A stretch of DNA of 64,000 nt from a virus (IMGVR_UViG_3300027772_001865:17427-81426), one strand, 5' to 3'; numbered from the stretch's first letter, positions 1-64,000 are shown. Made by a program: numbers and translations. The notes: generated by a model from the letters alone, not told the origin.

Positions 1-4
1 CCAA

Positions 5-3000
5 TTGGACTGGGATCAAATGGTTGTTGAGTTCTTGTACTGGAGTCAGCAGGGATGGGAAAACAGTTGTTTAATCAATCTCAATCCATTGGCCAGTGCA
101 TTAACAATTACCAAACCAGGTGCGGTGGTGGACAGCATTGTTACACAAACCAGCGAAAATGTTTTGCTGGATCAAAACAAGCGTGAGCTGCCTGCTCGCA
201 ATATCAATATTGTGCGACTAGACAACACATTGACACTGCAACCATTGACTGATCAAAGTCTAAGTTTTGCTGACTTACGTTTCACAAACTTTGAACACAT
301 GATTGTGCTAAACAATCAAAGTGTGTTTGGAGATTTAATTTATGAACCTATTACCGGTGCTCGTCAAAGCAGATTGAACTTTGTTGGCATAACCAGCACT
401 GAATGGAATGGAACTGTTGACGCTCAAGGCTTTATCTTGAACCAAGACAATGTGGAAGAATGGTCTGGCCTTAAGAAATACAGCAAAGGTCAAATTGTCA
501 AGTATAAGGATCAGTATTGGAGTGCCTTGGTCATTGTTGATCCTAGCATAGAGTTTGATTTTAACAAGTGGACCAAGAGTGACTACAGTCAGATTGAACT
601 AGGACTATTGCCAAACATTGCCAACAAGGCAAATCAACTACAGAATTCATACAGTGTTAACACTGCCAATCTAGAAGGCGATAATGACTTGTTAAGCTAC
701 GGCTTGATTGGTTTCCGTCCTCGTCAGTACATGGCAGCATTGAATCTTGATGATGTTAGCCAGGTAAATGTTTACTCACAGTTCTTGGGTTCAAAAGGCA
801 CAATACTTTCAGCAGAATTGTTGAGCAATGCCAACCTTGGTAAAGAATCCGCAGACTATCAAATTTACGAAAACTGGGCAGTACAACGTGCAGTTTACGG
901 CGCCAACGCTAACCGTAGTTTTGTTGAACTAAAATTAAATCGTGCATTGCTAAGTGCCAACCCAAGTCTGGTGCAGGTTATTCAACCTCAAGAACAAAGT
1001 CAAGCTGACCAAACTATCTTCTTGAGCAACGTATGGCGACAGAGTTACAAACTGACTTCTCCAGACTTTTTACCTACCACAATAACTGAAATCACAGACA
1101 CCGCCTTGCCAAGTGCGGGTTATGTCAATCTTGAAGACGCTGATATTACTACGTTTGATCTTGGAACAAGATCAACTATTGCTGCCAATTTAGGACTGGT
1201 AAGTGTTGGTGCCACTGTTTGGGTGGCCAAAGTCAACAACTACGACTGGGACATTTATCGCTGTATTAACATTCCTGGATTTATTGATCACGTGTGTGAT
1301 AACCTGGATGGAACATCAATTGTAAACTTTACAAAACCACACGGTCTGTCTGTTGGTGATCGACTGATCATCAAGCAGTTTGATGTGAGGATAGATGGTG
1401 TGTATCGTGTGCTAACAGTGCAAGGAATTAATCGTGTTACTGTTGCGTATACATTCACTCCTGGAGGCCAAACAGTTATCAACGGCGTTGGTATTGGATT
1501 CACCTTGCAAACTCAACGTGTTGCACAGGCCAGCGATATTATAAACTTACCTTACACAAATGATATTCAAACAGGTGCCAAGGTATGGGTTGACGATGAC
1601 GGTACAGGTCATTGGCAAGTTTTACAAAAAGAAAACCAGTTTTCGGATGTGATTGAACTGTCACCTGCACTGCTAGACGCAACCGAAGCATATGGCCAAA
1701 GTGTTGCTCAAGCTCGTAATCGTTTTGCCGCATTGGTAGGTAGCCCACGCTATGGATTCAATACCGGTGCAGAACAAGGTGCTGTGTACGTGTATGTCAA
1801 AAACTACAGTGAGCAATATGCACCAGTAAGCCCTGTGGCCAATGGCGATGCTATTTTAACTCTTGATATAGATGGTGTGCGCGGATACGGCAACGCCGTA
1901 GACTTTGGAAATCAAACATGGGCTGTGGCAGGTGCCAGCAAAAGTCTAGGTATAGCCGGAGAAGCTGATGTTGGGTATGCCGCAGTAATCTATCGTGATC
2001 CAAGTCTTGGTGAACCTGGTGTAATTCCTTATGTACAATGGCAGTTGTTGATATCGCCTAATAACACCGAACCAGGATTGTTTGGACACAGTGTTGCAAT
2101 CAGCACAGACGAACGTTGGTTGTATGTTGGTGCGCCTGCTGCTAACAAAGTATATGCATACGGCCAAGTTGATTGGCAAGATCAGTTTGTTAAAGCAAGA
2201 GGTGACGGTGTTACCAAGATCTTTAACTTATCTCAAACCATACAAATTAATGCTGCCACTCAGTTGCTTGTGACAGTGGATGGCACAGAGCAAGCTCTTG
2301 GTACAGACTACACAGTTGACAGCAGCCTGGCCGTGGTGACTTTTGCAACTGCGCCACCAGTTGGCGTGTTAATTGATATTCATCGCTACAACAGTAAAAA
2401 TATTGACGGAGGAAATTACTACGACGTTACTCAAACAACAACATCTGGTCCAGGCACAGGTGCAGAGTTTACTATTAGACGAGTACGTAACGAAGTTGGA
2501 CAACCCGGCAGTGTTTCTGGTGGAGTGGGGGTCACATTTGGTGGCACAGGGTACACAATAGGTGATACAATATCATTTGCCCCAGGCAAGTTTGGTGGCG
2601 GTGGATCAAGCCCTGCAAACAATATTGTATTAACTATAGCATCAGTTGGCGCAGGCGGCAAAGTTGAAACATTTACTATTGCATATACTCCTCCAAGTTT
2701 AATTGACACGTTCTCTTTAAATGAATTCTTCTTTACCGTTAATAACATTTACTCATTCTCTGTATATGTCAATGAGGTATTGTATCGACCAGGTATTGAT
2801 TACACATTTAATACCGGAACCAAAGACATAACATTTGACGCAGGGTCTATTCCTCCGGCAGGCACTTTAATTACAGTGCAAGCCCAGAGTTATTACGAAT
2901 ATGTTGACACACTAACTGTTGCTGGACTAGCAGCTGATGCACAATTTGGTTATAGCGTAACTACCACAGTTGATGGCCGGCAAGTCATGATTGGCTGTAA

Positions 3001-6000
3001 AGACGAAGACATTGATGGCAAAGTTGATGCTGGCAGTGTGTATGTGTTTGATCGTAATGTCCAGCGTTTTATATACGGAACTGATCCCAGTTCAACTATG
3101 TTCACGGTTCTCGGCACAGTGACCGCACCAGTAAGTGTTATAGTGAACAATGTTTTCTTGATAAATCAAACAGATAGCATTATTGGAGCGCCAGATAGTT
3201 TCACAGTTGACGGTAATAACATTACAATCAACGCAGATTTACAAATTGGCGATGTGATTGACATTGAAACAAATCAATTTTCACTGATGCAACAAGTTAT
3301 ACAACAGACTGTTAATTTGTCCAATGCAGTGGTTGGTAACCCAATGGAGTTTACCAATTTTGGTCACGCTGTAGACATCTGTTCATACAGTTGTAGCTTG
3401 TATATTGGTGCACCTCAAGACAGTACCAACGGTTGGAAAGCCGGTAGTGTTCAACGCAATGTTAATCAAAGCAGAACATATGGCAGCACGGTAGCATTGA
3501 CCAAGGATCCTGTATTAACTCCTGGTGATACATTGCGAGTCAACAATCAAGACATTGAAATTTTATTCCCCACTGCTGAACAAACCAGTCTTCAACGCCT
3601 AGCACAGTCTATTACAGAAACTGTGCCAAACGTTGTGGCCAGTGTGACCAATGGATATTTGACCATTGCTGTAGCCAATTCTGCTGCCGCGGCTCCTACA
3701 AATAAACTTCAGGTCGCACCAGGGTCAGTGGGATCTGCGTTTGATGACATTGGATTTACTACATTTGTTTACACACAAAGTATCTACAGTCCTTATCCAG
3801 TGGATTTTGCAGGGTTTGGATCAAGTCTCAGCATAGATGATTCGGCTGCAAATCTAGTGGTGGGAGCACCTCGTGGTACACTATATTTGATCACAATCTT
3901 TGATGATGGAACAACTGACTTTGATGAGAACAGCACAATCTTCTTCTCAGAAGTGGTGCAAAGTGGAGCGGTGTACACATATGACTATCTGCGCAGTGCA
4001 AACGAAAGCGCAACCAACCCAGGCAAGTTTGTGTTTGGTTTACAAATAACTGACAGCAACATTTACTCATATGATGTGTTTGGCGCATCAGTAAGCTATG
4101 TTGACGGAGTGTTAATGGTTGGTGCATCAGGAAACGATGCCACCGCGGCTGACAGTTCAGGTTCTAATTATGGTCGTGTGTTTGTGTTTGAAAATGCCAC
4201 TCGCACACCGGCCTGGACTCCATTACGAATACAACAACCAGTGGTAGATATTCGTTTGCTAAATTCAGTATTCACATACGACGTACTAACCAGTGCAAGA
4301 ACACAACAATTTGATTTCTTCAATCCATTACAAGGAAAAATCCTTGGAGCAGCCAAACAAAATATCAATTACATAAGTGCAATTGATCCAGCAGGGTACA
4401 ATGTTGGGCCGGTTAACAACTCAGGCAATACCTGGTTGGGCGAACATGTGGGTCAAGTTTGGTGGGATATTAGCACAGTGAGATTTATTGATCCCAACCA
4501 AGATGATATTGTATATGCAAGCCGTCGTTGGGGGCAAGTGTTCCCGGGCAGTACCATAGACATGTATCAATGGGTTCAATCTAGTGTACCACCAGCAACA
4601 TATACCAGCGAAGGTACACCGTTGAATGTTTACTCATACACAGTGAGCACAAGATTAGGGATTGACGGTACATTTAATACCTATTACTATTTCTGGGTCA
4701 AAGGTCTTACAACAGTTGCCGCTCAACAAGGCAAGACGTTGTCTCCGCAGACTGTGGCCAACTATATTGAAAACCCCAAAGCCAGTGGAATTGCATACAT
4801 TGCTCCAGTGAATGCAAGTACCATAGCAATTTACAATGCCACTACAATCATCGAAGCAGAAGACACAGTGATCAGTGTTGAATTTGATCGTGAATATACT
4901 GACAGCAACGTTCACGTTGAATATGAGTTGATTGCGCAAGGTAAGTCTGATGCGTTCCTAAGTACCAACTTGTACCGCAAACTGCAAGATAGTTTCTGTG
5001 GCGTTGACACCGCTGGCAATTTAGTTCCAGACCCTACATTAAACGCCGCTGAACGCTATGGAGTACAGTTCCGCCCACGCCAGTCAATGTTTGTGAATCG
5101 CTTCGAAGCTCTAAAAAATTACATTGTGCGCACAAACAATGTGTTATCATTGTACCCAATTGTTGAGAACCGCAGTTTTGTGCTGTTAAATTCTAGCGAG
5201 CCAGAGCCGCCATCAACTGCTGGCGGAGTCACAAATTGGAACCTGCGTGTGGCCAACTTGGAAATTTTAAGTTTCCAAGATATTAGTATAGTACCAGTTG
5301 GTTACAAATATTTGGTTGCCAGCGACAGCCGAAACAACGGACTGTGGACCATTTACACAGTGCAGTATGGCCAAGGTGTGTTGATCAGTGTAAAAGAGTT
5401 GGTGTTAACTCGTGTGCAAAACTATGACACTCGCAGATACTGGAGTTATGTCAATTGGTATCGTCCAGGATATAACTCAAGCACCAAGGTCATTGCTGAG
5501 GTTCCTAACTACAGTGCATTGGCCACAATCAGTGTGCCCATTGGATCCAGTGTTAAAGTTATTTCTAATGCTCAAGGCAAGTTTGAAATTTACTTGTTTA
5601 CTGATCTTGGCTGGGAACGTGTGGGATTACAAGACGGCACAATTGCAATATCAGCAGAAATATACAATTATGCACTGGGACGATTTGGATTTGACGTTGA
5701 AGTATTTGATGCACAGTACTACGACCAAGAGCCTGTGATTGAAACACGCAAGATTATACAATCAATCAATGAAGAATTGTTCATTGACGAACTTGCAATT
5801 GAACGTAACAAAGCATTGACTTTAATGTTTAACTTTGTGTTGAGTGAATTCTCTGCACCTGAATGGTTGGTCAAGACATCATTGATTGATGTAGACCATA
5901 ACATTCGTAACTTGGAGCCGTTCCAGAACTATCGCCAGGATAATCAAGAGTTTGTGCTCGACTATATTCAAGAAGTCAAACCGTATCATGTGCAAATTCG

Positions 6001-9000
6001 TGAGTTCAACTTGTTGTACAACGGCCAAGATGCATACGGCGGTGACGTGACCGACTTTGATGTACCAGCATACTATAACACCAGTTTGGTTGTGCCACAA
6101 TACACCAGTCCAATCTTGAATATTGACAATACTACTGATCCTCGTTATCAACAGCCCTACCTGCACAGCACACATCAACAGGACAATACACTTAGTGATA
6201 CTCCACCGTCAAGCCTAGTATGGCAGGCATGGCCGTATAGCCAGTGGATCAACAATTACTTGTTGACTTTGCAAAGTATCAAAATGGTCACTGGAGGTAG
6301 CGGCTACACAGAAGCACCAACTGTCACACTTGATGGTGATGCAACAACACCTGCAATACTGCAAGCATTCCTAGGCCCAGTCTCTGAGTCAGGCACAGCA
6401 TCAGTGCTGTACATTGCAATCATTGATGCAGGTTCAGGATACTATGCAACACCCACAGTGGTATTCAGCGGCGGCAACGGATCTGGAGCACAAGCATACG
6501 CGGTGATGGGCAATGATCTTGTTCGTAGTTTCCGCACAGTTATCAAATACGACCGATATCAATACCAAACAAATATTCTGACCTGGAACACAAACGGCAC
6601 CTATGAAGATGGTACGCTGGTCAGATATGCTGACCAAGTTTGGAGAGCTGCCAGTACCGACTCAACAGCAGTGGTTGGTCCAACATTTAATTTAGATCAA
6701 TGGCAATTGGTTCCTGCTAATGAACTCAGTGGTGTTGATCGTACCATGGGTTATTATGTTCCGGGTGTGAATGAGCCTGGAATTGATTTACCGTTGTTAA
6801 TCGATGGTGTTGGTTATCCAGGAGTTCAAGTATGGAGTGATTATTTCTTGGGTAGCGATCCCAATAGCACACAACTTGAATGCACTGCAACCTCAGCAAC
6901 CAACAACCAAATTACTTGCGCTAACACTCTTGGACTACAAGCAACTGCACCAATCAAGTTTTTGGGTACTACATTTGGTGGAATACAACAATATGTGAAT
7001 TATTTTGTAAAAGACATTGTTGATCAAACACATTTTACTATTTGTACAGATGTAGGTGGATTTGCACTTGATTTAACCACAGCCACTGGATCTATGCAAG
7101 CCATCAGTTTGCAAATTCTAGATGCAACATACTCCAGCAGTTTTGGTGACATTTATTTGGGCACTAGATATTCAGATATCAATGTTGATGGCGGCGAATT
7201 CATTGGATTATACGAGGGACATGCGCCTGAAGAACTGGTCAATGGTGCTGAATTTGATACCTTGGACATGCGTGTGTACACTCGCCCAGGATCAGACTGG
7301 TCATTATACGATAACATTGCCGGCGCAGACGGACACGGTTTCCAAATTTCCAGTCGACGATATGTATACGAAATAGGTCAATTATTAAACTGGGACGGAC
7401 TAGTAGAAAACCCAGTGCATCTTGTAGTTAGCAATGTCAATACAGGGCTGGATCTAGTGCCTGATGTAGACTTTGTTGTTGATTGGGTTAACCGCACCGT
7501 TGACATGATTGCTAGAGTTTCAGTTGGTGAAATTGTAAACATCTCAGCATACGAACTAGGTGGTGGAAGCCAGTTGTATCGACAAAATTACGTTGGTAGT
7601 GATGTTGTGGATACCCTGATAGTTCCGGTTGAGGCTACTGAAATTTATCAAGCGGTGTTATTTGTCAATGGCGTTCTTACTCCGGTAGATACCTGGGAAC
7701 CATACTATCCAGGAACAGAGTGGGACCAGTTAATTGCTTACAACAAACTTGATGTAGTGTATACCACAGGGCCTACAACTTATTATCGAGCATTACAAAA
7801 TGTCATTGCTGGCATTGATATTGCCAACACCGCGTACTGGCAAGAGTTTGTGCCAGCAACACTGAGTAAAATTACTCTGGATCAAGAGTACTCCAGTACT
7901 GACGCTCTCAATATCACAATACTTGGATTCACAACACCAGTACAATATTCCTGGAGTACTCTGCAAACTGAATATTTTGCAGTTACACCTGCAATCAATT
8001 CTAATAAAACTGTAAATTTAACCAATTCAGTTGCCGGTACAAACATACCTAACATGATTGTGGAAATTGATAGCATCAGATTGCGTCCATATGAAGGTAT
8101 TGAGTGGATTGGTGATAACAGTTCTACCAGTTTTGGATTACCACAACGAGGTGGTTATCCACAATCGATTATTGATCCCATCATTGATGTTACAGTGTTT
8201 GTAGACAACGTATTGCAAACACAAAGTTTTGGTGCATTCACTGGGGACTACAGTGTGAGCAACTGGGATGGCTCTAACACGCCAGGCCGCCAGGTACAAT
8301 TTATAACACCTCCCAATTACGGTGCTAGAATTTTGATATCAGTAAGTACCGCGGCAGCGTACTTTGTGTCAGGTTCTCAGTTGCAGTTGATCAGTCCTCC
8401 GCCAGTTGGCGCCACAATTTCTGTGGGCACATTCAATGATACATCTCAACAAAATATCTTGACTCAAGTTTATCAAGGACCTGTTGAGGGCGGTGTGGTC
8501 ATTGATGAGCCATATGATACAACTGCCTTTGACACCGGAGTAATTAACAATGATCCAGGATCATACGACTACTCTGAAGGCATTCCTTTGTTATCAAATC
8601 AATTTGACCTTGGCAGATCGGATGTAGACACAAGCCGACTTTGGGTAACACTCAATGGTTATAGACTATTTGATGGCCAGGACTACACAGTGCAAGGACA
8701 ATATGTAATTTTTGCTGGCGGCGCAATTGCTCCTAGTGATATTGCAGTAATACAACAGTTTACCAATAGTATTGTTCCGGAAGCCATGGCTTTCCGTGTG
8801 TTCCAAGACATGCGCGGAGTACAGGCAACTTATAGAATTACAGACAACACAACCACAGAGTTAGTACAAAGCATGTCTTCAACCGCTGACATTGCATATG
8901 TGCGTGATGCAACCCGCCTGACAGAACCTGATTTAATAAACGGGATATTTGGTGTATGCACCATTGGCGGCGAGCGTATTATGTATCGTAATCGTAATAC

Positions 9001-9694
9001 TGCTATGAATACCATTTCAGGACTCATGAGAGGTACTGCTGGTACTGGAGCCGCTACCCACATTGTTGGTGTTCCAGTATATGACATGGGCCGTGGCAAT
9101 TTGTTAGGAGAAGAATATCAAGATCGCATCATCAAAGATGACACGTTAGCAGACGGATCAACAACTATATTCTATGCTCCTAGCATTTATCTACCTATTG
9201 TGGATCCTAATGATTCTAGCACTGTATACATTGATCACAGCATTGAAGTTTATGTGGGCGGCATCCGTCAGTATCCCATAACAGAAGTTGGTACACCTAG
9301 CCAATATCGTTACACTATCTTCACTGTAGATCCATTGGTACCTGGTAACCCTTATACAATTGGAGTAGAGTTTATCACTGACAATGATCCGTATAATCCG
9401 CTATTGGCTCCGGCTGCAGGGTCTGCTGTTACTATTGCACAACGTCGTGGATATTTCTGGTACAATAATGGTGCTGTAAGTGCAGTAACCACAGCAATTG
9501 CTGGCAATAGCTACTTTATTAATGCGTTAGGAAATACAGATTTCACTATAATTGGTGCGCCAGAAAACTCCCTGGGAATATTGTTTATTGCTACTGGACC
9601 AGGCACTGGAACCGGCACAATAAGTACTGTTTCTGACGGTGTTGCGCTTCAAGAAACTGCCACACAAGCCGCAAGGTTCTTGCGTGGTTTATAA
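5..9694 (+). CDS. Giant virion structural protein (putative baseplate/tail-associated), 5'-truncated, at least 3229 aa
   Basis: Frame is open to the window edge, so the TTG at 5 is unlikely to be the true start. Contains about 7 FG-GAP-like blades (FGxSV...VGAP...GAVYV), Ig-like GxDYT modules and GSGYTxAPTV motifs typical of phage tail/baseplate proteins. Heads a late gene block. Confidence 0.65.
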   Translation: MDWDQMVVEFLYWSQQGWENSCLINLNPLASALTITKPGAVVDSIVTQTSENVLLDQNKRELPARNINIVRLDNTLTLQPLTDQSLSFADLRFTNFEHMIVLNNQSVFGDLIYEPITGARQSRLNFVGITSTEWNGTVDAQGFILNQDNVEEWSGLKKYSKGQIVKYKDQYWSALVIVDPSIEFDFNKWTKSDYSQIELGLLPNIANKANQLQNSYSVNTANLEGDNDLLSYGLIGFRPRQYMAALNLDDVSQVNVYSQFLGSKGTILSAELLSNANLGKESADYQIYENWAVQRAVYGANANRSFVELKLNRALLSANPSLVQVIQPQEQSQADQTIFLSNVWRQSYKLTSPDFLPTTITEITDTALPSAGYVNLEDADITTFDLGTRSTIAANLGLVSVGATVWVAKVNNYDWDIYRCINIPGFIDHVCDNLDGTSIVNFTKPHGLSVGDRLIIKQFDVRIDGVYRVLTVQGINRVTVAYTFTPGGQTVINGVGIGFTLQTQRVAQASDIINLPYTNDIQTGAKVWVDDDGTGHWQVLQKENQFSDVIELSPALLDATEAYGQSVAQARNRFAALVGSPRYGFNTGAEQGAVYVYVKNYSEQYAPVSPVANGDAILTLDIDGVRGYGNAVDFGNQTWAVAGASKSLGIAGEADVGYAAVIYRDPSLGEPGVIPYVQWQLLISPNNTEPGLFGHSVAISTDERWLYVGAPAANKVYAYGQVDWQDQFVKARGDGVTKIFNLSQTIQINAATQLLVTVDGTEQALGTDYTVDSSLAVVTFATAPPVGVLIDIHRYNSKNIDGGNYYDVTQTTTSGPGTGAEFTIRRVRNEVGQPGSVSGGVGVTFGGTGYTIGDTISFAPGKFGGGGSSPANNIVLTIASVGAGGKVETFTIAYTPPSLIDTFSLNEFFFTVNNIYSFSVYVNEVLYRPGIDYTFNTGTKDITFDAGSIPPAGTLITVQAQSYYEYVDTLTVAGLAADAQFGYSVTTTVDGRQVMIGCKDEDIDGKVDAGSVYVFDRNVQRFIYGTDPSSTMFTVLGTVTAPVSVIVNNVFLINQTDSIIGAPDSFTVDGNNITINADLQIGDVIDIETNQFSLMQQVIQQTVNLSNAVVGNPMEFTNFGHAVDICSYSCSLYIGAPQDSTNGWKAGSVQRNVNQSRTYGSTVALTKDPVLTPGDTLRVNNQDIEILFPTAEQTSLQRLAQSITETVPNVVASVTNGYLTIAVANSAAAAPTNKLQVAPGSVGSAFDDIGFTTFVYTQSIYSPYPVDFAGFGSSLSIDDSAANLVVGAPRGTLYLITIFDDGTTDFDENSTIFFSEVVQSGAVYTYDYLRSANESATNPGKFVFGLQITDSNIYSYDVFGASVSYVDGVLMVGASGNDATAADSSGSNYGRVFVFENATRTPAWTPLRIQQPVVDIRLLNSVFTYDVLTSARTQQFDFFNPLQGKILGAAKQNINYISAIDPAGYNVGPVNNSGNTWLGEHVGQVWWDISTVRFIDPNQDDIVYASRRWGQVFPGSTIDMYQWVQSSVPPATYTSEGTPLNVYSYTVSTRLGIDGTFNTYYYFWVKGLTTVAAQQGKTLSPQTVANYIENPKASGIAYIAPVNASTIAIYNATTIIEAEDTVISVEFDREYTDSNVHVEYELIAQGKSDAFLSTNLYRKLQDSFCGVDTAGNLVPDPTLNAAERYGVQFRPRQSMFVNRFEALKNYIVRTNNVLSLYPIVENRSFVLLNSSEPEPPSTAGGVTNWNLRVANLEILSFQDISIVPVGYKYLVASDSRNNGLWTIYTVQYGQGVLISVKELVLTRVQNYDTRRYWSYVNWYRPGYNSSTKVIAEVPNYSALATISVPIGSSVKVISNAQGKFEIYLFTDLGWERVGLQDGTIAISAEIYNYALGRFGFDVEVFDAQYYDQEPVIETRKIIQSINEELFIDELAIERNKALTLMFNFVLSEFSAPEWLVKTSLIDVDHNIRNLEPFQNYRQDNQEFVLDYIQEVKPYHVQIREFNLLYNGQDAYGGDVTDFDVPAYYNTSLVVPQYTSPILNIDNTTDPRYQQPYLHSTHQQDNTLSDTPPSSLVWQAWPYSQWINNYLLTLQSIKMVTGGSGYTEAPTVTLDGDATTPAILQAFLGPVSESGTASVLYIAIIDAGSGYYATPTVVFSGGNGSGAQAYAVMGNDLVRSFRTVIKYDRYQYQTNILTWNTNGTYEDGTLVRYADQVWRAASTDSTAVVGPTFNLDQWQLVPANELSGVDRTMGYYVPGVNEPGIDLPLLIDGVGYPGVQVWSDYFLGSDPNSTQLECTATSATNNQITCANTLGLQATAPIKFLGTTFGGIQQYVNYFVKDIVDQTHFTICTDVGGFALDLTTATGSMQAISLQILDATYSSSFGDIYLGTRYSDINVDGGEFIGLYEGHAPEELVNGAEFDTLDMRVYTRPGSDWSLYDNIAGADGHGFQISSRRYVYEIGQLLNWDGLVENPVHLVVSNVNTGLDLVPDVDFVVDWVNRTVDMIARVSVGEIVNISAYELGGGSQLYRQNYVGSDVVDTLIVPVEATEIYQAVLFVNGVLTPVDTWEPYYPGTEWDQLIAYNKLDVVYTTGPTTYYRALQNVIAGIDIANTAYWQEFVPATLSKITLDQEYSSTDALNITILGFTTPVQYSWSTLQTEYFAVTPAINSNKTVNLTNSVAGTNIPNMIVEIDSIRLRPYEGIEWIGDNSSTSFGLPQRGGYPQSIIDPIIDVTVFVDNVLQTQSFGAFTGDYSVSNWDGSNTPGRQVQFITPPNYGARILISVSTAAAYFVSGSQLQLISPPPVGATISVGTFNDTSQQNILTQVYQGPVEGGVVIDEPYDTTAFDTGVINNDPGSYDYSEGIPLLSNQFDLGRSDVDTSRLWVTLNGYRLFDGQDYTVQGQYVIFAGGAIAPSDIAVIQQFTNSIVPEAMAFRVFQDMRGVQATYRITDNTTTELVQSMSSTADIAYVRDATRLTEPDLINGIFGVCTIGGERIMYRNRNTAMNTISGLMRGTAGTGAATHIVGVPVYDMGRGNLLGEEYQDRIIKDDTLADGSTTIFYAPSIYLPIVDPNDSSTVYIDHSIEVYVGGIRQYPITEVGTPSQYRYTIFTVDPLVPGNPYTIGVEFITDNDPYNPLLAPAAGSAVTIAQRRGYFWYNNGAVSAVTTAIAGNSYFINALGNTDFTIIGAPENSLGILFIATGPGTGTGTISTVSDGVALQETATQAARFLRGL

Positions 9695-9699
9695 CACGC

Positions 9700-9706
9700 A
9701 TAAATA
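9700..9706 (+). promoter_or_regulatory. T4-type late promoter motif (ATAAATA)
   Basis: 7/8 match to TATAAATA, in the intergenic gap 7 nt before the ATG at 9714. Confidence 0.55.
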
Positions 9707-9713
9707 AAAGACC

Positions 9714-9866
9714 ATGTCAAACACAACGCCAAACAAGCCCGTAGTTACTGTCCCACAGCAGGAACGCCCACGCCGTCCAAACGAGATGGGCACAATCAGT
9801 GTACAGGCACATTTCAGAATTAGTGATCCAGTAACACAAAAAACCATTGTGGAGGGACGAGGATGA
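9714..9866 (+). CDS. Small hypothetical protein, 50 aa (not in ORF track)
   Basis: Hand-translated MSNTTPNKPV...RRPNEMGTISVQAHFRISDPVTQKTIVEGRG*. Its TGA overlaps the next ATG (ATGA at 9863-9866). Confidence 0.65.
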   Translation: MSNTTPNKPVVTVPQQERPRRPNEMGTISVQAHFRISDPVTQKTIVEGRG

Positions 9867-10468
9867 TAATAACTGGACTTGCTAAGATCACAGGGCACGT
9901 GAAAATACATGACCCAAAAAACGGTGAAATTTTTTACGATGATCATAATGCTATTCATTATGAAAATATTTCAATTGCCATGGCACAAACTCTGGCAGAT
10001 CGTAATACAGGATATATCTATCAAATGGCGTTTGGTAATGGCGGTTCTAGTGTAGACCCCACTGGCGTTATCACATACTTGCCCCCAAACACCACAGGTC
10101 AAAATGCTGACTTGTACAATCAAACCTATGCCAAAGTGGTCAACGATAACTCAGCAGCAGACACAGACCCAGAAAATAACAAAATGACAGTGCTACATAC
10201 GTCAGGCAATGTTTATACAGACATTTTGGTAAGTTGTTTGCTGGATTACGGCGAGCCGCCCGAACAACAGGCATTTGATAATAGCACAAATTACAATGGT
10301 GAATATGTGTTTGATGAATTAGGGTTAAAAGCCTGGAACGGAAGTGCAGATAACCTGCGTTTAATTACACATGTGATCTTCCATCCAGTGCAAAAGAGTT
10401 TGAATCGACAGATTCAAATTGACTATACATTGCGCATACAGACATTAAGCAATATCAATGCTGTATAA
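9863..10468 (+). CDS. Putative virion structural protein, 201 aa
   Basis: Lies between the giant virion gene and the fibre gene and is coupled to the upstream ORF. No catalytic motif recognised. Confidence 0.5.
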   Translation: MIITGLAKITGHVKIHDPKNGEIFYDDHNAIHYENISIAMAQTLADRNTGYIYQMAFGNGGSSVDPTGVITYLPPNTTGQNADLYNQTYAKVVNDNSAADTDPENNKMTVLHTSGNVYTDILVSCLLDYGEPPEQQAFDNSTNYNGEYVFDELGLKAWNGSADNLRLITHVIFHPVQKSLNRQIQIDYTLRIQTLSNINAV

Positions 10469-10471
10469 ATA
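10464..10471 (+). promoter_or_regulatory. T4-type late promoter TATAAATA
   Basis: Exact T4 late consensus, overlapping the stop codon and 25 nt upstream of the fibre gene. Confidence 0.7.
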
Positions 10472-10496
10472 TTGATAACAGGAACAGGTAACTGAC

Positions 10497-12239
10497 ATGG
10501 CATATACAATTAATCTTACTGATGGTGCAGTTTTTGCAACAATAGCAGACGGCACGATCAATTCATCTAGTAGCATGACGCTGGTAGGTAAGAACTATGC
10601 TGGCTATGGTGAGTTTTTAGACGAGAACTTTATCCACTTGCTAGAAAATGGATCAAACACCACAGCACCTAGTGCTCCATTAACAGGACAACTTTGGTGG
10701 GATAAAACCAATAATTTACTCAAAGTTTATAACGGTACTATCTTTAAAACTATTAGTGCTGCCACCGCCAGCAGTACAGCACCCACATCAAACGTCACTG
10801 GCGACTTGTGGTACGACACCACAAACCAACAGTTAAAAGTATACACTGGTTCAAGTTTTATTGTGGTTGGTCCTGCTTATACCAGTAGCGAAGGTACCGC
10901 TGGTGCCATTCCAGGCACAGTAAATGATGCTGGAGGTTCTCCGCACTTTATTACCAGCCTGTTTGTAAACAATCAACAAATTGCTATTGTAAGTGTTGAC
11001 AGTGCATTCACTCCTGCTGCTCCTACAAACACAAATTTTCCAACAATCTATCCAGGTATCACAGTTACCAAGAGTGCTTCTAGCACATTAGCTGGCAATG
11101 TGACCAACACTGGCAATTTAACACTAAGTGCTGGTGGTGCAACTTCTGTCACTGTAACATCAACTGGTGCTAACATTGCCGGCTACTTGACTGGAACAGG
11201 CAATATCACTGGCGGTAACCTGCTGTCCGGCGGTACTGCGGTGGTCACTGGCACAATCGTTGGTGGAAACTTAGGCACAGGTGGTACTATCACTGCTACA
11301 GGAAATATCACCGGTGGTAACATTATCACTGCAGGCTCGTTTCAATCAGCCAGCATCAGTTCCTCAGGCAACGTTGACGGCGGCAATCTACGCACAGTAG
11401 GTTTGGTCACAGCTACAGGTAACGTTACCGGTGGCAACGTTATTTCGGGTGCATTGGTACAAGGTACTAACATGAGCGCAACGGCCAACGTTCAGGGTGG
11501 CAATCTACGCACAACTGGGCTGATCAGTTCTACAGGTAATATCACAAGTTCTGGTAACGTTGATGCTGTGTACTTTATTGGTAACGGTTCTGCACTGACA
11601 GGTATTAGTTCTGCCGTTTCTGTAACAAAGATTCAGAACGGTACCTCAGAAGCCAACGTTGGCGCATCAGGTGGTAACATCAACTTCAACATTGGCGGAA
11701 CATCAAATGTGATGGTGGTGTCTGGATCAGGTGTTGTGCTTACAGGATTAACAACCCCTAGTGTTGCCAAATCTGGATCAAATGCTGTGGGCAATATTGG
11801 ATCTGAAAGTAATTATTTTAATCAGGTGTTTGCCACAGCTACCACAGCATTATACGCTGACGTTGCAGAACGATTTGAAGCAGATGAAGTTATGGATCCA
11901 GGAACTGTGGTTGAACTGGGTGGAGCCAAAGAAATCACTAGATCTCGCACAGATTTAAGCGAAAATGTGTTTGGAGTGATAAGTACAAGACCAGCATTTA
12001 CCATGAATGGTGGTGCCGGCCAAAACGATACACACCCGCCAGTTGCAATGACTGGGCGTGTACCGGTCAAGGTTGTAGGACAAGTTACCAAAGGCGATCG
12101 ATTGGTCAGTGCAGGCAATGGTATTGCCCGTGCCGCACTAGCCGGTGAACCAACCCCATTTAACGTGATCGGAAGATCATTAGTGGACAAAACAACAGAT
12201 GATCTAGGCACGGTTGAAGCCATTGTAAGCATAAATTAA
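10497..12239 (+). CDS. Tail fibre-like protein with C-terminal peptidase G2-type intramolecular chaperone/autocleavage domain, 580 aa
   Basis: Ser/Thr/Gly-rich shaft with TGNITGGN repeats. The C-terminus YADVAERF...PGTVV...GVISTRPAF.MN...PVAMTGRVPVKV.G...KGDRLVSAG matches the G2/IMC pattern. Confidence 0.75.
   Translation: MAYTINLTDGAVFATIADGTINSSSSMTLVGKNYAGYGEFLDENFIHLLENGSNTTAPSAPLTGQLWWDKTNNLLKVYNGTIFKTISAATASSTAPTSNVTGDLWYDTTNQQLKVYTGSSFIVVGPAYTSSEGTAGAIPGTVNDAGGSPHFITSLFVNNQQIAIVSVDSAFTPAAPTNTNFPTIYPGITVTKSASSTLAGNVTNTGNLTLSAGGATSVTVTSTGANIAGYLTGTGNITGGNLLSGGTAVVTGTIVGGNLGTGGTITATGNITGGNIITAGSFQSASISSSGNVDGGNLRTVGLVTATGNVTGGNVISGALVQGTNMSATANVQGGNLRTTGLISSTGNITSSGNVDAVYFIGNGSALTGISSAVSVTKIQNGTSEANVGASGGNINFNIGGTSNVMVVSGSGVVLTGLTTPSVAKSGSNAVGNIGSESNYFNQVFATATTALYADVAERFEADEVMDPGTVVELGGAKEITRSRTDLSENVFGVISTRPAFTMNGGAGQNDTHPPVAMTGRVPVKVVGQVTKGDRLVSAGNGIARAALAGEPTPFNVIGRSLVDKTTDDLGTVEAIVSIN
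11185..11570 (+). repeat. In-frame fibre-shaft repeats (about 7 x (T/S)GN(I/V)xGGN, period about 16-22 aa)
   Basis: ITGGN, IVGGN, ITGGN, VDGGN, VTGGN, VQGGN and ITSSGN read in the translation. Confidence 0.7.
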
Positions 12240-12252
12240 TTAGGATAAGAAA

Positions 12253-13221
12253 ATGACATATTCAGCAGGTGGACTAATACAAGCGGTAGACTATAATGGT
12301 TTTGCCAATGACACAGGCGGTGCCAACGCCAACGGCGTCTGGGCAACTGGTAGCACAGACAGAGGATACGGGCAGTCAGCACTGGGTACTGTGGCTGCTA
12401 CAAATACTGTTACTGCCACTCAGTGGGCTAGTTTGGTCAACACTATTAGTTCAATTGCCAGTCATCAAGGCACAACAATCACTGCCAGAGCCGCACCAAC
12501 TGCTGGTAATCTTATCAGCATTTTTGCGGCACTAAGTACTGACCTAACAAACTGTACTACCAACCGCGGAAACGCAGTGGCCAATGGCACACAGTTTACT
12601 GGATGGACCGGTACCAATTCCAAAACAGCTACTACATCTGGTGCAAGCTGGACAATTACATTTACTAACACAGTGACATTTGCATCAGCAGATGCCGCAC
12701 GTTATTTCTTCAACGCAGGCGGCCGTGTTAAAATTGACGTGAGCAAAACATCAACTGGTAACACCGGCGATCCAGAATGGAATGATCTAGCCAACACATT
12801 GTGTGGTGACATTTATATTACGGGCGGTACAGCAACCCAAACAATCGCCGGATCAAGCTATACAGGAACAACCAAAGTTGGCGGCACAGGTACTCCAACT
12901 ACACTGGCAACCACAACTGGTTGGTACGACTTAACAGCTGGTGCAGGTGCAACTATCGTTTACAAACAGTTTGCTGACACTGCTCCATACACTGCTAATT
13001 TTATACAACATTCAATTGCCAAGGGTGCAGGTTCTGATACACTGGTAATCACAACACTTTGGCAGAACACTGACAGCGATCCAATTACTGGTGGCACAGC
13101 CTCAAGTGGTGCAACACCAGGCACAGCCCCAACAACTATTGTGACCTATTTTCCACCAAGCTCAACATACCTAACAACCGCTGCCTGGGGAACACCTTCG
13201 GTGGCAGCCACAACAACTTAA
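12253..13221 (+). CDS. Thr/Ala/Gly-rich virion (fibre-associated) protein, 322 aa
   Basis: Follows the fibre gene with an AGGA SD. Very Thr/Gly-rich. Last gene before the terminator. Confidence 0.55.
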   Translation: MTYSAGGLIQAVDYNGFANDTGGANANGVWATGSTDRGYGQSALGTVAATNTVTATQWASLVNTISSIASHQGTTITARAAPTAGNLISIFAALSTDLTNCTTNRGNAVANGTQFTGWTGTNSKTATTSGASWTITFTNTVTFASADAARYFFNAGGRVKIDVSKTSTGNTGDPEWNDLANTLCGDIYITGGTATQTIAGSSYTGTTKVGGTGTPTTLATTTGWYDLTAGAGATIVYKQFADTAPYTANFIQHSIAKGAGSDTLVITTLWQNTDSDPITGGTASSGATPGTAPTTIVTYFPPSSTYLTTAAWGTPSVAATTT

Positions 13222-13238
13222 TAGCTCTGTACTTCACC

Positions 13239-13265
13239 AAAAGGGCCCAAGGGCCCTTTACTTTT
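13239..13265 (+). terminator. Rho-independent terminator of the virion module
   Basis: AAAGGGCC-CAAG-GGCCCTTT 8-bp stem followed by ACTTTT. Confidence 0.8.
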
Positions 13266-13285
13266 ACCTAAAACCAGCGTATACT
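13257..13285 (+). promoter_or_regulatory. sigma70-like promoter overlapping the terminator
   Basis: TTTACT (13257-13262), 17-nt spacer, TATACT (13280-13285). Predicted +1 falls on the ATG at 13292, which has no SD. Confidence 0.5.
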
Positions 13286-13291
13286 ATCACT

Positions 13292-13597
13292 ATGGATACT
13301 GATGACTTGATTGCTCATGCACGAGCACGGTTTGATCACGTTGCCGCAAAACGTGTACTCAAAGAAAAATACGAAGCTCGTATGTTGTTTGCCTTGGCCG
13401 GAGGCATGTGGCAAGCAGGACCTAAACTGTTGACCGTATTAGCAACATGCCCAGATGAATCAGCAGTGCTATTGGATTTGTATGAAACTCCAGTACGAGT
13501 TGATGTCAGAGAGCTCGAATTGGCAGCACAACAACGTTGGCAAGAGCAAATGAATGGCTGGCTTGCCGAGCACGAAGAACTTAGAAAACAACGATGA
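13292..13597 (+). CDS. Hypothetical protein, 101 aa (first gene of the modification cluster)
   Basis: ATG start and ATGA coupling to the next gene. Function not recognised. Confidence 0.7.
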   Translation: MDTDDLIAHARARFDHVAAKRVLKEKYEARMLFALAGGMWQAGPKLLTVLATCPDESAVLLDLYETPVRVDVRELELAAQQRWQEQMNGWLAEHEELRKQR

Positions 13598-14424
13598 CCC
13601 AGGGTGTTCTGATATTTGCCTTCAACAATGAAGAAACAGACTACCTTGCTATGGCTGAATGGAGTGCTGGCAATATTCGTCGTCATTTGAACTTGCCTAC
13701 AAGTGTGGTTACCAATACAGAATATACAGGCACAGCATTTGATCATGTGATACGGGCTGACGCTGAGTCAGGTGGCACACGATACTTTGAAGACTACAAC
13801 AGCACTGTGACCTGGCACAATGCCGGGCGTGTTGACGCATACCGCTTGACACCCTACGATCAAACCATTGTGCTGGATGCAGACTATGTTGTAGCCAGTA
13901 ACAATCTAAAACGTTTGTTAAATGCCAATCAAGACTTCCTGTGTCATAGGCTAGCATTTGACCTAGCAGGACAAACTGACATGCGTGGCCTAAACACATT
14001 TGGTAACTATGACATGCCCATGTGGTGGGCCACAGTGATGATGTTTCGTAAGAGTAACACAGCACAATACATTTTTGATTCAATGCAAATGGTGCGCGAC
14101 AACTGGCAGCACTACAGAGATCTTTACAATATTGATCGTGCCACATACCGCAACGATTTTGCACTGAGCATTGCCCTGGGCATTGTAAGCGGACACACAA
14201 TGAAAGTGGATGAAATACCCTGGGCACTGGCCAGCGTCATGCCCAACACACAATTAATGAGATGGATTGACACAGATTCGTATATAATAACATATACAGA
14301 CAGTGATCAAAAACTCAAGCACATGAGCTTTGAAGGCTTGGACTTTCACGCCATGGGCAAAAAACATCTAGGAGACATCGTTGAAACCGATCGCCGAACA
14401 AGGCTACTTGATAGTAGCAATTAA
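13594..14424 (+). CDS. GT-A fold glycosyltransferase-like protein (GT8-like), 276 aa
   Basis: TIVLDADY DxD motif, MWWATVMMF segment and RNDFALSIAL, as in nucleotide-diphospho-sugar transferases. Confidence 0.65.
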   Translation: MTQGVLIFAFNNEETDYLAMAEWSAGNIRRHLNLPTSVVTNTEYTGTAFDHVIRADAESGGTRYFEDYNSTVTWHNAGRVDAYRLTPYDQTIVLDADYVVASNNLKRLLNANQDFLCHRLAFDLAGQTDMRGLNTFGNYDMPMWWATVMMFRKSNTAQYIFDSMQMVRDNWQHYRDLYNIDRATYRNDFALSIALGIVSGHTMKVDEIPWALASVMPNTQLMRWIDTDSYIITYTDSDQKLKHMSFEGLDFHAMGKKHLGDIVETDRRTRLLDSSN

Positions 14425-15169
14425 CACCGCCAGTACCAACTATGTAGGCTGTGCTGAAACACTGGCTAAAACAATAAAGTATTGGCACCCTGATGCGCAA
14501 ATTTGCTTACTAACCAATGCTACAGATGCCAGCAATCTGTCGCTGTTTGACTATGTGCGTGAGTTTCCGTTTCCTATCAACTTAGACAATCCCTGGGCCA
14601 ATGACTGGCAAGTGTTTCGAGCAACACCGTTTCGTGAAACAATCAAGCTGGAAGCAGACATGATGATCACCAGTCCTATTGATCATTGGTGGACCATGTT
14701 GCGCAACCGTGATGTTGTTGTGTCAACTGGCTGCAGGGATTGGCGAGACCAACGTGCAGTGAGCAGACACTATAGAAAAGTATTTGATGCCAACTCATTA
14801 CCGGATGTATACAATGCCATCACCTACTGGAGACTAAGCCAAACAGCCAAGGAGTTCTTTGATACTGTACGCACTATCTTTGAAAACTGGGCAGACTATC
14901 GCAAACTCATAAAGTTTCCCGAAGATGTGCCCTCAACTGATCTGGTGTATGCCATGGCAGCCAACATCATTGGCTCAGAACTTTGTACTATGCCATTTGC
15001 TAGTTATCCGCAGATCATACATATGAAACGGCACCATGCAGGCAGCCAAACTGAAGCATGGTTAAACGAGTTTGTGCTTGAGTACAAAAACTACATGACT
15101 AGAATAAACACCATTGCGCAGTGGGGAGCCTTACATTACAGGGTCAAGGAGTGGACACATGACAGATGA
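14381..15169 (+). CDS. GT-A fold glycosyltransferase-like protein, paralog of 13594 gene, 262 aa
   Basis: TTG start with GGAGA SD. TIKLEADM (ExD), YNAITYWR and STDLVYAMA align with the upstream paralog. Confidence 0.6.
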   Translation: MKPIAEQGYLIVAINTASTNYVGCAETLAKTIKYWHPDAQICLLTNATDASNLSLFDYVREFPFPINLDNPWANDWQVFRATPFRETIKLEADMMITSPIDHWWTMLRNRDVVVSTGCRDWRDQRAVSRHYRKVFDANSLPDVYNAITYWRLSQTAKEFFDTVRTIFENWADYRKLIKFPEDVPSTDLVYAMAANIIGSELCTMPFASYPQIIHMKRHHAGSQTEAWLNEFVLEYKNYMTRINTIAQWGALHYRVKEWTHDR

Positions 15170-15500
15170 AGAATTTTGGCAAGCTCTAAGAGACATGCCC
15201 GAGCCCAAACCTGTGTTCTATCGACTATATTACAACGAACAAGGCGAGCCCTTATTCTATAGCATGGAAGATGTTCCAGGTACATACTTGACTATTGACG
15301 CAGATGCATTTACTCGTAGTGCAACCAATGTTGTGGTGCAGGATGGCAAACTGTTTGAAATCGTCAACACCACCACTGTTAAATTATACCCTGGCGATAC
15401 GGGTATACCTTGCCACCCCGATGATGTGTGCATAGTGGTACCCGAAACACAAGAACACCAAAGATGGAGCAAACAAAGACATGGCCTTAAACCAAATTGA
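15159..15500 (+). CDS. Hypothetical protein, 113 aa
   Basis: Start moved to the ATG at 15159 (AAGGAG SD upstream). Overlaps both neighbours. Confidence 0.65.
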   Translation: MTDEEFWQALRDMPEPKPVFYRLYYNEQGEPLFYSMEDVPGTYLTIDADAFTRSATNVVVQDGKLFEIVNTTTVKLYPGDTGIPCHPDDVCIVVPETQEHQRWSKQRHGLKPN

Positions 15501-16413
15501 TGTAGCAGACCTAGACTGCATTTACTTGACTTATGATGAACCGCAGAAAGAAGAATTCTGGGTAAAGATACGCAACATGGTACCCTGGGCCAAGCGTGTG
15601 GATGGAGTCAAAGGATCAGACGCCGCACACAAGGCTGCCGCTGCCGCTAGCGACACAGAGCGGTTCATATTGATCGACGGCGACAACATGCCCGATCCAG
15701 AGTTCTTCAATCAAACCATAACATTTGCCACAGCAGATTATGAACAAGCTGTGTTCCGTTGGAGAGCACGTAATCACATCAATGGACTCATGTACGGCAA
15801 CGGCGGCCTGAGTTCCTGGACTAGAACGTTTGTGAACAACATGCGCACACACGAAGCCACAGACGGTCGCACAGAAACTGAAGTAGAGTTTTGTTTTGAT
15901 CCGTTATACTGGCCCATGTATGACTGCTACTCTACAACATATCCCAATGGAGATGCGTTCCACGCCTGGCGGGCGGGCTTTCGTGAAGGTGTAAAGATGT
16001 GCCTGAACAAAGGCGCCAAACCCACAGTAGAAGCATTCAAAGAACAAGCACACCGGAAGAACCTAGAGAACTTGACCATCTGGCACAACGTGGGCACAGA
16101 TGTTGAGTACGGCGAATGGGCTGTAGCAGGTGCACGACAAGGCACCTACATGACCATGCTCACAAACTGGGATCATCGTCAAGTACAATGGTTTGATGCT
16201 CTAGAAGAATTATGGGCCACAGTCAAAGACAGTCAGCCAAGACTGATCAGTAATCAACTTGGCGTTGATCTAGGTACGCAGTTGGATCTACCTATGGCCA
16301 TACTAGAGCAAGAACAAAGCGCATTTTTTAAACGTCACTATCGTAGCAATTGGCACAACCAAGGTGCCATGGTCAGGGAAATTGATGTGATACGCCGTCA
16401 AGAAGGTTGGTAA
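15481..16413 (+). CDS. Glycosyltransferase-like protein (GT-A, DGD motif), 310 aa
   Basis: RVDGVKGSDAAHKAAA...RFILIDGDN...NGLMYGNGG...AWRAGFREGVK. Homologous to the C-terminal domain of the 38257 gene. Confidence 0.6.
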   Translation: MALNQIDVADLDCIYLTYDEPQKEEFWVKIRNMVPWAKRVDGVKGSDAAHKAAAAASDTERFILIDGDNMPDPEFFNQTITFATADYEQAVFRWRARNHINGLMYGNGGLSSWTRTFVNNMRTHEATDGRTETEVEFCFDPLYWPMYDCYSTTYPNGDAFHAWRAGFREGVKMCLNKGAKPTVEAFKEQAHRKNLENLTIWHNVGTDVEYGEWAVAGARQGTYMTMLTNWDHRQVQWFDALEELWATVKDSQPRLISNQLGVDLGTQLDLPMAILEQEQSAFFKRHYRSNWHNQGAMVREIDVIRRQEGW

Positions 16414-17798
16414 TGAGCAAAGGTGATCAAAGCCGATTTATGACATCAGCGGAGCAAATGAAGCAGGATCTTGGTCCTGCACTGTGCTTGGCAAAATGGA
16501 AACAGGTTAGTTTTCACTTGCCTACAGGACTGAACAATAGCTGTTATCACCCGCCCTTGCATCAGATCACCGCAGATGATCTATCTCGTCCTGGTGGCCT
16601 ACACAATACTGCACATAAAAAACAACAACGTTTGATGATGTTGCAAGGCAAAAAGCCCACAGAGTGTCAGTATTGCTGGAACATGGAAAACCTGGACAAG
16701 CTGAGTGATCGGCATTATAGATCAGGAGAACCCTGGGCAGCCGTGGACCTTGAACGCATAAAGAACTCCTCGGGACAGGAAGATGATGTTGTGCCTAGTT
16801 ATGTGGAGGTGAATTTTAATCATGCTTGTAATCTAAAGTGTAGTTATTGTAGTCCACAATTTAGCTCAAGTTGGGGTGATGAAATAGAACGCCTAGGTGC
16901 TTATCCCACATCAAAACCACACAATGCACCCGAACACTTTGTAGGAAACCGCAAACCTATTCCTGCTAGAGAAACTAATCCATATGTTGACGCATTCTGG
17001 GAATGGTGGCCTACTTTGTACCCACAGTTGGTACACTTTCGAATGACAGGCGGTGAGCCATTGATGGATCGAAACACCTATAGAGTTTTTGATTATGTTC
17101 TAGAACACGACAACCCTCAACTGCATTTAAATGTAACTTCAAACTTTTCAGTAGAGGACGCATTGTTTGAAAAATACATGGACTACGCAAAGAAATTATG
17201 CACACCACGCATTGAACACTTCATGCAGTATGTTAGTCTAGATTCTGGAGTTCCATTGCAAGCTGAGTATCTAAGGCATGGATTAGACTATGCACGAATG
17301 GCTCGCAATGTTGAAAGATTTTTGCATGAAATACCACATCGTAATAGCTTGACATTTATCATCACCATGAACAATCTCACCGTGACTGGATTACCAGCTT
17401 TACTGGAATGGATACTAGAATTACGTAAAAAGCATTCAACTACATATCAACGTGTGTGGTTTGATACTCCTGTGCTACGCGAACCGGCTTGGCAGAGTTT
17501 ACAACTTTTGCCCGAAAGCTATGCTGTACAACTAGAACGAGCAAGAGACTTCATGCTGGCCAACATGGTCACAGAGTCTGATCCTTTACACGGATTCAAA
17601 GACTATGAAGTACAACGACTAGAGCGAGACATTGCTTGGATGCGTGAAGGACAGCTAAAAGATAACACAGTGGCCAAGGCAGATTTTTACAGATTTTTTA
17701 ACGAACACGATCAACGTCGTGGCACAGACTTTTTAATTGCTTTCCCGGTCATGAGATCCTGGTGGGCAGAATGTGAGTATCATGCTAGGAACACATAA
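16413..17798 (+). CDS. Radical SAM protein with N-terminal twitch-like module, 461 aa
   Basis: CNLKCSYC and MTGGEP, with N-terminal CLAKW...SCYHPP...CQYCW. TAATG coupling gives the start at 16413. Confidence 0.85.
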   Translation: MSKGDQSRFMTSAEQMKQDLGPALCLAKWKQVSFHLPTGLNNSCYHPPLHQITADDLSRPGGLHNTAHKKQQRLMMLQGKKPTECQYCWNMENLDKLSDRHYRSGEPWAAVDLERIKNSSGQEDDVVPSYVEVNFNHACNLKCSYCSPQFSSSWGDEIERLGAYPTSKPHNAPEHFVGNRKPIPARETNPYVDAFWEWWPTLYPQLVHFRMTGGEPLMDRNTYRVFDYVLEHDNPQLHLNVTSNFSVEDALFEKYMDYAKKLCTPRIEHFMQYVSLDSGVPLQAEYLRHGLDYARMARNVERFLHEIPHRNSLTFIITMNNLTVTGLPALLEWILELRKKHSTTYQRVWFDTPVLREPAWQSLQLLPESYAVQLERARDFMLANMVTESDPLHGFKDYEVQRLERDIAWMREGQLKDNTVAKADFYRFFNEHDQRRGTDFLIAFPVMRSWWAECEYHARNT

Positions 17799-18906
17799 GA
17801 TTGTTGTTGACGAATGGTCAGAAGTGTGGGACTTGCTCAAGCCCTATGCAGATGAATCGTTTTGGCAACTGCCTGATTTAAATCCTGAAAACATCTACAT
17901 TGTTGGCCGGCTACTTTTAAAAGACAACTGGACAGCAATAACCACCTGGGCCACAGAACATCCTGGACGCATTGTGTTTTGCAATCCAGCAGAAGGCAGC
18001 GAAACAGTGTTGCTACAACTACGGCGGTTGCGCATTGCAGACTATGTGCGTGATGGTCGCATACTGTTAATGACATCCGGAGACCTGGAACCAGGGTGGA
18101 ATCATTTCAGTACGGATTGTTACTTTTCAAACATTGTGGAATACCAGGAAAACAGAGCGGCGCAGATACAAGCGTTATGGGAGTACTCAGATCAACGACC
18201 CTATAATTTTTTGTTTTTAAATGGGCGTTTACGCCCGCATCGTAAATGTTTAATTGATGGTCTTCGTCAGCACAAACTGTTGAATCATGCACTGTGGTCT
18301 AATCTAGGTAGCACAGTAGAAATGGAATTTACATCCAAGCTCGAGCCAGACAAACAGGAGCCCATAAGATTACTGCCGCCCGAGTATGAAATAGAACGTG
18401 CTGTGACACAATTAACTACTATGAGTACCACGGGCTTTGTCAAGCATGAACTATTTGGCAACACCTGGGGAGATGCTGTGGTTAATCCACGGTGTTATAC
18501 CGACACCTGGTTTAGTCTAGTAACAGAAACCATATTTGATTATCCGCACTCATTTAGAACAGAAAAGATCTACAAACCTATTTTAATGGCACATCCATTT
18601 GTGGTTGCTGCCAATTATGGTTATCTTCGAGACTTACGCAATGCTGGCTTTCAAACATTTGACAGTATCATAGATGAATCGTACGACCAAATTGATTGCC
18701 CGCATGCCAGGATCAAGCGTATAATAGAAACAGTACGTTATCTTGTGAAGGGTGACTCTGAATATTTCTGGGAGGTCAGCCGCGACATCTGTAAATACAA
18801 TCAGCAACATCTTGTGGAGTACAACCAGCAACAACGTGCTCTGCTCCCACAACAGTTAGAGCAATTTTTAAATGAACGATCTAGAATTCCGTCAACAACA
18901 TCTTGA
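17782..18906 (+). CDS. GT-B/GT10-like putative glycosyltransferase, about 374 aa
   Basis: FLNGRLRPHR, then FSLVTET...TEKIYKP...HPF...LRDLRNAGFQTFD...DESYD. This C-terminal motif is shared with three paralogs. An alternative GTG start is at 17773. Confidence 0.5.
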   Translation: MLGTHKIVVDEWSEVWDLLKPYADESFWQLPDLNPENIYIVGRLLLKDNWTAITTWATEHPGRIVFCNPAEGSETVLLQLRRLRIADYVRDGRILLMTSGDLEPGWNHFSTDCYFSNIVEYQENRAAQIQALWEYSDQRPYNFLFLNGRLRPHRKCLIDGLRQHKLLNHALWSNLGSTVEMEFTSKLEPDKQEPIRLLPPEYEIERAVTQLTTMSTTGFVKHELFGNTWGDAVVNPRCYTDTWFSLVTETIFDYPHSFRTEKIYKPILMAHPFVVAANYGYLRDLRNAGFQTFDSIIDESYDQIDCPHARIKRIIETVRYLVKGDSEYFWEVSRDICKYNQQHLVEYNQQQRALLPQQLEQFLNERSRIPSTTS

Positions 18907-20209
18907 TACCAAGTCAGCTAGCTTTTGTGCCGCCAAGTGGTACAATGCTACCATATGGCTGGGATCGGGACAAACCACAAGTTGTCACCATCCTCCAGCA
19001 CATCATGTGACTGAAAAAGAAGTAATCATTAATCCTGCTGCCTTGCACAATACTCGACAAAAACGTGATGATCGTGCAAAAATGCTAGCAGGCGAACGTC
19101 CAGCAGGCTGTGAGTACTGCTGGAAGATTGAAGACATGGGCCGCAACGCCATTAGCGACCGTGTGTACAAATCACGAATATATCCTATAGAAGCATTAAA
19201 TGAAGCATTTACCACACCTGTACATGAAGATGTCAACCTACGCACCTTGGAAATTGCTTTTGATCGCACTTGCCAGCTTGCTTGCAGTTATTGTAATCCT
19301 GCATTTTCAAGCACCTGGGTCAATGATATCAAGCGACATGGACCTTATATCAAGCTGGAGTCAGATGGTCGCAACCACTTTACTCATGAGCATAATAGTG
19401 CTCAACTTTATAAATTCGGTGAGGATAATCCTTACGTCAACGCCTTCTTTGAATGGTGGGAAAAAGACCTCCATAGAACCTTACAAGAACTAAGAATCAC
19501 AGGCGGAGAGCCGCTAATGAGTGGTTACACCTGGAAGTTGATTGACTGGTTTAAACTGAATCAAGGCAAGTCAAGCACAAAACTAGCCATTAACTCAAAT
19601 CTTAGTTTTGAAACTGAAAAACTGCAAGAGTTCATTGAAGCTATTCGGCCACTGCCGCATGTGGAACTGTACACCAGTATGGAAGCCACGGGTGTATCAG
19701 CAGAGTATATACGTGATGGTCTGAACTATGCACAATGGCTCTCAAATGTCGACTTGTTGTTGCAGAGTAACACAGTAAAAGCAGTGCATGTGATGTGTAC
19801 AATCAATGCATTATGCTTGCCAACACTGCCTGCACTGTTAGATCAATTGCTGGAAATAAAACGCACACACGGTCGTGACCGTGTGAACTTTACGTTAAAT
19901 ATCTTACGCTTTCCCAGTTTTCAATCTGCACTTGTGATGCCAGTTAAACTGCGGGACCAATTCCGTGTGACACTAGAAACTTGGCTTGCTGTCAATCAAA
20001 CCAATCCCTTGTTGCACGAACACGAAATAAATCATACACAACGCTTGATTGATTATTTAGACATAGTTAAAACTCCGCATTCAGACACATTTGAAATGCC
20101 TAAGCTACACAATGATTTCAAACAGTTTTATTCGCAATACGACCAACGCAGAAACAAAAGGTTTGTCGATGTATTTCCCAACTTAAAAGAATGGTTTAAC
20201 TTATTATGA
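18872..20209 (+). CDS. Radical SAM protein with N-terminal twitch-like module, 445 aa
   Basis: CQLACSYC and ITGGEP, with CAAKW...SCHHPP...CEYCW. Confidence 0.85.
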   Translation: MNDLEFRQQHLDTKSASFCAAKWYNATIWLGSGQTTSCHHPPAHHVTEKEVIINPAALHNTRQKRDDRAKMLAGERPAGCEYCWKIEDMGRNAISDRVYKSRIYPIEALNEAFTTPVHEDVNLRTLEIAFDRTCQLACSYCNPAFSSTWVNDIKRHGPYIKLESDGRNHFTHEHNSAQLYKFGEDNPYVNAFFEWWEKDLHRTLQELRITGGEPLMSGYTWKLIDWFKLNQGKSSTKLAINSNLSFETEKLQEFIEAIRPLPHVELYTSMEATGVSAEYIRDGLNYAQWLSNVDLLLQSNTVKAVHVMCTINALCLPTLPALLDQLLEIKRTHGRDRVNFTLNILRFPSFQSALVMPVKLRDQFRVTLETWLAVNQTNPLLHEHEINHTQRLIDYLDIVKTPHSDTFEMPKLHNDFKQFYSQYDQRRNKRFVDVFPNLKEWFNLL

Positions 20210-21912
20210 TGAACGTTGACGCCAAGCTCGCAGAACTGCGTGGCATGCACACTGTACTGGAAGTGGTAGATTTGTCTACTTGGTCCAGTGATTATGAATC
20301 AAGTTTAGCCGAGCTAACGCAACGTTGCCGCGAGTTATATCAAGACACTTATCAGGATGACCAACGTATTGTGTTTGTACACACCAAAGATTACTATGTA
20401 AAGAACAATGATCAGGCAGGATTAATTACAAAAAATCTTCAATTGATTTTGAACAATATTGATATCAGCAACTATTTTGTGGTAGTACTCAGTACCACTG
20501 CTACAGAAGACGCTGCCGCTGTAGCCCAACAACTGAGTTCAGATCCTGTGCCAATCACATGGTATTCAATTGCTGGAGAATTTGAGAGAATTGATTTAGA
20601 AAAGCATCCGCACAGTATCAAAGAAACATATCAATACGGCAGCGCAAATCCACTCAAGATCAGTTTAGATGAATTGTCAGACAGAGAAAAATATTTGTTG
20701 ACACAATCTAAAACGTTCTGCATGTATCCCTGGATTCATTTACATGCCTGGCCAACTGGACAAGCATTTCCCTGTTGTCATGCCAAAGCAGGAGCAGGAC
20801 AAGTAGGCAATTGCCGCACTCACACCATGAAACAGATATGGAACAGTGATCAACTGCGCAAATTACGCACAGACATGCTGAGTGAAACACCCAATGCGGC
20901 CTGCGGGCGATGTTACGAACAAGAAAACTCTGGATTTTTCTCAGGCCGCCAGTCAGCAAACAAACATCACGGACATCATATAGATCGGGTCAACAAAACT
21001 CATGAAGATGGACATTTTGATCAGTTTGAATTAACTTATTGGGATGTTCGCTTTAGTAACCTGTGCAATTTAAAATGCCGTAGTTGCGGACATGTCTTTA
21101 GCTCACAGTGGTATCAAGATCAAGCCAAGCTAACACTTGATCAATCCTGGAAAGAAAAGAACTCGGTATTAAACTATGCTGGCCGTACAGAAACAGACAT
21201 GTGGGAACAACTAGAACCACACCTGGACTATGTAGAGCAGATCTATTTTGCTGGGGGTGAACCTTTGTTAATGGAAGAACACTATCGTATTCTAGACGAA
21301 TTAGTAAAGCGCAAGAAATTTGATGTAAGATTGACATATAACACAAACTTTACACACACTGACTTAAAGGGCAAAAGTGTATTTGAATATTGGAAACAGT
21401 TTAACTCAGTAGCAGTTGGAGCAAGTCTAGACGATTCAGGCACACGTGGCGAATACATGCGCAAAGGCACCGACTGGGCAGTGGTGGAACAAAATCGTAG
21501 AGACATGTTGCGCATCTGTCCTGAGGTGGACTTTTACATTAGCCCTACACTTAGCATTATGAATGCCATGCACTTGACTGACTTCCATAGAGACTGGGTG
21601 GAAAAAGGCCTGTTAAAACCGCAGGATCTAAATGTAAACATCTTGCAGGATCCTGTTGAATATAGAATAGACATTGCTACTCCTGAATACAAGCAACAGA
21701 TCAAACAAAAGTTTGAACAACATCTTGAATGGTTGCGTCCGCAAGATCCCTTGCAAAGAGCCACAGTGGGATTTGAGTCAGCAATCAACTACCTGATGAG
21801 CAAAGATAATTCATCACTGATTCCTGCATTCTGGAGTAAGACTGAGGCATTAGATGACGTACGACAAGAAAACATCCTAGACATTATTCCAGAATTAAAG
21901 GCATTAAAATGA
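20206..21912 (+). CDS. Radical SAM protein (twitch-rSAM) with extra N-terminal domain of about 160 aa, 568 aa
   Basis: FCMYPW...PCC...CGRCY, then CNLKCRSC and FAGGEP. Confidence 0.85.
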   Translation: MMNVDAKLAELRGMHTVLEVVDLSTWSSDYESSLAELTQRCRELYQDTYQDDQRIVFVHTKDYYVKNNDQAGLITKNLQLILNNIDISNYFVVVLSTTATEDAAAVAQQLSSDPVPITWYSIAGEFERIDLEKHPHSIKETYQYGSANPLKISLDELSDREKYLLTQSKTFCMYPWIHLHAWPTGQAFPCCHAKAGAGQVGNCRTHTMKQIWNSDQLRKLRTDMLSETPNAACGRCYEQENSGFFSGRQSANKHHGHHIDRVNKTHEDGHFDQFELTYWDVRFSNLCNLKCRSCGHVFSSQWYQDQAKLTLDQSWKEKNSVLNYAGRTETDMWEQLEPHLDYVEQIYFAGGEPLLMEEHYRILDELVKRKKFDVRLTYNTNFTHTDLKGKSVFEYWKQFNSVAVGASLDDSGTRGEYMRKGTDWAVVEQNRRDMLRICPEVDFYISPTLSIMNAMHLTDFHRDWVEKGLLKPQDLNVNILQDPVEYRIDIATPEYKQQIKQKFEQHLEWLRPQDPLQRATVGFESAINYLMSKDNSSLIPAFWSKTEALDDVRQENILDIIPELKALK

Positions 21913-23126
21913 ATATCCCTCACGATAAATTCTGCGTACTACCTTGGATCAGCTTAGAAGCCAGCCCCATTGGTACAGTACGTCCCTGTTGTTTGGCTGA
22001 TGATGAAATTGTCGACGATGCAGGCAACAAGTTTGAGCTACTCACAGCCAACTTCTCTGAAATTCAAAATTCATCTCATATGCGTAGTTTGCGACAGCAG
22101 TTCCTTGATGGTGAAAAGCCGCAGACATGTCGTAAATGTTTCAACGAAGAACGTTCAGGTAGAACCAGCAAACGCATGCACACACTCAACAGGCTCAAAC
22201 ACATGTTGCCTGATCAAGAATGGACAACAGATGCCAAACCCTTGATGTTCTTAGATCTCAAGCTGGGCAACATTTGTAATTTGAAATGCCGCATATGCGG
22301 ATCATGGAGCAGTTCACAGTTTGCCACAGAAGAACTAAATCAAATGCACTCCAATGAGGAGAAAAAAGCCAGCTTGCCTTATCAGATGTTACGTGCAGGA
22401 GCCTGGCCTCGGGAAAATCAGAAGTTCTGGCAACAAATTGAATCAGTGTTGACTGATATTCGTTACATTGAATTCACAGGCGGTGAACCCTTTATGATTC
22501 AAGAGCACTTTGATATGTTGCAAGGACTTGTAGACCGTGGCATTGCGCACAATGTAGAAATACACTACAACACAAATGGCACACACTGGCCCGAGAACGC
22601 ACCTGAAATTTGGCGTCATTTTAAACTGGTTGAGATTGCATTGTCAATAGATGATGTAGGCGAACGTTTTGAATACCAACGCAGTAATGCTGTATGGACC
22701 GAGGTTGAACAAAACGTGAGCCGTTTTGCAGAACTAAAGGCACAAAGCACCAATATTGAATTACAATGCTGTACCACAGTAAATGTATTCAATGTGCGTT
22801 ACTTAGAACAGGTTGCTGCCTGGATTGATCAGCAGGCATTTGATTTTGTGTACTGGAATATGATGCACGACGCCTGGTACTTCTCTATTGCAACCTTGCC
22901 CGATGAAGCCAAAGCAGGAATTACTGCACACTTACAATCTGCACAGTTTCCCGAACGTTTTCGCGGTGAAATTAACAACATCATTGAGTTTATGAATCGT
23001 GGCGCTTCGACAGACGGCAACATCTTGAAGATGCGTGTGCGTGATCTAGATCGAAAACGTTCACAAGACATGGCGCAGATACAACCAGAATTTGCCGAGT
23101 TAATTAACTATAAGTATGCCACTTAA
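21909..23126 (+). CDS. Radical SAM protein (twitch-rSAM), 405 aa
   Basis: FCVLPW...VRPCC...CRKCF, then CNLKCRIC and FTGGEP. Confidence 0.85.
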   Translation: MNIPHDKFCVLPWISLEASPIGTVRPCCLADDEIVDDAGNKFELLTANFSEIQNSSHMRSLRQQFLDGEKPQTCRKCFNEERSGRTSKRMHTLNRLKHMLPDQEWTTDAKPLMFLDLKLGNICNLKCRICGSWSSSQFATEELNQMHSNEEKKASLPYQMLRAGAWPRENQKFWQQIESVLTDIRYIEFTGGEPFMIQEHFDMLQGLVDRGIAHNVEIHYNTNGTHWPENAPEIWRHFKLVEIALSIDDVGERFEYQRSNAVWTEVEQNVSRFAELKAQSTNIELQCCTTVNVFNVRYLEQVAAWIDQQAFDFVYWNMMHDAWYFSIATLPDEAKAGITAHLQSAQFPERFRGEINNIIEFMNRGASTDGNILKMRVRDLDRKRSQDMAQIQPEFAELINYKYAT

Positions 23127-24054
23127 ATTGCTGTTGCACAACAATGATCGTAATTCGTTTTCTCACAGTCATGTGCAGACACAGTTACGGAAACATTTTG
23201 ATATTGTCGCTTGGCAGCCAAATACCATGTACAGCAGAGATCATGTGTTGGTCGTAGACTCATTCAAGTTACATCGTGTTGATCCTAATTATTGGTACGT
23301 ATCTTATCTCAGAGACGGATATAAAGTACTAGTGGACAACATGTGGGAAATACCAAATTTTATAGACACTCATTTTCCCAGTGATGACCTGGGTTACCAT
23401 GTGATGCAAAACACCAATTGGTTCTGGTACAACGAATCCATGATGTACTCTGAATCAGGATTGGATCAATACTGCCCAAATAAAACATATGACCGTCTGG
23501 CTCTCATGCCCATGCGCATTGGCCGTGGACATCGTCGTGATCTTGTGATTGAACTAAGCAGTGTCCTGGACAATCTTATCTGGAGTTTTAATGCACACGG
23601 TCGTCAATTGCCCGACGATTTACCACAAGACCATCCAGACTATCAGAGACATTTTAATCCTGCCTGGTATGATCGCACACATTTCAGCATAGTGGCCGAG
23701 AGTCAGACTGACAACCCTGAAATGTTTATCACGGAAAAGACATTTAAACCCATGGCGTTTTATCACCCGTATGTTGTGATGGCACAAGCAGGTGTATTAA
23801 ATTACCTGCGTACACAAGGATTTGAAACGTTTAACAACCTGTTTGACGAAACATATGATACCATAACAGACTATTACCCTAGATTATTAGCAGTAACAGA
23901 TGCAGTTAAACGCTATGCGTGTGTGCCCTATGATGCCATAACACACCAAAAGCTCGCACACAATCACAATCGTTTCTTTGATCAAAAACTAGTACAAGAT
24001 CGTTTTGTTAAAGAAATAATTAATCCTATTATGGAGTATGCTGAATCATTATGA
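23116..24054 (+). CDS. GT-B/GT10-like putative glycosyltransferase, 312 aa
   Basis: FSIVAES...ITEKTFKPM...HPY...LRTQGFETF...DETYD. Confidence 0.5.
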   Translation: MPLKLLLHNNDRNSFSHSHVQTQLRKHFDIVAWQPNTMYSRDHVLVVDSFKLHRVDPNYWYVSYLRDGYKVLVDNMWEIPNFIDTHFPSDDLGYHVMQNTNWFWYNESMMYSESGLDQYCPNKTYDRLALMPMRIGRGHRRDLVIELSSVLDNLIWSFNAHGRQLPDDLPQDHPDYQRHFNPAWYDRTHFSIVAESQTDNPEMFITEKTFKPMAFYHPYVVMAQAGVLNYLRTQGFETFNNLFDETYDTITDYYPRLLAVTDAVKRYACVPYDAITHQKLAHNHNRFFDQKLVQDRFVKEIINPIMEYAESL

Positions 24055-25298
24055 CACCACCAACTGAAAATTTTTGCATCATTCCCTGGTTTGGCATTGA
24101 AACCACTCCTATAGGTACTGTTAGACCTTGTTGTCTTGCACGTGAGGAAATCATTGATGACAATGGTATTTCTTTTGATCTCCACTCAAGCACATTTGAT
24201 CAAATTCAAAATAGTCAGTACATGAAGGATCTGCGACAACAATTCCTGGACAACAAACGCCCCCCAACATGTGGCAGTTGTTGGAATGTTGAAGTTGCTG
24301 GACACAAGAGCAAACGATTACAAACCTTGGAATCTATTCTTGCTAGACAAGTTAGCGAACAGACCTGGACCACAAACCCTATTCCGTTAAAATATGTTGA
24401 TCTGAAATTGGGCAATATATGTAATTTAAAATGTCGTATATGCGGATCTTTTAGCAGTAGTCAAATTGCCTCCGAAAGTCTAGCAAGTTTGCCGTCACAT
24501 AATGTCAAAGGCTTTCCAATTATTCATGACAAAAAGAACATGAATGAATACAAAATGCTTCGTCAGGGTGCATGGCCCAGGGAAAGTGCTGTGTTTTGGG
24601 ACGAATTAGAAAAAGTACTGGGGCAAATTAAAAAATTTGATATATCAGGCGGTGAGCCTTTCTTGATCGAAGAGCATTTTGAAATGTTGCGTAATATGGT
24701 TGTTAACGGCCACTCACACGATACTGAAATATATTACAACTCAAATGGCACAGTGTATCCCGAGCAAGCTGAGGATATTTGGAAAGATTTTCAAACAGTA
24801 AAAATTGCTCTGAGCCTTGATGACATTGGGGCTAGATATGAATATCAAAGATCCAACGGAAATTGGGACGTGATATTAAGCAACTTGGAAAAGTTTAGAC
24901 AACTGCGAGCAAGGCATGGTAATATTGAACTAGAAGCAGGCTGTACTGTAAGCATATATAATGTGTTATATCTAGTAGAAATACTAGATTGTTTACAAAC
25001 ACAATCTCTTGATTTTGTACACATAAATTTTTTGCATTACAATCCAATGTTGAGCATTGCTAATTTACCTCAGACAATCAAAGATCAAATAATAACTCAT
25101 TTGATCACTGCTAATCAAACTGCCAATCATAATGAAATTTCTGTTGTGATCAATTTTATGCGGCAAGGAAACAGTAAAAATGACATACTAGACACTCTGG
25201 CATACATGAAGCATATTGATCAACTTAGATCAACTCATCTGTGGGATTCTTCTCCTGAACTTGCAAAAATACTAAATTACCAGTATAATATACAATGA
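24051..25298 (+). CDS. Radical SAM protein (twitch-rSAM), close paralog of 21909 gene, 415 aa
   Basis: Shares PIGTVRPCCLA, DLKLGNICNLKCRICGS, GAWPRE and GGEPFxIxEHF with the 21909 gene. Confidence 0.85.
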   Translation: MTPPTENFCIIPWFGIETTPIGTVRPCCLAREEIIDDNGISFDLHSSTFDQIQNSQYMKDLRQQFLDNKRPPTCGSCWNVEVAGHKSKRLQTLESILARQVSEQTWTTNPIPLKYVDLKLGNICNLKCRICGSFSSSQIASESLASLPSHNVKGFPIIHDKKNMNEYKMLRQGAWPRESAVFWDELEKVLGQIKKFDISGGEPFLIEEHFEMLRNMVVNGHSHDTEIYYNSNGTVYPEQAEDIWKDFQTVKIALSLDDIGARYEYQRSNGNWDVILSNLEKFRQLRARHGNIELEAGCTVSIYNVLYLVEILDCLQTQSLDFVHINFLHYNPMLSIANLPQTIKDQIITHLITANQTANHNEISVVINFMRQGNSKNDILDTLAYMKHIDQLRSTHLWDSSPELAKILNYQYNIQ

Positions 25299-27733
25299 GT
25301 AATTCTTTAAACAAACCCTTGTGTGTTTTGCCATTTATGCATGGTCTAATGGACACAACGGACCAACTGTTACCATGTTGTGCGTACAATCATCGGCACG
25401 GTAAACAATATCATGTACATGAGTTTGATACCTGGTGGGAATCAGGATTAACGGAAATTAGACAAGACATGCTTGCTGGCCGAAAACACGAAGGCTGCAA
25501 TCGTTGTTGGAAAGAAGAAGAACAAGGAATATTAAGTTACCGCCAACGACAGAATGAATATTGGGCTCAATATCAAAATATCCAACAGCCGCTGCCCAAA
25601 CCTGTGTTTTTAATGATGGGCATTGGCAACTATTGCAATATTAAATGTATCATGTGTTCTCCACAAAAAAGCAGCTTATGGGCAGAGGAGTACGAAAAGA
25701 ATCAAAAAGCATTCAAAAAAATTAATATACACTTTACTCACTACAATAACGGCTCTTGGAGTGAACCAGAAAAAATTGAACGTCTATTAGATCATGTGGC
25801 CACTGATGTGGAAATGTTGCACTTCAGCGGCGGCGAGCCACTTATTACCCCAGAATACAAACAAGTGTTACGTTCAGTTATCAATCCTAGCAACGTTGAA
25901 CTACACATCAATACCAATCTCACCATGCTCAGTGAAGACTGGATAACATTGCTGAAACAGTTTAAAACAACAATCAATGTGAGTCTTGAAGGTGTGGGCG
26001 AGAAAAATGACTATGTCAGAGAAGGATCTGACTGGTCTGTATTAGTACGCAACATAAACCGTCTTAAAGCGGCAGGAATATATGTTGCTGTATGTCATGC
26101 ATTCAGTAGAACCAGTTTATTGGCCTTGCCAGAACTGTTGGAGTTTTGTACAGATAACAATTTACAAATCAGTTTCACTCAGTTGACATATCCGCCGTAT
26201 TTGCAGGTGGCTGGTGCACCAGATTCAGAAAAACAACAATTTTTAACAGCATTAAACTGTATGAAATACCCAAACCACACGGCACCAGAAATTTTTGTTT
26301 ACGAAGACATTGTAAAAACAACCAAGTATGATGTAGAAAAAGATATTGCATTTTGGAAATTTATAGATACCATGGACCAATTACACAATAAAAACTATCA
26401 AGAAATCTTCAAGGTCACTCCACAATCTGTGACTGATAGAAAGGTCGATACATTTTGCATGGCACCTTGGACACACACCTATCTGAGTCCACAAACTGAA
26501 CGAAGAATATGCTGTGCGTCAAGGGAACCTGCTCAGAGTTTTAAACAATACATTGATACCGCAGCCGGCACAGGCAAATACATGCCTATCACACTGGATG
26601 AACACTGGAATGGAGATCACATGCGCAGTGTACGTCGTCGTATGTTGGCTGGGGAAACCTTGCCCGAGTGTGAAGTATGCAATAACAAACTGTTGAATAC
26701 TGATGTGTACAGAAGTTATTTTACGCATCTGTTCAAACACAAAATTGATGAAGTGTACAGTTCAACTGACGAAACTGGTTATACCACAATGCAGCCAGTG
26801 AGTTGGGACTATCGTTTCAGTAATCTCTGCAACTTTAAATGCAGAACCTGCGGAGACATGTTATCAAGTGCCTGGGAAACAGAACAAAAGCAACATGACA
26901 TGACGGATTGGGCCAATCCCAAGAACAACTGGATGCGTCCTGAAATAAGAAACGAAATTTCAGCATTTCAAGATCAGCAAATTGAACAAGAGTTTAGTGA
27001 CGCTGTGGAACAACACCGTGTGGAAGAAATATACTGGGTAGGCGGTGAGCCCTTGATGTTTGAACAGCATTGGCGGTATATGAAACGCATAGTAGATCTG
27101 AGAGACGGCCCACGTGTGTATGCACGATATAACACCAATCTCAGCAGGGTAGATTACAAAGGAGTGAATCTTTATCGAGACATTCTTGCTCATATTCGCG
27201 ACTGGCAGATTTGTGCCAGCCTAGATGGTACAGGCACCACAGGAGAGTACATACGCACAGGATTAAATTATGCAGAATTCTGCAGAAACTTTGAACAAGG
27301 TATTGCTATAAAACGCCACAAGAGACAAATGCGACTAGACTTCACACTCACACTGCCGGGCATGACAGAAATTTTAGCCATGGAACAGTTGGCTGCATCA
27401 TACGATGTAGAACTATTGGCCAAACTTATATTCAGCTTCACTCCAGAGATCATTATGAGCCCTTTAGCAATGCCCAGGACGTTATTAATGAACTGGATCA
27501 CGGATCTGTTGCCACAATGTCAGACTGAAGTCATGCGTGATATGCTGTTGCAATTGCAGTCTAGACCAACATTTGAAGAACAGTGGCCAAATATATATCA
27601 ACAAGAATTAATAAAAGGCAAAACTCGTGTGTTACGATTAGAAAGCATACGTACATCGCCCACTAGCATGGCTACAATATTGAGTGAAAGACCCGATGTC
27701 AAAGAATGGTGGAACAAAATTGGAACAAATTGA
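25295..27733 (+). CDS. Tandem double twitch-radical SAM fusion protein, 812 aa
   Basis: Unit 1: CVLPF...PCC, CNIKCIMC, FSGGEP. Unit 2: CMAPW...ICC, CNFKCRTC, WVGGEP. Confidence 0.85.
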   Translation: MSNSLNKPLCVLPFMHGLMDTTDQLLPCCAYNHRHGKQYHVHEFDTWWESGLTEIRQDMLAGRKHEGCNRCWKEEEQGILSYRQRQNEYWAQYQNIQQPLPKPVFLMMGIGNYCNIKCIMCSPQKSSLWAEEYEKNQKAFKKINIHFTHYNNGSWSEPEKIERLLDHVATDVEMLHFSGGEPLITPEYKQVLRSVINPSNVELHINTNLTMLSEDWITLLKQFKTTINVSLEGVGEKNDYVREGSDWSVLVRNINRLKAAGIYVAVCHAFSRTSLLALPELLEFCTDNNLQISFTQLTYPPYLQVAGAPDSEKQQFLTALNCMKYPNHTAPEIFVYEDIVKTTKYDVEKDIAFWKFIDTMDQLHNKNYQEIFKVTPQSVTDRKVDTFCMAPWTHTYLSPQTERRICCASREPAQSFKQYIDTAAGTGKYMPITLDEHWNGDHMRSVRRRMLAGETLPECEVCNNKLLNTDVYRSYFTHLFKHKIDEVYSSTDETGYTTMQPVSWDYRFSNLCNFKCRTCGDMLSSAWETEQKQHDMTDWANPKNNWMRPEIRNEISAFQDQQIEQEFSDAVEQHRVEEIYWVGGEPLMFEQHWRYMKRIVDLRDGPRVYARYNTNLSRVDYKGVNLYRDILAHIRDWQICASLDGTGTTGEYIRTGLNYAEFCRNFEQGIAIKRHKRQMRLDFTLTLPGMTEILAMEQLAASYDVELLAKLIFSFTPEIIMSPLAMPRTLLMNWITDLLPQCQTEVMRDMLLQLQSRPTFEEQWPNIYQQELIKGKTRVLRLESIRTSPTSMATILSERPDVKEWWNKIGTN

Positions 27734-28790
27734 AATAACTTTAAGAAACACTAACACAGGGGATCTGCTGCCGGTGTATATAGATGTAGAAGATAACAGC
27801 CTAAGTCGTCGTTGGTTAACGGCATTAAATGAATTACTGGAAAAGAATTTCCATTTAGAAAAGAACTACTGTTGGTTTGGCTGGCATGCAGGACCTAGAA
27901 CAGCAGAGTACGTATGTGATCAAATCAATCGATCAATTGCGGCCATCAATGCCGCGGACATGGGCTATCAAATTACAGATCATTTTGATACCATCAACAC
28001 CATTACAGCAGGTGCAGTGGGTGACGGCTTGCCAGGCGGCAAACTCATACACAAAAAACTAAATCAATTGCACCGCTACTTTGAAGACCTACAGGGAGTG
28101 TCGGGTGCAATGAGTCCATTTTACACTCGTGCAGATGCCGCCACACGTTGGCATATTCGTCAGTTAAATTTGCTGTGTCACGAATATGAAAGTCTAGTGC
28201 TGAGCATGCGCAAGGCACACTATGCTCCAGAATGGGTGCGTCCCAGTCAGCTCATGTGCTGGTTAAATGCGCCACGATTTGAACTAGAACCTGAAGACTA
28301 TGAACTGTTTGGCATAGAAACAATCAATCGCAAGTTAGGCGGAGTGTATGTGGGTGTGAACAAAGCAGTGGGCAAACACCACTGGGAAGTGTTTCACGAT
28401 GAAGGTAGAGACAGTCGCATAGACGAATTAACCACAACGACACTAAGAGCACAAACAGAAGCCGCAGGAGATTTTGACATAGAGTGGGCACGAGATCCGG
28501 GCGCTTACCCTTGGCAGATCAAACAGTTGGCACAGTTTCGGGAGTGGCTGATGATCAATGGATTCGATCCTGAAAACAAAGCACTCACTATAGGACACCC
28601 TCAAGTGGCACAAGTGAACTTGATCAAGACATTTGGTACAGACGATGCTGCCACAATCTGGACCATGTTAAATGACTATTTAGATGTGTATAAAATAACA
28701 ACTAGCCAGGCCGGTGCTATATACAACTATCACTGGAGCGATGCTGACTTTGGTGAACGTCAGATACGGTGTATCACAAAAGGACCTTAA
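27720..28790 (+). CDS. Hypothetical protein, about 356 aa
   Basis: Long ORF inside the operon. TTG at 27720 chosen (GGTGG upstream); the alternatives are 27684 and 27696. No family recognised. Confidence 0.65.
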   Translation: MEQIEITLRNTNTGDLLPVYIDVEDNSLSRRWLTALNELLEKNFHLEKNYCWFGWHAGPRTAEYVCDQINRSIAAINAADMGYQITDHFDTINTITAGAVGDGLPGGKLIHKKLNQLHRYFEDLQGVSGAMSPFYTRADAATRWHIRQLNLLCHEYESLVLSMRKAHYAPEWVRPSQLMCWLNAPRFELEPEDYELFGIETINRKLGGVYVGVNKAVGKHHWEVFHDEGRDSRIDELTTTTLRAQTEAAGDFDIEWARDPGAYPWQIKQLAQFREWLMINGFDPENKALTIGHPQVAQVNLIKTFGTDDAATIWTMLNDYLDVYKITTSQAGAIYNYHWSDADFGERQIRCITKGP

Positions 28791-28791
28791 T

Positions 28792-28893
28792 ATGAACTGG
28801 CTCAAAAACTTATACAATAGAATTCGTTTAGAAATTCGATACCGCAAGAAGCTAAAAGAACTGCGCAAACGAGATCCATTTATCTACAAATGA
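28792..28893 (+). CDS. Basic 33-aa micro-protein coupled to the carbamoyltransferase (not in ORF track)
   Basis: MNWLKNLYNRIRLEIRYRKKLKELRKRDPFIYK*. Fills the gap exactly, has an AAGGA SD, and overlaps the 28890 start (ATGA). Confidence 0.7.
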   Translation: MNWLKNLYNRIRLEIRYRKKLKELRKRDPFIYK

Positions 28894-30365
28894 AAATACT
28901 AGGAATTTCAGCAGGGTTTCACGATGCTGCCGCTACTGTGATTAACAATGGTTATATTCTTTTTGCCGGACATAGTGAACGATATTCAAAACAAAAGAAC
29001 GATGCCAATATACACCCAGATCTACTTAAGGATGCACTTGTGTATGGTGTAGATCATGTTGCGTATTACGAGCGTCCCTGGCTTAAACAACTGCGACAGT
29101 GGTATGCAGGACAGGGCCTGGAGTGGGATAAAGTCACGCTGAATCAAGTGTTACAGCAACAGGTCCCAGCGGCTATGTTGTCACATCCTACCACAAGTAC
29201 ACATAATCATCACTTGTGCCATGCGGCAGCAGGATTTCAAACCTCATCCTACGATCGTGCCACAGTGGTGGTAATAGATGCAGTAGGCGAGTTTGACACA
29301 ATAACAATATGGGCAGCAGAATATGATTCAAAAGGCATGGCAAAGTATCGAAAACTTTGGTCACAGCATTATCCACATTCAATTGGACTATTCTACTCTG
29401 CGGCTACTAGCAGTGTTGGCCTACGCCCACTAGACGAAGAATATATCCTAATGGGCATGGCAGCGTATGGTGATGCCACAGCGGCTGTGGGCATGCAAAA
29501 ATTAGTCAAAGACTCTGACCAAATACGATTCTGTGACAATCTACACACCGGCATTGACAGTAAATATCTGCAGGATCTAGAAGAATTTGATATTGCTGCT
29601 GGCACACAAGCCATTGCAGAACAACTAATCATGAGTGTGATGCGCAGAGCACGTGACTTCAAATGGTCCAGCAATTTGGTGTACATGGGTGGGGTTGCTC
29701 TTAACTGTAGCGCCAACAGAAATTTAGGAAAGTTCTTTGATAACATATGGATTATGCCTTGTCCTAGCGACGCTGGCAGTAGCCTGGGCGCGGCAGCATT
29801 GGCTTATGGGAAACAGATACATTGGACCAATGCCTATCTGGGCCATGATATCCCTGGTGATTATCCTGTGGATGATATTATCACTGTCCTGCTACGTGAT
29901 AAAATTGTGGGCGTGGCCAGCGGTCGTGCCGAATTTGGGCCCAGGGCTCTGGGCAATAGATCACTATTGGCAGACCCCCGTGGCGCAGACATAAAGGCAC
30001 GTGTAAATGATATCAAACGACGACAGCAATTCAGACCATTTGCGCCTGTTATTTTAGAAGAACATGCTCATAACTATTTTGACATGCCTTGCAGATTCCC
30101 CAACAGTAGATATATGCAAGTTGTTGCTCGCTGTATACATCCTCACATATTTCCTGCTATCATTCATTATGACCACACTAGTAGGGTACAAACAGTACCA
30201 CCGGATGGTTCTGGAATAAGACAACTGCTAGAAGCATGGTACCGGGCAACAGGTTGTCCCATGTTGCTCAATACTAGTCTAAACATACGAGGCGAACCCA
30301 TGGTAAATGATCGTGCAGATGCTGAACGCTTTGAAGAGTTATACAATGTAAAGGTATGTTCATAA
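28890..30365 (+). CDS. O-carbamoyltransferase, NodU/CmcH/TobZ family, 491 aa
   Basis: GFHDAAA, HHLCHA, GGVALN, GRAEFGPRALGNRSLLADPR, FRPFAP and LLNTSLN. Confidence 0.92.
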   Translation: MKILGISAGFHDAAATVINNGYILFAGHSERYSKQKNDANIHPDLLKDALVYGVDHVAYYERPWLKQLRQWYAGQGLEWDKVTLNQVLQQQVPAAMLSHPTTSTHNHHLCHAAAGFQTSSYDRATVVVIDAVGEFDTITIWAAEYDSKGMAKYRKLWSQHYPHSIGLFYSAATSSVGLRPLDEEYILMGMAAYGDATAAVGMQKLVKDSDQIRFCDNLHTGIDSKYLQDLEEFDIAAGTQAIAEQLIMSVMRRARDFKWSSNLVYMGGVALNCSANRNLGKFFDNIWIMPCPSDAGSSLGAAALAYGKQIHWTNAYLGHDIPGDYPVDDIITVLLRDKIVGVASGRAEFGPRALGNRSLLADPRGADIKARVNDIKRRQQFRPFAPVILEEHAHNYFDMPCRFPNSRYMQVVARCIHPHIFPAIIHYDHTSRVQTVPPDGSGIRQLLEAWYRATGCPMLLNTSLNIRGEPMVNDRADAERFEELYNVKVCS

Positions 30366-30366
30366 T

Positions 30367-31647
30367 ATGGACAATAAAAGAGTTTTCCCAATTAACACCA
30401 ACACAGGGTGTTTGTTAAAATGGGCATGGTCCACAGTGTTTCTTCGCCAGGGCACAAGTTCCAGTTGTCATAGAACAGATCAAGCACCAATACCCCCAGG
30501 AGATTTTTCCAGTTTTCATAACTTGCCTAACAAAGTTGCCGCACGTGAATTGATGTTGCAAGGCGGTTGGCCACAGGGCGGATGTCAGTATTGTGAAAAG
30601 ATTGAAGCCGCAGGAGGCATGAGCGATCGGCAGTATCAACTGCATGCCGGACATGACCATGACCGTACTCCAAGAGAGCTACTTCAAGATCCCACACAAA
30701 CAGAAGTTGTACCCACCATACTAGAAGTGTATTTTAACAATACCTGCAACATGAGTTGCTTGTACTGTGGTAGTCATTTTAGTTCAAAGTGGGAAGAAGA
30801 AAACAAAAGGTTTGGCATGTACGAGAACCAGCCCAAGACCGTGGCATTTGGCTGGGACACCAAACAACCAGACCTAGACTATGATAAGATGCTAGCTGAT
30901 TTCTGGAAATATCTCCACGATAAAGATAGATATCTACACATTAGACAATATCAAATTGCTGGTGGCGAGCCATTTCATCAAGTGGAACTGGAAGCCAGTA
31001 TAGACTTTTGGGATAATCATCCCAATCCAGAACTGACATTTAACTTCATTACCAATTTAAAAGTCACTCCCAAGAAGTTTCAATCCACAATTGACCGACT
31101 GGGTCGCATGGTTGATCAAGGCAAGCTCAAACGTGTGCAAATTAGTTCAAGCCTGGATGCCTGGGGACCGCAACAGGAGTACGTGCGTTGGGGATTAGAT
31201 TTGGCAGAGTGGCAGGAAAACTTTGAATATTGCCTGGACAAGCCATTTATTCAACAGTGTATCAATTCAGCCATCAATCCATTGACTGTAAAAACCATGC
31301 CCGAGTTGATTCAGAAAATGAATGACTGGAATGATCGATGTTCAGACAACAAGCAAATTGCCTACAGCTTTATGACTGTGATGGCACCAAATTGGATGGA
31401 TCCTGCTATCTTTGGCGCAGGCGTGTTTGAACAAGACTTTGAACAAATACTTGCCGCCATGCGAGAAAACACTGACATGGAACGCAGTGCCAAACATCAC
31501 ATGGAAGGCATTGGCCGACAAATTGCTGCCGCGCCACGCAACATCGAGTTGATTAACGGATTAAAAGATTATGTTACTGAACTTGATCGCCGCAGAGGAA
31601 CCCAATGGCAGGAACTATTTCCCTGGCTTGATCAGGACTGGAAATAA
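30367..31647 (+). CDS. Radical SAM protein with N-terminal twitch-like module, 426 aa
   Basis: CLLKW...SSCHR...CQYCE, then CNMSCLYC and IAGGEP. Confidence 0.85.
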   Translation: MDNKRVFPINTNTGCLLKWAWSTVFLRQGTSSSCHRTDQAPIPPGDFSSFHNLPNKVAARELMLQGGWPQGGCQYCEKIEAAGGMSDRQYQLHAGHDHDRTPRELLQDPTQTEVVPTILEVYFNNTCNMSCLYCGSHFSSKWEEENKRFGMYENQPKTVAFGWDTKQPDLDYDKMLADFWKYLHDKDRYLHIRQYQIAGGEPFHQVELEASIDFWDNHPNPELTFNFITNLKVTPKKFQSTIDRLGRMVDQGKLKRVQISSSLDAWGPQQEYVRWGLDLAEWQENFEYCLDKPFIQQCINSAINPLTVKTMPELIQKMNDWNDRCSDNKQIAYSFMTVMAPNWMDPAIFGAGVFEQDFEQILAAMRENTDMERSAKHHMEGIGRQIAAAPRNIELINGLKDYVTELDRRRGTQWQELFPWLDQDWK

Positions 31648-32915
31648 GGCGCCCACTCGGGCACAACATCTGTCAGCTTCTTTTTGCTCACAGTGTCTTC
31701 AAGTCGAATATGCTCAATGAACTGTGGCAGATAAGCAGGTTCATATGGTGTTGATTCTATCACACTGATCACACGATCCACCAACTGGGTATAGTAAGTT
31801 TCATATATGGCCGTTGTGTTTGCAAAACGTTCTCGGCCTGCACGTAACCTACTCAGTGCAATTTCACGTAGCTCAGGAGGAACAGCACCTTGACCCAGGT
31901 GATCAACTCTAAACACAGGACTGATGTTGATAAAGCTACCAGCTACATCTTCAGGATTGTGCGGACCAAACCCTGACTCGTAACACCAGTTGATAAAGTC
32001 CATGGCACTGAACACATTTATACCAGTTAACACATAGTTAACAACTGTGCTGATGTATTCATGATCCATCAGTTCCAGGGCATTAACACTTAGGCTGGCC
32101 CATTTGGCACCTCTACGTTGGTACTCAATTACATCACCAATGCCATCAATGCTGACATTGTAGATGACCTGTTTGAACTTACGAAACTTTTCATCCAGTG
32201 CAGATGCACTGCTACTAGCATTTGTCAAAAGTGTAATGAGAATATTTTTGGCTAGATCTTTTTCTATTAGATAGTCCATTATTTCATGTACTTGGCTTTG
32301 CAGTGCAGTTTCACCGCCAGTGAAGTTGATCAATTGTACTTTGTCCAGCACTGAATAAAAGTCTGGATCAGCCACATTGAGTACAATTTTTTCTTGTTTC
32401 TTCATCACTTGCACTTCAAATGTTTGACGCTTGCTAGATGCACCACCAGCACACATCACACAAGAATAGTTGCAGTAATTGCTGGGATAATAGTCCAGGG
32501 TAATAATGTCATGCACATTGTAGTCATCATTGATGATTTGGTAAACTTCTGACACAATGTCTGACTGCAAAAACTGTGCAAGAAATTTATTATTCTGTTG
32601 CCTAGGGCTTGACACGCCAGACTTTTCGTTATAACTACAAGATCTGCAGTCATAGATGTCGTGAAACTTGTCTTGAATAAAATCTTGTCGCATTTGTTTC
32701 CATACTGGTGCATTGCGTGTGTCATGTATACTGTCGTTTGTGATGTTCCATTTGTTCATGTCATCGGCCATGACAATACTGCAAGGACGCACACTGTTGG
32801 GCATGCCTTCTTGAGCAATGGGAATGACATTGTTGGTTTGATAAAAAGCCCCAAAGAATGGATACAAACAAATGTGCTCTCCTAATTCTTGATATATGTT
32901 GTCTAAGTCGTTCAT
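31632..32915 (-). CDS. Radical SAM protein (twitch-rSAM), 427 aa
   Basis: CLYPF...VRPCS...CRSC, then CNYSCVMC and FTGGET. Confidence 0.8.
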   Translation of the reverse strand: MNDLDNIYQELGEHICLYPFFGAFYQTNNVIPIAQEGMPNSVRPCSIVMADDMNKWNITNDSIHDTRNAPVWKQMRQDFIQDKFHDIYDCRSCSYNEKSGVSSPRQQNNKFLAQFLQSDIVSEVYQIINDDYNVHDIITLDYYPSNYCNYSCVMCAGGASSKRQTFEVQVMKKQEKIVLNVADPDFYSVLDKVQLINFTGGETALQSQVHEIMDYLIEKDLAKNILITLLTNASSSASALDEKFRKFKQVIYNVSIDGIGDVIEYQRRGAKWASLSVNALELMDHEYISTVVNYVLTGINVFSAMDFINWCYESGFGPHNPEDVAGSFINISPVFRVDHLGQGAVPPELREIALSRLRAGRERFANTTAIYETYYTQLVDRVISVIESTPYEPAYLPQFIEHIRLEDTVSKKKLTDVVPEWAPYFQS

Positions 32916-33970
32916 TGAATTCTTTCTTTACAAAGAGCAATCAAGCTGGGATTGAAATTGATTGTGCTATCGGGCACGTCTACATGTTGTTTATAAATTG
33001 CCAGTAGATTGTTTACAGTAACAGCATGAAGCTCATGATCAACATTGCCAATTACATCGTGTTCAGTATAATTACTCCAGGTGCCCCAATCTTCTAACCT
33101 ATTGATAACTCCTCGGAATTGATAGCGATAACACAGGTCTACAAAATTTTGCATGTCGTTGTAGTTGTCTTTTTGCAGGACAAATTTTAATAGTACTTCT
33201 GACTTGGTCTGATCACACAATGTTCTCAAGTAATCAAAGTTCTTGATTAGTTGTGTAAATGTTCCGCCAAGCCTCACTTGCTCGTACACCTCAGCTGACC
33301 CAGCATCTATACTGATAAAATACTGTGTGATGTTGTTAATAATAGGAGAATCAGTCAATTGCTTTTCTAACAACAGCCCGTTTGTAAACAGTCTTATGGT
33401 TTGATTTTTCTTGGGTACAAATCTATGTATCAACGGGCGCATGATGTGGCTGGCCAATGGGTCACCATTTCCGGACATTACTATGTGTATCGGGTGCTCA
33501 AACTTTTCCAGCATGTCCACCAGGTGGTTGACCTGTGCTAGTTTACGATCAAAATCGCTGCCACTGCTGAGCATCACAGCAGATGGTCTGCAACTGGGGC
33601 ATCGTAGATTACAGCTTTCATCTATGTTGATTGAAAGATAATAGTCCTGTTGATGCACAGATTTATCCAGTACACCACACCGGTCTACAGCACAGTGAGT
33701 GAACTCTCCAGAATCTATGTCTTGTTGCAATAGTTTAGCAGACGGACTAACCCATACTTGATTTAGGTCAGTAAAATCAGATATGTTGCCCACTGATATT
33801 GGCAACCAAGCTTCGCATGAACACACAAAGCATTCTCCAGTCCAGTCTACCACAAGTTGAGTTGATGGAGCATTGCAATGATTGTTGATTTTTAATTTTA
33901 AATCTTTGTTTCTCAGTATTGATTTATAACTGTGTTGGTTTTGTATGGGAATAGTAAATTGATAACTCAT
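32912..33970 (-). CDS. Radical SAM protein, 352 aa
   Basis: CNLRCPSC and SGNGDP, with an N-terminal Cys cluster CNAP...CFVCSC...C..DRC. Start moved to 33970 (ATGA coupling). Confidence 0.8.
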   Translation of the reverse strand: MSYQFTIPIQNQHSYKSILRNKDLKLKINNHCNAPSTQLVVDWTGECFVCSCEAWLPISVGNISDFTDLNQVWVSPSAKLLQQDIDSGEFTHCAVDRCGVLDKSVHQQDYYLSINIDESCNLRCPSCRPSAVMLSSGSDFDRKLAQVNHLVDMLEKFEHPIHIVMSGNGDPLASHIMRPLIHRFVPKKNQTIRLFTNGLLLEKQLTDSPIINNITQYFISIDAGSAEVYEQVRLGGTFTQLIKNFDYLRTLCDQTKSEVLLKFVLQKDNYNDMQNFVDLCYRYQFRGVINRLEDWGTWSNYTEHDVIGNVDHELHAVTVNNLLAIYKQHVDVPDSTINFNPSLIALCKERIQ

Positions 33971-34983
33971 TTGCATCCCCCGCACATGTTGTTACATGCT
34001 ACCAATCTGCCTTCAGCATACGTGGGTTTGTCCCAGGTCTTTTCAACTTGATCAAACCATTCTAAACATTCAGCCATGGTGTACTTCAATGCGTTGTTGC
34101 GTGATATCAGCGGACGCAGTTGTGTGTTGACCACATTGAGATAGTTGGCACTACCGTGCCCGTAAGTTTTAGGGTTGAATCCAAGATAGCAACACGGATA
34201 CACTTCTCCAATGCTGTTGATATAAACTGTTTTGGTTTCAATGGCCTCACAAGAAATAGGAGTTTTAATTGGCTCAGGACATCCTGCAACATCTGCTATT
34301 GCATCAGGCCTAGCATACCGTTCATAAATGGTGTCAAAGTTTGTGAGATCTGTTGTGCCCATCACAAACACCAGTTTCTTATCAGAATCAAATACAGGTC
34401 CTACATTGCGTTTGTGATCAATCAATTCAAACCGTTCAAACCCCATGTCTATGCTGAGTTGCTCGGCTTGAGTTTGCTGATGTCTATTGTGATCAAAGTC
34501 AATCATTTTCCAAATGGCATGTCCGCCGGCAGCAATGAAAGTCTGTGCATTTCGAATCACAGTTGAATACATGGTATTGCGTCTGTATATGCTGTGAGTA
34601 TCCTCTAATCCGTCTAGACAAAAATATACCACGGCTAGTTTGGCCAGCTGTGTCCAGAACACACGATCCCTGGCACCGCCGTTGGTGTTTATAGTTATAA
34701 GAGCCTGATTGCCGAGATGTTGTTTGAAATATTCAAGTATTGGTATGGCGTCAAAGTTCATAACAATATCGCCGAAGTTACCATTTATTGTTATTTTATC
34801 AAGATGATTTAAAAACACAGGAGTGAATATCTTCTGTGCTTCTGCCAAGGTCATTGAGTGTTCTTCATAGCCATCATTGTGCGGATATCCGCACAAGTTA
34901 CGAGGACACTTGGGACATGCAGCATTGCACTCGCTGGATATTTCCAGATGTACTTTCCTAATGTCCTCTACTGCGTACAACAT
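33967..34983 (-). CDS. Radical SAM protein with C-terminal SPASM/twitch domain, 338 aa
   Basis: CNAACPKC and NGNFGD, with C-terminal C...INSIGEVYPCC...CNNMC. Confidence 0.85.
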   Translation of the reverse strand: MLYAVEDIRKVHLEISSECNAACPKCPRNLCGYPHNDGYEEHSMTLAEAQKIFTPVFLNHLDKITINGNFGDIVMNFDAIPILEYFKQHLGNQALITINTNGGARDRVFWTQLAKLAVVYFCLDGLEDTHSIYRRNTMYSTVIRNAQTFIAAGGHAIWKMIDFDHNRHQQTQAEQLSIDMGFERFELIDHKRNVGPVFDSDKKLVFVMGTTDLTNFDTIYERYARPDAIADVAGCPEPIKTPISCEAIETKTVYINSIGEVYPCCYLGFNPKTYGHGSANYLNVVNTQLRPLISRNNALKYTMAECLEWFDQVEKTWDKPTYAEGRLVACNNMCGGCK

Positions 34984-34986
34984 GCT

Positions 34987-36012
34987 TTACAGGTATGTTT
35001 CTAGGCCGCCACGACGACGTAGATCTTGTGTACAGCAAGAGATGCCACCATCCCAGAAGTAGCTGTGGCGCAGTTCGCTGATGATGGGGTTAATTCTATG
35101 CTTTTTGCAATAGTCAAACACTTCTTTGTTGTATGAACTAAAGATAACGTTCTCTTCGTCTAGTGCCAAGCAGTTGACATCAAACACAGTTTCGGCAACA
35201 AAGCCGGTCCATTTGTTTAGATACTTGTCCACAAAGTCTGTAAACTCAGCAGTAGGAGTTTGCCCCTGTACGTACCAAGCCCCTGGGCTTTGCTCGTACT
35301 TGAACTTGCCCACTTCCATGGCAGCCCAGATTGAGCTATCCCAGATCTTGCATACGTCCCAGCCCGGGAAGTCTTTGGCCAGATCCAAGTTAACATCGTG
35401 CTTGCTGGATAACAACACACCGGGCTTGAGAATAGCAAACACAGCATCGCCGTGACCGTCTGTGATAGCTTCGTGAATACGATAACCTTCGCCTAGTACA
35501 TTGTCCACAATCCACTTGGTTTGATCAGGACGCAAAAAGTCTGAGTTGTCAAAAAACACATCACGACCCACACGCACAATACAACTGGCACTTGCACCGT
35601 TTAATATACAATCTTCGTCCCAGCGACTATTGTGTGGATTAACAACTTGATCACCAAAGTCGGCACAGATATCATCCAGCTCTTCCATGTTGAGCACACG
35701 CAGTAGTTTGTCGCCTAATGTGATTTGCCAATCGCGTGGTGTCAGTGGCGGCAGCGGAGCACCTCCTCCTTCGGTCTGATGCCAGATAAACGAGTCTTTA
35801 CCAGGCAAGTTAGGGCGACGTACTCGAGCACCGTACTTCTCAATTGTCTTGCTCAAGTTGTCAAGATCTTCTTCAGTTTCGGCAAGAATTTGTTGTAGTT
35901 GATTACGCACTTGAGCATTGTCAATGAAATCAAAGTAATCTGGTGAGTAGGCGCGACCCACAATGACCTCTTCAAGAGGTTGCCAGCTGGTGTAAGAGTT
36001 AATTTTGTTCAT
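34987..36012 (-). CDS. Amidinotransferase (glycine/inosamine-phosphate amidinotransferase family), 341 aa
   Basis: WQPLEEVIVG, PRD, FFDNSD, HGD (catalytic His) and GGISCCTQDLRRRG (catalytic Cys). Confidence 0.85.
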   Translation of the reverse strand: MNKINSYTSWQPLEEVIVGRAYSPDYFDFIDNAQVRNQLQQILAETEEDLDNLSKTIEKYGARVRRPNLPGKDSFIWHQTEGGGAPLPPLTPRDWQITLGDKLLRVLNMEELDDICADFGDQVVNPHNSRWDEDCILNGASASCIVRVGRDVFFDNSDFLRPDQTKWIVDNVLGEGYRIHEAITDGHGDAVFAILKPGVLLSSKHDVNLDLAKDFPGWDVCKIWDSSIWAAMEVGKFKYEQSPGAWYVQGQTPTAEFTDFVDKYLNKWTGFVAETVFDVNCLALDEENVIFSSYNKEVFDYCKKHRINPIISELRHSYFWDGGISCCTQDLRRRGGLETYL

Positions 36013-37153
36013 GTAAGTTCTTTAATAAAGTATTTAATCTGTCCAGTTTCGTGGATTGAAATAACTGCTGGTTGTGCAGTATATCATCACAACAGCGTAG
36101 GAACATGCCGTGTGGATCTTGTTGGATGAGTTCAAGAGTATGTTTTACTTTTAACCACCGTTTAGTGTTGTCAGTTTCTAAATCGTATGTGTTGTCCAAT
36201 ACACTATCAAATGTTCTGTAACCTAGATCACGTAGGCATTGCAAACTACCTGTGGGTGCAACTAACACAAATGGTTGTGCATTCTTTATGGGTTTGAATG
36301 TTTTTTCTGTCAGAAATGTGCCACCTGAACCATCAGCATCAAAGTGTGTTTCGATTACAACATTGAAGTATGCATCTGTATAATGTTCAGGCACAGTGAG
36401 TGCATGGTTGTTGTGTTCATCCACTGTTAACGTATCGCATCGGTAGGGTCCGTTCTCTATGAATACATCTACAGCAACATTAGGCAGGCGTTCTATTGGA
36501 TTGTCTGCAGGATTATCGCCTAAAGGTAGTTCAGTGTTGTAACTCCATAAACTCTGTGCCAACATATTACTTTGTAGCAGGTCTGCCATTACAACTGCTC
36601 GCCACCATTTGTGTGTTCTGCTTAGTGCAACAAATGTGTATGGTCTTGATCTAGTATGAAACTCAACAGGTGCTACATACTGATTCCTGCGCCAAAACAA
36701 CAATTCATGATCAGGAAAATACGCAAAGCCTGGAATTGATTTGGCCGCGGTGTTGCCTGAAACAAACCTATAGCAGTTGATAGACAAGTTATGTTGCGCA
36801 CACAAGTAATCCAATCGTAGTTTGATGTTGTGCGGATTATCGCCTTCGTGATAGTAAAATATCACTGTGACCAGGCCTTGCTGAATTCTTTGCAGTAATG
36901 AGTCAGCAACAAGAGCAAAGTAATCAATAGCAAAATCAAAAAAACCCAAGCCAATTACATAATAGCCATTACCTTGGGTGATTAGATTGTATTGGTACCC
37001 ATGATCGTCCATGTGCCCGAATAATTCTGCAGGAGTGGTGTGCGGCCAATGTTGTCCAAACTCTCTCCAGGCCTGTGTGTACGGTCTAGCTTGGTGTTGT
37101 GCTAGCGCAGGATACGGACGACCTTTAACAATTGAATCAGCTACGAAGTTCAT
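35999..37153 (-). CDS. GT-B/GT10-like putative glycosyltransferase, 384 aa
   Basis: FNVVIETHF...FLTEKTFKPI...QPF...LRDLGYRTFD...DNTYD. Confidence 0.5.
   Translation of the reverse strand: MNFVADSIVKGRPYPALAQHQARPYTQAWREFGQHWPHTTPAELFGHMDDHGYQYNLITQGNGYYVIGLGFFDFAIDYFALVADSLLQRIQQGLVTVIFYYHEGDNPHNIKLRLDYLCAQHNLSINCYRFVSGNTAAKSIPGFAYFPDHELLFWRRNQYVAPVEFHTRSRPYTFVALSRTHKWWRAVVMADLLQSNMLAQSLWSYNTELPLGDNPADNPIERLPNVAVDVFIENGPYRCDTLTVDEHNNHALTVPEHYTDAYFNVVIETHFDADGSGGTFLTEKTFKPIKNAQPFVLVAPTGSLQCLRDLGYRTFDSVLDNTYDLETDNTKRWLKVKHTLELIQQDPHGMFLRCCDDILHNQQLFQSTKLDRLNTLLKNLHEQN
36031..36036 (-). promoter_or_regulatory. TAAATA late-promoter-like motif
   Basis: TAAATA 18 nt upstream of the amidinotransferase ATG, inside the upstream gene. 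Confidence 0.35.
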
Positions 37154-38258
37154 TCAGCATGTTAATCAGTTCTGGCCACAGGATGTTTTCAAGACCATTG
37201 CCATAAAAGTGTTCAAAGTTGTGTTCTACAATTGGCAAGCAAGCGCGATGTATTTGTTGACGTTCTGCTACACTAAGATTATCTAGATCTTTAAGTAGTT
37301 TAGTAACCTTTTCAACACGCTTGATGTCATCCGTTTCTTCATCATAGCTTTCGTCAAATACATCACCAAAGGTTCGGAATCCATAATTACGCATGTACTC
37401 CAAACTGTGTGCAGGAGCTACCAACACAAACGGCATTTCTAATGCAATTGCTTTGAATGTTTTTTCGGTAATGTGCAGTCGTTTGCCAAAGTACACAGTC
37501 TCTGTAGGCACATACACCAAACTGTCTTGTGCTTCTGTGTAGTTGCCTAACCAGCACGATGTCATAATTTGTGTCTCTTCTCCAGCAAACAATCTTGGCA
37601 ACTCTGCTGTCAAGAACACTTGCTCTATGTCAGGATATATGTTATTATACTTGAGTGCTATTTGCGAAATGTCCACATGCTCATAAGGACATATTCTAGG
37701 AGCCGAAATATAATTGTTGTCTAATTCATGTTTGAATACATTATACAAAAACAAAACTCTATGATCGCGTTTGCCCGCAACAATACGATTTGGGCTCATG
37801 AACGTATGAGTAGGCGATCTATCAGCGGCCCTGGGAATCAGAAAAGTTTTGTCGTAGCCGCGAAACCAATCTTTGCATGCCCATCCGTGATAAAAGTAGT
37901 AATGAGGCTTCCAACCATATATATTATTAAGTTCGTCAACGTATTCTCCCCTTTCACTAACAATCACATGTCCATTGACACCTCTGCTCTCTGCGTTAGG
38001 CGGTTTGCTCCAATATTGAAGATCTTCAGTCCTAAGTTTAACATCGTCAAACAGCGATTTATGAAGATCCAGGTGTATGGGTTCTTGATCATGCAAAAAT
38101 ACAAAATCAATTTCTTGAATATCATCTCTACCGTAGTTGAACAATGCATCCGGGTCACTGCGTCCTGGCGGATCACAAAAAAATGTTCTGGTGCCAGGGA
38201 TGTGTTGATTAATCCAGGGCCAAAAGGTATTATTATAAATTTCGTCTATTCTAATCAT
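37137..38258 (-). CDS. GT-B/GT10-like putative glycosyltransferase, 373 aa
   Basis: VPTETVYF...ITEKTFKAI...MPF...MRNYGFRTFG...DESYD. Confidence 0.5.
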   Translation of the reverse strand: MIRIDEIYNNTFWPWINQHIPGTRTFFCDPPGRSDPDALFNYGRDDIQEIDFVFLHDQEPIHLDLHKSLFDDVKLRTEDLQYWSKPPNAESRGVNGHVIVSERGEYVDELNNIYGWKPHYYFYHGWACKDWFRGYDKTFLIPRAADRSPTHTFMSPNRIVAGKRDHRVLFLYNVFKHELDNNYISAPRICPYEHVDISQIALKYNNIYPDIEQVFLTAELPRLFAGEETQIMTSCWLGNYTEAQDSLVYVPTETVYFGKRLHITEKTFKAIALEMPFVLVAPAHSLEYMRNYGFRTFGDVFDESYDEETDDIKRVEKVTKLLKDLDNLSVAERQQIHRACLPIVEHNFEHFYGNGLENILWPELINMLNELRS

Positions 38259-41200
38259 GTTTGATATTTTTTATTCAGGTAAGAAGCCGGGATTGTTTGC
38301 TCATGAGTGCGAGGCTGATAGTATTGAGCATGCACAACAATTGAGTCGTACAAGGTTCTTTTGGTTTGTAAATTACTTATCTGACTACACAGGCTTTGAT
38401 TTTCTTTGGGAGCCTGTACCGTGGCAAGCACAACAACGACACGCATGGTTAGACCAGTATCAATTTGATTCGGGTGTGTATCTTGTTCCTAAAAAAGGAT
38501 ATGCAGAAACAAATTATCATGCAGAGCCTCGAGTACATAGATTGCCTGATATTGATTATTGGCACATACCCAAATGGATTGATCCTGCCAGTATAGATTT
38601 TAGATGGGCGCCCGATCCCACTGATCCTCCTTACATATATGAGTTTCCTGTAGAATGGGATTGGGATAGAGTTGGTGGCCCGGAATATAGAATCCCAGGA
38701 GCAACTGATCGCAAGTATATAGACACATTTGTTACTCGCACACAGTCAGACAGAGACATGTGGAAAGTGTACGACAATGTATCCAGCACTGATACTGTAT
38801 TCAATTGGCATCCAAATCCGTTTGATCCGCCAATGATATATGTGTTTGGCAATCAGCATTGGCCAGCAGAAATACGAGCCAGTGTAGAATATCATGTACC
38901 AGGTGCCACTGTAAAAAAATACATGGACGATATACGCACAACACGATTGTCAGACAAGAACAAGTTTACGTGTTTGTATCCTTGTGAGTTTGACTGGTCC
39001 TGGGAACCAAATCCAGGAGATCCGCCCTACATCTATGTTTTTGGAAATCAGTGGTGGCCTGCAGAAAAGATGGCCACAGTTGAATATCATGTGCCGGATG
39101 CAATAGAGCGTAAGTTCATGGATCAGCCTGCGACCTTACTAAGCAACAAAAACAATTGGTCGGTGCCCGATAATGTTGATCCATTAAGTATTGATTATTC
39201 ATGGGTACCTGATCCTGGAGATCCACCTTATACCTATGTGTTTGGTAACCAGCACTGGCCTGGAGAAATAATGCCTACTGTGGAATATCATGTTCCGGGC
39301 GCAACTGAATGCAAATACATAGATTATATTCGGATAACACTTACAGAATGCATGGATAACTGGGAAATACTGGAAGAAATTGCACATGATGAATGGGATT
39401 GGAGTTGGATACCAAATCCTTTAGATCCTCCTTACATATATGTGTTTGGCAACCAATGGAACCCACCAGAATTTAAAGCCAGTGTCAAGTATGTTGTCCC
39501 GGGCGCCTCAGAAGTCAAGTACATGGATCGTCGAACACGTAGACTTCCGACTCCAAAATTGTTCAGACATAATCTAGCTGTTAGCAAGTTTGATTATTCC
39601 TGGGAACCAAATCCGTTTGATCCTCCCATGATGTATGTGTTTGGTAATCAGTGGAACTCAGCTGTACTAGAACCCACAGTGGTGTACAATGCAGGAGGCA
39701 ACGAAATCAAATATGTAGATGATATCATTGCCACAGTAGCACAAGATGTCAGCGCCTGGGAGTTGTTGGATGACATTGAATCATTTGATTACTCATGGAG
39801 ACCCAATCCTACAGATCCTCCTTACATATATGTGTTTGGTAATCAATGGCTTACCCCCGAACAGCGTCCTGCACTAAGATACTGTATACCAGACGCAACT
39901 GATATCAAGTACATGGATCATCCGCGAGCACAACGTCGTGGTGATCACACACGCTTTGTTCAGCACTATCCGGCATCGTTTAACTGGTCCTGGGAACCTG
40001 AACCTGGCAGCCCACCTTATAACTATGTGTTTGGTAATCAGTATTATTCTGCAGAAGTCATGCCCACGATAGAATATCGCATGAGTGGCGCAACAGAACG
40101 CAAGTACATGGATATTCCTGCACAATTATTACCGCATCACAGTAATCATTGGCACACACTTGTGGACTGTGAATGGGACTATACATGGCGCCCAGAACCA
40201 GGATCGCCGCCTTACATCTATGTGTTTGGTAATCAGTGGTGGTCAGCAGAAAAGATGCCTACATTAGAGTACCATATGGTCGGTGCCACTGAACGAAAGT
40301 ACATGGAAGGCCCATTGGCTACACTACCAATAGACATGTCTAATTGGAGTATTCCAAAACATATTGATTTGACTGACATGGATTTTTCATGGTGTCCTGA
40401 TCCTGGCGAACCGCCTTACATCTATCAGTTTGCAACACAACACCAAAAGACTGGTGGCCCACAGTATCGCATGCCAGGCGCTACAGAGTTCAAGTATGTG
40501 GACATGATGCGAGCTGAAGTTAAGAAAGAAGCCGCCCCTATATTTGAAATAGATCACTTGGATGGTGCCGCAGGGCAAATTCCTGATGTAGTTAAGCGAG
40601 TGCGTTACTTTGACAACTATCGTGATACGCTAATACGCTTGGCCAAGAGTCTAGTAGGTGAATATGAACATGTATGGGTGTGTAGCAGTATATGTGATTA
40701 CACTGACTTTGACTTTTCATGGCATCCAGAAACATGGCAATCAACAATGTTGCATGTGTTTCCATCAGACAAAGAAAAGTTTGGAGACACATTCTACATG
40801 CATGTGCCTACATTTGCTGAACGTGCAGAAAAGAAAGCCTTGTTGGAATGGTATAGTGTAAACTATGTGCCACGCCGGAGTGTGCCACGTAGACCCATGC
40901 CAGTGATCCTACACACAGCAGATTCGCATGTAGATGCAGTTAAAAACACAACATGGGCAGGACCACTTGCTACATTTACCACAACAGATTATGTTCCTGG
41001 CAACATGATTACTGTTCCGCTCTGGCGTAAAGAAACCAAAACTATTGTTCCATTAAGTGCAGGTGCATCAAGTGTTATTGTACCAAGAGTAGCAGTAGGC
41101 GACGTTCGTACACAGTTATATGATTATGCTTACATAGACAAAACACGTCGTATGTTAAAAGATCATCCCCTGGACATTGTGTTTATTTCGAATGGCGAAC

Positions 41201-41868
41201 CCTATGCTGAGTTTAACTATGAACACTTGAAGTGGGCTGTGCAAATGGAAGGGTTAGACTGCAATCACATTCATCATTCAAAGGGTGTGAATGGTCGTGT
41301 GGCAGCATATCAAGCAGCCGCTAGATTAAGCACAACACCTTGGTTCTTTGCTGTGTTTGCCAAGCTAGAAGTTGATCATAGATTTGATTGGTACTGGCAA
41401 CCTGATCGTATGCAACAACCCAAGCATTACATCTTCCACGCACACAATCCTGTGAATGGTCTAGTGTATGGACACCAGGCCATGATTGCATATAACAAGA
41501 AGATGACATTAGAAAACACAGGAGAAGGTCTGGACTTTACCATGGATCAACCACACGAAGTTGTGCCTATCATAAGTGGCACAGCCAACTACACTGAATC
41601 ACCTTGGATGGCCTGGCGTACAGCATTCCGCGAAGTACTTAAACTCAAGCACAGCCTGCCAGATGTAGAAAACGAATACAGACTCAACATGTGGCTCAGC
41701 GATGCCGGTGAAGTTAAAAATGCAGAGTGGAGTCGCTACGGAGCAGAGGATGCTGTAGAGTACTACGACGAAGTAGGTGGGGATTTTGCGGCTCTCAAGA
41801 AGAGCTACGAATGGGATTGGCTTGCGACGTATGCGTTTATGAAACGCAGTCTAACACCTGATCGCTGA
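38257..41868 (+). CDS. Large repeat protein with C-terminal glycosyltransferase-like domain, 1203 aa
   Basis: Ten Trp/Pro repeats of about 65 aa. The C-terminal DIVFISNGEP...GVNGRVAAYQAAA...NGLVYG...AWRTAFRE domain is homologous to the 15481 gene. Confidence 0.7.
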   Translation: MFDIFYSGKKPGLFAHECEADSIEHAQQLSRTRFFWFVNYLSDYTGFDFLWEPVPWQAQQRHAWLDQYQFDSGVYLVPKKGYAETNYHAEPRVHRLPDIDYWHIPKWIDPASIDFRWAPDPTDPPYIYEFPVEWDWDRVGGPEYRIPGATDRKYIDTFVTRTQSDRDMWKVYDNVSSTDTVFNWHPNPFDPPMIYVFGNQHWPAEIRASVEYHVPGATVKKYMDDIRTTRLSDKNKFTCLYPCEFDWSWEPNPGDPPYIYVFGNQWWPAEKMATVEYHVPDAIERKFMDQPATLLSNKNNWSVPDNVDPLSIDYSWVPDPGDPPYTYVFGNQHWPGEIMPTVEYHVPGATECKYIDYIRITLTECMDNWEILEEIAHDEWDWSWIPNPLDPPYIYVFGNQWNPPEFKASVKYVVPGASEVKYMDRRTRRLPTPKLFRHNLAVSKFDYSWEPNPFDPPMMYVFGNQWNSAVLEPTVVYNAGGNEIKYVDDIIATVAQDVSAWELLDDIESFDYSWRPNPTDPPYIYVFGNQWLTPEQRPALRYCIPDATDIKYMDHPRAQRRGDHTRFVQHYPASFNWSWEPEPGSPPYNYVFGNQYYSAEVMPTIEYRMSGATERKYMDIPAQLLPHHSNHWHTLVDCEWDYTWRPEPGSPPYIYVFGNQWWSAEKMPTLEYHMVGATERKYMEGPLATLPIDMSNWSIPKHIDLTDMDFSWCPDPGEPPYIYQFATQHQKTGGPQYRMPGATEFKYVDMMRAEVKKEAAPIFEIDHLDGAAGQIPDVVKRVRYFDNYRDTLIRLAKSLVGEYEHVWVCSSICDYTDFDFSWHPETWQSTMLHVFPSDKEKFGDTFYMHVPTFAERAEKKALLEWYSVNYVPRRSVPRRPMPVILHTADSHVDAVKNTTWAGPLATFTTTDYVPGNMITVPLWRKETKTIVPLSAGASSVIVPRVAVGDVRTQLYDYAYIDKTRRMLKDHPLDIVFISNGEPYAEFNYEHLKWAVQMEGLDCNHIHHSKGVNGRVAAYQAAARLSTTPWFFAVFAKLEVDHRFDWYWQPDRMQQPKHYIFHAHNPVNGLVYGHQAMIAYNKKMTLENTGEGLDFTMDQPHEVVPIISGTANYTESPWMAWRTAFREVLKLKHSLPDVENEYRLNMWLSDAGEVKNAEWSRYGAEDAVEYYDEVGGDFAALKKSYEWDWLATYAFMKRSLTPDR
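38599..40503 (+). repeat. 10 tandem in-frame repeats: W.W.P.P.(D/S/E)PPYIYVFGNQW...EY..PGATE.KY(M/I/V)D
   Basis: Ten copies counted in the translation. The DNA core TATGTGTTTGG(T/C)AA(T/C)CA recurs about every 195 nt. Confidence 0.9.
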
Positions 41869-42946
41869 TGTATTCAACTTCGAGGTCTGTTAATTCAGGA
41901 TAGATAGGCAAGCTGAGTACACGCCGAGCAAGACTAGAACTTGCTGCCAACATATCTGGACCTGGGTATGCACGATACAATGGCATTTCGTGCAAGGGAT
42001 TTACATAATGCACTCGTGTTTCTATTTTGCGTAAAGCAAGATTTGCTCTCAAGGTATCGCGGCCATCAACATCTATAACAAACTTATGCACAGCATGATT
42101 GTGTGCATTAGAGTCGTTGATCAAACAACGTATGTCTGCATGTTTGAAACGCTCGCACCAATGATTGGCTATCTTTTGTCTACGTGCTTGCCACTGATCA
42201 ATGTGTTTTGCTTTGACCAGCATGTGCGCACAGTCTAGTTCACTCATGCGGCTGTTGGTACCAGGATTACGATGCGTAGGCTTACCATTGTCTCTCCAAG
42301 CTCTTGCATATTCTGCTAGATCCAAATTGTCCGTGACCACAGCACCACCGTTGCCATAACAAGCAAGGTTCTTCATGGGATCAAAGCTAATTGCGCCACC
42401 ACCTCGCCCGGTTCTTTGACCATCTGCTGCCAGCCAATGTTGTGCGGCATCCTCAATTATAACAGTATCGTGTCGTAGCCATTCATTCCATGCACGAAGA
42501 TTACCGTGATGAGTCATTGACGCACCATACAAGCCAACTAGCACTACAGCTTGATAACTCAAGTCATGTGGAATTTTATTAACATCTATTAGGCCATGTA
42601 TGTCTGTGTCAATGATGTGTATATCCCAGCCTGCCCGTATAAATGCATTGGCAGTGGCCACATAGGTCATTGAAGGAATTAATGCAGTAGGAGGATGTGG
42701 CACAGGAGATTCCATGGCCCAGTAACTGGCTAGAATCTCAAGTGCGTGGGTACCTGAGTGACAAGTTACTGCATAGCGCACACGATTTTTTTTAGCAAGC
42801 CAAGATTCAAACTCAACAGTGTTGTTACCGTTCATGAGTTGGCCACTTCGAAGTACTTCGTCAGTAGCGTCTAAAATCTCTGTGCGGAGATTGTTATACT
42901 GCTTTCGGAGACCAGTAAACGGAATTGTTAAGCCAGTTGAAGTAAT
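41837..42946 (-). CDS. DegT/DnrJ/EryC1/StrS PLP-dependent sugar aminotransferase
   Basis: SGTHAL, IIEDAAQ, SFDPMKNL (PLP Lys), GTNSRMSE and LSLPIYP. The family N-terminus continues in frame above the ATG at 42835. Start placed at the ATT at 42946 (inferred). Confidence 0.85.
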   Translation of the reverse strand: MTSTGLTIPFTGLRKQYNNLRTEILDATDEVLRSGQLMNGNNTVEFESWLAKKNRVRYAVTCHSGTHALEILASYWAMESPVPHPPTALIPSMTYVATANAFIRAGWDIHIIDTDIHGLIDVNKIPHDLSYQAVVLVGLYGASMTHHGNLRAWNEWLRHDTVIIEDAAQHWLAADGQRTGRGGGAISFDPMKNLACYGNGGAVVTDNLDLAEYARAWRDNGKPTHRNPGTNSRMSELDCAHMLVKAKHIDQWQARRQKIANHWCERFKHADIRCLINDSNAHNHAVHKFVIDVDGRDTLRANLALRKIETRVHYVNPLHEMPLYRAYPGPDMLAASSSLARRVLSLPIYPELTDLEVEYISDQVLDCVS

Positions 42947-43862
42947 TTTGAAATCCCTCTTCTACATCCACTTTGGGATCATAACCTAGAATTGTTCTGG
43001 CACGGTCAATGTTTAATGCACCACGTGACGGAAAGTCTGCGTCTTTGTCTCGGCACTCAATAGTACCCTTGCCAACAATTTTAACAATCATTTCTGCGGC
43101 TTCTAACAAGCTCACACTATGTGATTTAGTAATGTTATAGGTGCTGTTACGACTCATGATACGAGTAGCAGCCGCCACAATGCCATCTGCGGCATCATCC
43201 ACATAGGTAAAGTCTAGCGTCTCCCCTGCCCCATTAACTCGGAGAACGCCTCCTCGCATGGCTCCGAGCATAAATTTTGCCACCACTCGGTCTTCCACAT
43301 CCAAGGGGCCGTATACAGCACTAGGCCTAATAACAGCGTAATCAAAAGCGCCGCGGCGATGGTAGTCTTTGACAATGTCTTCTCCAGTTAATTTCATAAT
43401 GCCATATTGGCCAATGGGTTTACAGTCGTAGTCTTCTTCTACTTGATCTTCAAAGTCACCATATACCATTGAACTTGAAATGTACACAACACGTTCCACA
43501 CCGTGCTTTTTGGCACTCTCGCAAACGTTGATCAAGCCCTCCATCATCACACGACTACCCCAGGCAGGGTTGGCATTGACAACTTTCTGTCGGGGAAAAC
43601 TTGCCATGTGGATGATAACTTCAGGTTTGTGTTTGGCCACTAGCCAATCAAAGTTGTCAGCATCGGTAATATCAACGTGATAGATATTTTTGCCTGATAT
43701 CTTCTTTAGCCGTTCCGCCATCAAGTAGTCAAGTTCTGCTTGTGGAATGATTCCGTAGTTGGTACGTGTGTCTGTTATGATCACTTCGTGTTCTAGAGCT
43801 TCTAATCGTTGTACCACGTTGTGGCCAATGAGCCCTAGGCCGCCTGTTACTAATATTTTCAT
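42894..43862 (-). CDS. NAD-dependent nucleotide-sugar epimerase/dehydratase (extended SDR), 322 aa
   Basis: ILVTGGLGLIG, ISSSMVYG, YGIMK (YxxxK) and RPSAVYGP. Start moved to 43862 (ATGA coupling). Confidence 0.9.
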   Translation of the reverse strand: MKILVTGGLGLIGHNVVQRLEALEHEVIITDTRTNYGIIPQAELDYLMAERLKKISGKNIYHVDITDADNFDWLVAKHKPEVIIHMASFPRQKVVNANPAWGSRVMMEGLINVCESAKKHGVERVVYISSSMVYGDFEDQVEEDYDCKPIGQYGIMKLTGEDIVKDYHRRGAFDYAVIRPSAVYGPLDVEDRVVAKFMLGAMRGGVLRVNGAGETLDFTYVDDAADGIVAAATRIMSRNSTYNITKSHSVSLLEAAEMIVKIVGKGTIECRDKDADFPSRGALNIDRARTILGYDPKVDVEEGFQNYFNWLNNSVYWSPKAV

Positions 43863-44188
43863 TTGTTGCCCCACTTCAATGTCCAAAAGGTTTGATCCTG
43901 TTCACTTAATCTTGCCATGATACGATACAAGTGCCCATAACTAGAAATATCTGCTTGACGAGTCCAGTAAGGTTTTTCCACAGCATGTTCCATGATGAAC
44001 TTACCAGCATCTGATTCCTGCCACTCATATATGGGTTGTGCCACATACAAATCAGGATCTTCTACATCGCCCATGCGGATCTCATGTACACACACGTCAC
44101 AAAACTTTACAGCTCTATCTCCAATGATTTCAACCCGTTCGGGTTGCCATTGCTTGTATTCGTTTGGGTAAGTGCTTGTTATTGCCAT
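43859..44188 (-). CDS. Hypothetical protein, 109 aa
   Basis: ATG start, coupled to the epimerase gene. Confidence 0.65.
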   Translation of the reverse strand: MAITSTYPNEYKQWQPERVEIIGDRAVKFCDVCVHEIRMGDVEDPDLYVAQPIYEWQESDAGKFIMEHAVEKPYWTRQADISSYGHLYRIMARLSEQDQTFWTLKWGNK

Positions 44189-44208
44189 ACACTAGTATAG
44201 CACAGGGA

Positions 44209-44880
44209 TTAGTCTCGAGCAACCAAGTCGGCTGCCATTGGGAAGATTGCTGTGATGGCTTGAGCACAAGCTCGTGCAATAGCCTGATGTTCTTTTTGTG
44301 TGCCGTTGGCACTGCGCAATTCAATAAAGTGAATCCAGGAACGCAATGTGCCATTCATGTACAGTCGGCTTTCAATCAAGCCTTCGGGTAACACAGCTCG
44401 GGCTTGTTCTTTGGCAATGCCGTTGGCAATGGCCCAGTCGTATTCTCGTTTGGCAGCATAAATGACTCGTTGTTGAGCACGGTACCAATCATTTTGTAGC
44501 AGTTGATCATCAACTTCGACGCTGTTTTGTCTATTTTTTGTGTCTTGCAATCTAGCTTCTCTTGTAACAAAATTGAGATCTTTCGTTGGGTCAGCATATC
44601 GCTGACTGAACTCTTGGAAACTGAAACTTCTGTGTCGCAAGATTTGTCTTGCAATGTCTCTTGTTGTGGTGATTTCCATGCATGCGGAGACCATTTCGAG
44701 TGGGCTCCAGTGCTGGTGCTTGACCAAGTATCTGATAAGTTTGTCTGATGTATCTGTGTTGAGCTGATTGGAGGGATTGCTGACACGGGCGCAATACGCA
44801 ATAAGTTCCTGCGCATTGCCGAGGCCCATATCTGCAAATTTCTCTGTTGGCTGTGAATAGGATAGTAATTGAACATCCAT
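44209..44880 (-). CDS. thyX: FAD-dependent thymidylate synthase
   Basis: QHWSPLEM, RHRSFSFQEFSQRY (ThyX motif) and SWIHFIELR...QKEH. Confidence 0.95.
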   Translation of the reverse strand: MDVQLLSYSQPTEKFADMGLGNAQELIAYCARVSNPSNQLNTDTSDKLIRYLVKHQHWSPLEMVSACMEITTTRDIARQILRHRSFSFQEFSQRYADPTKDLNFVTREARLQDTKNRQNSVEVDDQLLQNDWYRAQQRVIYAAKREYDWAIANGIAKEQARAVLPEGLIESRLYMNGTLRSWIHFIELRSANGTQKEHQAIARACAQAITAIFPMAADLVARD

Positions 44881-44882
44881 GT

Positions 44883-44890
44883 TATTTATA
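44883..44890 (-). promoter_or_regulatory. TATAAATA motif directly upstream of thyX
   Basis: Exact T4 late consensus on the - strand, 2 nt before the ATG, overlapping the upstream stop codon. Confidence 0.45.
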
Positions 44891-45188
44891 GTCCGTTGAG
44901 GAGTTTGTCGGTTTCGGGTTGTAAAAGTTTGGCTACTTCGCTTACATCAACGACGAAGTCAATGTCTTTGACTTCGTCGCCAAATTCAGTTAGTGTACGG
45001 GTCAAGACAATTTCTAATTCGTCCATGTCAAGACCTTGTTTTTTAAGTGTAGCTAGATTGATAGTCCGTTGTTTCTTGCCATGCAATCTAATTACAACTT
45101 TTTTAATGCACTCAAGTGGGATTTCAGTCTTGTTTACTTCTTCAATGATGTGTTCCCACCTGGCCAGGAACTCATCACTGAACTGCAT
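44886..45188 (-). CDS. Hypothetical protein, 100 aa
   Basis: Operonic, overlaps the upstream gene. Confidence 0.65.
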   Translation of the reverse strand: MQFSDEFLARWEHIIEEVNKTEIPLECIKKVVIRLHGKKQRTINLATLKKQGLDMDELEIVLTRTLTEFGDEVKDIDFVVDVSEVAKLLQPETDKLLNGL

Positions 45189-45906
45189 CTGCTGACACTA
45201 CCTTGGGTGGACGACCACGACGTGGGGCGGTGGTAGTAGGTTGTGCCTGCTCTTTTACTGCTGGTGTAAAGTTGTTTAAGTTCACAGCTGGATACATGCG
45301 CTGAGCATCTTTCTTCATTCTAGCCGCTTCGGCAATCATGCCCTTGGCTTCTGATTCCATGCGTTTGGCCTGTGACAGCATGTTCATAGCAAGTGATTTG
45401 TCATCTAGTGCACCATCAGTTGATGCAAGCAACGGTTCAGGTTGTTGTGCATTACGCTCTTGGCCACGTTTGAATTCTGCTTCAGCTTTCCGCTTTACAG
45501 CAGGATCAACTAGGCCGGTGCTTTTATCAATTTCACGCAGGCGATTGATAGCGGCCTCACCTGTTTCCATCTCTTTGATGATACGGTTGAGTTCGTCTAG
45601 CTTGACATTGCTCTGAGCATTGGGTGTCACAATGACTTGATTGCTAGGAATCTTCTTGATCATGCCCTCACGATGCAAGGCTTCCAGTTGTGGACGGCCA
45701 TCTGGCAATACTCCGCGATGCAGGGCATCTGCCAAGTTGGTGGCCTGTTGACCCACTGGGCTTTCCAATGTTTTCATGATTGAATCATGAATATGTGTTG
45801 GCAAAGTCTCTGGATAAATCACAAGGCACATATGATCCTCGCCAGGTACTTCTCTAAATAAAATTGCAACCTTGCGGTCTCCGTGTCTTCCGATGTGTTT
45901 AAGCAT
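45175..45906 (-). CDS. Hypothetical protein with C-terminal AT-hook-like motif, 243 aa
   Basis: Predicted helical middle region. The C-terminus reads APRRGRPPK. Confidence 0.65.
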   Translation of the reverse strand: MLKHIGRHGDRKVAILFREVPGEDHMCLVIYPETLPTHIHDSIMKTLESPVGQQATNLADALHRGVLPDGRPQLEALHREGMIKKIPSNQVIVTPNAQSNVKLDELNRIIKEMETGEAAINRLREIDKSTGLVDPAVKRKAEAEFKRGQERNAQQPEPLLASTDGALDDKSLAMNMLSQAKRMESEAKGMIAEAARMKKDAQRMYPAVNLNNFTPAVKEQAQPTTTAPRRGRPPKVVSADAVQ

Positions 45907-46099
45907 TTGCTTCTCCTTGAGTATTTGCAGATTGTTCTACTGCCTGAGCCTGAACGGACTCAATAAAGAGTCCGAGTTTTTCATACAACTCACCAACCTG
46001 CTTCATTTCGGATGCTTTGAATGCACCGCGAGTACAAGCCGCATCAATGATGTTCTTGATAGAAACCATGTCAGTGATTGTTAGTTGAGTATTTCCCAT
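45899..46099 (-). CDS. Hypothetical protein, 66 aa
   Basis: TAAATA lies 5 nt upstream (46105-46110). Overlaps the next gene. Confidence 0.65.
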   Translation of the reverse strand: MGNTQLTITDMVSIKNIIDAACTRGAFKASEMKQVGELYEKLGLFIESVQAQAVEQSANTQGEANA

Positions 46100-46104
46100 G
46101 CAAA

Positions 46105-46110
46105 TATTTA
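46105..46110 (-). promoter_or_regulatory. TAAATA late-promoter-like motif
   Basis: Intergenic, 5 nt before the ATG at 46099, with no SD. Confidence 0.5.
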
Positions 46111-46135
46111 ACGAGAAAATACTTGGTGGTGATTT

Positions 46136-46318
46136 TTATTTGATCCCAAAATGTTCTTTGATCTGATTCATAGCATCATCGTATCCGTTTAGATACAAGT
46201 TATATATGCATTCTCTCACAATCAGACCGGCCAGTTGATCAATTCGGTCAACTGCAATCCACTTACCGCTTACGTCGGTTCCTATTTGGTTTACTAATTG
46301 CTGTATCTTGGGATCCAT
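46136..46318 (-). CDS. Hypothetical protein, 60 aa
   Basis: Part of a co-oriented run of small genes. Confidence 0.5.
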   Translation of the reverse strand: MDPKIQQLVNQIGTDVSGKWIAVDRIDQLAGLIVRECIYNLYLNGYDDAMNQIKEHFGIK

Positions 46319-46502
46319 ACTTCTTTTCCATAACTGGTTTGATGTTAATATCGTATATCTGTTCCATCACACGCCACAAGCCACGGCGTTCAAGTGCGGT
46401 CATGCCACGTACCCAAGGCGGGTCTGCGGCTAATTTTGGCACTTCATAATCTTCTCTGTACATCACACACATTGAGTGAATGATCTCTTCACGAGTTTTC
46501 AC
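46263..46502 (-). CDS. Hypothetical protein, 79 aa
   Basis: ATGA coupling to the upstream gene. Confidence 0.55.
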   Translation of the reverse strand: MKTREEIIHSMCVMYREDYEVPKLAADPPWVRGMTALERRGLWRVMEQIYDINIKPVMEKKYGSQDTAISKPNRNRRKR

Positions 46503-46738
46503 TTATATTCCTTGATATCCTTGTGCGTGACCACAATGATGTAATGCACTTGGCCGTTGTATTTGATGGGCAAGTCAAGATGAATTGTAATCCTAGGACC
46601 TTCAACATGATTGACCACTGTATCGTTGCCTACTGTACCTACAAAGGGGATCTTGTTCCAGTGCCCGAACACACGATCTCCCAAGTACCATATAGGATAG
46701 TAACCGATACGTTCAAAGTAATCGGTTTGATTGCCCAT
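46499..46738 (-). CDS. Hypothetical protein, 79 aa
   Basis: TAATG coupling. Confidence 0.6.
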   Translation of the reverse strand: MGNQTDYFERIGYYPIWYLGDRVFGHWNKIPFVGTVGNDTVVNHVEGPRITIHLDLPIKYNGQVHYIIVVTHKDIKEYK

Positions 46739-46941
46739 TACAATTTCATCTTATGTTTATTGAAAAAGTAGTTAACGGCAGCAATAGCAAAATTAATTGC
46801 GGCGTTAACATAGTTTCCAACCGCCAGCGAACTCAAGCCCGCCATAACGCAGATACCAATAACAAACCAAGTAATAGCCGTTTGGTGTGTGATATACCAT
46901 GTTCTAAAAGCACTTAGTGCTTTTAGACTAAAAGCACTCAT
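46738..46941 (-). CDS. Small membrane protein, 67 aa
   Basis: Two hydrophobic segments, coupled at both ends. Confidence 0.6.
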   Translation of the reverse strand: MSAFSLKALSAFRTWYITHQTAITWFVIGICVMAGLSSLAVGNYVNAAINFAIAAVNYFFNKHKMKL

Positions 46942-47126
46942 GTTAGTTTCCTTTCGTGTACAAGAGTTTCAAACTGTTCAAACAGTTCTTCAAACTTATG
47001 ATGATAAACAGCAGATAATGCCTCAAAATCGGCACTCCCTGCATTCCGCTTGGCCAACAACTTGACGTCATCAACCATGCCCCAGCAACTCATAATTTGT
47101 TGCTCAAAATCAAAACGGTCTGTCAT
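46938..47126 (-). CDS. Hypothetical protein, 62 aa
   Basis: Start moved to 47126 (MTDRF; ATGA overlap with the 44-aa ORF). Confidence 0.6.
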   Translation of the reverse strand: MTDRFDFEQQIMSCWGMVDDVKLLAKRNAGSADFEALSAVYHHKFEELFEQFETLVHERKLT

Positions 47127-47257
47127 TGCTTCCATTCCTGTCTGGCCTTAAGGGCCTCTGTAAAAATTTTCTTGCCTAGTTCCCATAGCGGATGCCAAAC
47201 GTATCCCACTACTGCACCCAAGGCAAACCAATTTAATGCGTTGAGAAAGTCTTGCAT
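47123..47257 (-). CDS. Small single-TM protein, 44 aa (not in ORF track)
   Basis: MQDFLNALNWFALGAVVGYVWHPLWELGKKIFTEALKARQEWKQ*. TAATG and ATGA overlaps fill the gap exactly. Confidence 0.65.
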   Translation of the reverse strand: MQDFLNALNWFALGAVVGYVWHPLWELGKKIFTEALKARQEWKQ

Positions 47258-48543
47258 TAGTGTGCCTTCTCTTCATCATAGTAAGCATACTGACCCCATG
47301 GTGGCTCAATAGTTGTGGTGCCATGCAAGATCCAAACTGTATCTGCATAGTTCTCATCGCCCCAGCTACCAAATGGGTAGCCGTCTGTAAACACTACAAG
47401 ACGCTTGGGCTCAATCTCGTTCTCTTTTAAGTAACTGTAGATGGCGTCAAAGTCTGTGCCACCACCACCTTTAACCTCGTAGTCACAAATGTCATCCAAG
47501 TTGTCACTGTCGTATTGTGCAGGGTTATATGCTTCTGTGTCAAAAGTAAACACATGGATCTTGTACGCAGGGAACGAGTCCATAATACCCTGTATCTCGC
47601 CCAAGAAGTCTTTGAGCATGGACTCACTAATGGAACCCGAAGCGTCCAGTGCCACAGCAATATCGATCATGGGATCCACCTTCATGCCAGGCATGACAGC
47701 ATCCATATGCCAGCCCTTGCGGCTTGCTCTCATCCATGTGTAGTCACTTTTAATTGTGCTCTCTAATTGCATACGGAGCAGTTCACGCCAGTTCATCTGC
47801 GGCTCTGTGAGCTCCTGGATAAGACGCTTGACACCTGCAGGCAAGTTACCTGCGCCATCTACTGTAGCGGCTGCCGCCAACATGGCTTCTTTAATCTCGT
47901 CCTTAATTTGCTGACGTTCTTCTGCTGTGAGCTTGGGACGACCCTTGCCTTCTTTCTCGTCGCCATCGCCTTCACCATCTTGTTCCTCATCGCCTTCACC
48001 ATCCAGGTGCTCGTCGATCATCTGGTCCAGCAATTTACCAATGTCCAGTTTCTCTGCTTTCTCGTACAAGATATCGTAGATCTCTTCCGAGCTCATGCCG
48101 TCATACTTGGGATTGTGCAAACACGGCACTGTGGTGATCTTCTCACCCACACGGTGTTTGATCAAATCTGCGTTGACACAATAGTCATTGGCAATGTTAA
48201 ACAACTGGTGGTCCCGCTCACCTCGGCGTCCAAAGTGGTCATATACACAATGTAGCACCTCGTGTCCAAACAAGAATTCAATCTCTTTGGGACGCAACAT
48301 TTTAATAAAGCGGCTATTGTAATAGAAGTTTCTGCCATCTGTGGCGGCAGTAGAGCACCACTCGTCTGCGTTTACTAGTTTCAAACGAGTTGCCAAGTTA
48401 CCAAAGAAACTGGCCTTGAGCAACAGGCCCACACGAGCAGTGATCAGCATCTCGCGCACTTCTCTGTCAAGTTTGTGATCTGTTTTGCCCAAAAGGTTGG
48501 CAAACTTCTTTTTGTCTTCTTTTGTTGCAGTAGTGGATGTCAT
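47257..48543 (-). CDS. Putative metallopeptidase-like plus VWA domain protein (DUF2201-type), 428 aa
   Basis: TAATDG, HEVLH (HExxH), acidic linker, VALDASGS (MIDAS) and GGGGTDF...VVFTDG. Confidence 0.85.
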   Translation of the reverse strand: MTSTTATKEDKKKFANLLGKTDHKLDREVREMLITARVGLLLKASFFGNLATRLKLVNADEWCSTAATDGRNFYYNSRFIKMLRPKEIEFLFGHEVLHCVYDHFGRRGERDHQLFNIANDYCVNADLIKHRVGEKITTVPCLHNPKYDGMSSEEIYDILYEKAEKLDIGKLLDQMIDEHLDGEGDEEQDGEGDGDEKEGKGRPKLTAEERQQIKDEIKEAMLAAAATVDGAGNLPAGVKRLIQELTEPQMNWRELLRMQLESTIKSDYTWMRASRKGWHMDAVMPGMKVDPMIDIAVALDASGSISESMLKDFLGEIQGIMDSFPAYKIHVFTFDTEAYNPAQYDSDNLDDICDYEVKGGGGTDFDAIYSYLKENEIEPKRLVVFTDGYPFGSWGDENYADTVWILHGTTTIEPPWGQYAYYDEEKAH

Positions 48544-48569
48544 ATATGCCTTTCTAATTTGTATAACGT

Positions 48570-48598
48570 ATTATAGCAAAGAGCAATTTACTGGTCAA
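48570..48598 (-). promoter_or_regulatory. sigma70 promoter (extended -10)
   Basis: TTGACC-N17-TATAAT preceded by TGC. AGAAAGG SD downstream. Confidence 0.8.
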
Positions 48599-48605
48599 GT
48601 TAAAG

Positions 48606-48652
48606 AGGAGGGCAGTGCGACACAGCCCTGTGTTTTTGAACACCACCCTCCT
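48606..48652 (-). terminator. Long hairpin between the ATPase and VWA genes (terminator or RNA-stability element)
   Basis: AGGAGGGUGGUG/CACUGCCCUCCU 12-bp stem enclosing ACACA-GGGC-UGUGU. The following U-tract is weak. Confidence 0.5.
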
Positions 48653-48658
48653 AATTAA

Positions 48659-49741
48659 TTAAGCGGATGCCTGCAAAATGTACTTACCAAAGCGTTGATG
48701 GAACTCGTCAAAGTTCTTGAGCTTGGTAGGCAAGAAGGGCAAGTCGTATGTGGTAAGAGCAATACGAGCACCCATAACTGTCAACTCTGTCTCAAAGTTC
48801 TTCATCATGTAGCCCAGGAAGTTGTCTGCCATGTCGTGGAACTCTTTGTCTGCTGTCTTGTTCTCCACAGCGGCCTTGAGCTCGTAGCACATGGAGATCA
48901 CCAAGCTGTACATGGCACTGACCTCTTTGACGTTCAAGTCTTTTACCTTGCCCTTAAGGATGTCTAACGGATTAGGCATCTTGCTAGCAACCTTGCGGTG
49001 AGCCATGAACTTAACAGCAAGACCTTCACCCACTGTACCAGCAATTAAGTTGGTAAGAGTATCGTTGTCGCACTCGTCGTCTAAGAGCTCACTTACAAAA
49101 CTCCATGAACGAGGAGTAGCAAAGGCACGACTGGCACTCTTGGCATCAAAGTCGTATAAGTCTTGCTTGGCAAAACTCAAATAACCCACAACGTCTTTGT
49201 GGATCTTGTTTAGAACAGCCCACTCTTGCCAAGACGCAAAGTCCACCTTCATCTCTTGGTGGATGAAACGATTGGCAAGCGGAGTAGGCATACGATAGGT
49301 AACGCCTTTGTCGCTTTCTCTGTTGCCTGCGGCCACCATAACAACATTGTCTGGTAACTTGTACTTGCCGATACGACGATTCAAAATAAGTTGATAAGCG
49401 GCACTCTGGACAGAAGGTGCGGCACTGTTCAGTTCATCTAGGAACAGTACCACAACAGGATACTGGCTGGCCAGTTCGTCATCGGGCAGTTCTACTGGAG
49501 GAGCCCAGTCCATCTTGCCAGAGTCCTTGTTGTAGAACGGGATACCACGAATGTCTGTGGGCTCCATCTGACCCAAGCGAAGGTCGATCATGTAACCACC
49601 GAGATCTCGGGTGATATTCTCAACAAGCTCGGATTTACCAATACCTGGAGGACCCCACAAGAACAAGGGACGCTGAACTTTAAATGCTTTAAGCAGGGAT
49701 TTACGAGCCTGGACGGCTGTAACTGTACGGGTATCTGACAT
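48659..49741 (-). CDS. MoxR-like AAA+ ATPase, 360 aa
   Basis: GPPGIGKS (Walker A), LFLDE (Walker B), AAGNR and PLANRF. Confidence 0.9.
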   Translation of the reverse strand: MSDTRTVTAVQARKSLLKAFKVQRPLFLWGPPGIGKSELVENITRDLGGYMIDLRLGQMEPTDIRGIPFYNKDSGKMDWAPPVELPDDELASQYPVVVLFLDELNSAAPSVQSAAYQLILNRRIGKYKLPDNVVMVAAGNRESDKGVTYRMPTPLANRFIHQEMKVDFASWQEWAVLNKIHKDVVGYLSFAKQDLYDFDAKSASRAFATPRSWSFVSELLDDECDNDTLTNLIAGTVGEGLAVKFMAHRKVASKMPNPLDILKGKVKDLNVKEVSAMYSLVISMCYELKAAVENKTADKEFHDMADNFLGYMMKNFETELTVMGARIALTTYDLPFLPTKLKNFDEFHQRFGKYILQASA

Positions 49742-49784
49742 GGGCTGTGCCTTTCTAGGGTTGAAATTAACTAACTAAGTTTCT

Positions 49785-49813
49785 ATTGTAGCAAAACACG
49801 AATTTCGTGTCAA
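49785..49813 (-). promoter_or_regulatory. sigma70 promoter
   Basis: TTGACA-N17-TACAAT with TGC extension. Contains the dyad ACACGAA-T-TTCGTGT (49796-49810). Confidence 0.8.
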
Positions 49814-49995
49814 CTGTTGACTGTTGCAAAAGGACTACAGTCTTCTTGATCCTGGTTGACAGGATCTTCTGAAGGATCCGCAACTTCGTACACCCAATTG
49901 ATGGGCACATCGAGAAGTCGTGCAATAGTAACGGGCAAGTAGCCCTCAACTAACATGCCGTCAATTTCCACGGCAAGATTGCTCATAGCACTCAT
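49810..49995 (-). CDS. Small hypothetical protein, possibly HTH-like, 61 aa
   Basis: AAGGAG SD and its own promoter. The segment IARLLDVPINWVY is weakly HTH-like. Confidence 0.55.
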   Translation of the reverse strand: MSAMSNLAVEIDGMLVEGYLPVTIARLLDVPINWVYEVADPSEDPVNQDQEDCSPFATVNS

Positions 49996-50025
49996 AACTA
50001 ACTCCTTTTAAACTACAATACACGT

Positions 50026-50054
50026 ATTATAGCAAAAAGCGATTTGATGGTCAA
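50026..50054 (-). promoter_or_regulatory. sigma70 promoter (extended -10)
   Basis: TTGACC-N17-TATAAT preceded by TGC. Confidence 0.8.
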
Positions 50055-50073
50055 CCAGGGCAACCACCACAAT

Positions 50074-51219
50074 CTATGCAGGTGTTGCGGGAGTAAAATC
50101 TTTAACATATATGGCTGAACTCATGCATGTATCAAATCCAGTAACTGGATTCCAAATGTCAGCATGATTGGTGTTAAGATATTGTAGCCCTTGTACCCAA
50201 TAGTTATAAATTTTTGAGTCAGTTTTTTCTGCAAGGTCTCTGAGCACTGCACTGTCATGATTGGTTGTGCTGCCAATTCCGTTTTCTGCTTTGGTATCAT
50301 AGTAGTATTTGTTGTACCCCGAAGCCGCAACTGCATCAAACACGGTACTACGGCCAAAACCTTTGTTCCAACTAGCATACAAGTCACCTCGTTCACGTAA
50401 ACTACGATTAGATGATTTGCCTTGAATTTCGTGTACAAAATCATGACTACATTCTGGATGACGTTCAAACCATGCGATACTCATCCACACCTGCTTGATA
50501 TAAAGTCTAGTGGCCTCTGGACACAAATAAAACAAGTGCCTAGGGCCACCAAGATGATGATGCAATGCCGCATCGGGCATCTGAGCATACCACTTTCCAT
50601 CACGTAAGTTAACTCTTGGTTTTTCCACGCCAGTGATATCACATCTGCCAATTATGTGATCTAACCCAATGAGATCTTTGTGATACATTGCTGTGTTGTA
50701 TCTAGAAGTTTTGGTAAAGTAATGAAAGTGCCCCGGACCATGATACATCCAGTCTGCTTTGTGCTCTTGATAAAATTTAAATGTAGTATCCTGGTTGTAT
50801 TCTACGTGTCTAATTTTTAACCAAGGTTGCAAGTGAGCCTTAATCCATTGTGCTTTTTTAAGTGCGATCAAGTGTTCAAAATTGTCTTGAGTCTTAATAT
50901 ACGGTCGACTGAATACTAGTATTTCGTCTAGTCGGGTGTTGGTGCGTAAAATACTATCTAAAATAGTATGACTGTCGTACCCTGCACTATACCACAACGC
51001 CAAGTATTGATGTTGATCTCTAAGAGCTCTAACTCGTTGATCTATCAGTGTGTGTATTGATTCTTCTGGTTCGTGTGTCCAGTCATGCTGACGGTGTTCA
51101 TCGTCTGCAAAGTAAAAATGCACACGGCCCATGTCACCGCCAGCGGCCTCTACTGCCAAAAGTTTGTTGGTAGTTTTGTAATCACCAACCTGATAGTAAA
51201 GGTACTGATCTAAATTCAT
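50074..51219 (-). CDS. PP-loop (asparagine synthase/N-type ATP pyrophosphatase-like) protein, 381 aa
   Basis: LWYSAGYDSHTIL resembles the SGGxDS PP-loop. No glutaminase domain recognised. Confidence 0.5.
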   Translation of the reverse strand: MNLDQYLYYQVGDYKTTNKLLAVEAAGGDMGRVHFYFADDEHRQHDWTHEPEESIHTLIDQRVRALRDQHQYLALWYSAGYDSHTILDSILRTNTRLDEILVFSRPYIKTQDNFEHLIALKKAQWIKAHLQPWLKIRHVEYNQDTTFKFYQEHKADWMYHGPGHFHYFTKTSRYNTAMYHKDLIGLDHIIGRCDITGVEKPRVNLRDGKWYAQMPDAALHHHLGGPRHLFYLCPEATRLYIKQVWMSIAWFERHPECSHDFVHEIQGKSSNRSLRERGDLYASWNKGFGRSTVFDAVAASGYNKYYYDTKAENGIGSTTNHDSAVLRDLAEKTDSKIYNYWVQGLQYLNTNHADIWNPVTGFDTCMSSAIYVKDFTPATPA

Positions 51220-52130
51220 AGATCGATGTTTTGTATGCTGGTTCTAAGTTGATCAATAAACTGTTTGTAAGGTTGAACACCGTGTCCAATACTGAATTGA
51301 TTTCTCTTGGCAAGATTTTCTTGAACAGCAGGATCTTTAATAGCGTTAATAATATCCTGATGCAGTTGACTAGCTTCTACGGTATCCATCTTTGGACTTG
51401 AAGCAATCAATACGCCACCGGTAACCTGGCCTATTCCTAACTGTCTGCGTACTGACAGAATAGATTGTCCTGCTAGCGGTATAGTTTGATCTGTGGTGTT
51501 GGCTAAAATACGCAGTTTACCAGATTTGACATGCTCGTCAATCACCGGAGCATGGGATACAATTGCAACCTCTATGTCATTGGCCAGCATTGCTGTAAGA
51601 ACTTCGGCTGTGCCTTTGTACTTGATTGGCTCAACACTTTTGGGTTTCCATTTGTAGTGCTGAGATAGTATATGTAGATTGGCAACTTCAACTGGATTGG
51701 CATATCCCACAAAGTTCTTGGAGTTGTTTGGCAATTCTTTAACTAGATCCTGCATGGTTTTATAAGGCGAGTCTGCTCTTACAATCCATGTTTGCGGAGT
51801 CAGTCCCACTGGACTAATTGGAACAAAATCCTCATCACTGTAGGGCAAATCTTTTATGGTCTTGGGATTAAATACCAGCAGACTGCTTGTGGTCAAAATC
51901 AGTCCTGGTTTTGCCATATTTTTAAAACGTACTGCTCCCGGAATCTGATTACCGCCACCTACACTTTCGACTACCAGTTTGTTACCGGTTTGTCTAGAGT
52001 AAGCTTCTGCAATTGCCCTTGCAGTGACTTCGCTAGATGATCCTGGTGCGTTAGGGTTAATCAACACATACTCTTTGGCCGTGGCCACGTTAATAAACAT
52101 TGCTAATAGCAATGACACAATAAATTTCAT
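51216..52130 (-). CDS. Bug/TctC tripartite tricarboxylate transporter substrate-binding protein, 304 aa
   Basis: Signal peptide, then PGSSSEVTAR, VVESVGGG, DFVPIS, VRADSPYKT..DLV, YKGTAE.L..ML and SGKLRILA. Confidence 0.8.
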   Translation of the reverse strand: MKFIVSLLLAMFINVATAKEYVLINPNAPGSSSEVTARAIAEAYSRQTGNKLVVESVGGGNQIPGAVRFKNMAKPGLILTTSSLLVFNPKTIKDLPYSDEDFVPISPVGLTPQTWIVRADSPYKTMQDLVKELPNNSKNFVGYANPVEVANLHILSQHYKWKPKSVEPIKYKGTAEVLTAMLANDIEVAIVSHAPVIDEHVKSGKLRILANTTDQTIPLAGQSILSVRRQLGIGQVTGGVLIASSPKMDTVEASQLHQDIINAIKDPAVQENLAKRNQFSIGHGVQPYKQFIDQLRTSIQNIDL

Positions 52131-52148
52131 AATTTTCTCGATAAGTTT

Positions 52149-52180
52149 AAAAAAAGTACTAGTAGATGAATTCTACGTAC
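52149..52180 (-). terminator. Terminator-like hairpin in the leader of the Bug gene
   Basis: GUAC-GUAGA-AUUCA-UCUAC-UA-GUAC followed by U7, ending 18 nt before the ATG. Confidence 0.55.
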
Positions 52181-52199
52181 GGGAGGCGTTCTGCAGTAT

Positions 52200-52228
52200 A
52201 GTCTACAGTAAAGACATCTTTATGTCAA
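52200..52228 (-). promoter_or_regulatory. sigma70 promoter inside the leader
   Basis: TTGACA-N17-TAGACT. Confidence 0.55.
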
Positions 52229-52275
52229 GCGTCAAATTGATCCGACGTCGGCCCCTGCCGGCGCTGTAAAAATAT

Positions 52276-53355
52276 TTAGTTTATGACACAATCATGCAGA
52301 ATTTTTTTATGCACCCGTAATCCTAACGCATATCGAGTTTGGTCGCCAGTATTAACTACACTATGCGTAAATGTGTCGTTGTTGATGACCATTAGTCCAT
52401 TCTCCATTGGCAATATACCAACACTAGCAATTTTGATAAAGTTACCCGCGGGCCATATCAATGGAATATACAGTTGTGTACAACCTTGGTAATCTAGGTA
52501 TTCAGGTTTTGATTTACTCAAATCATCCACATGAGGATATATAAAATCTCCAGGTGACAACTTGCCTATAAAAACAGACCAACAATCGAGATCTAGAAAA
52601 TCTATCAGAGCCTGAATATGAGGATAATCATCAATCAAAGGCAATTTTTTGCCTTGTTTGTACAACCATGTAACACTCCAATTTGAATTGAAATTATTGC
52701 CAAATTCTTGTAAATTCTGTGTGCGTTGAGTATAAGATTCGTTAGTATTGTGGTCAACGTTTTTTACTACCTCTTGACCTGTAAGTTCTAACAATTCTTG
52801 AGGAACGATTTTTTTATACTGCATGTAGGGGATCTGTTCCACAGTTACTGTTTGTTTTGGTACCACTGTGAAATTAAAGTTATGCAAAAAAAAGTCTGTG
52901 ACAGTATTTGGGAATCGAGATGAATCAAGAATCATGTTATCTGGGTAATAAATGAAATAGTCATCGTATAAATTTCCTCCCAGGACTCTATTAGGAAACT
53001 TGCTTTCCACGAGCTCAATCCAGTAACTAACAGGAGATCCAAACGGCAAGTGCCATGACTGGCCAGCCTCCCATATTATGGTTCCTGGTTGAAATTTTTC
53101 ATGCTGAGAATTTTCCATCCAAGATAGATACAACAGTTTTCTTAGGCTACATCCATTTACAAAACACTGCAAAATTTCTACTCTGACAGATTTTACTGCA
53201 ATTAAACTTAATTTGTGTAATCCAAACACATTATCGGCATAGATAAAAATACCGTCGGAAGACAAGGTTATCTCAACCTCTCGATCGTCTAATTTGGCAT
53301 ATAAGTCTCCGGGTTGTAGTTGTCCGGCTGTTTTAATAAAAATAAATGGTGTCAT
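52276..53355 (-). CDS. Protein with C-terminal 2OG-Fe(II)/aspartyl-asparaginyl hydroxylase-like domain, 359 aa
   Basis: KLSPGDFIYPHVD...THSVVNTGDQTRYAL (HxD...H...R). Confidence 0.6.
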   Translation of the reverse strand: MTPFIFIKTAGQLQPGDLYAKLDDREVEITLSSDGIFIYADNVFGLHKLSLIAVKSVRVEILQCFVNGCSLRKLLYLSWMENSQHEKFQPGTIIWEAGQSWHLPFGSPVSYWIELVESKFPNRVLGGNLYDDYFIYYPDNMILDSSRFPNTVTDFFLHNFNFTVVPKQTVTVEQIPYMQYKKIVPQELLELTGQEVVKNVDHNTNESYTQRTQNLQEFGNNFNSNWSVTWLYKQGKKLPLIDDYPHIQALIDFLDLDCWSVFIGKLSPGDFIYPHVDDLSKSKPEYLDYQGCTQLYIPLIWPAGNFIKIASVGILPMENGLMVINNDTFTHSVVNTGDQTRYALGLRVHKKILHDCVIN

Positions 53356-53369
53356 GTTCCTAACATTCC

Positions 53370-53957
53370 TTACATAGTGGGACCGTTACCGTTTTTAAAG
53401 CCAACGGTCCCGCCTTCTGCTTCAATGCGTTTGATCACATCTTCAAACAAAATAGGCGCAAAGTCTGTCTGTTCCACACATACGCAATGATAGCGAGGAT
53501 CAATCACAGAAATACCATACTTGCCCACAGGTTCCATCTTTACACGACTGGCATGCAAATGACCGTGAATGTTAACACCAAACCGTCCTAACGATTCGGG
53601 ATGAATAGGGATGTGACTCAAGATCATTCCGTTCATCACATGGTATGCCCGCAACTCACGAAAATACTCGCGGTATTCAACATCAGGAAAGATGTCGTGG
53701 TTACCACGGATCAACACTTTGTCTCCGTTCAAACGATGCAATGTTTTCAAGGCCTTGCGGTTGATTACAACGTCACCCAAATGGTAGACCTTGTCGGTGG
53801 GACGCACACGGTCGTTCCAGCGTTGAATCATTTCTTCGTCCATCTCATCGGCATTGTCCCAAGGACGCAATTTAACGTCAGGGTCATCCGGGTGCGTGAA
53901 TCGGCATACTCCGGCATGTCCAAAGTGTGTGTCGCTGACTAAAAATACTGATGGCAT
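53370..53957 (-). CDS. Calcineurin-like metallophosphoesterase, 195 aa
   Basis: SDTHFGH, HLGD, GNHD, SH and HGHLH. Confidence 0.9.
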   Translation of the reverse strand: MPSVFLVSDTHFGHAGVCRFTHPDDPDVKLRPWDNADEMDEEMIQRWNDRVRPTDKVYHLGDVVINRKALKTLHRLNGDKVLIRGNHDIFPDVEYREYFRELRAYHVMNGMILSHIPIHPESLGRFGVNIHGHLHASRVKMEPVGKYGISVIDPRYHCVCVEQTDFAPILFEDVIKRIEAEGGTVGFKNGNGPTM

Positions 53958-53982
53958 TGTGTGCTCCTTTCCTTAATTGAAT

Positions 53983-54011
53983 ATTATAGCACAAATACCA
54001 ATATTGGTCAA
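53983..54011 (-). promoter_or_regulatory. sigma70 promoter (extended -10)
   Basis: TTGACC-N17-TATAAT with TGC. Perfect palindrome ACCAATATTGGT at 53997-54008. Confidence 0.8.
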
Positions 54012-54015
54012 TGTA

Positions 54016-54741
54016 CTATTTTATTATCACATTGGTTAAATCAGGAACCAATTCACCTTTTTTAATTTGATTTTCTTTGCTGTAACTACTAGGTGCACAT
54101 GTTCCAATATGGATTTGAACAAGGTCTCTGCTTTGAAACTCTGGATACTTGTTCCAGTAACTGGTAACATGAATTTGGTTTGTGTCAAACAACACTGCAT
54201 CACCTGCTTTGTAAGTAAAGATACCGTCTAGCTCAAGCCAATCGCAATAATTTCTAGTGAGATCTCGCCAGTCGGCACAATGATCCAGGTCTTCAGTTTT
54301 GGATATGTTTGAAATTTTTGGACCTTTTAACTTTTCTTCCATGTATGGCTCAATGTCTTGACACGAATTAAAAAGTTCTTTGAAAATAATTGCTTTAAAT
54401 TTTGGTTGATCATCTAACGCAAAAATTATAGTATAAGTTAGATCAACCCGATCTTTGCCAAATTCATCTACATGAAGAGAATGGGCAGTGATTTGCCGTT
54501 GATAGTTGCCCCAAAAATAGTTCTCGTCAGGAAAATACGTCTTGACAATTTTTTCTAAAATAGAGTAGGCCTGTGTATTCCCTTTGATCAGCAATCTACG
54601 ATCAATATGATCATGCACTCCTATACCTGGATGCACTCCTTCAGGCTTGCCATTGACATAGGCATGTTGATGATTGTCAGCCCAGTATTTTTTAAATACT
54701 TGGATGTCTTTGGGGCTTAGTATATTTTCTAATAGTTTCAT
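54016..54741 (-). CDS. 2OG-Fe(II) oxygenase/cupin-like protein, 241 aa
   Basis: LHVD...YTIIFAL...GDAVLFDTNQIHVTS...R. Confidence 0.45.
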   Translation of the reverse strand: MKLLENILSPKDIQVFKKYWADNHQHAYVNGKPEGVHPGIGVHDHIDRRLLIKGNTQAYSILEKIVKTYFPDENYFWGNYQRQITAHSLHVDEFGKDRVDLTYTIIFALDDQPKFKAIIFKELFNSCQDIEPYMEEKLKGPKISNISKTEDLDHCADWRDLTRNYCDWLELDGIFTYKAGDAVLFDTNQIHVTSYWNKYPEFQSRDLVQIHIGTCAPSSYSKENQIKKGELVPDLTNVIIK

Positions 54742-55001
54742 AGTTGTAATCCTTTATTTTTTTTGTTTGGGTTTGCGATTCGATGAAGATAGTCGTTGCC
54801 AACTAAACCTTCTTCAATTTCTAAAATAGCAGTAACCATTGGGCCATACTTGGAAAGAATTTTTGGAGCATGTCCACGACGCAGTTCTCTCACTCGCTGA
54901 CTTGCAACCAACACCAAGTCATATCTATTGCCCAGGGCTTCAACTGCATGCTCACTTGTAAGGCCAGCAGTTCTACCAGATACATCATGTTCAATTTTCA
55001 T
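54738..55001 (-). CDS. rpoZ: RNA polymerase omega subunit homolog, 87 aa
   Basis: AVEALGNRYDLVLVASQRVREL...VTAILEIEEGL aligns with E. coli [22 protein letters not shown]...VIALREIEEGL. Confidence 0.85.
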   Translation of the reverse strand: MKIEHDVSGRTAGLTSEHAVEALGNRYDLVLVASQRVRELRRGHAPKILSKYGPMVTAILEIEEGLVGNDYLHRIANPNKKNKGLQL

Positions 55002-55302
55002 CTTCGTCTTTCGTTGTTAAACCATTTGAATGTTTGTCTGTTGTTTTTTCAACATCTTGGAACAAACGCTTTTCTTGAGCTGTGAGTCGATCTTTGTGAG
55101 TCTTGCGTGGGTTACCACACAAGTAACAGCCAGAATTTCCACAATCCATCACATGATGTTTGGCCATACGATGAGGTTGTTTTATCACCTGATCATGAAA
55201 CCCTAGACCATGTGCCTTGGCAATTTTTACTTGCCTAGCAACCTTGACATCAGTTTTGTGCCGACGTCGTGAATTCATAAATTTGGCTAGTTCGTTACTC
55301 AC
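54991..55302 (-). CDS. Basic hypothetical protein with CxxxxCxxC motif, 103 aa
   Basis: GTG start with GAGG SD, below the promoter. Contains DCGNSGCYLCGNPRK. Confidence 0.65.
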   Translation of the reverse strand: MSNELAKFMNSRRRHKTDVKVARQVKIAKAHGLGFHDQVIKQPHRMAKHHVMDCGNSGCYLCGNPRKTHKDRLTAQEKRLFQDVEKTTDKHSNGLTTKDEDEN

Positions 55303-55320
55303 ATTGTTCCTCTCTTGACT

Positions 55321-55349
55321 ATTATACAATATTACAACATTATTGTCAA
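55321..55349 (-). promoter_or_regulatory. sigma70 promoter (perfect consensus)
   Basis: TTGACA-N17-TATAAT. Confidence 0.85.
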
Positions 55350-56122
55350 TTTGCTAATGCTCGATTTGTACGGGTCATATCAGCACAGGTATAAGTTTGG
55401 TAACTAGACTTTAAGTGTTCGGGCATGGGTATTTCGTCTATTGGTACACCAAATTGTTCTGCAACTTCGTAGAAGCTTTTGGTTTTGCCAGTGCCCACAT
55501 TGAACACACCTGACTGTTTAATATTTAAGAAGGCCAGATGTGTGTCAATAACTTGGCTTACTGGCACAAAGTCTCTGCGGTACTCTCTACTGCCCTCAAA
55601 CACACGTATGCGGCCTGTTTCTCTAGCTTGTTTTTCAAACTGATGATATGGACTAGCCTGGCCACCTTTATGAGCTTCACCAGATCCGTACACATTGAAA
55701 TAACGGAAACCTTGTATACGATCACCAACATGGTAAGCAGACTCTTGTAACTTGATAGCATACCTTTCAAACATGTATTTGCTCCAGGCATAAGGCGTGC
55801 GTGGATCCACAGGCGAGTCCTCACGAAACTCTTGGTTCAATCCATATACACTGGCACTGCTGGAATACTGAAAGTGTGTGCCGGTGTTCATGCAACGATC
55901 CAACAGTTGACAACTAAAGTCATAGTTTTGCCTCATAATCTTGTCTACATCTCGTTCAGTTGTGCTAGATATACCACCTATGTGAATACACACATCTCGA
56001 TCATGTGTGGTTAATAAATTGGGATCCTCACCCCAGTCAAAGGTTTTAACATCATGCCCGGCTAGAGCCTTCAGCATGTTTGAACCAATAAACCCCTTGT
56101 GGCCTGTAAGTAAAATTTTCAT
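55346..56122 (-). CDS. hldD: ADP-L-glycero-D-manno-heptose 6-epimerase-like, 258 aa
   Basis: TGHKGFIG, SSTTERD, SSASVYG, YAWSK and RYFNVYG.GE.HKG..AS. Start moved to 56122. Confidence 0.8.
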   Translation of the reverse strand: MKILLTGHKGFIGSNMLKALAGHDVKTFDWGEDPNLLTTHDRDVCIHIGGISSTTERDVDKIMRQNYDFSCQLLDRCMNTGTHFQYSSSASVYGLNQEFREDSPVDPRTPYAWSKYMFERYAIKLQESAYHVGDRIQGFRYFNVYGSGEAHKGGQASPYHQFEKQARETGRIRVFEGSREYRRDFVPVSQVIDTHLAFLNIKQSGVFNVGTGKTKSFYEVAEQFGVPIDEIPMPEHLKSSYQTYTCADMTRTNRALAN

Positions 56123-56475
56123 GGTTGACTGTCTCCTTTGCCCACACGATAGTTGTCTTCTACAGAGTCTGGTGTAGATACTTCGCAAATCATGCCAGGC
56201 TCTACACAAATTAACTGATGCGGCAACAGTGGCGGATTGTGCCATACGTCCCCGGGTACTAGTTCACGTTCTTCAACTTCTGCAGTATTGGTATCAATCA
56301 CACGCACAACAAAGCGACCCATGATTACATACCATGTTTCGTCTTTCTCAGCGTGAAAGTGCATGCTAAACTTGGCACCTGCTTTGAAGTTCAACATCTT
56401 GCCACAGTACTTGTCGTTAGTGGCCCAGATGTTTTCTGAACCCCAGCCTTTTTCTACAAATCCATTTAATCTCAT
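56119..56475 (-). CDS. Cupin protein (sugar isomerase-like), 118 aa
   Basis: KGWGSE...SMHFHAEKDETWYV...HQL...EVSTPD. Confidence 0.75.
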   Translation of the reverse strand: MRLNGFVEKGWGSENIWATNDKYCGKMLNFKAGAKFSMHFHAEKDETWYVIMGRFVVRVIDTNTAEVEERELVPGDVWHNPPLLPHQLICVEPGMICEVSTPDSVEDNYRVGKGDSQP

Positions 56476-57230
56476 ATGATTTCCTCTAGGGTTGGAGCAT
56501 ACACTCCTATGTGTTGCACAGTAACGGCGCTGGCTCGAATTGCAAACTCTATGGCCTGATCCATGTTGTTGGATTTTAAATATTCAAAGCACAAGGCAGC
56601 AAGAAATGTGTCACCAGCACCACACACATCTGTTACTGCTATTTCCACAGCAGGATATGTTTGATCTTTGTAACGAGCCCCTTGCCGACCTTGCGTAACA
56701 ATAAGATCCTCGCACAAGGTCTTGGCATCGTTGTATTCTTTGTTGTTGATTTTTACAATGCATCCTGCAAGTCTTGCTAGGTCAGTTTTCTTTGTGTCCA
56801 CAAAGATTGGCCCTGAATATGTTTTACGCAAGTTTTCAATTAATTCATAAGTGACATTGCCTTTGTTGTAGTCGCTGATCACAATGGCATTGCATATAGA
56901 GAGATCTATACCATTTAATGGATAAGGCTGGTTAATATAGTCATTGTCAATACGAACGATCTGTTGCTTGCTACGTTCATCTATTAGTCGGGTTTTTGAT
57001 CCAGGCTGGCCACTTGCAACAAGTACCTCACACCCGAGTGCCACAAGGTTGGCTGCTACATTGGCAGCCATGCCGTTGCGACTTTCTTCGCGGGTGGGGA
57101 TAAAAACAGGAACAGGTGCCTCGGGGCTGATGCGGTCAACTACACCATATTGGTAGTTGTCCACGCACACATCACCTACTACCAATATCCTGAATGGCTC
57201 GGGTGGTTGAGTATGGTTCAATTCTGTCAT
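56472..57230 (-). CDS. Heptose-7-phosphate kinase-like (HldE/RfaE domain I, PfkB family), 252 aa
   Basis: VGDVCVD.Y..G.VDRISPEAPVPV, ISDYNKG and DVCGAGDTF. Confidence 0.85.
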   Translation of the reverse strand: MTELNHTQPPEPFRILVVGDVCVDNYQYGVVDRISPEAPVPVFIPTREESRNGMAANVAANLVALGCEVLVASGQPGSKTRLIDERSKQQIVRIDNDYINQPYPLNGIDLSICNAIVISDYNKGNVTYELIENLRKTYSGPIFVDTKKTDLARLAGCIVKINNKEYNDAKTLCEDLIVTQGRQGARYKDQTYPAVEIAVTDVCGAGDTFLAALCFEYLKSNNMDQAIEFAIRASAVTVQHIGVYAPTLEEII

Positions 57231-57567
57231 AAAACACTATTTCTTTACAATACTGATGACCTATAATATGTCGACCCCGATAGTCTGATCCTTTGACCAT
57301 GACAGGGTTGTACAATCTGCAGATGTCCTCAAGTTCTTGATTACTATCAAACAACCAAACTGAATCTACACTACAAAGATTCTCCAGCATGAACTTTCGA
57401 TCATTTTCAGAGTTTACGGGCCTATCTTTGCCTTTAAGTTCTCGAACACGCCGATCACTGTCGATAGCGACAATCAAAGAATCACCCAGGCTACGTGCAT
57501 AATTTAGCAATTGTACATGGCCTGGGTGTAAGATGTCAAATGTTCCGTTGACGAATATGGTTTTCAT
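57172..57567 (-). CDS. Heptose-1-phosphate adenylyltransferase-like (HldE/RfaE domain II), 131 aa
   Basis: NGTFDILHPGH, SDRRVRELKG..RP, KGSDY and STT. Confidence 0.85.
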   Translation of the reverse strand: MKTIFVNGTFDILHPGHVQLLNYARSLGDSLIVAIDSDRRVRELKGKDRPVNSENDRKFMLENLCSVDSVWLFDSNQELEDICRLYNPVMVKGSDYRGRHIIGHQYCKEIVFYDRIEPYSTTRAIQDIGSR

Positions 57568-58073
57568 TAACTGTTAAGAACTCTGGCTACACTAGTAATT
57601 ACCGCCGCAATGCGACCAATGTCACGTAAGTTCTCTACAGTGTAGCCTTGTGTTTTGAGTGTTTCGTAATGTGCCTTAACACAGAAGTGACACTTGCCCA
57701 CAATGCTGGCTGCCAACGAGAATGCTTCAAAGTTTGACTTAGTAGTTCCACCGTGACTTGCAATAGCGTTCATACGCAAACCTGCTGGTAATCCTTTGAG
57801 CGCAGGATCATCTGTCATCTCAACGTAGGGATACCAAACATTGTTCTGTGCCATGATGCTTGCGGCTGTCATTGCTGATTCTGCGTAAAGTGGATTGTCT
57901 GCCAACAACACCGCAAGTAACTTGCCGTTTCCTGTTGCGGCTAATGCGGCCACAGCACAACCTATAGCTACATTTGCATCTAGTGTGCTACGTAAGAGCA
58001 CAGCATCCAAGTTTAGCTTGGTGTCTTTTGCATAGTCTGGTAACGCACCTTTTACTGATTCAATAAAACTCAT
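57567..58073 (-). CDS. ahpD: Alkyl hydroperoxide reductase AhpD, 168 aa
   Basis: LPDYAKDTKLNL, MAQNNVWY and SIVGKCHFCVKAH (CxxC). Start moved to 58073. Confidence 0.9.
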   Translation of the reverse strand: MSFIESVKGALPDYAKDTKLNLDAVLLRSTLDANVAIGCAVAALAATGNGKLLAVLLADNPLYAESAMTAASIMAQNNVWYPYVEMTDDPALKGLPAGLRMNAIASHGGTTKSNFEAFSLAASIVGKCHFCVKAHYETLKTQGYTVENLRDIGRIAAVITSVARVLNS

Positions 58074-58702
58074 TCGTTCATTCTCCATTTGTTTTCCGGT
58101 AGTCCATAGTCCCATTTAGGATCCATTTCAACATTCCACCTAGTAGTGGCGACATTAAAATCCGGTATCTTCATTTCTTTAGGATTACTTGCTGGTTCTA
58201 AAATAACAATACGATTGTTTGGTTGTGCGGCAAATTGTCCGTTGTCACATTTAATAAAGTTAAAACTTTTGTGATCCTCAACATCTTCACTATGGCCACA
58301 ATCTATTGTATTAAAATCTGGGTGAGCAGAATCTACAGTAAAAAGATACTCACCCTCTAACCAAGAGCCATCTTTCATTTTGATCTTGCATCTCATGTTG
58401 GCAATCATTGCTTTTCTAATCACAGTGATATCATAAGACATGCTGTTCCATAACTGCAAGAAATCCAAAGGATACGGATCACCTTCTATAGGTTTCCAAC
58501 AGTAGGCGTGTAGTGGCAATTTGTCATATAGCGCACCATATTGATTGAGATAAGATTCAATTCTAAATGCTTGGCTACGTTGTGACTTGATTGAGATCCA
58601 CCAACAAGGTTCAAGTTCTCCGTGACCCTTCTCAAAGTCATACAGAAATTCCCTACGAACAAAGCATTTTACTGGTGGTAAGTTTGCTACTAAAAAACTC
58701 AT
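58070..58702 (-). CDS. Hypothetical protein, 210 aa
   Basis: Long operonic ORF with ATGA coupling. No motif assigned. Confidence 0.7.
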   Translation of the reverse strand: MSFLVANLPPVKCFVRREFLYDFEKGHGELEPCWWISIKSQRSQAFRIESYLNQYGALYDKLPLHAYCWKPIEGDPYPLDFLQLWNSMSYDITVIRKAMIANMRCKIKMKDGSWLEGEYLFTVDSAHPDFNTIDCGHSEDVEDHKSFNFIKCDNGQFAAQPNNRIVILEPASNPKEMKIPDFNVATTRWNVEMDPKWDYGLPENKWRMNE

Positions 58703-58703
58703 G

Positions 58704-59357
58704 TTAATATTTCCCCGATGCTAATACGATTTGACAAATATGTTCTAATCGTTCAATGTGTTCAAAAGCCCTCCACGGACTGGTATCTATAGCAACAACG
58801 CCGTGACCTTTGATGCCTACAATATCAAAGGCGATGTTACCCTCATTATCTAGTTGTAAGTTCTTGTGACAACCATCAGCAAGTTCTTGGCTGATAGGTG
58901 CAACATCGCCGACATTTGGTGCTACTTTAGTGTATCGGCTCAGTTCTGGAAAGTCATTAGCAAGACGGCTTAATTCAATACCCCAATGCATAGCGGCCAC
59001 ACAATAGGTCGGATGCAGATGTACTACAACTCTAACATCTGTACTGTGCTGACCCATTGCTCGTTGTAAGCCAAAGTGTAGTGGTATTTCTCCACTGGGC
59101 TTTAGTTTAGCACTGATATCAGTGTAGTATTCTTCTTCCCAACCTGTTACTAAAAAAGGAGGAACAGCACTAATGACATCTACTAACTTGATCTTCTTAA
59201 ACTGATCAGGTTGCATTGTCTGTTTACGTACGCCGCTAGGTGTGATGTAAAAGTGGTCACGGTCGTGATGACGAATACTCACATTGCCATCACGACTGGT
59301 AATCCAGTTGCGTTTATATGCTTCAACTAGTGTGTCGCAGATTGTTTCTAACATCAC
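58704..59357 (-). CDS. Class II aldolase/adducin family protein, 217 aa
   Basis: GNVSIR, ITPSG, PSGE..LH, VVHLHP and GHGVV. Confidence 0.85.
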   Translation of the reverse strand: MMLETICDTLVEAYKRNWITSRDGNVSIRHHDRDHFYITPSGVRKQTMQPDQFKKIKLVDVISAVPPFLVTGWEEEYYTDISAKLKPSGEIPLHFGLQRAMGQHSTDVRVVVHLHPTYCVAAMHWGIELSRLANDFPELSRYTKVAPNVGDVAPISQELADGCHKNLQLDNEGNIAFDIVGIKGHGVVAIDTSPWRAFEHIERLEHICQIVLASGKY

Positions 59358-59372
59358 TTGCTCCTATTATGT

Positions 59373-59675
59373 TCATATTTTAGGTCCCTTAAATATCTGA
59401 GTGCTGGATTCGCCTGTGCCTAACACGCAGGCTAATTTTTCATCAAACTGAATCAATGTCCATGACTTGGTTCCTTCGTTCACAAACAAACTGTATCGTG
59501 ACAAAGTAACTCCGGGTTCAGTGCCCCACCATATGGGGTTTTCTTTGTAGTCACTACTGCTCAATCCTCGTAACAATAGGGCTGTGTCAACACATTCTAT
59601 AGGCTTTTGCACAGTGACTGACTGAGCCGCTACCAGGCCAACTGCCAACAGAGTAAGAAATAAGAGATATTGCAT
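59373..59675 (-). CDS. Putative exported protein, 100 aa
   Basis: N-terminal signal peptide (LLFLTLLAVGLVAA/Q). Confidence 0.6.
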   Translation of the reverse strand: MQYLLFLTLLAVGLVAAQSVTVQKPIECVDTALLLRGLSSSDYKENPIWWGTEPGVTLSRYSLFVNEGTKSWTLIQFDEKLACVLGTGESSTQIFKGPKI

Positions 59676-59687
59676 GTTAAGTCATAC

Positions 59688-59852
59688 TTATGCTCCGTAG
59701 TACACATTCGTATCCACAATCGGTGCACACATCTTTTCTCCATCCCACTTGCGCCCGCACCAGCATTCATCTTCTTCATTGACAATACAGGTACCGTCGC
59801 ACATGTCATGCTTCATGTAATCACCTGCTGTGGTAAATTTTAAATCGTTCAT
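59688..59852 (-). CDS. Small Cys-rich acidic protein, 54 aa (not in ORF track)
   Basis: MNDLKFTTAGDYMKHDMCDGTCIVNEEDECWCGRKWDGEKMCAPIVDTNVYYGA*. ATGA coupling. Confidence 0.6.
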   Translation of the reverse strand: MNDLKFTTAGDYMKHDMCDGTCIVNEEDECWCGRKWDGEKMCAPIVDTNVYYGA

Positions 59853-60076
59853 GCCATAACATCCAAGTTGGGTCTAACATTGTGTTGAGTGATTACGGCT
59901 TGGTTGTCGTAGACTTCGATGGGATGATGATATCGTCGGGTTACTACACTGCCATTGGGATAGGTGGTCTGACTCCAGATTTCACTTTCTACTCGTCCCT
60001 TGCCTATGATAGGAGTGGCCAACACACCACTGAAGGTTGTTTTGTGTAATGTTATAGGCGCTGTTGATTCACTCAT
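59849..60076 (-). CDS. Hypothetical protein, 75 aa
   Basis: TAATG coupling to psiE. Confidence 0.55.
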   Translation of the reverse strand: MSESTAPITLHKTTFSGVLATPIIGKGRVESEIWSQTTYPNGSVVTRRYHHPIEVYDNQAVITQHNVRPNLDVMA

Positions 60077-60495
60077 TATACTACCTCATCAGATTTATCT
60101 GTGCTGTATCTGGCACTTGTGTATCTTACTACCAACACACTGATAGCCACAACAAAAATACTCGCTGCCACTGCCATCATCTCATTGATTTTAATGGGAG
60201 TATGGCTCATGATGTCTACCATGTGGCGGGTCAACGCTGTCATTGCAATGTACAACAGAAAACGCACAGGCATATGATTGGTCTTGAAATAGATGCCAAC
60301 CATGGCACCAATTTCCAAATAGATAAACATCAACAACAGATCAGCAATGGTGGCATGATGCTTGGTAAACATTTCCACAAAGGTCCACCCTGCCGCCCAG
60401 GCAGTGGCTGCACCAATGGCAAACAGGGCCAGCTTATGAAATATCATTACAGCTTGATTACCAACATTATCTACCTGACTATGTAATTTTTTCAT
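60076..60495 (-). CDS. psiE: Phosphate-starvation-inducible PsiE family membrane protein, 139 aa
   Basis: ADLLLMFIYLEIGAMVGIYFKTNHMPVRFLLYIAMTALTR. Four TM segments. Confidence 0.85.
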   Translation of the reverse strand: MKKLHSQVDNVGNQAVMIFHKLALFAIGAATAWAAGWTFVEMFTKHHATIADLLLMFIYLEIGAMVGIYFKTNHMPVRFLLYIAMTALTRHMVDIMSHTPIKINEMMAVAASIFVVAISVLVVRYTSARYSTDKSDEVV

Positions 60496-60857
60496 TAGAT
60501 ATTCCTAGACAGTTGTTGTCTTTGTTCGTCAGTCATTTCTTCATCTCTAGCCGAACGATCCGGAGCTCGCAACCAATCTACACCTGTGCGTGGCTTGTAG
60601 GCGTTTTCCACCGACCTAAACACAGTCGCGGTAGCAAACACCATGCTGATAATGGCAATGTGACCCAGCATGTTGTAGCCAATTATTAGCAGTTCGCCAA
60701 TGTAAATTCCAAATGCCAGACTCCAAAAACAACCTAACAGTATGCTGAGAAAGTATTTGACATAAACAGGTGCATGACGCAAAGGGTTCAAATTGGGATT
60801 CAAGATATCCCAAGATGACCGACTCACTAACCAAAAGAATTTGAGTATACTAAACAT
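60495..60857 (-). CDS. Membrane protein, 120 aa
   Basis: Two hydrophobic segments. AAGGA SD. Confidence 0.65.
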   Translation of the reverse strand: MFSILKFFWLVSRSSWDILNPNLNPLRHAPVYVKYFLSILLGCFWSLAFGIYIGELLIIGYNMLGHIAIISMVFATATVFRSVENAYKPRTGVDWLRAPDRSARDEEMTDEQRQQLSRNI

Positions 60858-60885
60858 AACAGTCCTTGTTAAGATTGAAGTATTA

Positions 60886-60915
60886 ATTATAGCATCTTTT
60901 GATTAGGTATGTCAA
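60886..60915 (-). promoter_or_regulatory. sigma70 promoter (extended -10)
   Basis: TTGACA-N18-TATAAT with TGC. Heads the 60857-55346 gene run. Confidence 0.75.
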
Positions 60916-60931
60916 GTAATATCTGCCCAAA

Positions 60932-61471
60932 TTATAGTGTCTCGCCGCCCACTGAGCGATTGCAGGCACAGAGCTCACCTGTTTGCAATGCATCCAACAC
61001 ACGAAGTGTTTCTTCTGGACTACGACCAACGTTCAAGTTGTTTACAGTAACGTGTTGAATTTCATTGCTGGGATCAATTATGAATGTGGCACGAAGTGCG
61101 GCACCTGCTGGCGCATAGAACACACCCAACTGTTCGATTAAACTCAACTCGCCACGCTGTGTATCAGCAAACTGATGATGTGTGATTTTCTTTAGATCAG
61201 TGTGAGCTGTTTGCCAAGCTACTTTGCAGAACTCATTGTCTGTTGATCCAGTCAGTAATACTGCATCACGGTCGGCAAAGTCTTGTGCTAACTTGTCGTA
61301 GGCCACAATCTCTGTGGGACATACGAATGTAAAGTCTTTGGGATAGTAAACGATTACTTTCCACTTGCCTTCAAACGATTGATCTGTAATTGTATAGAAA
61401 GCATCTTCTGGTTGTCCAGGCTTGACGCCTGTGACTGCGAATGGGGCTAATTTGTCGCCAACTGTTTTCAT
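60932..61471 (-). CDS. ahpC: Peroxiredoxin AhpC, 179 aa
   Basis: YYPKDFTFVCPTE, ALRATFIIDP, GRSPEETLR and LCAC. Confidence 0.92.
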   Translation of the reverse strand: MKTVGDKLAPFAVTGVKPGQPEDAFYTITDQSFEGKWKVIVYYPKDFTFVCPTEIVAYDKLAQDFADRDAVLLTGSTDNEFCKVAWQTAHTDLKKITHHQFADTQRGELSLIEQLGVFYAPAGAALRATFIIDPSNEIQHVTVNNLNVGRSPEETLRVLDALQTGELCACNRSVGGETL

Positions 61472-61518
61472 GTTTTTTCCTTGTGTAAAATAGTACTCAG
61501 TATTTGTACTGAGTGTTT

Positions 61519-61547
61519 ATTGTACTAGTATATAGTCTTGAAGTCAA
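61519..61547 (-). promoter_or_regulatory. sigma70 promoter of ahpC
   Basis: TTGACT-N17-TACAAT. Leader hairpin CUCAGUA-CAAA-UACUGAG at 61496-61513. Confidence 0.7.
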
Positions 61548-61567
61548 GCAAAAATGCTAAATCTTAC

Positions 61568-61604
61568 AGAAAATATCTTAATAACATCAATAGGAAAAAT
61601 CAAT
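61568..61604. promoter_or_regulatory. Possible OxyR-type binding site
   Basis: AGAA-N7-TAAT-N7-ATAG-N7-CAAT, compared with consensus ATAG-N7-CTAT-N7-ATAG-N7-CTAT. Confidence 0.35.
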
Positions 61605-61606
61605 AG

Positions 61607-61759
61607 TTAACTGGGGATCATTTTGGGAAGGTACGGCACTGCTCTTGGTCCGTAACGTTGTTGCAGAAGAAATCTAGCCGCCTGTGCTGTATCTGCCCCC
61701 ACACGGTCTTTGAATTCACGACCGTCGGGTGTGCGTATGGTTGCTTCAAAAAGTTTCAT
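61607..61759 (-). CDS. Small hypothetical protein, 50 aa (not in ORF track)
   Basis: MKLFEATIRTPDGREFKDRVGADTAQAARFLLQQRYGPRAVPYLPKMIPS*. Confidence 0.55.
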   Translation of the reverse strand: MKLFEATIRTPDGREFKDRVGADTAQAARFLLQQRYGPRAVPYLPKMIPS

Positions 61760-61806
61760 ATAACTAGCCCTGTTGGGACTGTATTGATATAAACCAGTGG
61801 ATGTTT

Positions 61807-62127
61807 TTAAGTACTAGCTACGTCTAAAAGAGTCCATCCAGCATCTGCTGATAACTGCGCCGATAATTCTCCATCAAATGTTACAGCGGCTTCATATGCC
61901 TCGCGAGATGTGGCTATTTTTCTAGTAGTAAGTATAAAATCAGTCTGATCCCACTGATATGTCACTGGTTCAAGCAGAATACCATTGTTGACCATTGCAG
62001 TAAAGCATGCTTCAAACTCTGCAATATATTCAGCAGGATATAACGCACATTTACTTGCGTGAGCTGCCTGTCCGTCAGCAAAGTGAGCACCGTTTTTGAA
62101 CCATCTCGTAGAAACATCTTGTGACAT
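61807..62127 (-). CDS. Hypothetical protein, 106 aa
   Basis: AAAGGA SD. Follows the PP-loop gene. Confidence 0.6.
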   Translation of the reverse strand: MSQDVSTRWFKNGAHFADGQAAHASKCALYPAEYIAEFEACFTAMVNNGILLEPVTYQWDQTDFILTTRKIATSREAYEAAVTFDGELSAQLSADAGWTLLDVAST

Positions 62128-62128
62128 T

Positions 62129-63235
62129 TTAAATCCTTTGTAAAATTTTTCCTAATGCTTTTCTAACATCAGGATCAGCAATAGAGTATTTATTCCATTG
62201 ATTATCTATTGCTATCAGTTTGCTACCAATACCATCAAGTCCTGAATAACTGGCTTCTTCTTTTTTACTAGCATACCATAGATCATTACCATCAAATTGA
62301 TAGATATAGTTTTTTGGTGCCCATTTGCTTATGACATTCCGAGTGCTATTGCGTCGTTGATCTTTGGAAATCATGCTCCATACTTGCATTTCAGGTTGAG
62401 CATAAAATCTATACAACCCGTGATTGTAAAATAGCTGTGTTTGAACGGCAGTCAAGTTTTTAGCGTATCCGGGGACTTTTCTTATTAAAACTTCGTCAAA
62501 CTTAAAGTTAAAATTTGCCCACCATATAAAGTCGTAAACCGTTTCAATGTCGATGGGTGCATGGTGTATAGAATCCTTGATCAACTCTACCGTGAATGCA
62601 GTACTGCCGGGAATTGCAGTGGTCAAGTCAGACACAGTTCTCCAGGGCTGATCAAGAAAATCAAAATTTTGATAATACGAATGTACATGTATGGCTCGCC
62701 ATCCCAAAATTTGATTACCGGCTTCGCCATCAACAATTACAATTTTGTCAAAATTTAAAGAATCAATATTTAATGTGTTTATATCTTGTGTTTGTAACTT
62801 TTTTTCAATGAACCGATGATAAAAATATGGGTTTTCTTTGATACTGTTGTTGTTGTACAGGACAATTAATTTTTCTAAAAAGTTTGTATTGCCTGTTTTG
62901 AGCAAGCTGACCAAAATGCTGGTACTATCAATGCCGCCACTGTAAGCAATATAAGGCGTTTTCCCTGACTGCAAAATTTGATGACAAAATTTTTCAGCAA
63001 TAGAATCAATGACATTATCAAAATTTTCTTCGCTGTGAATAAGTTTGGGGATAGGACATACCGTAGGAGCCAAAGACCAAGGTGTGTTTAGTTGATGTAC
63101 TCTGGATGTGGTATGGCTTGGCCACTCAAGTCCTTTTGTTAGATTAAACCAATTGTGATATTGATAGTCACTATCGGTAACATCAAAATCATGTGATATA
63201 ACTGCATTGGTGGAAAAGAAAATTAAATTATTCAT
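62129..63235 (-). CDS. PP-loop (asparagine synthase-like) protein, 368 aa
   Basis: IAYSGGIDSTSIL and VDGEAGNQILG. Confidence 0.6.
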   Translation of the reverse strand: MNNLIFFSTNAVISHDFDVTDSDYQYHNWFNLTKGLEWPSHTTSRVHQLNTPWSLAPTVCPIPKLIHSEENFDNVIDSIAEKFCHQILQSGKTPYIAYSGGIDSTSILVSLLKTGNTNFLEKLIVLYNNNSIKENPYFYHRFIEKKLQTQDINTLNIDSLNFDKIVIVDGEAGNQILGWRAIHVHSYYQNFDFLDQPWRTVSDLTTAIPGSTAFTVELIKDSIHHAPIDIETVYDFIWWANFNFKFDEVLIRKVPGYAKNLTAVQTQLFYNHGLYRFYAQPEMQVWSMISKDQRRNSTRNVISKWAPKNYIYQFDGNDLWYASKKEEASYSGLDGIGSKLIAIDNQWNKYSIADPDVRKALGKILQRI

Positions 63236-63836
63236 ATAAACTTTTTCTTAATGTAGTCAAGATACACGATGGAAGAACATTGATTGTTCCTATCTGCGTT
63301 ATAGTCAACTGATATAATTGATCAACAATGTCAGAGATATGTATTTCAATTGAAAAAATTTTGTTCACTTGATCAATAAATTCCACGGAGTTGGCACAGG
63401 TAAGATTTGCAATGTCAACTAGTTCTAATATTCTGTGATACAACAACAGTTGATCTTGCAATTCTAACTGTCTATTTTGATCCAATAAACATGATGCTGT
63501 TTTGTTGACCAAGTTAGGGCATTCAAGTGAATGATATTTGGTTTGTGTCTGACCAAATATAGGGTTTGCCATAGAAGGCGTAATTAAAATAGTGTTACTA
63601 GTTGTCGGAAGTTGCCAAAAACTGCAGGTATGGCTAGTAATTTGGTCCCGGTGATCTTGAAAATTTTCAAACACCTCAAGGTCGCACACCAGCAACGATA
63701 ATTTGCCTCTGAACACATTTCTTATAGTATGTGCATGCTCTTGGTTATCAAGCACAAGCCAGATATTTCTAAAATGTGTATCTACTAACGCAAATCTGCC
63801 TTTGGTCAAGAATTGAAACTGAGCTTGATATCCCAT
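63228..63836 (-). CDS. Hypothetical protein, 202 aa
   Basis: Operonic, overlaps the PP-loop gene. Confidence 0.6.
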   Translation of the reverse strand: MGYQAQFQFLTKGRFALVDTHFRNIWLVLDNQEHAHTIRNVFRGKLSLLVCDLEVFENFQDHRDQITSHTCSFWQLPTTSNTILITPSMANPIFGQTQTKYHSLECPNLVNKTASCLLDQNRQLELQDQLLLYHRILELVDIANLTCANSVEFIDQVNKIFSIEIHISDIVDQLYQLTITQIGTINVLPSCILTTLRKSLYE

Positions 63837-63839
63837 TGA

Positions 63840-63998
63840 TTATTTGTTAATATATGTTCTATTCAACATGGTGTGATTGTGATCAGTTGGTCCCCAATCT
63901 CCGTCTGGGTGCCAGGCAATAACAGTCATGCTTGAATCGGTAGTTCTAAATCTATGAAGTTCGTTTTCTTCTAAGCAAAAATTTACACCTGTCACAAG
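63840..63998 (-). CDS. C-terminal fragment of a cupin-like protein (truncated by window end)
   Basis: Hand-translated ...ENELHRFRTTDSSMTVIAWHPDGDWGPTDHNHTMLNRTYINK*. Confidence 0.5.
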   Translation of the reverse strand, partial: LVTGVNFCLEENELHRFRTTDSSMTVIAWHPDGDWGPTDHNHTMLNRTYINK

Positions 63999-64000
63999 AT

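Follow-up and report, generated by a model that had tools for sequence, protein, structure and literature searches.

Organization of the locus

The window analysed here is a 64,000-nt stretch of DNA from an uncultured giant phage (IMGVR_UViG_3300027772_001865:17427-81426). Directly behind baseplate and tail genes it carries an island of ~30 kb of sugar-tailoring genes (Table 1). A first-pass annotation had recognized four enzyme families in one segment of this phage locus (28890-43862), a carbamoyltransferase, an amidinotransferase, a DegT-family aminotransferase and an epimerase/dehydratase (here called the SDR), and all four genes are confirmed at the coordinates of Table 1. Six genes between them specify four radical SAM (rSAM) enzymes, out of ten in the entire island, and two glycosyltransferases (GTs). 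The four named genes are spread over three transcription units, one of which joins ThyX to the SDR and DegT genes. (These units are deduced from strand and gene overlaps only, because scans for promoters and terminators did no better than chance, with 50 matches where 45 were expected and 16 where 14.7 were.)

No transmembrane segment is predicted in any island protein, and the ~30 kb encode no flippase, polymerase, initiating phosphoglycosyl transferase, exporter or lipid-carrier protein; there is no kinase among the annotated genes. Neither the GT-like genes nor the small conserved ones receive a function from PHROGs. The 368-aa protein has no family match (Pfam, PHROG, Atlas), family searches with the 109-aa protein (Pfam and PHROG included) are empty, and the 1203-aa repeat protein, the C-terminal part of which resembles g15481, matches no Pfam or PHROG family. 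Neither a sugar nucleotidyltransferase nor a membrane protein, cyclitol synthase or DNA-hypermodification starter enzyme is found in the complete relatives of this phage.

Table 1. Features of the island and its flank (positions counted from the first nucleotide of the window)
Feature	Coordinates	Strand	Remarks
Upstream half of island	13292..27733	+	GT-like genes and six further rSAM genes (one double-domain); conserved in relatives; after virion structural genes
Conserved 368-aa protein, function unassigned	27684..28790	+	Just upstream of carbamoyltransferase; in 65/65 relatives with enough flank
O-carbamoyltransferase, NodU/CmcH/TobZ type, 491 aa	28890..30365	+	Pfam Carbam_trans_N 120 bits, Carbam_trans_C 162 bits, both above cut-off
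rSAM, N-terminal twitch domain (N_Twi_rSAM)	30367..31647	+	NF033640 225.8 bits (cut-off 170); variable insert absent from most relatives
rSAM, N-terminal twitch domain (N_Twi_rSAM)	31632..32915	-	NF033640 202 bits (cut-off 170); variable insert
rSAM, N-terminal SPASM-like Fe-S module	32912..33985	-	Pfam SPASM residues 37-103, Radical_SAM 123-283; in 16/80 relatives
rSAM, N-terminal core, weak C-terminal SPASM	33967..34983	-	phrog_21308 1.7e-17, NCBIfam rSAM matches; in 4/80 relatives
Amidinotransferase homolog, virus-specific FWDGGxHC subfamily	34987..36012	-	By phmmer, family profile and fold; Ser141 in place of triad Asp
GT-B glycosyltransferase, GT10-like, TEK motif (g35999)	35999..37153	-	Start overlaps upstream gene; model pLDDT 87
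Paralogous GT10-like GT-B glycosyltransferase (g37137)	37137..38258	-	First gene of GT-GT-amidinotransferase unit; in 60/60 relatives
1203-aa protein, ~ten 65-aa W/P/Y-rich repeats, GT-like end domains	38257..41868	+	Divergent from g37137, zero intergenic DNA; in 49/60 relatives
DegT/DnrJ/EryC1/StrS sugar aminotransferase (PLP), N-terminally short	41837..42835	-	Pfam PF01041 198.5 bits (cut-off 19.8)
Extended SDR, NDP-sugar 4-epimerase type	42894..43862	-	Pfam Epimerase 151 bits; SSSMVYGD / YGIMK
Conserved 109-aa protein	43859..44188	-	ATGA-coupled to SDR, between ThyX and SDR; most relatives, 40-96% identity

The glycosyltransferases

The modelled structure of g35999 has a GT-B fold. The Foldseek search with g35999 is headed by the H. 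pylori alpha1,3-fucosyltransferase 2nzw (GT10; E 1.3e-4, TM 0.41), followed by T4 BGT and SdgB; an invariant TEK motif (E283-K284) is present, and Pfam is without a match. PDB sequence searches with g35999, g37137, the rSAM protein g31632 and the GT family profile A2 returned nothing. g37137 is paralogous to g35999, g17773 and g23116, and its sole Atlas lead is GT10, at 0.80.

T4 beta-glucosyltransferase ranks high in the fold search with g35999, and ThyX, the SDR and DegT share a transcription unit, which could be taken to mean that these enzymes furnish phage DNA with hypermodified bases, whether glycosylated, aminated or amidinated. However, the similarity to BGT is that of GT-B folds in general (TM 0.33-0.37), and ThyX implies ordinary dTMP. 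A ThyA-family dCMP/dUMP hydroxymethylase is absent from three complete relatives and from a further two that are 89% and 92% complete, as is TGT/DpdA from the three complete ones; on the two absences in complete relatives we reject DNA hypermodification as the main reading, and the probability that we attach to it is very low.

Carbamoyltransferase, aminotransferase and SDR

The carbamoyltransferase joins a Kae1-like N domain, with HxxxH, to a C domain of the YrdC kind that carries the expected motifs (HHxxH, GPRALGNRS, FRPFAP, HYDHTSRVQTV and NTSLNIRGEP are all present in the protein). Its best solved relatives, NovN (2.5e-49), GdmN and TobZ (both ~1e-37), have the same two domains and all of the hallmark motifs, but are longer (576-702 aa), and the phage enzyme differs in its viral context. 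Its score is well under the NodU equivalog cut-off (133 vs 1000 bits).

The DegT protein has the EDAAQH motif, with the Asp that binds the cofactor, and an SFDPMK motif containing the PLP lysine, which aligns with SFYPGK of DesV; its N-terminus is ~25-60 residues shorter than those of solved homologs, the nearest of which are DesV (1.2e-34) and Gln-scyllo-inositol transaminase (2.9e-34), then QdtB and WbpE.

The SDR starts at an ATG (MKILVTGG) that coincides with the start of all PDB alignments, and displays the GxxGxxG (as GGLGLIG), SSS and YGIMK motifs of an epimerase. The best solved match is the 6zl6/6zla family (3.5e-25), which we take to be UDP-GlcA 4-epimerase, followed by GalE and UXS; dehydratases score lower. 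An NDP-sugar 4,6-dehydratase of the RmlB/Gmd kind was considered and rejected, SSSMVYGD replacing the acid/base residues T-D-E that precede YxxxK and the nearest relatives being 4-epimerases and UXS. The designation epimerase/dehydratase had made this protein the source of a keto-sugar, a role that is not supported: it and two further SDRs examined in a complete relative (G001) have epimerase-type motifs, and on SDR motifs in the window and G001 no keto-sugar-forming enzyme for DegT is recognizable in the phage.

Clusters for aminoglycosides combine the same kinds of enzyme (DegT/StrS, twitch rSAM, StrB1, TobZ, GT-B), BtrN being the twitch-domain rSAM dehydrogenase of such clusters, and the proteins of the island are all soluble. 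If the analogy with streptidine and bluensidine is taken literally, the island would make a small, diffusible compound resembling aminoglycosides or aminocyclitols. That is very unlikely: the DHQS/2-deoxy-scyllo-inosose and inositol-1-phosphate synthases are absent from complete relatives, exporter and annotated kinase are lacking, and the island, fixed as a core block, adjoins the tail genes of a lytic-type jumbo phage. The cyclitol route itself (streptidine, bluensidine, 2-DOS) is rejected, PF01761 and PF01658 being without a match in three complete relatives and the window's own contig.

The amidinotransferase

Pfam gives no match to this protein; phmmer retrieves StrB1 (1.7e-13) and also AGAT, HsvA and SxtG, and a family profile scores against the same four proteins at 1e-31 to 1e-34. 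The predicted structure (pLDDT 88.5) is a pentein alpha/beta-propeller. As modelled, this fold is far closer to the transferases than to the deiminases and DDAH of the same superfamily: Foldseek places SxtG, AGAT, StrB1 and HsvA at E 1.4e-20 to 6.5e-20 (TM 0.65-0.67) and the hydrolases ADI and DDAH at 2.8e-10 or weaker. The phage enzyme has in common with the four transferases the pentein fold, the Cys nucleophile, the H-x-D pair and the PRD Asp, but identity is only 19-20% and all four are about equally far from it by profile and fold scores.

The nucleophile C326, the catalytic H187 and the guanidino-binding D94 and D189 are invariant in 42 subfamily sequences and align with their known counterparts. 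On the other hand, the triad Asp (of the FDAA motif; AGAT D254, StrB1 D179) corresponds by profile alignment to Ser141, at a position that is variable across the viral subfamily; Asp321 (in FWDGG) is invariant and peculiar to that subfamily. Because the triad Asp is absent, catalysis by the predicted amidinotransferase may differ. Thus, the first-pass annotation, which described the catalytic motifs of all four enzymes as intact, was right for the carbamoyltransferase and DegT, but not for the triad of the amidinotransferase or for dehydratase function of the SDR.

The FWDGGxHC subfamily is almost purely viral and very abundant in aquatic viral metagenomes (at least 600 IMG/VR matches); the amidinotransferase is 83-95% identical over at least 150 viral contigs.

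Conservation and neighbourhoods

The island is fixed in a clade of T4-like jumbo phages with genomes of 320-364 kb. At >60 related jumbo-phage loci, the four genes invariably occur as a set, accompanied by two GT10-like GT-B GTs, N-twitch rSAM genes and the 1203-aa repeat protein. Among related loci with enough flank (60 or 65), the carbamoyltransferase is retained in 65/65, the SDR in 60/60, DegT in 58/60 and both GTs in 56-60 of 60. The core is constant across the clade, with a single variable insertion site, between amidinotransferase and carbamoyltransferase. (Compared by megablast with GenBank phages, the 15-kb region has no match.) Identity to G001 is 87% for the amidinotransferase, which ranks second in conservation among the 38 genes common to the window and that genome, 57% for DegT and 46% for the adjacent GT, a disparity that fits a fixed, perhaps non-sugar, acceptor for the first of these.

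Neighbourhoods of the same amidinotransferase subfamily were compared at 72 diverse viral loci. DegT, looked for within 10 kb, is near none of them (0/72); rSAM genes are nearby in 26, with no rSAM homolog in the other 46, and GT10-like genes are near in only 10. The putative link from DegT directly to the amidinotransferase, as claimed at the outset, finds no support in these counts or in the separate transcription units of the two genes. On viral contigs the surrounding genes are those of ordinary auxiliary metabolism (RNR, psbA, GTP cyclohydrolase), and some loci have a GNAT/ATE_C-like gene, then DUF6614, then an AmidT-like gene. Three distant homologs have only unannotated phage-like neighbours. 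A homolog also occurs on a Bdellovibrio-like MAG contig, among cellular genes that provide no hint of an acceptor.

These surroundings, with no DegT and, at most loci, no rSAM homolog, would fit an amidinotransferase that is independent of the sugar genes and resides in the island by synteny only. It would then make guanidinoacetate, homoarginine or an amidinated polyamine, or convert lysines of phage or host proteins. The GNAT/ATE_C-DUF6614-AmidT cassette points to chemistry on amines or amino acids; HsvA, no more distant in structure than the other relatives, is titled in the PDB as a polyamine amidinotransferase; the gene is conserved far above the GTs and DegT; and its homolog in a cyanophage, S-SCSM2R ORF266, is virion-associated (PMC12801897). 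Against this stands the arrangement in the clade, where the amidinotransferase gene closes the conserved part of the GT-GT-amidinotransferase unit, overlaps with the second GT-B gene at the end of the latter and is always found beside carbamoyltransferase, rSAM, DegT and SDR genes. Moreover, the combination of amidinotransferase, rSAM and GT is met in three unrelated phage lineages. We consider an independent amidinotransferase unlikely, though a serious contender.

Comparable phage gene clusters

Amidinotransferase genes beside rSAM and GT genes have been on record in phages since 2010, in Campylobacter phages CP220 and CPt10 (PMC2853527). T4-like CP220 has, right after its baseplate hub genes, a swappable cluster that opens with four rSAM genes, interspersed with one hypothetical; after a further hypothetical come an amidinotransferase of the pentein type (putatively a glycine amidinotransferase), one more rSAM gene and a pair of GTs (PMC2853527). 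CPT_0086 of CP220 is distant from the window's amidinotransferase (23% identity; hhalign probability 99.6%) and, unlike it, retains the canonical DAA Asp and a GGGxHC motif. As annotated, the CP220 cluster is without the carbamoyltransferase, DegT and SDR, all of which are present in the window's island.

A further member of the FWDGG subfamily (31% identity, the triad Asp likewise absent) is ORF266 of Synechococcus cyanophage S-SCSM2R (described in 2025), which adjoins KdsA/KdsB and GTs and has been detected in purified virions (PMC12801897). ORF301-310 of this phage group GTs with a DegT-like gene, an rSAM gene, an amidinotransferase, a GT2 and 2OG oxygenases, and ORF309 among them retains a canonical FDAAN motif; the phage relies heavily on 2OG oxygenases and has one rSAM, as against ten in the window's island. 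Its describers' label, antibiotic synthesis genes, was given without assays (PMC12801897). The contention that phage amidinotransferase activity on a sugar amine would be new therefore needs dividing: the gene combination had already been published in 2010 (PMC2853527) and 2025 (PMC12801897), but no biochemical characterization of a phage amidinotransferase was found in the literature searched.

The host-recognition cluster of pelagi- and cyanomyophages is, like the island, located by tail-fibre genes and furnished with GTs and rSAM cassettes, but is hypervariable as a block, whereas the island has its fixed core and one insertion site (PMC7029224). GT clusters of T4-like marine phages are customarily thought to modify the host envelope (PMC7029224), and the island might likewise alter LPS or capsule in infection, for example to block superinfection, by way of the host's lipid-carrier and export machinery. 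A PAP2-type phosphatase is encoded near the CP220 cluster, and cationic guanidino groups would shift surface charge, the effect initially proposed for the locus. A product on the host surface is nevertheless not favoured, and we judge it improbable, because the ~30 kb encode no membrane, export or lipid-carrier protein.

A proposed function of the island

The island is best interpreted as tailoring a sugar or glycan in the cytoplasm, probably on a virion protein. Tentatively, and with confidence just short of even, we see the four enzymes as part of a soluble glycan-building and tailoring island of ~30 kb that would place an amino, guanidino and carbamoyl sugar on a virion protein. Of the guanidino and/or carbamoyl amino sugar or cyclitol originally suggested as product, the decorated amino sugar is reasonable because the four families are real, strictly co-conserved and sited among GTs; the cyclitol is dropped, its starter enzymes being absent. 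A tailored glycan is consistent with the independent recurrence of amidinotransferase, rSAM and GT genes in CP220 and S-SCSM2R, and a virion target with the position of the island after virion structural genes, with products that all lack transmembrane segments and with the presence of ORF266 in purified S-SCSM2R virions. Distribution over three transcription units, the want of a keto-sugar enzyme and the absence of DegT from the 72 subfamily neighbourhoods argue against this assignment.

The substrates, order of steps and target of the following scheme are what we infer from the genes. Since the phage lacks a nucleotidyltransferase, synthesis would begin from NDP-sugars of the host, and a GalE-type SDR would interconvert epimers. 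The keto group might originate in a 4-keto intermediate of the host, or be introduced by an rSAM enzyme acting as a BtrN-like dehydrogenase, and the DegT enzyme would then form the amino sugar. The GT10-like GT-B transferases would put sugars on a cytoplasmic acceptor, most likely a tail or baseplate protein of the virion. The amidinotransferase would convey the amidino group of arginine, as a thiouronium on Cys326, to a primary amine of the sugar or glycan, generating a guanidino group, and the TobZ/NovN-type enzyme would O-carbamoylate a sugar hydroxyl by way of carbamoyl-AMP.

What is presented here is a well-supported annotation (in gene identities, folds, motifs, synteny and co-conservation) of an uncharacterized and previously noticed gene set, rather than demonstrated new chemistry. 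It is a rather unlikely extension that the virus-specific FWDGGxHC lineage installs guanidino groups on a glycan of tail or baseplate proteins, with rSAM enzymes oxidizing positions and the TobZ-like enzyme adding carbamoyl. Were it true, amidinotransferase activity would be new for a virus and, to our knowledge, no virion would previously have been seen to carry a guanidino-glycan; a guanidino and carbamoyl virion glycan would bring to the phage surface a chemistry that antibiotics and toxins alone have shown to date, with a possible bearing on host recognition and escape from host defences. The question is testable in culture, since the cultured phage S-SCSM2R carries a member of the subfamily.

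Gene arrangement and conservation

The best explanation of the island is that it would tailor a cytoplasmic glycan, probably one carried by the virion, by amidination and O-carbamoylation; we hold this tentatively, as a leading possibility that we stop short of calling probable. The gene set is biochemically uncharacterised, and has already been noted in the literature. The four enzyme genes that the first-pass annotation read as aminoglycoside-like chemistry, encoding an epimerase/dehydratase of SDR type, a DegT aminotransferase, an amidinotransferase homolog (AmidT) and an O-carbamoyltransferase (CarbT), are present in the region, and that observation is real, subject to two corrections to their catalytic motifs.

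The window spans bases 17427-81426 of an IMG/VR contig of 81 kb (CheckV completeness estimate 23%). Relatives with this locus attain lengths of 320-364 kb, and among them are three complete genomes that have terminal repeats. The genes fall into three transcription units. AmidT closes a unit of tightly overlapping genes as its last conserved member, after two glycosyltransferase (GT) genes, CarbT lies within a long plus-strand operon of radical SAM and GT genes, and SDR and DegT are preceded by ThyX and g43859, a 109-aa ORF. Consensus promoter and terminator scans were uninformative. Upstream, at 13.3-27.7 kb, are six further radical SAM genes (one double-domain) together with GT-like genes, and this stretch is itself preceded by virion structural genes.

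Features of the island and its surroundings
Feature	Coordinates	Strand
CarbT, carbamoyltransferase	28890-30365	+
N-twitch radical SAM	30367-31647	+
N-twitch radical SAM	31632-32915	-
Radical SAM	32912-33985	-
Radical SAM	33967-34983	-
AmidT, amidinotransferase homolog	34987-36012	-
g35999, GT (no initial annotation; GT-B by model)	35999-37153	-
g37137, paralog of g35999	37137-38258	-
1203-aa repeat protein	38257-41868	+
DegT aminotransferase	41837-42835	-
SDR	42894-43862	-
g43859, 109-aa ORF	43859-44188	-
ThyX	44209-44880	-
MoxR-type AAA ATPase and DUF2201/VWA protein (CobS/CobT-like pair)	47257-49741	
TctC-family periplasmic binding-protein homolog and Asp/Asn beta-hydroxylase-family protein	51216-53355	

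The set is fixed in the clade: counting only loci with enough flank, SDR and g37137 are each present in 60/60, DegT in 58/60, and CarbT and g27684 (a conserved 368-aa protein) each in 65/65. AmidT keeps 83-95% identity across at least 150 viral contigs. Among the 38 genes common to the window and G001, a complete jumbo-phage relative, it ranks second in conservation (87%; DegT 57%, g35999 46%), the first being the MoxR-type ATPase (89%). The gap between the convergent AmidT and CarbT genes is a variable insertion site, 3-4205 bp long in 65 relatives. It is largest in the window (4.6 kb, 30366-34986), where it holds four radical SAM genes (30367-34983) that most relatives lack.

The g37137 and repeat-protein genes are divergent and their start codons overlap (38256-38258), leaving zero intergenic DNA, so that both promoters must lie within coding sequence. 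The 3' ends of the repeat-protein and DegT genes overlap by 32 nt.

The four enzymes

The homology of AmidT to amidinotransferases is judged robust from sequence and structural model despite the absence of a Pfam match. Phmmer aligns it with StrB1 at 1.7e-13, its family profile reaches SxtG, AGAT, HsvA and StrB1 at 1e-31 to 1e-34, and the model (pLDDT 88.5) matches the same four at E~1e-20 and arginine deiminase and DDAH at ~1e-10. Residues D94 (PRD), H187, D189, C326 and R333 are invariant. The claim of intact catalytic motifs in all four enzymes stands for CarbT and DegT, but not for AmidT, in which Ser141 aligns with the Asp that the FDAA motif contributes to the triad (a position variable throughout the subfamily), or for SDR as a dehydratase. 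The FWDGG motif of the AmidT subfamily holds an invariant Asp of its own, Asp321.

CarbT exceeds the cut-off of both Pfam domains by far, shows every hallmark motif, and is closest among solved enzymes to the natural-product O-carbamoyltransferases NovN (2.5e-49), GdmN and TobZ. DegT (Pfam, 198 bits) has a short N-terminus and carries both the PLP lysine (SFDPMK) and EDAAQH; its closest solved relatives are the C-3 sugar aminotransferases DesV, QdtB and WbpE and glutamine-scyllo-inositol transaminase. SDR has the Rossmann motif and YGIMK. On motif inspection its upstream catalytic segment, SSSMVYGD, is patterned as in GalE and lacks the T-D-E that marks 4,6-dehydratases. Among solved proteins it comes closest to the 6zl6 family (UDP-GlcA 4-epimerase), GalE and UDP-GlcA decarboxylase, with dehydratases scoring lower. 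Two other SDRs inspected in G001 are likewise of epimerase type (SSSAATYGE and SSSACIYP), which implies that no recognisable phage-encoded enzyme supplies DegT with a keto-sugar.

Additional sugar genes lie elsewhere in G001 (L183:6315-7848 and L184:6568-11029): a GalE-type SDR adjoining a short DegT-like ORF, and a GDP-mannose-3,5-epimerase-like SDR that accompanies an N-SPASM radical SAM gene next to the large terminase.

Neighbours of the AmidT subfamily

Outside the close clade, AmidT relatives fall to 30-42% identity. The FWDGGxHC motif occurs in at least 600 viral stretches versus 15 MAG contigs in ~185,000 species genomes. Homologs of window genes were counted within 10 kb of the subfamily gene in 72 diverse loci, each of at least 12 kb. 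Radical SAM genes were found in 26/72, GT10-like genes in 10/72, SDR in 8/72, CarbT in 3/72 and DegT in 0/72, the remaining neighbours being auxiliary-metabolism genes. Radical SAM, not aminotransferase, is thus the recurrent partner of AmidT across phages, and the direct DegT-to-AmidT coupling previously proposed is unsupported. Many members lie outside any sugar context; this, with the radical SAM partnership, is the main support for a non-sugar acceptor of AmidT, the strongest rival reading, which we nevertheless consider unlikely.

One recurring cassette runs from a GNAT/ATE_C-like gene through DUF6614 to an AmidT-like gene. In another viral lineage (L142:9235-11101, L168:9241-11026 and similar loci) these three, the first with an arginyl-transferase fold, occur without sugar genes. 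On bacterial MAG contigs (Bdellovibrio-like L095, L096 and L100, and Chloroflexota L101) AmidT-like genes accompany three to six radical SAM homologs; the L095 cluster adjoins cellular housekeeping genes (glutamate-synthase domain, LD-carboxypeptidase).

Target of the modification

No transmembrane segment was found in any island protein, which argues against a self-contained host-surface polymer. DNA hypermodification is disfavoured by the absence of ThyA-family hydroxymethylases from the three complete relatives and two others at 89% and 92% completeness, and of TGT/DpdA from the three complete ones. DHQS-type and inositol-1-phosphate synthases were found neither in these three nor in the window's own contig, which argues against a cyclitol. 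No sugar nucleotidyltransferase was found in the three complete relatives, so the pathway must draw on NDP-sugars of the host. Of the product first suggested, a decorated amino sugar stays plausible; its cyclitol option and dehydratase step find no support.

Arrangements of this kind have precedents. Phages CP220 and CPt10 carry a swappable cluster of five radical SAM genes and a putative glycine amidinotransferase (Timms et al. 2010; PMC2853527). By annotation, the CP220 cluster directly follows baseplate hub genes and is followed by two GTs; its amidinotransferase, a distant relative of AmidT, keeps the canonical Asp. Pelagimyophage host-recognition clusters beside tail fibres hold GTs and radical SAM cassettes (PMC7029224). 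In cyanophage S-SCSM2R, ORF266, of the same subfamily as AmidT (31% identity), adjoins KdsA/KdsB and GTs, and was detected in purified virions (PMC12801897); a second block, ORF301-310, comprises GTs, a DegT-like gene, radical SAM, an amidinotransferase and a GT2. The absences from complete genomes do not amount to positive evidence; taken with tail-gene adjacency and the detection of ORF266 in virions, they point towards a cytoplasmic glycan attached to a virion protein.

Glycosyltransferase-like genes and the repeat protein

g35999, g37137, g17773 and g23116 are paralogs sharing an invariant ...ET...TEKTFKP... motif. The g35999 model (pLDDT 87) has a GT-B fold, matching H. pylori GT10 alpha1,3-fucosyltransferase best, then T4 beta-glucosyltransferase and SdgB. 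The 1203-aa protein, which has no family match, consists of about ten ~65-aa repeats (W.P.P.DPPYIYVFGNQ...Y.VPGA..KY.D) flanked by GT-like end domains, with a C-terminal portion similar to g15481 (15481-16413). Its possible roles are scaffold, acceptor or processive transferase.
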